The translations under genes and the position numbers were made by a program. A DNA stretch of 37,572 nucleotides from a virus (lineage: Duplodnaviria > Heunggongvirae > Uroviricota > Caudoviricetes): IMG/VR virus record IMGVR_UViG_3300028887_000087. One strand, 5' to 3'. The notes beneath the pieces are model-generated. The model did no database searches and was not told the DNA's origin. It saw only the letters and a list, made by a program, of their open reading frames with translations. Position 1 is the stretch's first letter. Each line of letters opens with the position of its first letter. Positions 1 through 37,572 of this stretch are shown one piece after another.

Positions 1-1125
1 GGAAACGAAGTTTATACTGTAAATACAAAAATCTGGGCCCCTAAGGATTTGATTGATGTTGAAGTAAAAGAGTCAAAGTGTGACATCGACTTCGTAGGAG
101 ATATTGAATTGTATCAAGACCGTGTTGCTCGTGCATCAGGTGTACCTAAGGCATATCTTGACCAAGAGTTCGGTGGCTTCGGCAATTCAGGTATTTCATT
201 GACAGAACAGTATAAGCCATTCGCTCGCCACGTTTATACAATTCAATCAGCTTGTCTTGATGGTATTGGTGAGCTCATAAGATTGCATTTTGCAATCACA
301 GGCGAGTTTGATTACAATACACCTTTCGTATTGTCAATGCGTTTCCCTGCTGAAGAGATGGGACAGGAAAAACGCGAAGCTCGTATGGCAACTCTTGAAA
401 TGACTCAGCAAATTATGGAATTGATTACATCAGCTTTGGGACTTGAAGAAGGTGAACCTCTTCCTGAAGATGTTGTGACTGATATTCTTTCAAAGTATTC
501 ATTCCTTGACCCAACAGATGTTCAGAAGTGGATGCGTTTGTCTTCATTCTTAAAGCCTGTAGGTGGCGGAGACGATGACGAAGGCGGAGATGAAGGCGGT
601 GACGATTTCGATTTCGGCGGAGACGATATGGGCGGTGACGATATGGGTGGCGGAGATGATACTGTTATGGAATCTGCTAAACTCAAAGCAGCTGAAGTTA
701 AGAAACATCTTCGTGAAAGAAAAGCTCGTATTACAGAATTGCAGCAAAAGAGACTCCGTGAAGTATCAAACAGATATAAGGAAGCAAAAGATGGCTTGTT
801 CATAAAGTTTGTTGAAAGTCAACACCTTACTGAATGGGCAGGAAACGACTGGATTCCAAACTATAATGGAGAGGGCGGTACAGTATCTCACAAATATGTA
901 ATGCCAAAGATCGGCGAAAATGATGTTCTCTTTGACTCTGTAAAAATACTAAATGAATTGAGAACAGGTGTTCCTGCAAATAACAATCGTCTTTCTGAAC
1001 AGACTGTAGGCGATAAGATGCAGGAAGTTAAGGACTCATTCACAACTGAAGAAGAAGCCGAAAGACGCAGAAGAGTTGAAGAACAAATTGCGACAGATAT
1101 TCTTACAGGTGGAATAGGAGAATAA
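1..1125 (+). CDS. Portal protein, T4 gp20-like, C-terminal part (5'-truncated by the window)
   Basis: Frame 1 is open from base 1. DIELYQDRVARASGVPKAYL...KPFARHVYTIQSACLDGIGELIRLHF resembles the conserved C-terminal half of gp20-like portals. An acidic G/D linker and a long extension follow. Confidence 0.75.
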   Translation, partial: GNEVYTVNTKIWAPKDLIDVEVKESKCDIDFVGDIELYQDRVARASGVPKAYLDQEFGGFGNSGISLTEQYKPFARHVYTIQSACLDGIGELIRLHFAITGEFDYNTPFVLSMRFPAEEMGQEKREARMATLEMTQQIMELITSALGLEEGEPLPEDVVTDILSKYSFLDPTDVQKWMRLSSFLKPVGGGDDDEGGDEGGDDFDFGGDDMGGDDMGGGDDTVMESAKLKAAEVKKHLRERKARITELQQKRLREVSNRYKEAKDGLFIKFVESQHLTEWAGNDWIPNYNGEGGTVSHKYVMPKIGENDVLFDSVKILNELRTGVPANNNRLSEQTVGDKMQEVKDSFTTEEEAERRRRVEEQIATDILTGGIGE

Positions 1126-1126
1126 A

Positions 1127-1711
1127 ATGGAGTTATTTCTTGAGGCAACAATAGATTCATTAGCAGGTAATTCAGTTTCAGGCTTGACACAACATCATCT
1201 TGATTTGCGTTATCAAAACGATTTCAATATTGACTTGGGCCAAGCTGCCTATTATAGAAAACAAGACTTTCTTGAGTTGATATTTTTTGCCAACTCAACT
1301 TACGGGGCAACTGGGTACATCGCTTCAACTAATTTACCTCAAGGAAAGAACGGACAATACACATTGTGTCTCCGCTTCTATAAAGTTGGACAATATCTCA
1401 AAGATGAAAAGAATATGGGATACGGACAACTTGAGCAGGCACTCAAAAAAGCAATTCACAGTTGTGATGTAAAGTTTTATTCTGATGACCCATCGTTCTA
1501 TTGGCAAGGTTGTTGGGAAGGACTTGCAAAACACGACTTATCAATTTACAAGTTTACAGGCGAAAAAGGAAAAGGTGTTTGGGACGAAAAACACGCTGCA
1601 TCAGGCGGTTTGCAAAATCAAGAGATTCACTTGACAAAACACCTTTCTCAAGTCGTAAACGAAATCGACTCATATATCAAACAAATTGCACAAAATCTCT
1701 ATGTAATTTAA
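1127..1711 (+). CDS. Hypothetical protein, probably head-associated
   Basis: 194-aa ORF with a GGAG RBS, directly after the portal. N-terminus MELFLEA. No family recognised. Confidence 0.6.
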   Translation: MELFLEATIDSLAGNSVSGLTQHHLDLRYQNDFNIDLGQAAYYRKQDFLELIFFANSTYGATGYIASTNLPQGKNGQYTLCLRFYKVGQYLKDEKNMGYGQLEQALKKAIHSCDVKFYSDDPSFYWQGCWEGLAKHDLSIYKFTGEKGKGVWDEKHAASGGLQNQEIHLTKHLSQVVNEIDSYIKQIAQNLYVI

Positions 1712-1746
1712 ACTTCTGACTTTGCTTCTTTATATTATTATTGTAA
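1709..1746 (+). promoter_or_regulatory. Class I (early-type) promoter motif TAAACTT-N13-TTTATATTATTATTGT
   Basis: Identical spacing in four copies (1709, 13181, 25095, 35850), each upstream of small hypothetical genes. Confidence 0.75.
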
Positions 1747-1768
1747 TCAACAATAAAAGGAGCAAATT

Positions 1769-2242
1769 ATGAGCATTTCATACAAGAAGGTACTTAAGAA
1801 TCTTTCCTACAAATACGGAATTCACTCGGACAATTTTATCTCTCTCCCAACAAACCCAAGATACCGTTTCTGGGCAGCAATCCGTTGCACATATCCGTTC
1901 AAAATTGACGAAGAAGGTGATGTTATCGTTACGCAGTGGTTTAAGGCCTTGCTCTTTGTTTATCAAAATGACGGTGAAGTTACTTACAAGCAGCTTCACG
2001 ATTTCTATCCAAATCCTACCAACTTGGAGCCGCTTCGTGCAAATAAAAATGTTTTTGAATGGGCTTCAGATTACAAGAAAAATCGCGGACACTATAAGCT
2101 CACAGACAATGCAAAAGAATACATTGAACTTGTTCTTAGTTTGATAAGATCATTGAGCAATATGAAAACAATCAAAAAGTGGGGATATGAAGTTCAGAAT
2201 GGAATGCGAGTTCCTGTTATTGTTTGGCAGTACATCCTTTAG
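1769..2242 (+). CDS. Hypothetical protein (early-type, possible winged-helix C-terminus)
   Basis: 157-aa ORF with an AAAAGGAG RBS, behind a class I promoter. Confidence 0.65.
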   Translation: MSISYKKVLKNLSYKYGIHSDNFISLPTNPRYRFWAAIRCTYPFKIDEEGDVIVTQWFKALLFVYQNDGEVTYKQLHDFYPNPTNLEPLRANKNVFEWASDYKKNRGHYKLTDNAKEYIELVLSLIRSLSNMKTIKKWGYEVQNGMRVPVIVWQYIL

Positions 2243-2261
2243 TTGAAAATTTAAAACAAAC

Positions 2262-2290
2262 AAGGCAACCCCGAAGGGTTGCCTTTTTTT
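2262..2290. terminator. Bidirectional intrinsic terminator between convergent genes
   Basis: AAGGCAACCC-CGAA-GGGTTGCCTT followed by a T-tract on +. On the - strand the loop is C(UUCG)G followed by GTTTGTTTT. A second small hairpin lies at 2298-2314. Confidence 0.85.
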
Positions 2291-2320
2291 ATTTCAAACG
2301 GGCTTTATGCCCGTAACGGA

Positions 2321-4009
2321 TTAGTCTCCGCTTCCTGTGCTTCCACCGTTTCCGCCAGCTGCAGCAGGAGTTGCTGCTGTTGCGTTAGGGTTTGAGTACT
2401 TCAACATTCCGCCTACGCGGCCGTCTGTTGTGTCCTTAAGACCCTTGATACGGATAAGAGCGAGATAACGTCTGTTAAGTACAGCCCAGTCACCGTATGT
2501 TGCAAGACCAGCTTCTTTGTAGAAGTTCTTTCTCTGGATGATACCAGTGTTGAAGAATGGAACCAATGTACCGAATGCGATTGCAACGTCGCCTTCGTTT
2601 TCGTCGTCCTTCCATACACACATAATCTCATTTGTTGGGATGATGCTTGAAGGAGCCTTGAATGTTGGGATTCCACCGAACTCACCAATCTGGTAAATAC
2701 CCTTTGCAGCCTGACGGCCTTTGTCAGAGAATGTACCCTTAACGAGTTTGAGGTAAGAACCTGCAGAGAAACCTGCAACCATTCTTGAAACGCCACCACG
2801 GTTGATGTCGTTTACCATAACGTCAGTTACTGTATCAACTGCAGATGGGAATGTCTGAGCTGTGTGGAAGTAACCTTCGATGTTTTCACCGTTGCCATAA
2901 GCAGCATCGAACTCAACGATATAGTCCTTGTTTGAACGAGCTACACCGTAAGCGAGCTTGAATGAACGGAGGTCGAGGTTGATACGAATTGCATCACCTG
3001 CGTACTGTACCAACATATCCTGTGCTGAAAGACCGAATGAAGCGTCAAGAGTGATTTCAGCAAGCTGTGACCAAGTTACACCAATTGTTGTTGGGCGTGG
3101 TTCAAACTTGTAGTCGCTCATTACGAGTTCGATCTCACCAAGGTTTGTACCAAGGAAGTCGTCTTCAACGTCGAAGCGAGCAAATACTTTTACGTCGCCA
3201 GAAACACCGCCAACTGTAACTACGATGTTACCGTTTGCATCTTTTTCGTAAGCAACTGTTGCACCAGGGAACTCTTCTGTGTTAACGAAGAAGTGTCCTG
3301 TTCTCTTGTTCTCTTCAGCGATTGGATGTGTTTCATCGCCAAGATATACTTTCATATAGCCTGGGAGGAACTTGTCAACCTTTACATAAGGGTTGCCGTT
3401 TGGATCTGCCTGAGCAGGGATTACGAATTCACCAGCAGCTTCACCAGCAGGAATGTTAATCAATTCCTGTGTGAAACGATCTTCAGTGTTCTCATAGAGA
3501 GCTCTCTGGAAATCGTCTTCGTTGATGTCATTGTAAACGTCTTTGTACTGTGAAGCATCACCGTAAGCACCAGGAGTGTTTGAAGTGTGCTTGTCGTGGA
3601 GGTCACCATCGTGAACTGTTTTTGAATAAACAGGTTTGATGTACTTAATAGAATCTTTTGCAGATTCCATAGCGAACTCTGTGAATACCTTGTTGCGGCA
3701 AGTGTTAGGCATTGCAAGACGAACAAGTCTCAACATATTCTCAGGTGTGAAACCTTGGAATGAAGTTGAAAGCTGTGCTTCAGTCATCTTTGCCATTGAA
3801 GCAGCCTGTGTCTGAAGGTTGATAGCTGTGTTACGAGCTACTGCTTCAGGAAGCTTATTCAAACCTGCACCGATTTTTGGAATACGAGACCAAGATTCTA
3901 CGAACTTAGCTCCACGGAATTCTCTTTCTGTTTTTGCGAGTGTCTTTCTTGTTGCCTCGCGCAATGCTGCAGCGTCCTTCTGACCTGCAACCTGTGATGT
4001 CATACTCAT
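2321..4009 (-). CDS. Major capsid protein, T4 gp23-like
   Basis: ENMLRLVRLAMPN...VFTEFAM, RPTTIGVTWSQLAE, AGDAIRINLD and GLATYGDWAVLNRRY match the HK97/gp23 pattern. Phage highly-expressed codon style. AAGGAAAGG RBS favours the ATG at 4009 over the GTG at 4018. Confidence 0.85.
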   Translation of the reverse strand: MSMTSQVAGQKDAAALREATRKTLAKTEREFRGAKFVESWSRIPKIGAGLNKLPEAVARNTAINLQTQAASMAKMTEAQLSTSFQGFTPENMLRLVRLAMPNTCRNKVFTEFAMESAKDSIKYIKPVYSKTVHDGDLHDKHTSNTPGAYGDASQYKDVYNDINEDDFQRALYENTEDRFTQELINIPAGEAAGEFVIPAQADPNGNPYVKVDKFLPGYMKVYLGDETHPIAEENKRTGHFFVNTEEFPGATVAYEKDANGNIVVTVGGVSGDVKVFARFDVEDDFLGTNLGEIELVMSDYKFEPRPTTIGVTWSQLAEITLDASFGLSAQDMLVQYAGDAIRINLDLRSFKLAYGVARSNKDYIVEFDAAYGNGENIEGYFHTAQTFPSAVDTVTDVMVNDINRGGVSRMVAGFSAGSYLKLVKGTFSDKGRQAAKGIYQIGEFGGIPTFKAPSSIIPTNEIMCVWKDDENEGDVAIAFGTLVPFFNTGIIQRKNFYKEAGLATYGDWAVLNRRYLALIRIKGLKDTTDGRVGGMLKYSNPNATAATPAAAGGNGGSTGSGD

Positions 4010-4185
4010 CTTTTTCACCTTTCCTTATTTTTTTAAAACAAGAATGTGGTGTACTTGAACGATATATTTAGATATATAAAACTCTACTCGTTGCGGTATA
4101 TACTTCCCGCTTATCTGCATATATTAAGCACTACACAAATTGTTTTAGTAATTAGTTAGTATATCATTTTTTGAAAGCTGTGCTA

Positions 4186-6714
4186 TTATACTGGGTCTAA
4201 TCCTCTAGGCTCATACCACATTTCATTTACATCGTAAGGAGCCAAGAAGTTTCTTACAAGATCTGTTCTTTCCAAAGAAGGAACGTTATTCGTAACGCTT
4301 GACAAATACTCGTTCATTACTGATGCAAAAGTTGTATTTCCTATTTGATTTCTCCAACGATTGTAAAGCCACTGATCTCCTGTTTCCCAGTTGTTGTCTT
4401 CAGGCGACCCAATACGTTTACAAGGGAGATATATTTTGAAATCTCCACGAGAATAGTTCCAAGTTGACCAATACATATGTGCGACATTAGACCAGTCTTG
4501 ATTTGTAAACATATCAACAATATTCACAACGTTCTGAGCATAATAAGAATCAGGTCTGATGTACAACCCAATAACGTTGTTCTGTGCCATAAAATATCCG
4601 CCCCAAGCGGCAACACCTGTTCTTTGACCTAATTGTTTTGGCAACCATACTTCTTTAATACGAGCACCTGAGAAGAATCCTTGGTTTCTGTTAACCCATA
4701 CAGAATAGCCGAGCTGATACATTTCATCGTTGAACTCAATATCACGCAAGAATGAACAGTTCAAGAACGGCGCATTACCTGCAGTTAAAACGCCTTTAGG
4801 ATAAATAAACTTATTTATTGAAGAAGAGCCTTGGAACAATTTTGACAAGTCATCATCGCCTGACCAATCTTGTGCGTCTGCAGCTGCGGTACAATTACTT
4901 AAATCAATTACCAACTGTTTTTCTGAATTAAGACATACGCTTGCAATTGTCATTAAAGATGCTTTATTGATAGTACCTGAAGGTCTGATAATATGAGGTG
5001 AGCCGTCTTCACCTGTTTCGTCAAGTCCTTGGATAATATCTGCAATTATCTGACCGCTATTATAAGCTGGGTAATCAACACTTGCGTTATACCAATTTAC
5101 AGGCCTATCTGTCGCAATATAAAGTGTTTGTCTTTTACCCCAAGCGCCATTATAAGTATATGACAAAGTTGTAATAACATCAGAGTCATATGATTGAGCC
5201 TGTACTGCCCTTGCCCAAGCTGGGTCGCCTGTTTCAAGAGATTCAGATATTAAAACAGAAACAGAAGGCGCCTCGTCATCTTCAACTCTTGAGAAGCCTA
5301 CCCTAAATGTACAAGGACCAAAGACATCAACCTGTGCCAATCCTTCAGACTCGATTTGATTTGTTGCCTCAGTACATTGAAGAACACCTAAGTTGTTGTT
5401 CAAAGAATCGATGTATTGAATTTCACTATGTGTTTTAATTCTGAGATTATTGCCTAAGTCATAATTGTAAAGATCTTCACTATCAAGACCGTCAGGAGCA
5501 CCATAGCTATCAACTTGAACAACATAGTATTCCATACCTGTTGTATATCCGCCGGAACCTTGTCTTAACCAATAAGTTCCTCTTGGGAATGGGCCAAACT
5601 CGTATGAACTTGTTCCTGCTGGGAAGTAATGATTTTGAAGTGTTGTATAAATAGGCTCGCCACTTGCGTTAGAGCCATAAACTACAATGTTTACACCTTG
5701 GTTATCAAAGTATACGTTGTTGCGATTCTGTCCTGCCCAGTTCTTTGCTGTGATGCTGATATAACCTTGTTCATCAGTAATATCAAATCTCATCAATGTG
5801 ACATCTTTACCTGCGAGCATAAAAGAACTCCACTCAGGATGAAGTTCGACAAAGTTCACATTATTGTTATTAAATCTGTTCTGATATAAGATTAAGTGAC
5901 TATCAAACTCAATTCTTCTATTTGTACCACTTCCGCGCCAAGACCACGAGTTGCTAAAGTTTGGACTTATTCTTGACTTTCTTTCAATAAACTCCCAAGA
6001 ATAATCATCAATAGAAGAGAAGTTAAATTCAATTACTTCCGTCCCTGTCTCAGAATCATCGTCGAGGTCGACGATTTCTGAGAAGTCTCCATCTGTGTAA
6101 GTCGTGTATGAAGGCGCTGCAAGAGGCCCTGGGATATTTGACCAACCTGCGTGATATATTTTTGCAGGGCTAGATTCCTTAAAATGAATACCGTAATAAT
6201 AGTCTCCATTATATTTTACAAAGCAAGGCTTGGCTTTCTTTTTATTTGTTGTTGCGCCCTTTATAAGACGGGAACCTGTTGAAGTTAAAGATACTTGATA
6301 ATGACTTTCAACATCTTCTCCAAGTTCAACAATTTCACCACCGAAAAAGCCAACCATTCCTGTCTCTCTATCGTTGTCTTTAACACATATAAGAATAATT
6401 GTTCTTTCTTCTGATGTTTCTGCTAATACTGTTTGTGATTTCCAATCAACACCTTGACGGTCTGCTCGTGCGGTAACAGAATCGACAGTGATGTCGTCCT
6501 TCAACGCAATTTCGTCATCTTCATTAAATGTGACGTTAAATTCATCAACTCTTGGCTTTGGGATAATCAATGTATCTCCAATTTTAATACCAAGTTCTTT
6601 CTTATCGCGATTGTAAAGAAGCTCGCGCTGCTTCAATTCAGCAAATGCATCATCAAATTTTGCTTCTGTTGTTGAAGGCATTTGCATAGGGTTTCTGTGA
6701 AACTTATTGCCCAT
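4186..6714 (-). CDS. Large putative virion protein with beta-rich domains and a BspA/LRR_5-like segment near the C-terminus
   Basis: ~842 aa. KFIYPKGVLTAGNAPFLNCSFLRDIEFNDEMYQLG...FFSGARIKEVWLPKQL resembles TpLRR/BspA repeats. GGAG RBS favours the ATG at 6714. Confidence 0.55.
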   Translation of the reverse strand: MGNKFHRNPMQMPSTTEAKFDDAFAELKQRELLYNRDKKELGIKIGDTLIIPKPRVDEFNVTFNEDDEIALKDDITVDSVTARADRQGVDWKSQTVLAETSEERTIILICVKDNDRETGMVGFFGGEIVELGEDVESHYQVSLTSTGSRLIKGATTNKKKAKPCFVKYNGDYYYGIHFKESSPAKIYHAGWSNIPGPLAAPSYTTYTDGDFSEIVDLDDDSETGTEVIEFNFSSIDDYSWEFIERKSRISPNFSNSWSWRGSGTNRRIEFDSHLILYQNRFNNNNVNFVELHPEWSSFMLAGKDVTLMRFDITDEQGYISITAKNWAGQNRNNVYFDNQGVNIVVYGSNASGEPIYTTLQNHYFPAGTSSYEFGPFPRGTYWLRQGSGGYTTGMEYYVVQVDSYGAPDGLDSEDLYNYDLGNNLRIKTHSEIQYIDSLNNNLGVLQCTEATNQIESEGLAQVDVFGPCTFRVGFSRVEDDEAPSVSVLISESLETGDPAWARAVQAQSYDSDVITTLSYTYNGAWGKRQTLYIATDRPVNWYNASVDYPAYNSGQIIADIIQGLDETGEDGSPHIIRPSGTINKASLMTIASVCLNSEKQLVIDLSNCTAAADAQDWSGDDDLSKLFQGSSSINKFIYPKGVLTAGNAPFLNCSFLRDIEFNDEMYQLGYSVWVNRNQGFFSGARIKEVWLPKQLGQRTGVAAWGGYFMAQNNVIGLYIRPDSYYAQNVVNIVDMFTNQDWSNVAHMYWSTWNYSRGDFKIYLPCKRIGSPEDNNWETGDQWLYNRWRNQIGNTTFASVMNEYLSSVTNNVPSLERTDLVRNFLAPYDVNEMWYEPRGLDPV

Positions 6715-6755
6715 AACATTCTCCATAGCTGCATTTTCTGCAACTCACCATAACA

Positions 6756-6771
6756 ATTTAGTCAACTAAAT
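6756..6771. promoter_or_regulatory. Divergent pair of ACTAAAT (late-type) motifs
   Basis: ATTTAGT (ACTAAAT on -) at 6756-6762 and ACTAAAT at 6765-6771, between divergent structural genes. Confidence 0.6.
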
Positions 6772-6775
6772 ATAT

Positions 6776-7318
6776 ATGAAAACTTGGCAGCGTAGACTTG
6801 CGATGAAACAAGATAACATAAGAAGAAAGCTTCTCGATTTGCAGATTGAGCACGAAGGTGACCCAACTGATTGTATCAGACTTCGTCTTACAAGAAATGA
6901 TGAAGGCGACCCAAAGATGCAAACTATTGAGATGGCTGATGTTATTCCTGTTGTTTTCCCACCTATGGAAGATGTACCTTATCGTCGTATAGGTGGCAAC
7001 GTTGAAAGTGGCTATACTGTCAATTCTTTGGTTAACGCAGCTGCAGAAGAAAACAAAGAAAAGTATCAAATTACAGTACCTCATAATGTTTATTTGGTGC
7101 CCGATGATATTATTGTAAGGATTATGTTGGACCCACAAGATACACCTGACCATCCTTGCATTCTTTGCTTACAGGTCACAGAGGCGTTAGGAACATTTGG
7201 CGGTGCGATGATTATAAAATCAAAATATAATACGACACTATACAACCACGATTTAAGTCCTAATACTTTGGCTGTTATTTCAAAAATGGCTGAACGAAGA
7301 CTTCATCTTGGATACTAA
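6776..7318 (+). CDS. Hypothetical protein, probably virion structural (neck/head-tail region)
   Basis: 180-aa ORF behind an ACTAAAT motif and directly upstream of the tail tube gene. Family not recognised. Confidence 0.55.
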   Translation: MKTWQRRLAMKQDNIRRKLLDLQIEHEGDPTDCIRLRLTRNDEGDPKMQTIEMADVIPVVFPPMEDVPYRRIGGNVESGYTVNSLVNAAAEENKEKYQITVPHNVYLVPDDIIVRIMLDPQDTPDHPCILCLQVTEALGTFGGAMIIKSKYNTTLYNHDLSPNTLAVISKMAERRLHLGY

Positions 7319-7340
7319 ATAAATATCATAGGAGATTGAA

Positions 7341-7988
7341 ATGAGTGATGTAGTAAACAGCGGACTTCAAGCATTGATAGAAGCAGGCGCTGATGCACAG
7401 ACAAATATGTACGATGTTCAGTTAGAGTTTGCTAACTGGAACGCAACTGTTCGTGCTTCAGGTTTTGAAATTCCTGATGTTGAAGCTCCTACATATGAAA
7501 ACGCATATCACGGTGTTAAATATCCTCGTGTAAAGACAGAACAGAACTTTGAAAGAGCATTCTCACTCGAGTTCAGAATGGATGCAAAATATGGACTTTA
7601 TCAGGCATTTACTTCTTTGCTTTCTTGGCACGTTGACCCTAACACAGGTGGTGTATCAAACGCAAACATTGACAAAGTTGGTAAAGTCACTGTAAAAACA
7701 ATTGACTCTGCTATTGTTGCAGCAGGAAGCTCAGCAGCAGGTTCATTGGCAGGCTCACCAAAAGCACTTGAGGATTACTCAAATCCAAATGCAGGCCCAG
7801 GTGAAGGACTTATCAAAGACGGTCTTCAGTGGGTATTTGAAAACTGTTTCGTAACAAAAGTTACTATGCCTAAGTTCTCAACTGACGGCGCAGACGTTAT
7901 CAAATTCACAGTTGACTTCAAGTTCGGTAAGGTTAAGTACCCAGGCTTCTCTGCAGGAAACCCAGGTGACGGAAACACAAACTTGTAA
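7341..7988 (+). CDS. Tail tube protein, T4 gp19-like
   Basis: TNMYDVQLEF...RASGFEIPDVEAPTYENAYHG...FSLEFRMD...WVFENCFVTKVTMPKFS fits the gp19 fold pattern. AGGAG RBS, ACTAAAT motif upstream, terminator downstream. Confidence 0.75.
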   Translation: MSDVVNSGLQALIEAGADAQTNMYDVQLEFANWNATVRASGFEIPDVEAPTYENAYHGVKYPRVKTEQNFERAFSLEFRMDAKYGLYQAFTSLLSWHVDPNTGGVSNANIDKVGKVTVKTIDSAIVAAGSSAAGSLAGSPKALEDYSNPNAGPGEGLIKDGLQWVFENCFVTKVTMPKFSTDGADVIKFTVDFKFGKVKYPGFSAGNPGDGNTNL

Positions 7989-8015
7989 TTTCCTAGATAA
8001 GTAATTATCTATTTT

Positions 8016-8044
8016 ATGGCGGTCTCTTATGACCGCCATTTTTT
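8016..8044 (+). terminator. Intrinsic terminator after the tail tube gene
   Basis: ATGGCGGTC-TCTTAT-GACCGCCAT followed by TTTTT. Confidence 0.8.
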
Positions 8045-8060
8045 ATGACTAATTTTCAAT

Positions 8061-10373
8061 ATGGCAGATTCTTACAGATTAAGTATATTTGACCAATCAG
8101 GACCTGATGATATTCCTGACTCAGCAAATGAAAAACTTGCAAATAAAGGTGTAAACGGCAATCATCAATTCCCAAACCCAAAAAGTGGATATGGTCAGAC
8201 ATCCTCAAAAGATGACGGTTCCTCAACTATTGGCTTGAACAGCAACACAGGTGCAAAACCTGCAGGTGCTTATGGCGGTGAGGGCAATCTTGTTGTAAAC
8301 AACAGTGACATCTTTACTGAAAGAAATGCCGGCGGCTATAAAGGTGATAATATTGATAACGAAATCAATATCACAGGACCTGAAGGTGACCCATACGGAA
8401 AAATTGTAAATGTTATTGCTGACGGTTTTGAGACAGGAATGTTCTCTGAAGATGTAAGTAATTACGGTAAAGTTGGTAATGTAAAACAGAATGCATCTGA
8501 TGGCGCGGCTCAATTCTTATACGGAGTTTTGAAAGGTGTTGTTGAAGACTTAAGCGCTAATCGTAATAACAGTTCTTCAGGTGGTGGCAACGGAAACGGT
8601 AATGACGGCGATAGCAATTCTTACGCTGAAAATACAAAAGGCGCAGTCACAGGCGGTTCTTCTGATGGCACATTCGGTACAGGAATTGGTATCAATATGC
8701 CACTCCCAATATTAAACCCAAACCCACTTGACCCAAGCAACCCAACGCCTGTAATGGAAACACCTGTAAGTGAATTGAACAATCCTTCTCCTACAGATTA
8801 TTCAAGTACTAACGATGTGTTCACAACATCAATTTCAGATACAGTTGACTATGGTGTTGACCCAGTTATAGATACAAAGTTTGGCAATCAGCCTATGACT
8901 GAAATGGAAGTCTTAACATATCCTGACGCAATGTCAAATATGTATGATGTTTATTTTAGAATTAGAGATGACGATACACACGACTCAAGATTACTTGGCA
9001 AAGGACAGGCTTTCATTAAAGCTTTATTCTCATCAACATTGTTGTCTGCTCGTATAAGTTCAATTGACATTCCAGCTTTTCAAAGAAAGTCGGGTACAAT
9101 CAATTATGCAAGTGGTGTTGTTGAAAGACCTCTTGATAGTATTGACACTCCCGGCCGTTCTTCATTCTCAATAAGAGGCGATACAAAACTTGCATACATT
9201 TCAGCATTCAATGAACTTGCAGGCACTGGTATGTCAAACTTGTTTGGTAAGGGTTCAGCAATTACTAAAGGATTGGAGAACTCTGCAGCTGCAAAAATAC
9301 AAGATGACTTTGAAACAAGACTTGATGAGATTCTTAAAGAGTACAAAAAGATTGATGATGAATATCAAACAGAATGGAAAACTGCTCTTGAGCAAGATTG
9401 TCAATCAATCATAGAAGATTTCATTGACGGCAAAAAAGCAAAGTTCTCTGATGAAGATTCAGACAAATACGAAAAGTATGTTGAAGAACAAAAAGAAAAG
9501 TATTTGAAAGAGCATACTGACCTCAGCGGTTTCTATACACACTTAAGAAGTCAAATGCAATTTGATACTGAAAGATATATTGAAGATACAAAGAGCAAAA
9601 AGAATAAAGAGTCTTCAGGTAAAGAAAAAGCTGAAGGTTTCTTTGCAAACTTAAAAGAAAAGCGCGAACAACAGAAAAAGATTCAGAAAGAGATTGATGA
9701 ATATAAAGAGGACCTTGAAAAGCTTTATATTTATGACCATTGGAACAAGCGTAGAGAATGCGCTCAATATTATCTTACACAGTTGGAAGAACTTGACAAA
9801 GAAAAAGAAGAACTTGAAACAAAAAGAAAAAAGGACCTCAAGAACCTTCATTTTGATAAAGAAGGATTTAATTATATCACTGAAGCTTTAAGCAAAAACA
9901 TTTCAATCATATCAACACCTGCAAAGAAGGACGATTTGTTTAATGTTTTGAAAACAACAAAAAGACTTGATATAATTGTAAAAAGAACAACACCTTCTTT
10001 TAAGTTTAGAACAAAGCTTACTGATAAAATTGATGAACGCTTTATTTTCGAAGATGTAAAGATACTTGGTACTTCAGACTCAATCAAATTTGAAAGAGAG
10101 AATGCAGGCCCTGTTGATTTTACTTATGACTTTATTTACAAAAGATTTTATAAACTTGATACCTATGATGAAGCAGGTACTTGGGTGACATCACAAATGT
10201 CAATGTTTATTGATGCCGCAATTGATTATGCTTTAGGAAAACAAACAACAATGAAGAGAGCAGAGAAGTGGGCAAAAGATAGACATCAAGCTTATATAAG
10301 TAGCGTTAATCAAGCGGGTACAGATGTAAGCAACGCTTGGAATGATATGACAAAATCTTTCTCAGGTTTATAA
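8061..10373 (+). CDS. Tail-tube-domain protein (baseplate-tube junction/initiator-like) with G/N-rich N-terminus and K/E coiled-coil insert
   Basis: SNMYDVYFR...ARISSIDIPAFQRKS...SSFSIRGD and FIFEDVKILG...FTYDF parallel the motifs of the adjacent tube protein. Confidence 0.55.
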   Translation: MADSYRLSIFDQSGPDDIPDSANEKLANKGVNGNHQFPNPKSGYGQTSSKDDGSSTIGLNSNTGAKPAGAYGGEGNLVVNNSDIFTERNAGGYKGDNIDNEINITGPEGDPYGKIVNVIADGFETGMFSEDVSNYGKVGNVKQNASDGAAQFLYGVLKGVVEDLSANRNNSSSGGGNGNGNDGDSNSYAENTKGAVTGGSSDGTFGTGIGINMPLPILNPNPLDPSNPTPVMETPVSELNNPSPTDYSSTNDVFTTSISDTVDYGVDPVIDTKFGNQPMTEMEVLTYPDAMSNMYDVYFRIRDDDTHDSRLLGKGQAFIKALFSSTLLSARISSIDIPAFQRKSGTINYASGVVERPLDSIDTPGRSSFSIRGDTKLAYISAFNELAGTGMSNLFGKGSAITKGLENSAAAKIQDDFETRLDEILKEYKKIDDEYQTEWKTALEQDCQSIIEDFIDGKKAKFSDEDSDKYEKYVEEQKEKYLKEHTDLSGFYTHLRSQMQFDTERYIEDTKSKKNKESSGKEKAEGFFANLKEKREQQKKIQKEIDEYKEDLEKLYIYDHWNKRRECAQYYLTQLEELDKEKEELETKRKKDLKNLHFDKEGFNYITEALSKNISIISTPAKKDDLFNVLKTTKRLDIIVKRTTPSFKFRTKLTDKIDERFIFEDVKILGTSDSIKFERENAGPVDFTYDFIYKRFYKLDTYDEAGTWVTSQMSMFIDAAIDYALGKQTTMKRAEKWAKDRHQAYISSVNQAGTDVSNAWNDMTKSFSGL

Positions 10374-10760
10374 GTCGTCAGTATAAAGGTGAACGTCTTT
10401 TACATCCCAATCTTTTACAAGCTGCTCTGCAACAGTTGCAGAGCAAGGTATTTGCTGTAAGTTGTATAATACGCTTTTCTTTACGCCGTATTTTTGGAAC
10501 ATTTCAGTGACCCTAAGATAATCATCAATACGATACTTGTAAGAACGGAAAGATTCCCAAACTCGATAAAAGCCAAAGAAAGTCCAAGGAACAGCAATCA
10601 CCCACCATACGATATGAAGTGGAGTAAACAAATTACCCCACCAATGATGTGCGACAAGTATATCACAAATCAAAGAACCAAGAGTCCAACCGAGTTCGAT
10701 AAAAGAGTACTTGTTGAATTTAAACCACAACTTAATCTGCGTCTTCATTTGTGAATACAC
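10368..10760 (-). CDS. Hypothetical membrane protein (about two TM segments)
   Basis: Hydrophobic, Trp-rich stretches. Overlaps the end of the SMC-like gene, suggesting co-transcription. Confidence 0.55.
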   Translation of the reverse strand: MYSQMKTQIKLWFKFNKYSFIELGWTLGSLICDILVAHHWWGNLFTPLHIVWWVIAVPWTFFGFYRVWESFRSYKYRIDDYLRVTEMFQKYGVKKSVLYNLQQIPCSATVAEQLVKDWDVKDVHLYTDDL

Positions 10761-12825
10761 CTTTTTCTGTATGATAACAGATAACTGAATTACTCAAAGA
10801 CTTGATAATGTCACGAGTTGCCTCTTTATGAGTAATAAAAAATATCTGATTGAAAATGTTTGAACTTATCAAAGATTCCATTGTAAGAACTGAATTGCCT
10901 TCAGATGCAGCAGCGTCAATTTCATCAAGAGCAATAAACGAAAGGTTGTAAGCCTTACACAATGCAACTTTGAAAGCAAGCCCCAATACAGACTTTTCAT
11001 AACCTGAAGCCATCTTTGAATTGATAAGTTTCTTTATGTCAGTCATATCAACATTTGGGTCTGTTGTGTAGAAGAATTCAACACCTCTTCTTGATTGCAA
11101 CAATCTCAAACGGAAATTCGGGAAAACAATATTTACGAAGTTGTTCATTTCAGCTTCAAGCTTTGCACAAGTTTTTACTACAAGGTAATTAGGCAATTCT
11201 TTATCAAGAACTCTTAATACTTCATTGTAAGTTTGAACATTCAAATCAATATCTGAAATCAAGTTTCTGAAAACTTCAATGTTCTTTTCGTTTTCAAGTA
11301 TTTCATTTTTGATTGACATTCTCTGAAGCTCAACAACTTTGTTATGGTCTGCAATTTCATCAGAGCCTTTAATCTTTTCCTCAAGGTCAGCGATTTCAGT
11401 TTTCAACTTAGACCTCTCAAGTGTCTTTTTATCTCTTTCACTCAATTGGTCATCATAGTCGTGTATTAAATCATATAAAGGTTTTGCCTTATCATCAAGT
11501 TCTTTAAGCTTATCCTCAAACTCTTTAATCTTTTCTTCAGGAATAAGTTTTGCTTTTTCAGCAGCTTCTTGCTGTCCCAACATTTTTGCTTCAGTATCAA
11601 GTCTTGAAATGTTTGTCTCAATAGCAGATATTTCTTTACGCTGGGCTGCAACCTCATCTTTATATTTATTCATTTCAATAATAAGATTGTCTTTCTTTTC
11701 GATTTCACCACCAATCTTATCATCGTATTCTTCTTTTTCCTTGATAATCTTTTCATTATCAATATCATCAGTAGGCTTTCCACACTCAGGACAAATACCT
11801 TTCTTTGCTAATTCAAGTTTGTGGTCGCAATTCTTTTTTGCAGCATTAAGCTCACCTATCTGAACATTGATACTTGAGATTGAAGTTTCCAATTGGGCAA
11901 TTGTATTTTTCTTATCTTTGATAACATCTTCAGCAACAGCTTTATTCACTATAGCATTAGCGACTTCTCTTGATAAAGTAGCGACCTGCGATGGGTAGTC
12001 AGCTTTCTTTAATGCTTCATTAGCCTTCTTATTGTCAAGAAGTTTTTGTGAGATACTTGATTTCTGATTTTCAATTGTATCAATCATTCCTTGGATGTCT
12101 GTTTTCTTTTGCAAGATTTCAAATGTTTTATCCAAGTCGTTGCTCAACTTTTCAACCTGAGCTTTTTTGTCCTCAAGTTCATTTTTATAATTATCGTAAT
12201 CTTCTTTTGAGAAAGAAAAATCTTTTTCTTTCAAAGATTTCAATGTTGTGTCTTTTTGTTTATTTGCTTTCTCTAAGAAGTCAATCTTATCAATATCGAG
12301 TTCCTTGTTCTTTACAAACTCTTCAAGCTTTTCCTGAATTGGGCCAATCTCTTCAGTAAAGTCAAATTGGAAAAGTCGCTGCAACAAGTTCAATCGCATA
12401 ACAGGTGTCATTGTTGCAATGTCGTCCTGTCCTTGCATTTGCATAATGATGTCAGAATAGAAAGTAAAGTCGAGTTCTTTGATAAGCTCGGTTACTTCAG
12501 AATTGATATAGTGACGGTCTTTATACAACACATCTCTTTCAAGAGGTGTACCGCCTTTATGATTGAGGTTTACATCAAAGATAATTTGTTCATCGTTATA
12601 AATTAAATCAAGAATAATTTTTGCGTGGTCGTGTGGCTTTTGAATAAACTCTTTTACAGAGTCGGAGCGTTTTCTTTCGGAAAGACAAATTGCAATTGCT
12701 TCCATAACTGCCGATTTTCCCTGACCGTTATCACCTTCAATAATAATGCAGTTTGCATCAAAATTCAAATCGGCTTCAGTGATACACATAAAATGTTCAA
12801 GATGAAGAGACTTTAGTATTAACAT
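10732..12825 (-). CDS. SbcC/Rad50/T4 gp46-like recombination ATPase
   Basis: Walker A GDNGQGKS, Q-loop MQMQGQ, long coiled coil, zinc hook CPECG, signature ASGYE, Walker B IALDEID, H-loop ITHK. Confidence 0.92.
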   Translation of the reverse strand: MLILKSLHLEHFMCITEADLNFDANCIIIEGDNGQGKSAVMEAIAICLSERKRSDSVKEFIQKPHDHAKIILDLIYNDEQIIFDVNLNHKGGTPLERDVLYKDRHYINSEVTELIKELDFTFYSDIIMQMQGQDDIATMTPVMRLNLLQRLFQFDFTEEIGPIQEKLEEFVKNKELDIDKIDFLEKANKQKDTTLKSLKEKDFSFSKEDYDNYKNELEDKKAQVEKLSNDLDKTFEILQKKTDIQGMIDTIENQKSSISQKLLDNKKANEALKKADYPSQVATLSREVANAIVNKAVAEDVIKDKKNTIAQLETSISSINVQIGELNAAKKNCDHKLELAKKGICPECGKPTDDIDNEKIIKEKEEYDDKIGGEIEKKDNLIIEMNKYKDEVAAQRKEISAIETNISRLDTEAKMLGQQEAAEKAKLIPEEKIKEFEDKLKELDDKAKPLYDLIHDYDDQLSERDKKTLERSKLKTEIADLEEKIKGSDEIADHNKVVELQRMSIKNEILENEKNIEVFRNLISDIDLNVQTYNEVLRVLDKELPNYLVVKTCAKLEAEMNNFVNIVFPNFRLRLLQSRRGVEFFYTTDPNVDMTDIKKLINSKMASGYEKSVLGLAFKVALCKAYNLSFIALDEIDAAASEGNSVLTMESLISSNIFNQIFFITHKEATRDIIKSLSNSVICYHTEKGVFTNEDAD

Positions 12826-12834
12826 AAATAAATA

Positions 12835-13131
12835 TTAACGGACCTTGTAGTCAGATGTCTTTTGAAAATGAAGAATATAAAAATCTTCCCAGTCAGAATA
12901 CTTTTCGTCAAGATCGACATTTGCAACAAACGAATAAGAAGAAAGTTCAGTTACGATTTTAAGCTGTTTTTCTTCCCAGTTGATATTGTTGTCAGTTGAC
13001 CAATTTGAATAAGCTTCTTTGACAATTTTCTTAAATCCGTCATCTTCGTTATCGACAAAAGCTACAATAAATGCAGCGGCGTTTTCGACAGGAGTAAAGT
13101 TTACTCGTATCAACTTGGCTTTTCTACCCAT
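12835..13131 (-). CDS. Hypothetical protein
   Basis: 98-aa ORF with a GAGG RBS, upstream of and co-oriented with the gp46-like gene. Confidence 0.6.
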   Translation of the reverse strand: MGRKAKLIRVNFTPVENAAAFIVAFVDNEDDGFKKIVKEAYSNWSTDNNINWEEKQLKIVTELSSYSFVANVDLDEKYSDWEDFYILHFQKTSDYKVR

Positions 13132-13180
13132 AAATAACCTCTAAAAATATATTAACTTTAATAAAAATTTAGTGAAAAAT

Positions 13181-13218
13181 TAAACTTCCCAACAGACTTC
13201 TTTATATTATTATTGTAA
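13181..13218 (+). promoter_or_regulatory. Class I (early-type) promoter motif
   Basis: TAAACTT-N13-TTTATATTATTATTGTAA upstream of a small-gene cluster. Confidence 0.75.
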
Positions 13219-13239
13219 ACAGTTCAAAAGGAGGAACTT

Positions 13240-13608
13240 ATGGATATTAGAAAGGCTACAGCAGTTAAGAACATTGACGGAAAATATGCTCTTGCTATAT
13301 TTGAAACAGATTGGCAGGGATTGCCTCAGAATGAACCTTCAGTTCACTTCCTTATCAGAGTTGAACGCAAGAACGGAACACATTGGTGGCAGTGGACACC
13401 TGGGTGGTATGTTTCAACACTTCTTGAAAGTGAAACAAAATATACAAGTGACGAAAATGTCCCAGGCCTTTATATTGACTTCGGACAGGATTGGTTTATT
13501 CCTGCTGGTCCAATCAGCCTTGCAAAAGATTACTTCAAACAGTATCTCAAGGGTGACCGTGAATATGACCAGAAACTTGCTGACGAAATTGCAAAGGAGT
13601 CTTGGTAA
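13240..13608 (+). CDS. Hypothetical protein
   Basis: 122 aa, strong AAGGAGG RBS, first gene after the class I promoter. Confidence 0.7.
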   Translation: MDIRKATAVKNIDGKYALAIFETDWQGLPQNEPSVHFLIRVERKNGTHWWQWTPGWYVSTLLESETKYTSDENVPGLYIDFGQDWFIPAGPISLAKDYFKQYLKGDREYDQKLADEIAKESW

Positions 13609-13793
13609 TGACAAGAATACTTCTTAAATACAAAAATGGCCTAGGTGAAGGTATGCATACAGATGCACCTATGATTCCAGTGGACGGAAATCGTTGTGTT
13701 CCAAAAGAGTTTTGGAAAAAGTTAGGCATCAATGAAAGAGACATCGACCTTAGAGATGTTGAGAGTATTCAAGTTGTTGCTATAGGGGTATAG
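13608..13793 (+). CDS. Hypothetical protein
   Basis: Small ORF coupled to the previous stop (TAATG overlap at 13608). The ORF track starts it at 13602. Confidence 0.55.
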   Translation: MTRILLKYKNGLGEGMHTDAPMIPVDGNRCVPKEFWKKLGINERDIDLRDVESIQVVAIGV

Positions 13794-13798
13794 AAATA

Positions 13799-14062
13799 AT
13801 GTTCATAATTTATATTTTTGCAATTATCGGCGGAATTGCCATTGCAGATACTTTGATTAAAATGACAGCCCAGTTTGCTTTGCAAATGGAGCACGAAGGC
13901 GACAAAGTTCAGTATACAGTTTATGGCGAAGACGGAGAAACTCCGATTTGGCAGAGCAGAATTGTTGATGAGTTCACAGTTGAGGAAACTGTTGAGTTTA
14001 AGAAGTTTTGCAAAGAATGGGCAAAGTACTCAGGAGCAAAAGCTAAATGGGTAAGAATGTAA
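13799..14062 (+). CDS. Hypothetical protein with an N-terminal hydrophobic segment
   Basis: 87 aa. MFIIYIFAIIGGIAIA looks like a TM segment or signal anchor. Confidence 0.6.
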   Translation: MFIIYIFAIIGGIAIADTLIKMTAQFALQMEHEGDKVQYTVYGEDGETPIWQSRIVDEFTVEETVEFKKFCKEWAKYSGAKAKWVRM

Positions 14063-14074
14063 AGGAGGAATAAA

Positions 14075-14257
14075 ATGTTGAAAGGGATGTATGTTTTTAC
14101 TGAAGTTGAAAAAGCTGGACTTGAAGACCGCTATGGTATCGTATACGATGTTGAAAAGAAAGCTTATTACGGCTTAGCAGAAGATATGGACGAAGCAGCA
14201 AAAACTGAAGACTATATCCGCGAAGCAATCGAAAGAGGAGACGTTGAATATGTCTGA
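14075..14257 (+). CDS. Hypothetical protein
   Basis: 60 aa, AAGGAGG RBS. Confidence 0.65.
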   Translation: MLKGMYVFTEVEKAGLEDRYGIVYDVEKKAYYGLAEDMDEAAKTEDYIREAIERGDVEYV

Positions 14258-14438
14258 TGCAAACGTTGTTTACGAAATCATACTTGAACGATACGCAGGT
14301 GATGCTGCGTTCGTGAATGGTTCAATCAGTAAGGCAGCAGAATATGTTGCAAGCCGTCTTGGAACGATTGAAGATTCAAACGGTGATTACAGTATTGAAG
14401 ATATTTATACAGCAGTAAGGTGGATTAAGAATGCCTAA
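14250..14438 (+). CDS. Hypothetical protein
   Basis: About 62 aa, overlapping the neighbouring genes. GGAG RBS. The ORF track starts it at 14244. Confidence 0.55.
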   Translation: MSDANVVYEIILERYAGDAAFVNGSISKAAEYVASRLGTIEDSNGDYSIEDIYTAVRWIKNA

Positions 14439-14820
14439 GAAGAAAGCGACCGAAATGGAAAACGGCGAAATTATCAGAAAAGTGAACATCCTCGGCAGTG
14501 AATGGAAAATCATTTACCGCGACGAGGACCCTGCTTTTGAAGATGCAAAGGGATATGCAAATGGACCTGCTCGGGAAATTGTTATCGCAAATCCTAAAGT
14601 TGTTGCAATTGACAACCTCGCATTCTCTTTAAAAGATGAATACATTGATATGCGTCGTGTTGTTAGGCACGAAATTGTCCACGCTTTCTTAATGGAAAGT
14701 GGACTTGATGAAAGCTCTTTGCCTGCTGATGCTTGGGCAACAAACGAGGAAATGGTTGATTGGTTTGCTCGTCAGGGACCCAAGATTTGGAAAGCTTGGA
14801 AGGAAGTTGATGCAGATTAA
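14431..14820 (+). CDS. Putative zinc metallopeptidase-like protein (HExxH)
   Basis: VVRHEIVHAFLMESG...NEEMVDWFA: an HExxH motif plus downstream Glu, typical of small phage zincin-like proteins. Confidence 0.65.
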   Translation: MPKKKATEMENGEIIRKVNILGSEWKIIYRDEDPAFEDAKGYANGPAREIVIANPKVVAIDNLAFSLKDEYIDMRRVVRHEIVHAFLMESGLDESSLPADAWATNEEMVDWFARQGPKIWKAWKEVDAD

Positions 14821-15142
14821 GTATCGTGGTGAAGAATTGACTCCTGCCGAAAGACAGGAGATTGCTAACAATTTTCATATCTCAAAACACGCCGCAGAAC
14901 GTTTACGCGACCGCGGCAATGTTGACATCAAAGCGTTATTGAAAGACCCTTTGGTTGCGTATTTTAATACAGACGGTTCAATCAATGTTGCACAAGATGA
15001 ATGGAATTATCTTGTGTTTGTTTGGGATGATTACCATAAGAACTTCAATCTTATTACTTGGAAAGAAGAATCTTGGTACGGTAAATCAGTTTTTGACAAA
15101 CAGAAAATGGCACAGGCAGGTTATGGAAGAAATCAAAGTTAA
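14810..15142 (+). CDS. Hypothetical protein with an HAxERxxxR motif (DUF4258/RelE-like)
   Basis: Likely start MQIKYRG at 14810 with an AGGA RBS. Contains ISKHAAERLRDRG. Confidence 0.5.
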   Translation: MQIKYRGEELTPAERQEIANNFHISKHAAERLRDRGNVDIKALLKDPLVAYFNTDGSINVAQDEWNYLVFVWDDYHKNFNLITWKEESWYGKSVFDKQKMAQAGYGRNQS

Positions 15143-15371
15143 CACACCAGTTGATTGGCATAAAGGTAATGTTGTGACTCAAAAAGACCTTACTGATTTT
15201 GACCAGATTTATGTCATAAAAGCTTATCCTCAGAAAACTTTTGCAACTGTTGACTTTCTGGGCAATCTTCTTTACAAAAAAGATGAAAACGGAAATATCG
15301 TTTTAGAAGATTACATTAAAGGTTGGGCTCTTTTCGATGACAAAGAGTTCCCTAAAGAATTTTTAAACTAA
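15123..15371 (+). CDS. Hypothetical protein
   Basis: Likely start MEEIKV at 15123, in frame with the ORF-track call 14955..15371. Confidence 0.55.
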   Translation: MEEIKVNTPVDWHKGNVVTQKDLTDFDQIYVIKAYPQKTFATVDFLGNLLYKKDENGNIVLEDYIKGWALFDDKEFPKEFLN

Positions 15372-15388
15372 ATTATTGGAGGAATAAA

Positions 15389-15886
15389 GTGGGACCTATA
15401 ATTTACTTAACTGTTGGTATTTCAGGTTCAGGAAAATCAAAGTTTGCAAATTACTTCTTAAAAGGAGTACAGGCAACTGAAATCAATCTTGACAATATAA
15501 GAAAAGAACTTGGTAATGTTTCAGACCAGTCACAGAACGATAAAGTTTTCAAAATGGCTGACAACCGTATGATTGCTGAACTCGCAGGTGGCTTTAACGT
15601 TTTTCTTTCAAATACAAACTTGCGTTTAGGTTCAATCAAGGACCTTGCAAGACGCTTCCCTCACAACGACATTGTAGTTTTTGTTATGGAAGATGCTTTT
15701 GACAAACAGCTTTGTGCTGACCGTGTTGCTGACGACATCGCAAATGGTGTTGACCGCAGCAATGTTCCTTCTGAAGTAATTGATAGCCAGTTTGAAAAGT
15801 TTACAAACTTGATGAAGGAACTTGAAACATATAACAATCCAAAAGTAACACTTCGTTTCGTTTCAACAGATTTCAAAATCAAATAA
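15389..15886 (+). CDS. P-loop kinase, polynucleotide kinase-like (AAA_33; kinase domain of T4 PseT type)
   Basis: IIYLTVGISGSGKS, NLDNIRKEL, LSNTNL, DRSNVP. GTG start with a GGAGG RBS. Confidence 0.75.
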   Translation: MGPIIYLTVGISGSGKSKFANYFLKGVQATEINLDNIRKELGNVSDQSQNDKVFKMADNRMIAELAGGFNVFLSNTNLRLGSIKDLARRFPHNDIVVFVMEDAFDKQLCADRVADDIANGVDRSNVPSEVIDSQFEKFTNLMKELETYNNPKVTLRFVSTDFKIK

Positions 15887-15911
15887 ATACAAAGCAGGCG
15901 ACTAATTTTAT

Positions 15912-18491
15912 ATGAATACTTTCTATGGTGTTTGGTCGCCTGCTTTAGGTGTCTTACCTTCAGTTACAGATTTAGATTTTGCCGCATATTACATAACAGA
16001 AAGTGGAGCGCTTAACGGTACCCAATATACAAAAGATAAATGGCTTGTTTACATTTGCGAGTCAAGAGGTACTCTTTCAGAACGCTCTTATTGGCGTATC
16101 ACTGATGGTATAGTTTGCTTTAATCCTGATAGACATACAAACGTCCCAGACGCAGGTTGGTATACAAAAGTTCGACTTGATAACGCAGGAAATATTGTTG
16201 CAGGAGGCGACATTGAATATGATGATTTGCCTCAAGAAGTTTATCAAAAACTCGAAGCAATAACTGACGACAATCTTAATAAGCTGATTGCTAAACAGCT
16301 CAGCACAATCTTTACAAATAATACACTCAACCCAATTCAATTTAAGTTTGACCAAGCTACAGGAAAAATTTCTGCAAACTTAAAACTTGACGAAGAAACA
16401 ATTGGCATCAATGAGTTTGGACAACTTTGCGCTGTAGGTCTTCCTGAAGGCGCGGAAGTTGGTGGCGGTTCAACAACACCTATCGTAAATGTTGATTTGT
16501 CTGCTGTCACATCAGAGATTACACAATTAAAGAACAGACTTAATAGTGTTGAAGAATCCCTTGTAAAGATTAAGCCACTCCCAGGTGACGGTATCAAAGT
16601 TGAAGTCACAAGAGGCGGTACAGTAATTTCAGTTGATATTGATGAAGATTCTTTGTCTTTCGACAGAGAAGGTCGTTTGTGTGTAAACCCAGACATTCTT
16701 ACTGATTACTTAAACGAAGGTGGTGGAGATTGTGCAAATCACCAACATACTGCAGACCAAATCAAAGACCTTGAACAATATATAAAGAACATAATCAATA
16801 ACGTATCTCTTTATCAAACTTTGGTTCAGAACTTAAGCAATCTCGTTGATGAAGAAACAATCATTATAAATAACAACGGCCAACTTGAAGCGATTGCAAC
16901 TCACGTCCAAAAACATCAACATAAGATGGACGACATCACTGACCTTAATCAGGACATTGCGAACGTTTGGGCAACTAATCAAAGACTTCATAAGAGCAAC
17001 GAAAATCAAGACTTTAATAGCGGCGCGGTTATGATGTCGTCATTGACAGTAGGTGAAGTACTTATTGCTTTCAACCAACTCTTAAAAGACTATAAAGATG
17101 CAATTGACAACATAGACGACAGAGTTGGAACAATCGAGCCTACAGAGCCTGAATGTCTTGACTTAATTGATATTAAAAACAAAGCAGAAGAGATTGAAGT
17201 TCTTGATGTAAACACATTGAAAAATACTTGGGCTGCAAATAAAATCTTTGTAGGTACTGACGGTATCATTTTCTATAATGGCTGCCGTGTTGAAGCTTAC
17301 ATTGATGATGTTCTTGTTGAAACATTGAATTGTTATGACGATGAGAATACAACTTTTGCAGAAGGCAGAAGAGGTAAGTTTAACATAACTTATTATGGTG
17401 AAGCTTATCCTAAATTCAAATCATTTCACGGTTATTATAAAGGCTTCTCTTTCGATTATGAAACTGAAATTGAAGAAGGTACTCACAAAGTTTATTTTAT
17501 TCAAAGAAGTGTAAATGACCCAGATATTTTCTGGAAATCAAATACAGTTTATGTAAATGTTTACAATGACTTTGAGCCTTCAGGAAGAATTGAGATTGTA
17601 AAGCAGCCTACTTATAACAATTATGTCTCAGGCGTTAAAGCATCTAATGGTGATATTGATATTTCATTCAGACTTATCGTTAAGAACTTCAAAAATCAAT
17701 ATGCGCCTATTGACCCAATCAATGTTGATGTGGGTTATATAATTCCTTGTAAGGCTGAAGAGTATAGCGGCAATCAACTTGTTTATGAATTAAAAGAAAT
17801 CTCTTTAGACGATTACTTTGGTAAGATTAAGTTTACTGCTGAGGTTAAAAGTCTTACAAGAAGTACAACAATCGAACAAGAAACTGACTTTATAAATATT
17901 GATTACTCAGACGAAGAAGAATACCGTTATGTAGGTCTTTCTCCTTATGCTCCTGAGAATGGAGTTATTGAAGCAGTTCAAAAATATGTACCTACTGATG
18001 TGCTTCCTTTTGATGAGGCACAGGTAAAAGATCATAGTGCAATTGTAGGTAAAACTGATTATACACAATTCGGTATTGGACCTGATTACAGCGATAAGCC
18101 TGCAACACAAGTAATAACTTTAAGATTCCCTTGTCCTAGAATGAACAACTTTTATATGGACATTGTTGATGATGAAGACCAACCTTATCCTGTAAACAAA
18201 AATGGAACATTAAAAGGTATTGAAATTTATGCATCAGTTGCTCCTTCAAATGTTCTTACTCGTTGGGTAAATTGTAATGTACCTTATGCAGGTTTCGGAC
18301 ATTGGGAAAACAGAGATAACTTCAGCGGTCTTGACTTATTCAGAAGTACACAAGAAAGAAGATGGGTGACTTTCGGTAAAGACCCAATTGTTGATGAAGG
18401 TTATTTATACATAAAATTATTGATAAGCAAGCCTGTTAATTTAAGAGCTCTTGTCAAGTCGATAGAGGAGTCAATCAATGAGCGTAGATAA
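15912..18491 (+). CDS. Large putative virion structural protein (tail/baseplate/fibre)
   Basis: 859 aa. HQHTADQIKDL and HQHKMDDITDL are phage-tail-type repeats. The C-terminus is paralogous to that of the next gene. ACTAATT motif upstream. Confidence 0.6.
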   Translation: MNTFYGVWSPALGVLPSVTDLDFAAYYITESGALNGTQYTKDKWLVYICESRGTLSERSYWRITDGIVCFNPDRHTNVPDAGWYTKVRLDNAGNIVAGGDIEYDDLPQEVYQKLEAITDDNLNKLIAKQLSTIFTNNTLNPIQFKFDQATGKISANLKLDEETIGINEFGQLCAVGLPEGAEVGGGSTTPIVNVDLSAVTSEITQLKNRLNSVEESLVKIKPLPGDGIKVEVTRGGTVISVDIDEDSLSFDREGRLCVNPDILTDYLNEGGGDCANHQHTADQIKDLEQYIKNIINNVSLYQTLVQNLSNLVDEETIIINNNGQLEAIATHVQKHQHKMDDITDLNQDIANVWATNQRLHKSNENQDFNSGAVMMSSLTVGEVLIAFNQLLKDYKDAIDNIDDRVGTIEPTEPECLDLIDIKNKAEEIEVLDVNTLKNTWAANKIFVGTDGIIFYNGCRVEAYIDDVLVETLNCYDDENTTFAEGRRGKFNITYYGEAYPKFKSFHGYYKGFSFDYETEIEEGTHKVYFIQRSVNDPDIFWKSNTVYVNVYNDFEPSGRIEIVKQPTYNNYVSGVKASNGDIDISFRLIVKNFKNQYAPIDPINVDVGYIIPCKAEEYSGNQLVYELKEISLDDYFGKIKFTAEVKSLTRSTTIEQETDFINIDYSDEEEYRYVGLSPYAPENGVIEAVQKYVPTDVLPFDEAQVKDHSAIVGKTDYTQFGIGPDYSDKPATQVITLRFPCPRMNNFYMDIVDDEDQPYPVNKNGTLKGIEIYASVAPSNVLTRWVNCNVPYAGFGHWENRDNFSGLDLFRSTQERRWVTFGKDPIVDEGYLYIKLLISKPVNLRALVKSIEESINERR

Positions 18492-20544
18492 ATATACAAA
18501 ACATATTGCAGAAGCCTCATACAAGAATGTTATCAAGAACAAATCAAACACTGATAACAATCTTGCTTGGTTTGAGGAGCCTGAAACAGTATCACCTAAG
18601 GTTGATGCAAAATCAATATGGCTTGACTCTGAATTCATTCCTGCTTCTCCTGAAGGTCTTATTTGGCGCGGAGATTTGTATTATGCAACAATCGGCGGAA
18701 GTTCAGTCCCAGTTGTTGAAAAATTTACACATATCAAAGTTGACAAAGTAAATGACCGCGCCGTTTTCTTTTCAGAAAAACTTATTGATGTTATTCAGAA
18801 CGAAGAATGGCATTTGACAATTGAAGACGCAAACGGCGACGTAATTCCTTTCGGTCTCAAAAAGTGGACAATTGATATAGGTGTAGGCTATCTTTCATTC
18901 ACAGATGGTATGCCTGAATATGATATGCCATTCTATATCACAGGCTATCGTTATTGCGGACGCAAGCTTCCTGAGCATATGATTACGACAGATGGTCGTC
19001 AGGAAATGTTGCCCGATTATACACCTGAGAAAGATCAGCAAGTTGCAACAAAAGCTTATGTTGACCAAGAGCTTATTAAAATTGGTGTTGATGTAAACAA
19101 GATGTTGCCTCCTGAGCCTGATACATTTGATAGTAAGGACTTGACATTTATTTGTGATAAAGAGTTTGATGCAACAGATATAAAAACAAACGAACACTTC
19201 GACCACATTATTCTTGACGATTACGAGTTTACAATTGATGTCCCAGAATTTTATAACCCTGGGTATGGTACTGTAAAATTGCTTGTAAGTATCAACGGCG
19301 TTTGGCAGGAAGTAGGAAGAATTGAATTAGACTTGAATAACCCAGTTGCTCAGAACTTGACAATCGACTATGCAGGAGAAGCATATCCTGACTCTTTGTC
19401 AGCAAGAGGATTCTTCAAAAAGATTAAGTGTCATTTTACATCTTCATTAAGAGAAATGTCGGGCGTTATATCTTCCCACGTTTATCCTATGATATTCAAA
19501 GTGTCATACACTTACAATTCAACAATCTTCTTCTCTAATGAATTGATTGTATGTGAAGAGTTGCAACAAGATAAAGATACTTTATTAAATGAAAGAATTG
19601 TTTTATCAACAAGACCAGCAACATTCGGGTACAGATATGTTTCAGGTATTTTAACACCAAGAACAGGCGATATTATTACAGCATCACATCTTAATTATAG
19701 AACATTAAAGAAGTTTACAAAAGGAACTCATATTTCAAAGATGTCTGCTTTCGGAATTGATTATGAAAGATTCCCAGAACTTACTTATGATGCTTACAAC
19801 CCACCTCTTGAAATAAAAGAAGACTTGGTTATCCCAGAAGGTATTTATCAAGAAGTCACAACAATTGATGCAGAGACTTACAACATTTTTGGTGATGTAA
19901 ACGGTGAACACCACGCTGATTATAATTTCCGCATTGATACAATCTCTGATGAAAGTCGTCGTGTTTATTCAGGCGAAGTTCAGGACCAAATGATTGTAAA
20001 TAGTTGCGGCGAATGGGACCCACAAACAGACTTAAGAGAATACAATGAATTGCAAATGCTCGCAGGTAAGTATCAGTGGCCTGAGCTTGACTTCTCAATC
20101 AACGGAACTGGGTATATTACTTCGGGTGTGTTCTCTGATGTATCTTGGATAAAGACAGGTCTTAATTATAGCGAATGTCCTAAAATGGGAAAGCGTTATG
20201 TGACTTTGAAATATGATATGAAAATTGCAAACGGTATTTTCATCAACTTCGAAGATGCTGAAGGTATTACACAAGACAAAGACACAAAAGCTTTCAATGT
20301 TGACTCAATGTATATTAAAGTTTTAGGTGCAACTGATTGGCTTGATGCGAAAGAGCCTTATGACGGCATTGGTATCAATGACAAATGGATGCAAGGTTGT
20401 CTTGCAGTTCAGGACTCAAAAGAAGGTAAGATTTATTGTACTTTCGGACCAAAACCTATTGAAGGCATTTTATATATTCGTATCGGCGTAAGATATGACC
20501 AACATATCAAATTCCGTGACGTCACTATCAAAGAGAATATTTAA
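18478..20544 (+). CDS. Large putative virion structural protein
   Basis: 688 aa. ATKAYVDQE fibre-type motif. C-terminal WLDAKEPYDG...IYCTFG...ILYIRIG matches the previous gene. Confidence 0.6.
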   Translation: MSVDKYTKHIAEASYKNVIKNKSNTDNNLAWFEEPETVSPKVDAKSIWLDSEFIPASPEGLIWRGDLYYATIGGSSVPVVEKFTHIKVDKVNDRAVFFSEKLIDVIQNEEWHLTIEDANGDVIPFGLKKWTIDIGVGYLSFTDGMPEYDMPFYITGYRYCGRKLPEHMITTDGRQEMLPDYTPEKDQQVATKAYVDQELIKIGVDVNKMLPPEPDTFDSKDLTFICDKEFDATDIKTNEHFDHIILDDYEFTIDVPEFYNPGYGTVKLLVSINGVWQEVGRIELDLNNPVAQNLTIDYAGEAYPDSLSARGFFKKIKCHFTSSLREMSGVISSHVYPMIFKVSYTYNSTIFFSNELIVCEELQQDKDTLLNERIVLSTRPATFGYRYVSGILTPRTGDIITASHLNYRTLKKFTKGTHISKMSAFGIDYERFPELTYDAYNPPLEIKEDLVIPEGIYQEVTTIDAETYNIFGDVNGEHHADYNFRIDTISDESRRVYSGEVQDQMIVNSCGEWDPQTDLREYNELQMLAGKYQWPELDFSINGTGYITSGVFSDVSWIKTGLNYSECPKMGKRYVTLKYDMKIANGIFINFEDAEGITQDKDTKAFNVDSMYIKVLGATDWLDAKEPYDGIGINDKWMQGCLAVQDSKEGKIYCTFGPKPIEGILYIRIGVRYDQHIKFRDVTIKENI

Positions 20545-20565
20545 TGTTTAAACTAATTTGATAGG

Positions 20566-21444
20566 ATGTATATAAATAAAGATTGCTTTGAGGTTATGGC
20601 ATCCCTTGAGGATGCCTCTATTGATTTAATAGTGTGTGATCCGCCTTACGGGATTTCGTTTGATGGTTCAAATCATATGCAAAACTCTGACTGGGATAAA
20701 ATGTCTGATGAAGAGTACGAGGGTTTCCTAGACAAATTCCTGGCGGAATGCAAAAGAGTGTTGAAGCCTACGGGTTCAATGTGGATGTTTTACGGCATAA
20801 CAAAAATTGAAACAGTTATAAAATGTGTTAACCGCAGCGGCTTATTCAATCATTGGGAAAATGCGATGGTTTATTGTCGACCTAAAGGAAGAGGAGCAAC
20901 ACATAAACTTAAGTCACAACGCGAAGAGATTATGCATTTGACAAAAGACCCAACAAAATATACTTGGAATGCAGTTGAATATTTGCGAGAAGTTATTGTT
21001 CCTTATGTAAAGGATGGTAAGCCAAGAGGTTGGGCGCTCGACCAATCGACAGGAATGAGAGTAAGATGGACAGGACTTGGTAATGTTTCATTCTTTACTC
21101 CGCCTGCATATAATAATGTCGGTGAAAAACAAATACACAGCTGCCAAAAGCCTGTCTTATTGTTTACTGAATTGATTATGGTTTCGTCTCTTAAAGGACA
21201 AACAGTTCTTGACCCGTTTATGGGTTCAGGTTCTTCAGGAATTGCTGCGTATCTTTGTGACCGCAATTACATTGGAGTCGAACTTGAAAAAGATATGTTT
21301 GAAAAAGCTGAACAGTGGCGAAAGGAAGCTGAAGGCAACACAAGGTGCCATCAGTTCCTAATGGAATATATCAAGAAACACGCAAGCTCATCAGAAAAAG
21401 GATTCCGTTTTGGCTGGGATTCAAGATTGATATTGCCTAAGTAA
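20566..21444 (+). CDS. DNA methyltransferase, N6-adenine/N4-cytosine, beta class
   Basis: Catalytic DPPY near the N-terminus, HSCQKP, and SAM-binding VLDPFMGSGSSG near the C-terminus. No cognate nuclease nearby. Confidence 0.92.
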   Translation: MYINKDCFEVMASLEDASIDLIVCDPPYGISFDGSNHMQNSDWDKMSDEEYEGFLDKFLAECKRVLKPTGSMWMFYGITKIETVIKCVNRSGLFNHWENAMVYCRPKGRGATHKLKSQREEIMHLTKDPTKYTWNAVEYLREVIVPYVKDGKPRGWALDQSTGMRVRWTGLGNVSFFTPPAYNNVGEKQIHSCQKPVLLFTELIMVSSLKGQTVLDPFMGSGSSGIAAYLCDRNYIGVELEKDMFEKAEQWRKEAEGNTRCHQFLMEYIKKHASSSEKGFRFGWDSRLILPK

Positions 21445-21906
21445 TTATTTTTTCCACCACCAAACGTAATGAGGTTTGTCCTCACCGTAGATTTTGAATC
21501 TTAAGTAGTCGTCAACTAAAATGCAAATGGCTGCAAGTACAACCCAAGCTGCAAAAAATTGAGGACATATTTGACCTAAGATATTCCCTGGGATATTTGA
21601 ATAGTCCCAAACGATAGGTCTTCCGAGTGCAGGACAAGCCCATTTATTTACAATCAACCCAGTCACAAATTCAAGTGAAACAATTATGAATCCGCCAATA
21701 ATTGATTGCAACCAAAAAGGCATTTCCCAAGTCAACTTCTTATTAAGGCCGCCGACCAGTAATAATGAAAGACCGCCAAGTACTCCCATCAAAAAGCATT
21801 CAACTCCCCCCATCCCTGGGCCGATTGTTTTCCAAATGCCTTCAATACATTGATAAAGAGTAAACCCTACACAAAAAATAATAAAGTTTTTCAAAAAGAT
21901 TTTCAT
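21445..21906 (-). CDS. CmpB/TMEM229-like (putative ABC-transporter permease-type) membrane protein
   Basis: Four hydrophobic segments plus LEFVTGLIVN...WDYSNIPGNILGQICPQF. Confidence 0.7.
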   Translation of the reverse strand: MKIFLKNFIIFCVGFTLYQCIEGIWKTIGPGMGGVECFLMGVLGGLSLLLVGGLNKKLTWEMPFWLQSIIGGFIIVSLEFVTGLIVNKWACPALGRPIVWDYSNIPGNILGQICPQFFAAWVVLAAICILVDDYLRFKIYGEDKPHYVWWWKK

Positions 21907-22005
21907 ACAAATTTAGCAAATAAATTTACCTCTTAATCTCCTTATTATTCCCTCCATTATAGTTCAAAAATTCGCCTTGAAATAAATTTATGTTAATTTA
22001 ATTAT

Positions 22006-22560
22006 ATGAAAAACACAATCATTATAAATCTTTTTGGTGGCCCAGGGACAGGAAAGTCAACAGGAGCAGCTTATATATTTTCACAGTTGAAGCTTGCAGG
22101 AATTGACTGTGAATATGTTTCTGAGTTTGCAAAAGACAAAGTTTGGGAAGACAACTCCGAAGTATTCAAAAATCAGTTTTATGTCACAGGTAAGCAGGCA
22201 TTCAAAATCAGCCGCTGTTTTGGCAAAGTTGATGTAATTATTACCGACTCACCAATTTTGCTCGGAGCTTTGTATGCGCCTGATGCTTCTCCTAAATTGA
22301 AAGAAGCAATTATGGAAGAGTTTGACAAATATGGTGACTCGAATGTAAATATCTTCTTAAAGAGAATTAAGCCTTACAATGCAAATGGCCGTTTCCAAAC
22401 AGAAGACGAAGCAAAAGATGTTGATGTAAATATCAAAAAGTTCCTTGATGACCGCCGTTATGAATATGATGTTTATGACGGAACAAAAGACGGGTACGAA
22501 GAGATTGTAGGTCGTATCATCGGTTCACAGGGTATTCAAGAGGCACTTGTAAATGCTTAA
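22006..22560 (+). CDS. NadR/AAA_28-like P-loop kinase (possible nucleotide kinase)
   Basis: IINLFGGPGTGKST, VSEFAK, VIITDSPI, GRFQTEDEA. Confidence 0.75.
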   Translation: MKNTIIINLFGGPGTGKSTGAAYIFSQLKLAGIDCEYVSEFAKDKVWEDNSEVFKNQFYVTGKQAFKISRCFGKVDVIITDSPILLGALYAPDASPKLKEAIMEEFDKYGDSNVNIFLKRIKPYNANGRFQTEDEAKDVDVNIKKFLDDRRYEYDVYDGTKDGYEEIVGRIIGSQGIQEALVNA

Positions 22561-22765
22561 GCCAGAAGAAATTTCAAAAGCGTGGACAAACTTCAAACAG
22601 ATGGACGGAAATGAAGATTATCCAACTTTATTTAAGTTCACTGTTTTGGGTTCAACATATTACGCTGCACAGGATAAAAAAGGCAAGTTTTGGACAAGAA
22701 AGTCGCTTGCTGGACTTGCAGGACTTGTTAATATAAAAACAACAAAACTTAAAGATATAAAATAG
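22553..22765 (+). CDS. Hypothetical protein
   Basis: 70 aa, overlapping the upstream stop. Confidence 0.55.
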   Translation: MLKPEEISKAWTNFKQMDGNEDYPTLFKFTVLGSTYYAAQDKKGKFWTRKSLAGLAGLVNIKTTKLKDIK

Positions 22766-22775
22766 GAGACATTCA

Positions 22776-23450
22776 ATGGTGGAGAAAAATCTCTATGTCA
22801 CTTATGCAGATGGAACTGAAGAGCTTTTGGGAAATCAGTCGATTAAAGATAACCCAGTTGCCTTCACTTATCAGGTAAAGTCAGACTTTCCAGTCGACTT
22901 TCAAAATCCCTTCTTAATCAATATTTCAAAAGATTACCCAGAAGCAGCAATTACTTGTGTTCATCTTAATGAACAGGGTATTCAGCAGGCTTCTTTCGAT
23001 TGGCGAATTAAGAAAGCTTTTATTGATACAACACAATCTTTGAAAGCTATGTCACATTGTACTCGCCTTAAGGTATGTTGTCTTATTGTAAAAAATAACC
23101 GTATAATTTCAACGGGTGTAAATGGTACGCCTAAAGGTTTCAAGAATTGTGATGAAGTATTCACAGTAAAAGATCGTCTTACAAAAGATTATAGTACAAG
23201 ACATCATCAGTTCTCTGAAGCTTATGAAGTTCACGCCGAGATGAATGCTGTACTTGAACTTGGCCGCAACACATCAATCGACAGTTATGAAAATTTGGAA
23301 CTTTATTGTTCAACTTGTCCTTGCCCAGGGTGCGCAAAGATGATTGCACAATCAGGTATAAAGAAAGTTTTTTACGCCGAAGCTTATGACCGAATGCCAG
23401 ACGGTGCAAAGAACTTGCAGGATTTCGGTATTGAGGTTTACAAAATTTAA
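22776..23450 (+). CDS. dCMP deaminase with an N-terminal extension
   Basis: CTRLKVCCLIVKNNRIISTGVNGTPKG, HAEMNA and PCPGCAKMI (zinc-binding HxE and PCxxC). Confidence 0.9.
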   Translation: MVEKNLYVTYADGTEELLGNQSIKDNPVAFTYQVKSDFPVDFQNPFLINISKDYPEAAITCVHLNEQGIQQASFDWRIKKAFIDTTQSLKAMSHCTRLKVCCLIVKNNRIISTGVNGTPKGFKNCDEVFTVKDRLTKDYSTRHHQFSEAYEVHAEMNAVLELGRNTSIDSYENLELYCSTCPCPGCAKMIAQSGIKKVFYAEAYDRMPDGAKNLQDFGIEVYKI

Positions 23451-23558
23451 TATTCCACTAATTATGCAACAGCACAAAGTGTTAATATTATTTAAGTAAA
23501 TAACCTCAATGAGGTTTAAAATAAATTAAGAGCTCAAAGAGCTATAGGAGAAAAACAA

Positions 23559-25055
23559 ATGAGTGATGAAGTAGTGTACTCAAGAGCATCATCAGAAGAC
23601 GATGACGCATTCAATGAATGGCTTAGCAGCGAAGAAAAGAAAGCCGCTGATAAGAAAGCTGCAAAAGAAGCTGCTGAAAATTACAGCAACGATTATGATG
23701 ACATCAAGTATGTCGGCCTTTCAAAGGAACATCCAACAATCGTTCGTTTCGTAGGAAACTTCGTTGAGGAAGATCCTCTCGCCCACCGCAAAAATCCAAC
23801 AGATATGAAGTTTATGCACATCTCAAAAATCAAAGGTGATGACAATAAACCTTTCTATCTTTATCTCCCACTTCGTGGTGACGACCCAGAGCAGGACCAT
23901 TTGATTTGGCGTATCGTTGATAAGGTTCTTGAGAAAGAATGGATTAAGGACCCTAAGACAGGAAAGAAGAAGGGCGTTGAAATCCACGCAGAAGACCAGC
24001 CTGAAATCTATGAAATGATTAAGAAGGGTGGTTATACTCCTGCAGATGGTGAATGGCCTTACAAGTGTGCTCGTGGTTGGAAAGCTCCTGAGATGTTGCT
24101 TATCAACTGTATTGACCGCCGCGACGATTGGTGTAAAACAAACAAACACACAAAGCTTCTTTCAAAGTCGGTAAAGCCGGGAGTGACAAAAGACGGTAAG
24201 CCAACAGAGTTCTGTGAAAAGGGTGTACCTGCTTACGGTTTCTTCGGCCCACTTACACAGCTTCGTAAGAACTTCAAGGTAGGTTGGGAACACTTCGATG
24301 TTGTTATCACAAGAACAGGTGACGGTACTGATACAGTAAACAACCTCTTCAATGGTACAGTGTCTGCAACACCTGAAGCAATCAAAGCCGGCTTCGATAA
24401 GTCAATGGGTATTGATGCATCGGAATATAAATACATTTCTTTTGAAAATGATTTGACTGATGAAGAGTTGTCATACCAGCGTTATGATCTCGACAAGAAC
24501 TTCCAGCCAACTTCTTATTACACAATCAAGAAGCACTTGTTCAAATCAATTCAGAAGATTGACCTTGCTTTCGACACAGACTATGCAAAGCAGTTGGAAA
24601 AACTTGTTGAAGAAGAGTCAGCAAAGTGGAAGGCTGAACATCCTAAGAAGAATGAAAAAGCTGAAGAGTCAACTGTTGCAGAATCTGCAAAGGTTGAAGT
24701 TGAAGCAACTGACATCCCAGTAGACAATCCTGCTGATGCTCCTTCTTTCGATAAGATGGAAACAGTACAGGAAAGTGCTCCTGCACAGGAAGCTGCTCCT
24801 GTAAGAAGAGTTGCAGCAACATCAGGTTTGAGCGCTGAAAAGATTGCAGTTCTTAAGGGATATGCTGAACTTACTGATGAAGAAAAATCTTACATCAAAG
24901 ATGTAGTACTTAAGGCTGACGGTTCACTTGACCACGTTGAATGGACTGACAATGCTCCTGCATTGCTCGATTGTCCTTCATCAGATGGCGGTTGTGGACA
25001 GCTTTCGCCAAACTCATTCAAGGTTTGCCCTTGCTGCGGAAAGCATTTTGCGTAA
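23559..25055 (+). CDS. Putative single-stranded DNA-binding protein (gp32-like) with a C-terminal zinc ribbon
   Basis: Highly-expressed codon style, TIVRFVG, LINCIDR, DVVITRTG, an acidic/Ala-rich tail and a final CPxxxGGCG...CPCCG. Assigned from weak motif similarity and context. Confidence 0.45.
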   Translation: MSDEVVYSRASSEDDDAFNEWLSSEEKKAADKKAAKEAAENYSNDYDDIKYVGLSKEHPTIVRFVGNFVEEDPLAHRKNPTDMKFMHISKIKGDDNKPFYLYLPLRGDDPEQDHLIWRIVDKVLEKEWIKDPKTGKKKGVEIHAEDQPEIYEMIKKGGYTPADGEWPYKCARGWKAPEMLLINCIDRRDDWCKTNKHTKLLSKSVKPGVTKDGKPTEFCEKGVPAYGFFGPLTQLRKNFKVGWEHFDVVITRTGDGTDTVNNLFNGTVSATPEAIKAGFDKSMGIDASEYKYISFENDLTDEELSYQRYDLDKNFQPTSYYTIKKHLFKSIQKIDLAFDTDYAKQLEKLVEEESAKWKAEHPKKNEKAEESTVAESAKVEVEATDIPVDNPADAPSFDKMETVQESAPAQEAAPVRRVAATSGLSAEKIAVLKGYAELTDEEKSYIKDVVLKADGSLDHVEWTDNAPALLDCPSSDGGCGQLSPNSFKVCPCCGKHFA

Positions 25056-25084
25056 TTTGATTACAAAATAATTTAAAAATATTG

Positions 25085-25117
25085 AGGACGGAATTAAACT
25101 TCCGTCCTTTTTCTTTT
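25085..25117 (+). terminator. Intrinsic terminator overlapping a class I promoter
   Basis: AGGACGGAA-TTAAAC-TTCCGTCCT followed by a T-rich tract. Confidence 0.75.
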
Positions 25118-25132
25118 ATATTATTATTGTAA
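25095..25132 (+). promoter_or_regulatory. Class I (early-type) promoter motif
   Basis: TAAACTT-N13-TTTATATTATTATTGTAA. Confidence 0.75.
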
Positions 25133-25153
25133 ATCGAAAACAAGGAGTAAATT

Positions 25154-25444
25154 ATGACAGGAAGAATGCTTAAGAAATATCTTGAAAATCGCAAAGAAGG
25201 TTATACTTATATTGACCCAAGATTCCCTAACATTCACATTGAGTTTGAGTTTTTGACTTCAGACGAATACGGAAGATATATCCCAGAAGAAAAGTGGGAA
25301 AAGTTTGATGCAATTGATATTTGCTTCGTAAACACAGGCGCAATTCTTCAGGTAAGAGTTTACAACGATGATGTTGATGCAGCTCTTAATAAAGTTGCTC
25401 GTGTCTTCAATAAGTTCAGCAAGACAGACGGAAATATACAGTAA
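25154..25444 (+). CDS. Hypothetical protein
   Basis: 96 aa, AAGGAG RBS, behind a class I promoter. Confidence 0.65.
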   Translation: MTGRMLKKYLENRKEGYTYIDPRFPNIHIEFEFLTSDEYGRYIPEEKWEKFDAIDICFVNTGAILQVRVYNDDVDAALNKVARVFNKFSKTDGNIQ

Positions 25445-25455
25445 GGAGTTAAGAT

Positions 25456-25773
25456 ATGATTTGTCCAAGAATTAAAAGCACATCGCTTACGTTCAGAATT
25501 GTTAATATGATTTATGTTCTCGGTCCACAAAACCGAGCCCAGATAAATGAAGAGATGGGTGTACAGCCTTACATAAAGATAAGAGATTGGAATTATTCAA
25601 AGGGAAAACCTGTTGACCGACGTCGTGTCAATGGACAGAATAATTGTCAGCTTGCCCATCTTAGAGCTCTCGGCGTTTTGCAGTACAGTGAAAAAACCCA
25701 TCTTTGGAGTTTGGGTCCTAGAGCAAAAGAGATGATGAAGCAGCATCCTGAATTATGGGGTGATATTGACTAA
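25456..25773 (+). CDS. Hypothetical protein, possible winged-helix DNA-binding
   Basis: 105 aa, AAGGAG RBS. LGPQNRAQINEEMG...LAHLRALGVL...WSLG pattern. Confidence 0.55.
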   Translation: MICPRIKSTSLTFRIVNMIYVLGPQNRAQINEEMGVQPYIKIRDWNYSKGKPVDRRRVNGQNNCQLAHLRALGVLQYSEKTHLWSLGPRAKEMMKQHPELWGDID

Positions 25774-25789
25774 CTAAAAGGAGTCAAAT

Positions 25790-26506
25790 ATGGAAAAGAT
25801 ACTTGAAGAGTTTGAAGATGTTCGAAGAGAGCCAATTTACAGTGGGAACCTTGATGGTTATACTTCTTTCAAAGAAGCATCTCGCCGTTCTCTTAACCGT
25901 GTCTTCAACAATCTTGAAAAGTTTCCTTATGTGATTGTTTCATCAAGCAGAAACGAATGTTCTGAAGAAGAGAACAGAGCAAGATTTGCAAAGCTCAAAG
26001 ATATTGTAAAAAAGAACGGGTTTAGCTTTATCCCAGTAAAAGGCGGATATATTGAAGGTGCTGATACTGATGCACCTAAACAGGTTTACGAAGATTCTTT
26101 GATAATCTTCCCAGTCGGAAGAGATAAAGATATAAAGTCTGAAGATGAATTGTTCAACTTTGGTTTGCAGCTTATTCAGTTCGACCCTGTTCAGCAAAAT
26201 GATGCAGGAGAGTTCGTAGGCGACCCAACTGATGTTGAATGTTTCGGACAGGACTCATTCCTTTTCAAAGGAAAAGATAAAGTCGCTGCTTATTACAACA
26301 AAGATGGCGACAAAGATTTTGAAGTTGGTAATAACTATGTTGTAAATGACAAGTTTGCACAGTATTTTACTCAGCTTGCAAAAGATCACGGCAAAGAAAA
26401 CGTCGGAAAGTTTACCTTTACTGAAGCATATATGACTTGCGAGCCAAGAACAATTCAAGGCCGCCACGTCAGATACTTGAAAGGCGAACTTGTAAACTAC
26501 TACTAA
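25790..26506 (+). CDS. Conserved-type large-phage hypothetical protein
   Basis: 238 aa. SLNRV...IVSSSR...ENRARF..LK..V...GF.FIPVKGGYIE pattern recurs in large phages. Function unknown. Confidence 0.6.
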   Translation: MEKILEEFEDVRREPIYSGNLDGYTSFKEASRRSLNRVFNNLEKFPYVIVSSSRNECSEEENRARFAKLKDIVKKNGFSFIPVKGGYIEGADTDAPKQVYEDSLIIFPVGRDKDIKSEDELFNFGLQLIQFDPVQQNDAGEFVGDPTDVECFGQDSFLFKGKDKVAAYYNKDGDKDFEVGNNYVVNDKFAQYFTQLAKDHGKENVGKFTFTEAYMTCEPRTIQGRHVRYLKGELVNYY

Positions 26507-26538
26507 GCAAATCAATTAAACTTATCATACTCCTTATC

Positions 26539-26577
26539 GGGAGCGGCAATTGAAAACGAACGCCGCTCCCCTTTTTT
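26539..26577 (+). terminator. Intrinsic terminator
   Basis: GGGAGCGGC-(14 nt)-GCCGCTCCC-C-TTTTTT. Confidence 0.75.
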
Positions 26578-26593
26578 ATGTTAATATAACAAT

Positions 26594-27418
26594 ATGAGAA
26601 AATTTAAAGTAGAAGAGCCTATTGAACTTAATCGTCATAACGACGAAGTTATCAGAGAAGAACTTCTTTGGCCTTTATATGGAAAAATTTTGAATGATGA
26701 TGTCGTAAAGACAGGCGCAAATGCTTCACAAGTTGAAGGACAATCTTCTTATGCCGAAATTCTTGCAAAGACTGTTCAGCTTGACCCATATTCACCTTAT
26801 GTTTATATCGACAAAATGTTTCAGACACCAAAGAAGTATGTAAAGTCGGAACTTGATTGGTACAAGTCTATGGACTTGTCAATCATAGGACACGAGGGAA
26901 TTGAAAGCAATCCAACTTGGCAGTCGTGCTGCACACAAGATGAGAAAAAGCTTGTCAATTCAAATTATGGTTGGTGTGTTTTCAGTGAAGAAAACGGAAG
27001 TCAGTATGATGAGTGTTTGAATGTTTTGAAAAAAGACAAGACAACTCGTAATGCAATTATTGTTTACAACCGTCCTGAAATCTACAAAGATTACAAAAGA
27101 GACGGAATGCACGATATGATTTGCACAATGTATTCACATTTCTTCATTCGTGATAACAAATTATTTATGGTTCACAATATGAGAAGTAACGATGTTCGTT
27201 ATGGCTTCATTTGTTCTGACCTTGCTTGGAATTGTTTCGTTTATCAAAATATGTACGAAGACTTGAAGGAAACATATCCTGACCTTGAAGCTGGTACAAT
27301 TATTTGGACATCAGATTCAATGCACATTTATGACCGTCATTATGACGACCTTAAAAAACTTTTTGAAGAGAGAACCGCTTTCTCTGAAGCAAAAAGACAA
27401 AATTGGTGGAATGATTAG
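26594..27418 (+). CDS. dCMP hydroxymethylase-like (T4 gp42 family, thymidylate synthase fold)
   Basis: ELDWYKS, NSNYGWCVFSE, DGMHDMICT, FIRDNKL, MRSNDVRYGFICSDLAW and IIWTSDSMHIYDRH parallel T4 gp42 (NSNYGWAIWSE, DGMSDFMCT, MRSNDVVFGFRNDYAW, as recalled). Confidence 0.85.
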   Translation: MRKFKVEEPIELNRHNDEVIREELLWPLYGKILNDDVVKTGANASQVEGQSSYAEILAKTVQLDPYSPYVYIDKMFQTPKKYVKSELDWYKSMDLSIIGHEGIESNPTWQSCCTQDEKKLVNSNYGWCVFSEENGSQYDECLNVLKKDKTTRNAIIVYNRPEIYKDYKRDGMHDMICTMYSHFFIRDNKLFMVHNMRSNDVRYGFICSDLAWNCFVYQNMYEDLKETYPDLEAGTIIWTSDSMHIYDRHYDDLKKLFEERTAFSEAKRQNWWND

Positions 27419-27420
27419 TT

Positions 27421-28176
27421 ATGGAATTTAAATCTTGTGGTAAATGCAAAGACGGGTACATATACAAAACTGACCCGACAGGTTTCTTTCAGGTCGCTAC
27501 GGAGTGTGATTGCCACAAGAAGTGGGTTGCAGAAAATCAGTTAGAGAGACAGTTCAAACATAACGGATTTGATATGCGCCACTTCAACTATTCACCTCGT
27601 TCTTATGCGGGTACAAAGTCCGCAGCGGATAAAGACCGTTTAGTAAATTATGTAAAGCAGTTTGAACTCAATCCTGAAGTAAGAAAGTTGATGGTTTATA
27701 TGTATGGACCAAACGGTACACAAAAGTCAACACTTGCCTCTTGGGTAGGTAAGTCTTTATTGTCAAAAGGCTTTTCAGTAAGATATGTATTGATGAACGA
27801 TTTGATACATACACTTATGGACGCTGAAGACTTCAACGAAGAACGAAAAGAAAAAGCCAAAGCAAAAATTGAAAAGCTTGAAAACACAGACCTTGTAATT
27901 GTTGATGAGTCTTTTGACAAAGAGAAGATGAAGCTTTACAAAAGTGGTTTTATGTTATCCTTCCTTGACTCTTGGATTCGTAAAAGAACAGGTCAGCTCA
28001 ATAAGGGTATTTTATTTGTAAGTAATGTAAAGATTGAAGATATTGAGTCGAACGGACTTTCTCATTCAATTCAGGATTTCGTTGAAAGAGAAGTTAAGTT
28101 GCATAATTGTTATCTTCAGTTCTTGGACAATTATTTGCAGTCTACAACTGTCGAGTTTACGGGCAGCTTATTCTAA
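27421..28176 (+). CDS. DnaC/IstB-like helicase loader ATPase
   Basis: N-terminal CxxC...CDC zinc site, Walker A-like GPNGTQKS, Walker B DLVIVDE. Directly upstream of the DnaB-like helicase. Confidence 0.75.
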   Translation: MEFKSCGKCKDGYIYKTDPTGFFQVATECDCHKKWVAENQLERQFKHNGFDMRHFNYSPRSYAGTKSAADKDRLVNYVKQFELNPEVRKLMVYMYGPNGTQKSTLASWVGKSLLSKGFSVRYVLMNDLIHTLMDAEDFNEERKEKAKAKIEKLENTDLVIVDESFDKEKMKLYKSGFMLSFLDSWIRKRTGQLNKGILFVSNVKIEDIESNGLSHSIQDFVEREVKLHNCYLQFLDNYLQSTTVEFTGSLF

Positions 28177-28196
28177 TTTGAGGTTAATTTAAATAT

Positions 28197-29645
28197 ATGA
28201 ACAATAAGGTTGAAAACTTAGATGAGCAGACTTCCGTAAATGTTGCGGAAATGAGATTGCTTAACGCCCTTTATGTAAACAAAGACAACTTTCAAGTCAC
28301 AGGCGTTGAAAAAGATTTATTCGTTCACGAGACTTATAAAGACATATTCGACTCAATCGAAAAACTTACAAACAACAACATCCCTTTAACAACTCAAGCA
28401 TTATTTCAGGATGCATCAGCAAGAAACATCAATGTCACATTTGATGTTATTAAAGCTATTGCAGGTATCAACACAAATCCTGATGTTGTTATTAAAGACG
28501 CAGTTGAAATGTTGCAGGACACAAAGATGTCTGTCAATGCTCTTAAGCGTCTTGATGAAGTAAGAAAACTTGTTTCAGAAAACCCAATTCGTAGCGATGA
28601 AGTAAATGAAAAAATCAAAAAACTTTTGTATGAAAGCGAAAGTGACTTGATGCCGATAACAAGAAAGCAGCGTATTATGACTCTCGAAGATGTTGAAAAA
28701 ACATATATGGAAAACTTCGAAGATCGTAAGAACGGTAAGCAGTATATGTTCGGCGACCCAATCCTTGATAAGTATGTAAAGTACGGCCCAGCGCCTGGGT
28801 GTGGTGGTTTGATTGCTGCAGCGACAGGTATGGGTAAGTCTGCTTGGTGTTTGAACTTGATTAACAGAATGATGGTGTCAAGAGTTCCTCTTATGTATTA
28901 TTCTTTGGAAATGGGACTTATGGACACATTCGACCGTGACATTGCTTTGAACACAGGAATTGATATGGACACAATCGTCAATCCTCCTGACAAAGAAATG
29001 TTTGAAATGGTTAAGAAAGAAATCAAAAATCAGTTCGCAATATTGAAACAAAACCCGAATTTCCGTTTCAGTGAATGTGCTTCGATTTCTTTAACTCAAG
29101 TTAAGCAGGACATCAAAAAATTCCAGCAGGACATCGGACAAGAATATATGGTTGTTGTGTTCGACTTGCTTTCGATGATTAAAGAGTTTATGATTACTGA
29201 TGAAAAGGGTATGAACTTTGCACAGGGTATTGAAGTTGCAATCAACGTCCTTAATGCAATGGCAAAGGAACTAGGTTTCCATTATATCGCTGTTCTTCAG
29301 ATGAATCGTAAAGGTGAAGGTGAAGCACAACACATTGATGACCTTGATGATTTGAATAAGTTCCGTCCTGTAAGAAATCAAATCAAAAATGCGGGTGCCT
29401 TCCTTGAGCGTGTTCGTTGGGCTGTAGGTTTGTTCAGACCAAAGTATTATGCTGAACTTTATATCGAAGACAAAGAACTTTGGGAAGACTTACCAGATTA
29501 TTGTGAAATGCATATGCTTAAACAGAATCAGGGTAAGATTGGTCGTTTAGGAAAATATTTGTTTGACCCAGATATTATGAAAATGACCCCACTTGAAGAG
29601 GATGACGAGGAAGAAGAATCTTCTGAAGAAAAAGAGGAACAGTAA
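28197..29645 (+). CDS. dnaB: Replicative DNA helicase, DnaB family
   Basis: Walker A AAATGMGKS, YYSLEM, VVVFDLL, VLQMNR, IKNAGAFLE, LKQNQG. Confidence 0.85.
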   Translation: MNNKVENLDEQTSVNVAEMRLLNALYVNKDNFQVTGVEKDLFVHETYKDIFDSIEKLTNNNIPLTTQALFQDASARNINVTFDVIKAIAGINTNPDVVIKDAVEMLQDTKMSVNALKRLDEVRKLVSENPIRSDEVNEKIKKLLYESESDLMPITRKQRIMTLEDVEKTYMENFEDRKNGKQYMFGDPILDKYVKYGPAPGCGGLIAAATGMGKSAWCLNLINRMMVSRVPLMYYSLEMGLMDTFDRDIALNTGIDMDTIVNPPDKEMFEMVKKEIKNQFAILKQNPNFRFSECASISLTQVKQDIKKFQQDIGQEYMVVVFDLLSMIKEFMITDEKGMNFAQGIEVAINVLNAMAKELGFHYIAVLQMNRKGEGEAQHIDDLDDLNKFRPVRNQIKNAGAFLERVRWAVGLFRPKYYAELYIEDKELWEDLPDYCEMHMLKQNQGKIGRLGKYLFDPDIMKMTPLEEDDEEEESSEEKEEQ

Positions 29646-30190
29646 TGGCTTATAAAATAAATGTTGATGGAGTTGACAAATATCTCTTTGGTCTTTTTCA
29701 GGAAAAAGATAAAACAATCAGATGCGAAAAATGCGGTGACCTTTACAAAGCAGAAGGACAAACTTTTGTTTGGGAAATGAATGACCGCTTCAAAGGACTT
29801 TGTCGCCATTGTTATCTTCGAAAACTTAATGACAATTTTACTGAAGAAGACGCTCTTGAATTTGCAAAAGAAGCTTTAACTAATCGTGACTATATGGGAA
29901 GACCTCGAGTAAGCTCTGAAGTTGATGGTAAGAATTGGGAACAATATGTTGAGCCAAAAATTAAAGAATTGAGAGCAGCAGAAAAGAAAGCTGCGGAAGA
30001 AGCATATCATCAAGAAAAGTTGAATGAAGCTCAACAGATTATTGATGATGCAAGAAATGCGCATCCTACCGGTAATATGAATCCCGATTGGTTTGAGCTT
30101 GAAGTTATTGCAAAACTTCTTGAAAGAATGGACAAGCTTGAAAAGAAAATACCTCCAAGAGATTGGAGAAATGAGCCGTTTACAATATGA
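29645..30190 (+). CDS. Hypothetical protein with a CxxC...CxxC zinc finger
   Basis: RCEKCG...LCRHCY. Translationally coupled to the helicase (TAATG). Confidence 0.6.
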   Translation: MAYKINVDGVDKYLFGLFQEKDKTIRCEKCGDLYKAEGQTFVWEMNDRFKGLCRHCYLRKLNDNFTEEDALEFAKEALTNRDYMGRPRVSSEVDGKNWEQYVEPKIKELRAAEKKAAEEAYHQEKLNEAQQIIDDARNAHPTGNMNPDWFELEVIAKLLERMDKLEKKIPPRDWRNEPFTI

Positions 30191-30537
30191 GTTTGAAAGA
30201 AGTCACAAGAGGCAGATATATGGATGAACTTAAAGAAGTACATCTCGCTTTTGAAGAAAATATTTTAGGTAAATGGGTTGCAACATTTGTGAAGCCTGAA
30301 AATTATATCACAGGATATTCAATGCTCAAATGTGGTGATGATTATGTTGCAATACAAAGTAAATACGATGACAATCCTTGGGATTTTTCAAAAGAATATT
30401 TTGACTCATTTACGATTGAAGAGTTTGATGATTGCCTTATAATAACCGCGCCTCGAAAAGAATATATTTATAAGGATGTAAAGTTGGTGTATCGTTTTGA
30501 CACGGAGCTAGATAATGCTTGGGATGGACTTTTCTGA
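30187..30537 (+). CDS. Hypothetical protein (paralog of the next gene)
   Basis: 116 aa. VKPENYITGYS and YVAIQ are shared with the downstream ORF. Confidence 0.6.
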   Translation: MSLKEVTRGRYMDELKEVHLAFEENILGKWVATFVKPENYITGYSMLKCGDDYVAIQSKYDDNPWDFSKEYFDSFTIEEFDDCLIITAPRKEYIYKDVKLVYRFDTELDNAWDGLF

Positions 30538-30826
30538 TAATTTAGAAACTGAGGAATTAGAGTTTCACCTTGACCAAAATTATGATTATGTTTCAAACTG
30601 GGTAAAGCCAATAAATTATGTTGCAGGCTATGCAACAATTTATATGAATGATGAAGTTTGGGCAATTCAAAACTATTCAACATTATCTTGGTTGAAAGCA
30701 AAGCAAGATGCGGACTTTAGTTTAGAAGAAAACGATAAAGAGATTGTCTTAAAAGTTCACGACCCAGGAGTTTTTGATTGGGATGCGACTTTCAAAATAT
30801 CTTATAGGTGCTTTACACAATCGTGA
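30515..30826 (+). CDS. Hypothetical protein (paralog of the previous gene)
   Basis: 103 aa. VKPINYVAGYA and VWAIQ. Exact start uncertain. Confidence 0.6.
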   Translation: MLGMDFSDNLETEELEFHLDQNYDYVSNWVKPINYVAGYATIYMNDEVWAIQNYSTLSWLKAKQDADFSLEENDKEIVLKVHDPGVFDWDATFKISYRCFTQS

Positions 30827-30992
30827 TAAACTTATAGCCTAAAAGTTGAGCGGATTCTTCGATAGCTATTTTATGTTGTCTTGAGAGTGAATGACTTGCA
30901 AAAGTTGCATCAGCAATTGAATGATAAGGACCAAAGAAGTCATAGTCATTGTATAAATAGAAGTTGTTATTTGCTTTTACAATTTTTAACAT
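30813..30992 (-). CDS. Small hypothetical protein (59 aa, absent from the ORF track)
   Basis: MLKIVKANNNFYLYNDYDFFGPYHSIADATF...YKFITIV*. Fills the gap and has an ACTAAAT motif 4 nt upstream on the - strand. Confidence 0.55.
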   Translation of the reverse strand: MLKIVKANNNFYLYNDYDFFGPYHSIADATFASHSLSRQHKIAIEESAQLLGYKFITIV

Positions 30993-31050
30993 AAAATTTA
31001 GTTAATATAAAATATAAGATTATGGCACATTTCGGTGCTAGGGAGAATAT

Positions 31051-31476
31051 ATGTTTATAAAGAAAAAAGAAAATTGTCGTGAAGGCGGACAGAGAGGATA
31101 CTTTTTGTTGACCTGTGACTTTGCTTCACTTCAAGCACGACTTGCTTCAATTGATACATTTCTTAATGAATGTCCTGATGCAACATTTGACTCACCTGAA
31201 GGACAAAAAGCTAAACCTGACCCAGTTCTTTATTCGGTATATCGTGACGGTTCAGATACATCTGACTTGCACTCGATGACAGGTTTTGGTACATTCGTAG
31301 GTTCAATTGGAATGAAAGCAATCAGAGTTCACGATGATGTTGATAATAAAGATTACGTTTTTGCAGATAGCTCAAAAGTAAGAGTTGAAAGAGCAGGATG
31401 TCCTGCTGATGGTTTGGTTATTAAGGCTTGTGAATTGCAGCCTACTGACCATATTCTCGAACATATGAAAAAGTAA
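31051..31476 (+). CDS. Family A DNA polymerase fragment (motif A region) with a Hint-like C-terminal tail
   Basis: GYFLLTCDFASLQARL corresponds to PolA motif A (D-Y/F-S-x-x-E-x-R), followed by DLHSMTG. Own GGGAG RBS, in-frame TAG upstream, TAA at 31474-31476. Confidence 0.7.
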   Translation: MFIKKKENCREGGQRGYFLLTCDFASLQARLASIDTFLNECPDATFDSPEGQKAKPDPVLYSVYRDGSDTSDLHSMTGFGTFVGSIGMKAIRVHDDVDNKDYVFADSSKVRVERAGCPADGLVIKACELQPTDHILEHMKK

Positions 31477-31477
31477 T

Positions 31478-31831
31478 ATGAGTTTAAAAGAAAGTATACG
31501 CGATTCTGAAAATGATAATGTTCTTCGTAACGTTCTTGGTTGGCTTGCGATGAACGGTTATTTATTGAATGAAGAAGTCGCCGCTTATATAAGAAGAGAA
31601 AAGCTCGAAAACAATCGTATTACGAAAACTGAAGTACATAAGCATAAAGGCAGAATAGTAGATACTTACGAAGTGATTGTTTATATGAACGATGATTGGG
31701 CATTTGATGTAAAGGCAACAGGCTTTGACAACATTTTAGAATGTGCTATTATTGAATTGCATCCTGCTTTTAACGAGCCATCAACTCAAATTGTTTATAA
31801 AGACAAAATACTTTTTGAAGATGGAATATGA
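31478..31831 (+). CDS. Hypothetical protein
   Basis: 117 aa directly after the Pol fragment. N-terminus MSLKES. Confidence 0.6.
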   Translation: MSLKESIRDSENDNVLRNVLGWLAMNGYLLNEEVAAYIRREKLENNRITKTEVHKHKGRIVDTYEVIVYMNDDWAFDVKATGFDNILECAIIELHPAFNEPSTQIVYKDKILFEDGI

Positions 31832-32235
31832 TAGGTGTAATGGTATGCGGCTCAAGAACAATTACTGATGTTCCTTGGGTTGAGAAACAGATTATAGATT
31901 ATCTCAAAGAGATTGATGCTGAACATCAGAAAAAGTTTGGTTCTAGCGATAGAGACTTTATAATTATACAAGGCCTTGCCAAAGGTGTTGATATGATTGC
32001 AAAAAACTTCGCTGATAATCATAATCTTGGTACTTGGGATTTTCCTGCAGAATGGGATAAATACGGAAAAGCAGCAGGACATATTCGCAATGAAATAATG
32101 GTTGATAAATGTGATTATTGTCTTATCTTATGGGACGGTACATCACTCGGAACAAAGAACGATATTGAACACTGTCATAAGAAAAATAAACCTCACAAGA
32201 TAATTGTTTACAACAACCCTCGAAAGATAAAATAA
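31828..32235 (+). CDS. SLOG-superfamily protein (DUF2493/YspA-like)
   Basis: VMVCGSR, IIQGLAKGVD, AEWDKYGKAAGHIRN, WDGTSLGT. Confidence 0.85.
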   Translation: MIGVMVCGSRTITDVPWVEKQIIDYLKEIDAEHQKKFGSSDRDFIIIQGLAKGVDMIAKNFADNHNLGTWDFPAEWDKYGKAAGHIRNEIMVDKCDYCLILWDGTSLGTKNDIEHCHKKNKPHKIIVYNNPRKIK

Positions 32236-32267
32236 GTTCCACTAAATATTTATTAGTGGAGACTATA

Positions 32268-33314
32268 ATGGCTGAACAGATAAAAGAAGCAAAGGAAGAT
32301 AATTACGGTGCTTTGAATTCTCAGTTTGACGAACTTTTCGCTATGACTGATAAAGCTCGCGAATATGAGGACGACCTTATCGGCGCAATCTTCGATGCAA
32401 AAGAAGGTGACGACGATGCTGAAATTTTCCTTTTGAACAAATGTAAGAAAATGATTTTCTATACTTTCTGGACAAACTTCATCGGAAAGGAAGCTTCAAA
32501 GAAAGTTATCAGAATGAGAATTGCAAACGGTGAGTTTGGTGATTTCTTGTCTTTGGTTTATATCGCATTTGAAAAAGCTATCAAAGCATTCAACCCAGAC
32601 GAATATCAGGATATGAAGATTGGAAACTTCCAGTACTATCTTGGTCGTTATTTGAAGGCTGAAGCAATTTCATACAACAACAAAGAAGATGATGACCCAA
32701 CAAAAGGCGCAGTAAATCCTGACGGTATGACTTCTGAAACAGAAAGCAAAGGCGCAGGTACAGGCAACGCTTGGGATTCAATGGTTGGCGGTGCTGAAGA
32801 TACACACGATGCAGACTTCCTTGAAGATTGGAATGAATTCTGCCGCGACCCAAGAATGAACGAACCTCTTTCAAAGAAAATCTCAACTCCAAGAAAAGTT
32901 GTTATTGCAAAAGTATTAAAAGGTGACAAGACAGTTCCACAGATTGCAGATGAACTTGGTGTGACAAAAGCAACACTTTACTCTGCACTTGATATTGGTG
33001 ATATTTTGAAAGATCACGGTATTACACAATCTGAAATGGCTCGTCAGTTAAGCATCAACCCTGATGCAATCCTTGACCCACTCAAAGAATCAAAGAAAGT
33101 TGAAGACAACAAACTTGTAGAAAGTTTCCTTAAAGAAAGCTTCAACCCAGGGTACAATGCTGATGAAGCAATTGAAAAGTTCTGTATTTTGATGGACTGG
33201 GAAGTTACACCTGAAGATGTTAAGAGCACTTGCGAATGTGATGGCAAAATTGGTATCACACTTAACGATGGTCAGCAGTTCGTTTACGACGCAGAGAACG
33301 ATTGTTTGTGTTAA
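32268..33314 (+). CDS. RNA polymerase sigma-factor-like protein
   Basis: Region-2-like DFLSLVYIAFEKAIKAFNPD...FQYYLGRYLK and region-4 HTH KTVPQIADELGVTKATLYS. ATG at 32268 follows GTGGAG; the ORF track starts at the GTG at 32256. Confidence 0.65.
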   Translation: MAEQIKEAKEDNYGALNSQFDELFAMTDKAREYEDDLIGAIFDAKEGDDDAEIFLLNKCKKMIFYTFWTNFIGKEASKKVIRMRIANGEFGDFLSLVYIAFEKAIKAFNPDEYQDMKIGNFQYYLGRYLKAEAISYNNKEDDDPTKGAVNPDGMTSETESKGAGTGNAWDSMVGGAEDTHDADFLEDWNEFCRDPRMNEPLSKKISTPRKVVIAKVLKGDKTVPQIADELGVTKATLYSALDIGDILKDHGITQSEMARQLSINPDAILDPLKESKKVEDNKLVESFLKESFNPGYNADEAIEKFCILMDWEVTPEDVKSTCECDGKIGITLNDGQQFVYDAENDCLC

Positions 33315-33499
33315 GAGTACAACATAGATTGAGCTAGGTGTATCATTTGTTCATCAACTGTATCACCTAACTTAATTGTTCCGTACTGACGGATCATATC
33401 TTTATTACAGCATTTCGGACAGGCAGGAGTTTCTCCTGCCTTTATTTTTACTATTTCTTCCTTTTTACATTCAGGACAAACAAACTTAATCTTTATCAT
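33311..33499 (-). CDS. Small zinc-ribbon protein (FmdB-like)
   Basis: CPECKKE...CPKC, 62 aa. Confidence 0.65.
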   Translation of the reverse strand: MIKIKFVCPECKKEEIVKIKAGETPACPKCCNKDMIRQYGTIKLGDTVDEQMIHLAQSMLYS

Positions 33500-33968
33500 A
33501 AATATCTCCGCAGGCTTTAATTATATCGTCTTTTGTAATGATATTAACAAACTGAAAAGTACTTTTATGTATCTCATTATAAGGTAACTTCTCTAAGTGC
33601 TTAATGTGAAATGAAAATTGTTTTTTGTAAAGTTCAGATACTGCCGACCAATCGAAAATATAAGAACGGCAATCACCTCTTGCAACCTGAATACCCCAAG
33701 CAAGATAACACTTTGCTCCTTTTACTTTTGAAAACTCATCAAGATAAAAAGCCTGATGCTCTTCAACTCTTTTCATTGAACAAGCCATCATCTTTTTGTT
33801 GAATTTTGCTTCAAGGTAAACGGGGCTATCTCCGATACGACCAATCATATCAAAGCATCTTTTGATTGTTGCGGCAAATTGGCCAGTAGGGTCTGGGATT
33901 TTATATCCTACCCCAGCTTCATTAAGTGCGTGCATAATAACAGAACAATACTCTGCTTCTGTCTTCAT
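33486..33968 (-). CDS. Holliday junction resolvase-like PD-(D/E)xK nuclease (RecU/Hjc type)
   Basis: TEAEY...CFDMIG...VYLEAKF. GGAGG RBS. Confidence 0.65.
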   Translation of the reverse strand: MKTEAEYCSVIMHALNEAGVGYKIPDPTGQFAATIKRCFDMIGRIGDSPVYLEAKFNKKMMACSMKRVEEHQAFYLDEFSKVKGAKCYLAWGIQVARGDCRSYIFDWSAVSELYKKQFSFHIKHLEKLPYNEIHKSTFQFVNIITKDDIIKACGDIYDKD

Positions 33969-33980
33969 ATCAAACCTCCA

Positions 33981-33999
33981 ACTAAATATATAATTTAGT
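33981..33999. promoter_or_regulatory. Overlapping divergent ACTAAAT motifs
   Basis: ACTAAAT-ATATA-ATTTAGT inverted pair between divergent genes. Confidence 0.6.
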
Positions 34000-34008
34000 T
34001 TAAAGGTT

Positions 34009-34710
34009 ATGAACGATAAAGTTTTTCTTGAAATATTGCTTGAAACAAAAGCAAATGCAATAAGACACCATACTCACGAAGAAGCAGCTGATGCAGTTGC
34101 AAAAATCAAACAGGCAATAAAGGCTCATAGGTTTGAAATTGCAGATAGAGACAAGAACCGCGATTTTATGCACAATGAACATTTGACAAAAGAAACTTCT
34201 TGTAAGATTATTGATATGTTTCTTGAGCCTAAGAACTTAATCTGTGTATTGCCTAACAGAAACAAAGAAGGCGGAGAATTGTATTTGTTTTCTGTTTGTG
34301 TTCCTGTAAAAGATCTAAAAAAGTACATATATCTTAAATGTGAAATCTTCCCATACGGAAAAGTTGTTGCAATCAGTTGGCACGGACAAAATGAAATGAT
34401 GCACGCCGATTACAGACAGGCAACTGACAGAACAGATGAAGATGTTAGCAAGTTTATGCGCAATCTTTATAAAAACTGGGAAAGAATATACAATCGTTTT
34501 AATGACAATAAAATGGTAGATTGTTTACCTAACGGTGACGAAGACATAACAATTGTTTTCGAGCACCCAATTGAAGACACTGAAGAGTTCCGTAAAAACT
34601 TTTGCCGCACAGTCCCAAAAGATTACGGTTATAAATATAAGGACATTGAACATAATATGACAATCGAAGGTGATTGCGTAAAAGTTCATTTGCCTTTTGG
34701 AAAATTCTAA
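34009..34710 (+). CDS. MqsR-like (RelE-fold) putative endoribonuclease with a C-terminal extension
   Basis: RDKNRDFM...LYLFSV...YIYLKCEI...VVAISWH follows the MqsR-type pattern (KN...F...IYxK...ISFH). Confidence 0.55.
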   Translation: MNDKVFLEILLETKANAIRHHTHEEAADAVAKIKQAIKAHRFEIADRDKNRDFMHNEHLTKETSCKIIDMFLEPKNLICVLPNRNKEGGELYLFSVCVPVKDLKKYIYLKCEIFPYGKVVAISWHGQNEMMHADYRQATDRTDEDVSKFMRNLYKNWERIYNRFNDNKMVDCLPNGDEDITIVFEHPIEDTEEFRKNFCRTVPKDYGYKYKDIEHNMTIEGDCVKVHLPFGKF

Positions 34711-34723
34711 ATAGGAGAATGAA

Positions 34724-35236
34724 ATGAACAAGAAGTTATTTGAAGCAGTATATCGAGAGTCAAATTATGGTATGACTCAGGTTGAAACAGAAGAGCAGTT
34801 GCAAGCTTTGCTCGATGCAGGTGTTGAAGTTGAGGCACATAGCACAGGTCCTTTCGGTGAAGACGAAAACGCTGTTGTTATCGGCTTTGGTAAGATGAAA
34901 GACCTTCGTAATATGTTGGAAGTTGATGACGAAGTTCTTGAGTACGATGACTATGGCAGCATTGATGAATTCCTTGACGACAATGCAGAAGAAACAGTTA
35001 TCGTTCTTGACCAAAAAATCGGTCAGAGCAATAACAACTATTATACTCTTGATGCTTACACTGTTGCAGACCTTGACCTCTGGGCATCAATGACTGCGTT
35101 TGACAAAGTAATTCACAACAAAGAAGTTGATGTTTGTCCTAACTGCGGCAGCAACGATTTCTTCGACAAAGAGTTTGACGGCAAGATGTACAAAGGCTGC
35201 AAAAGCTGCGGTGCATTCTTCCCAAAAAAGGACTAA
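34724..35236 (+). CDS. Hypothetical acidic protein with a C-terminal zinc ribbon (paralog of the next gene)
   Basis: TEEQL...TGPFGE...IGQSNNNYY, CPNCG...CKSCG. Confidence 0.65.
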   Translation: MNKKLFEAVYRESNYGMTQVETEEQLQALLDAGVEVEAHSTGPFGEDENAVVIGFGKMKDLRNMLEVDDEVLEYDDYGSIDEFLDDNAEETVIVLDQKIGQSNNNYYTLDAYTVADLDLWASMTAFDKVIHNKEVDVCPNCGSNDFFDKEFDGKMYKGCKSCGAFFPKKD

Positions 35237-35248
35237 TAGGAGAACAAA

Positions 35249-35845
35249 ATGGATAATAAATTATTTGAGAGCATAATGAACGAAAGCCAATATGCGCCTA
35301 TTGAGCTTGAGAATCACGGCGTTCAGTTGAAGACTGAAGAAGAACTTAAGAAGGCACTTGCCGCAGATGTTGAAGTTCAGGCAATGCACACAGGTCCTTT
35401 CGGAGAAAACGAAGGTGCAGTTGTTATTTACTTCGGAAAGTTGAACAACTGTGATAAAAATTTCTTGTCATTTGACGGCGATTGGCTTAGCGAATATGAC
35501 GGCGATAAAGAAGACCTCTTGGAAGACAACGGTGAAGAAGACGTTATTGTTCTTGATAAAGCAATCGGTCAGAGCAACGGAAACTTCTATGTTCAAGACG
35601 CTTATACAATCGAAGACCGTGAACTTTTTGTTTCACAGGAAGATTATGATAAATATTGCAAAAGCTCAGAAACAAAAAAGAAGCGTATTGGCATTTATGG
35701 TTCAAATCCTCTTCCAAACGGATATGAAGGACCTTGTCCTAACTGCGGTGGAGAAGTTTTCACAGGCCACAAAGTTGATGGCAAATGGTACAGCGAATGC
35801 GTAAGATGCGGCGTTTTGTACCCACCTGAAGGAAAATATGAATAA
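35249..35845 (+). CDS. Hypothetical acidic protein with a C-terminal zinc ribbon (paralog of the previous gene)
   Basis: TEEEL...TGPFGE...IGQSNGNFY, CPNCG...CVRCG. Confidence 0.65.
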   Translation: MDNKLFESIMNESQYAPIELENHGVQLKTEEELKKALAADVEVQAMHTGPFGENEGAVVIYFGKLNNCDKNFLSFDGDWLSEYDGDKEDLLEDNGEEDVIVLDKAIGQSNGNFYVQDAYTIEDRELFVSQEDYDKYCKSSETKKKRIGIYGSNPLPNGYEGPCPNCGGEVFTGHKVDGKWYSECVRCGVLYPPEGKYE

Positions 35846-35849
35846 AAAT

Positions 35850-35885
35850 TAAACTTTTGAAAGTTTGTTTTTATATTATTATTGT
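35850..35885 (+). promoter_or_regulatory. Class I (early-type) promoter motif
   Basis: TAAACTT-N13-TTTATATTATTATTGT. Confidence 0.75.
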
Positions 35886-35979
35886 CAGGTTGCTTGACAG
35901 CCTGCTTTGAACTGAGGAAGTTCCTCAGGGGTTTCGGGTTCGGCAGTTGACCCAGGAGAGGAAGCTGCCAATTCTTTTT
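35886..35979 (+). ncRNA. Structured leader or small RNA: two hairpins plus an H-type pseudoknot
   Basis: CAGGTTG/CAGCCTG, CTGAGGA/TCCTCAG, pseudoknot GGGTT/GACCC and GGCAGTT/AGCTGCC, then TTCTTTTT. GC-rich island in AT-rich DNA. Confidence 0.5.
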
Positions 35980-35991
35980 AAGGAGTTCAAA

Positions 35992-36264
35992 TTGAGCAAA
36001 CTTGTTGATGAAATCGCTGACGTTGTTGCTGATTACGGAAACGGTGTAATGGGAGACGGTCAGTATTCAAAAATGTTTGACGAACTTCATAAAAAGTTTG
36101 GAATTGCAGGAGTCAACTTCGGTTCAGAACAAGAACTCCCTGACGGTACAATTCGTCGTGTAAGTACTTTGCAGGCTGATGACGGCTCAGATACAGGAAT
36201 TACACTCGTTGTCCTTCGCAAAGAAAGGGACTTCGGGACAGAATATACAAGTTATATTGCCTAA
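35992..36264 (+). CDS. Hypothetical protein
   Basis: An AAGGAG RBS 6 nt before the TTG at 35992 favours this start over 35947. Confidence 0.6.
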   Translation: MSKLVDEIADVVADYGNGVMGDGQYSKMFDELHKKFGIAGVNFGSEQELPDGTIRRVSTLQADDGSDTGITLVVLRKERDFGTEYTSYIA

Positions 36265-36282
36265 GAAGGCAGGAGGTATTTT

Positions 36283-36477
36283 ATGTCACATTTCAATATG
36301 CTGAAACAGATTCTTAACGACTTGGTTGCAGGCAGAGCTCTTTCTGTTGAAAACAACGGTTATAAAGCAAAACTTCTTGACAACCCTTATGTCGGAAAGA
36401 TTATCATTATTGAAAAAGATGGCAAAGTTTGGCAGCGCCGCACTGTTGATGCAGCTGCAGCAATAATGGAAGCTTAA
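36283..36477 (+). CDS. Hypothetical protein
   Basis: 64 aa, AGGAGG RBS. Confidence 0.65.
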   Translation: MSHFNMLKQILNDLVAGRALSVENNGYKAKLLDNPYVGKIIIIEKDGKVWQRRTVDAAAAIMEA

Positions 36478-36510
36478 CAACTAATTTGTTGTTAATATAA
36501 ATTAAGATAA

Positions 36511-36893
36511 GGGCCTGTACAGGTTTCGACCTACAGAGAACTTAATAACATCAAGCAGGGTGTCGACCCATATAATACGAAACAAAATAACTGCAACTAA
36601 ACGTTCAGTTTTTGCTCGTGGTTCACGCGCAGTTTTCGCTCGCGCTGCTGCCTAAGGCAAATCCTAGTTGGACTCATTGAAGACCAACTGCGACTTTCGT
36701 GATTCCGTTAGCGGAATGTTCGTATCGACCAACGGATAACCTTGCAAAGGTTTCGGTGGATGTTTTCCTTGTAAGGCGAAATAAAAACCCAGCAGTGGTT
36801 TTGGTTGTTCCCGCCCAAGATACAACCTTAAGCTTGTAAAGAAGTGTTATGCAGTTGCTGTATGGGACCCGAGTTCAATTCTCGGCAGGTCCA
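36511..36893 (+). ncRNA. ssrA: tmRNA (transfer-messenger RNA)
   Basis: 5' GGGCCTG-TACAGGTTTCGAC pairs with 3' CAGGTCC-A, including the G3:U wobble and discriminator A. T-arm CCGAG-TTCAATT-CTCGG. Resume context AAAATAACT-GCA. Tag ORF 36593-36655 ends in AAA*. CCA is not encoded. Confidence 0.92.

Positions 36894-37572
<679 letters not shown>

Follow-up and report, generated by a model that had tools for sequence, protein, structure and literature searches.

A short gene of the window, i.e. of the whole 37,572-nucleotide stretch of viral DNA that has been analysed here, probably encodes the middle piece of a family A DNA polymerase (PolA) that is made of three subunits from three separate and distant genes, with a dead Hint (intein-like) element serving as the clasp at the joint between the second and the third subunit. 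In the arrangement that we propose, the 141-aa product of this gene is piece 2 of the replicative enzyme of an uncultured phage of about 300 kb, the enzyme being Pol I-type and distantly T5-like. Besides an N-terminal domain, piece 1 (about 686 aa) would hold the 3'-5' exonuclease and the thumb, together with the ...NFQNIP... segment; in piece 2 would lie the strand of motif A, to which the metal-binding Asp D23 belongs, as well as Q28 at the steric-gate position and the helices of the fingers as far as the DxH motif; motif B, i.e. the O helix, would come with motif C from piece 3 (about 350 aa). After separate translation, the three chains would fold into a single core of palm and fingers. 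Pieces 2 and 3 would meet within a small, β-rich module that is inserted at the tip of the fingers, five of its strands belonging to the piece 2 tail and one long strand to the piece 3 head. This module would be a shrunken Hint fold, broken roughly at the break site of split inteins and acting as a non-covalent clasp; in the cell, the pieces would bind to one another and the enzyme would presumably work as a heterotrimer, with no covalent joining of its parts. A first-pass annotation, made from the letters of the window, had already proposed a replicative PolA whose subunits are encoded by separate genes, a proposal that now gains support from complementary pieces, conserved breakpoints and a three-chain fold; its further suggestion, that the subunits may assemble non-covalently through intein-derived β modules, agrees with matches to the Hint fold that have been obtained with two aligners in four libraries, and with the absence of the splicing residues.

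The ORF at 31051-31476 is a real, conserved gene under purifying selection. A word-index search has returned 41 clusters of homologues (84-141 aa, all standalone) with identity down to 42%, and the dN/dS ratio against a 77%-identical homologue is 0.14 for the whole gene, 0.10 in its N-terminal half (residues 1-85) and 0.13 in the tail (residues 86-141), values that are rough because the dS of the comparison is near saturation. The gene has its own ribosome-binding site, as had been read at first pass; of the promoter that had been read together with it, the GTTAATAT box is present and falls within a sigma-70-like match at 30986-31013 (10/12), but the promoter scan of the window is not above expectation (8 matches found, 6.2 +/- 2.4 expected from shuffled sequence). 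An alignment of 24 members of the family bears out the reading of the product as the motif A and DLH segment of PolA: residues D23, S26, L27, R30 and L31 of motif A are invariant, in the pattern D[FY][AS]SL[QE]ARL, with Q28 of the 141-aa protein occupying the position of the steric-gate Glu, and D72, H74, S75 and T77 are invariant in the pattern SD[LM]HSMTG, which is located between motifs A and B. The tail that follows is made of five β-strands and ends in ...LQPTDHILEHMKK. The coordinates of these elements, together with those of the neighbouring genes, are listed in Table 1.

Table 1. Coordinates of the polymerase gene, of its signals and parts, and of neighbouring genes in the window.
Feature	Position	Strand	Basis
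Thymidylate-synthase-like gene	26594-27418
IstB/DnaC-like ATPase	27421-28176
DnaB-like helicase	28197-29645
GTTAATAT box, promoter-like, 43 nt upstream of ATG	31001..31008	+	direct sequence reading
Ribosome-binding site AGGGAG, 5 nt before ATG	31040..31045	+	direct sequence reading
Gene of piece 2 (141 aa), the putative middle subunit of a family A DNA polymerase in three pieces	31051..31476, stop codon included	+	ORF, homology, complex model
Residues 1-16, short basic head (MFIKKKEN...), predicted β pairing with the tail of piece 1	31051..31098	+	complex model
Residues 17-31, motif A strand and start of helix (YFLLTCDFASLQARL)	31099..31143	+	invariant residues, PF00476 match of P0068
Putative catalytic Asp D23 of motif A	31117-31119	+
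Residues 72-78, DLHSMTG, DIHxxTA-type fingers motif	31264..31284	+	D72, H74, S75 and T77 invariant
Residues 86-141, N-side half of the putative truncated, catalytically dead Hint/intein-like module	31306..31473	+	structure searches, models
SLOG protein	31828-32235
RecU-like nuclease	33486-33968	-

The link of the 141-aa protein with PolA rests on these short invariant motifs and on transitive homology through fused relatives. Direct comparison has returned no Pfam family at E<=10, nothing meaningful from PHROGs (E<=1) and nothing meaningful from the PDB sequences, in either a single-sequence or a profile search; the scan of the related virus contig G002, which is introduced below, with the Pfam profile DNA_pol_A (PF00476) also does not pick up the copy of the protein that is encoded there. 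The word-index search has found no longer homologues, but an exhaustive profile search, in which the 24-member alignment was used, has found many fused forms, and one of these, P0068, matches PF00476 across the homologous segment, tying the middle piece to the PolA family.

The gene is located in a neighbourhood of replication and recombination genes (Table 1). No exonuclease, motif B or motif C region had been seen in the window at first pass, and this stands, with the large ORFs of the window giving no PF00476 or exonuclease match even at E<=10. The 688-aa ORF at 18478-20544 is close in length to piece 1 (686 aa, open frame 688), but it is not PolA.

The complementary pieces are found in close relatives. 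We have compared the window with the virus contig G002 (188 kb) and with one contig of bin G001, each of which encodes a protein 99% identical to the 141-aa product; around the gene, G002 and the window are collinear, at 85-93% nucleotide identity. In both relatives, a 686-aa ORF (piece 1) covers PF00476 positions 3-150 and carries a 3'-5' exonuclease domain, and a 350-aa ORF (piece 3) covers positions 204-355 and carries motif B (RTVAKTENFG) and motif C (HDS); the positions that are left uncovered, about 150-204, correspond to motif A and the DxH helix, and this stretch is what the 141-aa gene supplies. The order of the genes in G002 is piece 3, a 201-aa lysine-rich ORF and piece 1, with a 5'-3' exonuclease gene and an Mre11-like gene upstream of this locus; piece 2 is located about 55 kb from pieces 1 and 3, on the opposite strand. 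The same three-piece layout occurs in a 259-kb contig at 73-77% identity, where piece 2 is located about 107 kb from piece 3. A search for the other PolA pieces has thus turned up two of them, complementary to the 141-aa protein and at distant loci of close relatives and, judging from these relatives, pieces 1 and 3 are expected in the window phage's own genome. In piece 1, the strand 'LYTIVGSD' is aligned by phmmer to motif A of Klenow and had been considered as a duplicated motif A; this reading has been dropped, as the Asp shifts (GSD vs GDS) in relatives at 75% identity.

The same comparison bears on two other readings of the gene. It is highly improbable that an earlier polymerase gene has been decaying to this remnant, the complete enzyme being encoded elsewhere: the ORF is indeed short and isolated, far from the other polymerase genes and with no direct family match, but its dN/dS of 0.14, the invariance of the catalytic motif residues in 24 members and the conservation of the standalone form down to 42% identity all speak against decay, and the PF00476 search of the G002 and G001 records yields the two complementary fragments and no intact phage PolA. 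The sole full-length PF00476 match is a bacterial-type frame of 871 aa on a different contig of bin G001. An intact polymerase elsewhere, combined with lack of conservation of the gene, had been named in the first-pass annotation as speaking against a split enzyme; G002 and G001 offer no intact phage polymerase, and the 141-aa gene is conserved. The search of these two relatives has likewise returned no full-length phage PolA in which the C-terminal segment could be an ordinary insert devoid of Hint similarity, the other adverse outcome that had been named there.

Scarcely credible is the fallback that had also been offered at first pass, namely that intron halves trans-splice and so join the RNAs of the pieces before these are translated. 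We have found no point in its support; each piece has its own start, ribosome-binding site and stop, the genes of the relatives are 55-107 kb apart on opposite strands, and the junctions are conserved as protein, being in frame in fused relatives, the module itself included. Moreover, an Rfam search of the region 29500-33000 at E<=1 has returned no family, i.e. no intron-like RNA around the 141-aa gene. Pfam gives no endonuclease match for the ORFs that flank piece 2, nor for the ORF between pieces 3 and 1 in the relatives.

The breakpoints are conserved across a large family. The profile search of the middle-piece family has returned 89 proteins, many of which are standalone middle pieces of about 95-150 aa; another 26 are proteins of 599-889 aa that carry the middle segment at their C-terminus and share one break point, '...L-x-ETD-x-L'. 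These long proteins are the N pieces of two-piece polymerases: P0068, for example, matches PF00476 positions 4-197 (E 2.5e-23) and has the exonuclease domain as well. Fusions of other kinds are also present. In P0051 (443 aa) and P0059, pieces 2 and 3 are fused and the 2-3 junction is unbroken, with the tail, a linker of about 10 aa and the head following one another in frame between DxH and motif B; in P0047, P0056, P0069 and P0074, it is the junction of pieces 1 and 2 that is in frame, as an insert before motif A; P0044, P0200 and P0203 (491-499 aa) are permuted fusions, in which piece 3 is followed by piece 2. The relatives of piece 3 form 93 clusters of 221-499 aa, the piece 3 of three-piece lineages having an extra C-terminal extension of about 55 aa that is absent from the shorter forms. 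Among cultured phages, piece 1 aligns to T5-like PolA (Proteus phage PM135 and others) over the exonuclease and the N-terminal polymerase region, at 22-26% identity; a tblastn search of pieces 2 and 3 against 50,697 GenBank phage records has returned no match.

The assembly has been modelled by a joint fold of three chains, namely residues 400-686 of piece 1, piece 2 and piece 3, for each of which a separate alignment was supplied. The three-chain complex scores 0.78 in two runs and 0.81 in the third, against 0.00 for the best of three controls; in the calibration of this score, 58 of 80 solved complexes attained the mark, as did 2 of 110 mismatched pairs. Contact agreement across the runs is at least 89% and the pLDDT of the partners is at least 73. 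The multi-chain fold of the fragments therefore supports assembly, but PolA is a solved single-chain fold, and the high score may partly reflect memory of that fold. In the model, residues 16-22 of piece 2, i.e. the motif A strand, are packed in the palm beside residues 208-216 and 248-250 of piece 3, which belong to the motif C hairpin, with an expected error of 0.4-0.7 Å for these contacts; residues 5-6 and 12-13 of piece 2 pair with a strand of piece 1 (residues 610-613), with an expected error of 0.5-0.7 Å; and residues 72-97, 103-109 and 129-141 of piece 2 are in contact with residues 1-35 of piece 3. Most of the low-error contacts of piece 2 link its motif A strand to the motif C hairpin, and are not those of the module. 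The model shows that the pieces fit the PolA fold; their binding in the cell lies beyond its reach.

We now turn to the module at the 2-3 joint. For the whole 141-aa protein, AF2 gives a poor model (mean pLDDT 58), with the tail alone being moderately confident (70-81), and Foldseek has returned nothing at E<=1e-3 for the whole model. The tail is β-rich, and every row of the structure search of 48,161 PDB representatives that aligns it is an intein or a Hint domain, in agreement with the first-pass impression that it resembles part of an intein: the tail is aligned to the PolII mini-intein (Z 5.4, rmsd 1.6 over 47 aa), to KlbA (Z 4.7, rmsd 1.7 over 46 aa) and to the hedgehog Hint domain (Z 4.3, rmsd 1.7 over 51 aa), with further matches to PI-PfuI, MchDnaB-1, Npu DnaE, NrdJ-1 and VidaL.

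The whole module has been examined in its in-frame version, P0051:70-156, which was folded with 19 aligned tails; this module belongs to a fused relative, is 24% identical to the tail of the window over the aligned part, and is not the split pair of the window. Its model (pLDDT 84, pTM 0.72) consists of five short strands, a short helix and one long strand, followed by a helix that leads to motif B. In the comparison with 48,161 chains by VIA-align, the top 23 rows, with Z from 7.2 to 3.5, are all inteins, hedgehog Hint domains or bacterial intein-like domains, the first unrelated row having Z 3.2 and 63 chains reaching Z>=2; examples are PI-PfuI (Z 7.2), the PolII mini-intein (7.1), gp41-1 (Z 6.8, rmsd 2.6 over 66 aa, 20% identity) and the consensus intein Cat (Z 6.4, rmsd 1.9 over 54 aa). 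Foldseek against the PDB places only inteins and hedgehog in its top 41 rows (E 7e-3 to 0.4, probability 0.77-1.00, TM by query 0.47-0.62), and the AFDB clusters and the ESM Atlas have also returned Hint/intein proteins. Individually, these matches are modest, with Z not exceeding 7.2 and Foldseek E values of at least 7e-3; at the level of sequence, the Pfam Hint/intein models give no match at E<=1 in P0051, P0047 or P0069, and a language-model search for look-alikes of the module has returned only weak PolA clusters (score <= 0.82).

The part of the intein that is matched, i.e. about residues 40-120 of 130-150, corresponds to a partial fold, from which the first 40 residues or so (block A) and the last strands (block G) are missing. 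Together, the models and the structure searches suggest that residues 86-141 of piece 2 and the first 15 or so residues of piece 3 form a truncated Hint fold. Interpolation from the aligned ranges would place the natural break of the module near the split sites of gp41-1 and NrdJ-1. With regard to the alignments, MAFFT repeatedly puts strands 3 and 4 of the tail on the piece 3 head if the heads are part of the input, and the correct register of the tail has been obtained only without the heads of piece 3.

The residues that splicing requires are absent from the module. Across the wider family, the alignments show no conserved Cys or Ser at the start of the module, and the structural match starts at about intein residue 40-50, consistent with the N-terminal Cys block having been reported absent at first pass. 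At the place of block B, the tail has the motif [ETP][TSD]D-x-[IL]; the His of the TDH sequence is confined to the close subfamily of the window and is not conserved outside it, so that the TxxH of block B, which had likewise been noted as lacking, is not a feature of the family. The head of piece 3 ends in ...LTV-x-[D/E/Q], followed by an invariant Phe (F15); the C-terminal junction of the module thus has Asp, Glu or Gln in place of Asn, and its +1 residue is Phe, and not Cys, Ser or Thr. The module has neither the nucleophile block at its N-terminus nor the Asn at its end; its block B has no conserved His, and no Cys, Ser or Thr stands at +1. It would therefore be unable to splice.

For these same reasons, we consider it very unlikely that the tail and the head constitute an active, very small split intein that ligates the pieces into one chain by protein trans-splicing. 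Such an activity would suit the Hint fold of the module and its break, which the aligned ranges of gp41-1 and NrdJ-1 place near a natural split-intein site, and split inteins are known in phage replication genes (PMC2677866); it is at odds with a match that is restricted to about residues 40-120 of mini-inteins, without block A, and with the substitutions at block B and at both ends of the module, and it is also at odds with P0051 and P0059, where the whole module is kept as a permanent in-frame insert. The absence of the splicing residues, together with these in-frame relatives, argues for a permanent non-covalent clasp rather than for trans-splicing; assembly of the pieces is therefore most likely non-covalent, through a clasp that does not splice.

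A different reading of the module is that it is an ordinary insertion domain of the fingers tip, which makes contact, e.g., with DNA, a helicase or a clamp, and which is Hint-like by resemblance only, the pieces being held together mainly by the palm/fingers core. We regard this as unlikely, although several observations are in its favour: P0051 and P0059 keep the module without a break, so that it is tolerated or useful when unsplit; most of the low-error contacts of piece 2 in the three-chain model are those of the motif A strand with the motif C hairpin; and there is no Pfam Hint match, the Z scores also being below 8. Against it, the top 23 and the top 41 rows of the two structure searches are exclusively Hint, which is hard to obtain with a generic arrangement of β-strands; P0051 and P0059 are the only unbroken cases among the relatives from the profile search whose sequences were read, with all others ending inside the module; and extensive contact between the tail and the head is predicted.

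A related module may also be used at the joint of pieces 1 and 2, where the sequences resemble the module by eye; in hhalign, the profile of the module is aligned in register, but weakly, with the tail of piece 1 and with in-frame inserts at two other sites (E 0.004-0.05, probability 1-9%). It is conceivable, although doubtful, that a truncated, non-splicing mini-Hint has spread as an in-frame insert to at least three sites in this clade of phage PolA, and that genes have repeatedly been split at the split-intein-like break point of this insert, a single-chain polymerase giving rise to two- and three-subunit enzymes and even to permuted fusions. One of the three proposed sites precedes motif A, another lies between motif A and DxH, and the third separates DxH from motif B. 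If this were true, domesticated relics of inteins would be a general route to multi-subunit polymerases, and the family would hold natural, orthogonal pairs of non-covalent 'clasps' of about 55 + 15 residues.

Polymerases of family A are the textbook example of a single-chain polymerase. In the arrangement that we propose, it is the catalytic core itself that is divided, with the metal-binding motifs A and C and the O helix being located on different polypeptides, whose genes are tens of kilobases apart, and the arrangement is conserved across a large family of uncultured phages. The system would therefore be a natural test of the extent to which separate parts can build up a polymerase active site, of the re-use of dead inteins as subunit-association domains, and of the evolution of split genes once the endonuclease and the splicing chemistry have been lost; the small tail/head pairs could serve as natural heterodimerisation tags. 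A literature search, of incomplete coverage, has returned no description of a PolA that is broken within its catalytic core or is held together by dead intein relics.

The closest parallel for the break itself is provided by the 'fractured genes', i.e. phage-like replication genes whose break lies inside a split intein and whose halves often flank a free-standing gene for a homing endonuclease (Dassa et al. 2009, PMC2677866). The model that was proposed for them ends in the genomic uncoupling of the halves, as in the cyanobacterial DnaE and the Nanoarchaeum PolB; eight types of host enzyme are listed, PolA not being among them, and the inteins are active (PMC2677866). The present case is similar in that an essential replication enzyme is broken in a Hint-fold element, with the halves being carried by two products, and in that the parts of the gene are uncoupled in the genome. 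It differs in four respects: the Hint element is truncated, at about 70 aa, and is devoid of the splicing residues, so that ligation is not expected; the host enzyme is a family A polymerase; no endonuclease gene has been recognised next to any of the pieces, which are 55-107 kb apart; and there are two breaks, giving three pieces.

Polymerases that are split without an intein provide a second parallel. Split family B polymerases of this kind are gp43 of Aeromonas T4-like phages and the PolB of Methanobacterium thermoautotrophicum (both cited in PMC2677866), and a minimal Pol III alpha is split between distant genes in group 2.2 jumbo phages (Iyer et al. 2021, PMC7824862). As proposed here for PolA, these polymerases work, or are predicted to work, as non-covalently assembled fragments, and the fragments of the jumbo-phage Pol III alpha also come from distant genes (PMC7824862); they belong, however, to other polymerase families and consist of two pieces only, with no Hint-derived clasp having been described. 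The nearest sequences from cultured phages, in this case to piece 1, are the DNA polymerases of T5-like phages, which are nevertheless annotated as a single gene.

Within family A, a split between the exonuclease and the polymerase has been reported in T7-like cyanophages, e.g. S-SBP1, and was called the first PolA split to be observed (Czernecki et al. 2023, PMC10201439). There too, a phage family A polymerase is made of separate, interacting polypeptides; the break is located at the boundary of the exonuclease and polymerase domains, the two genes are adjacent, and no intein-like element is involved (PMC10201439). This sole published PolA split that we could find divides whole domains, exonuclease from polymerase, whereas the breaks that are described here would both fall in the palm/fingers core, one before motif A and the other between DxH and motif B, with the genes of the three pieces being scattered over the genome.

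Among the metagenomic relatives of the middle polymerase piece, which carries motif A, the DxH motif and a truncated, probably non-splicing Hint-like tail module, we have found three proteins of 491-499 aa (P0044, P0200 and P0203) that are circularly permuted fusions of the polymerase pieces: in each single chain, the motif B/C piece comes first, and the motif A piece, together with its Hint-like tail, comes after it. Provided that the three are genuine genes, the order of the chain is free in this polymerase. A further metagenomic relative, P0085 (198 aa), is a standalone middle piece in which motif A and DxH are separated by an extra in-frame, beta-rich insert of ~65 aa. This insert is similar to the tail module, with a weak hhalign match (E 0.0037, probability 9%), and its position would represent a third insertion site.

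The motif B/C piece (piece 3) of the three-piece lineages carries a C-terminal extension of ~55 aa, corresponding to residues ~295-350 of the product of L004:1219-2268; the same alignment (A2) includes the piece 3 of shorter relatives, which is ~295-300 aa long and ends without this extension. In the predicted complex model, the extension makes no confident contact with piece 2, the middle piece. The genes of piece 3 and of piece 1, the exonuclease/thumb part, are separated in each locus (L004, from the relative virus contig G002, and L020, from another relative) by a lysine-rich ORF of 201-243 aa, of which neither copy matches a Pfam family; it may encode an accessory subunit, or it may be the relic of a mobile element.

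Around the middle piece itself, two stretches of the window, one on either side of the gene (30545-30810 and 31477-31827), are missing in G002, which is elsewhere collinear. The ORFs concerned are small variable ORFs next to the split polymerase gene; the upstream one is a paralogue of the adjoining ORF at 30187-30537 (32% identity), and a Pfam search that covered two of the flanking small ORFs returned no family.

Features of the window and of the related loci
Feature	Position	Strand	Source	Remark
T4-like portal, weak match	1-1125	+	annotation	
SbcC/Rad50-like SMC ATPase	10732-12825	-	annotation	
N6/N4 DNA methylase	20566-21444	+	annotation	
ORF	30515-30826			greater part missing in G002
117-aa ORF	31478-31831			immediately 3' of polymerase piece 2; corresponds to stretch missing in G002
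tmRNA, phage-encoded	36511-36896	+	ARAGORN, Rfam RF00023	
wcaG RNA motif match (RF01761)	37109-37216	+	Rfam	
Lysine-rich ORF	L004:2491-3096 (G002)			between piece 3 and piece 1
Lysine-rich ORF	L020:6043-6774			between piece 3 and piece 1

Two RNA elements are located near the end of the window. The tmRNA covers the full Rfam model with 83.9 bits (gathering score 47), and its tag peptide is predicted by ARAGORN as ATKRSVFARGSRAVFARAAA; the wcaG motif match, upstream of an ORF beginning at 37241, is barely at the gathering score (42.3 bits against 42; E 3.9e-6). As for the SbcC/Rad50-like ATPase, its partner is likely the Mre11-like gene that adjoins the polymerase locus in G002.
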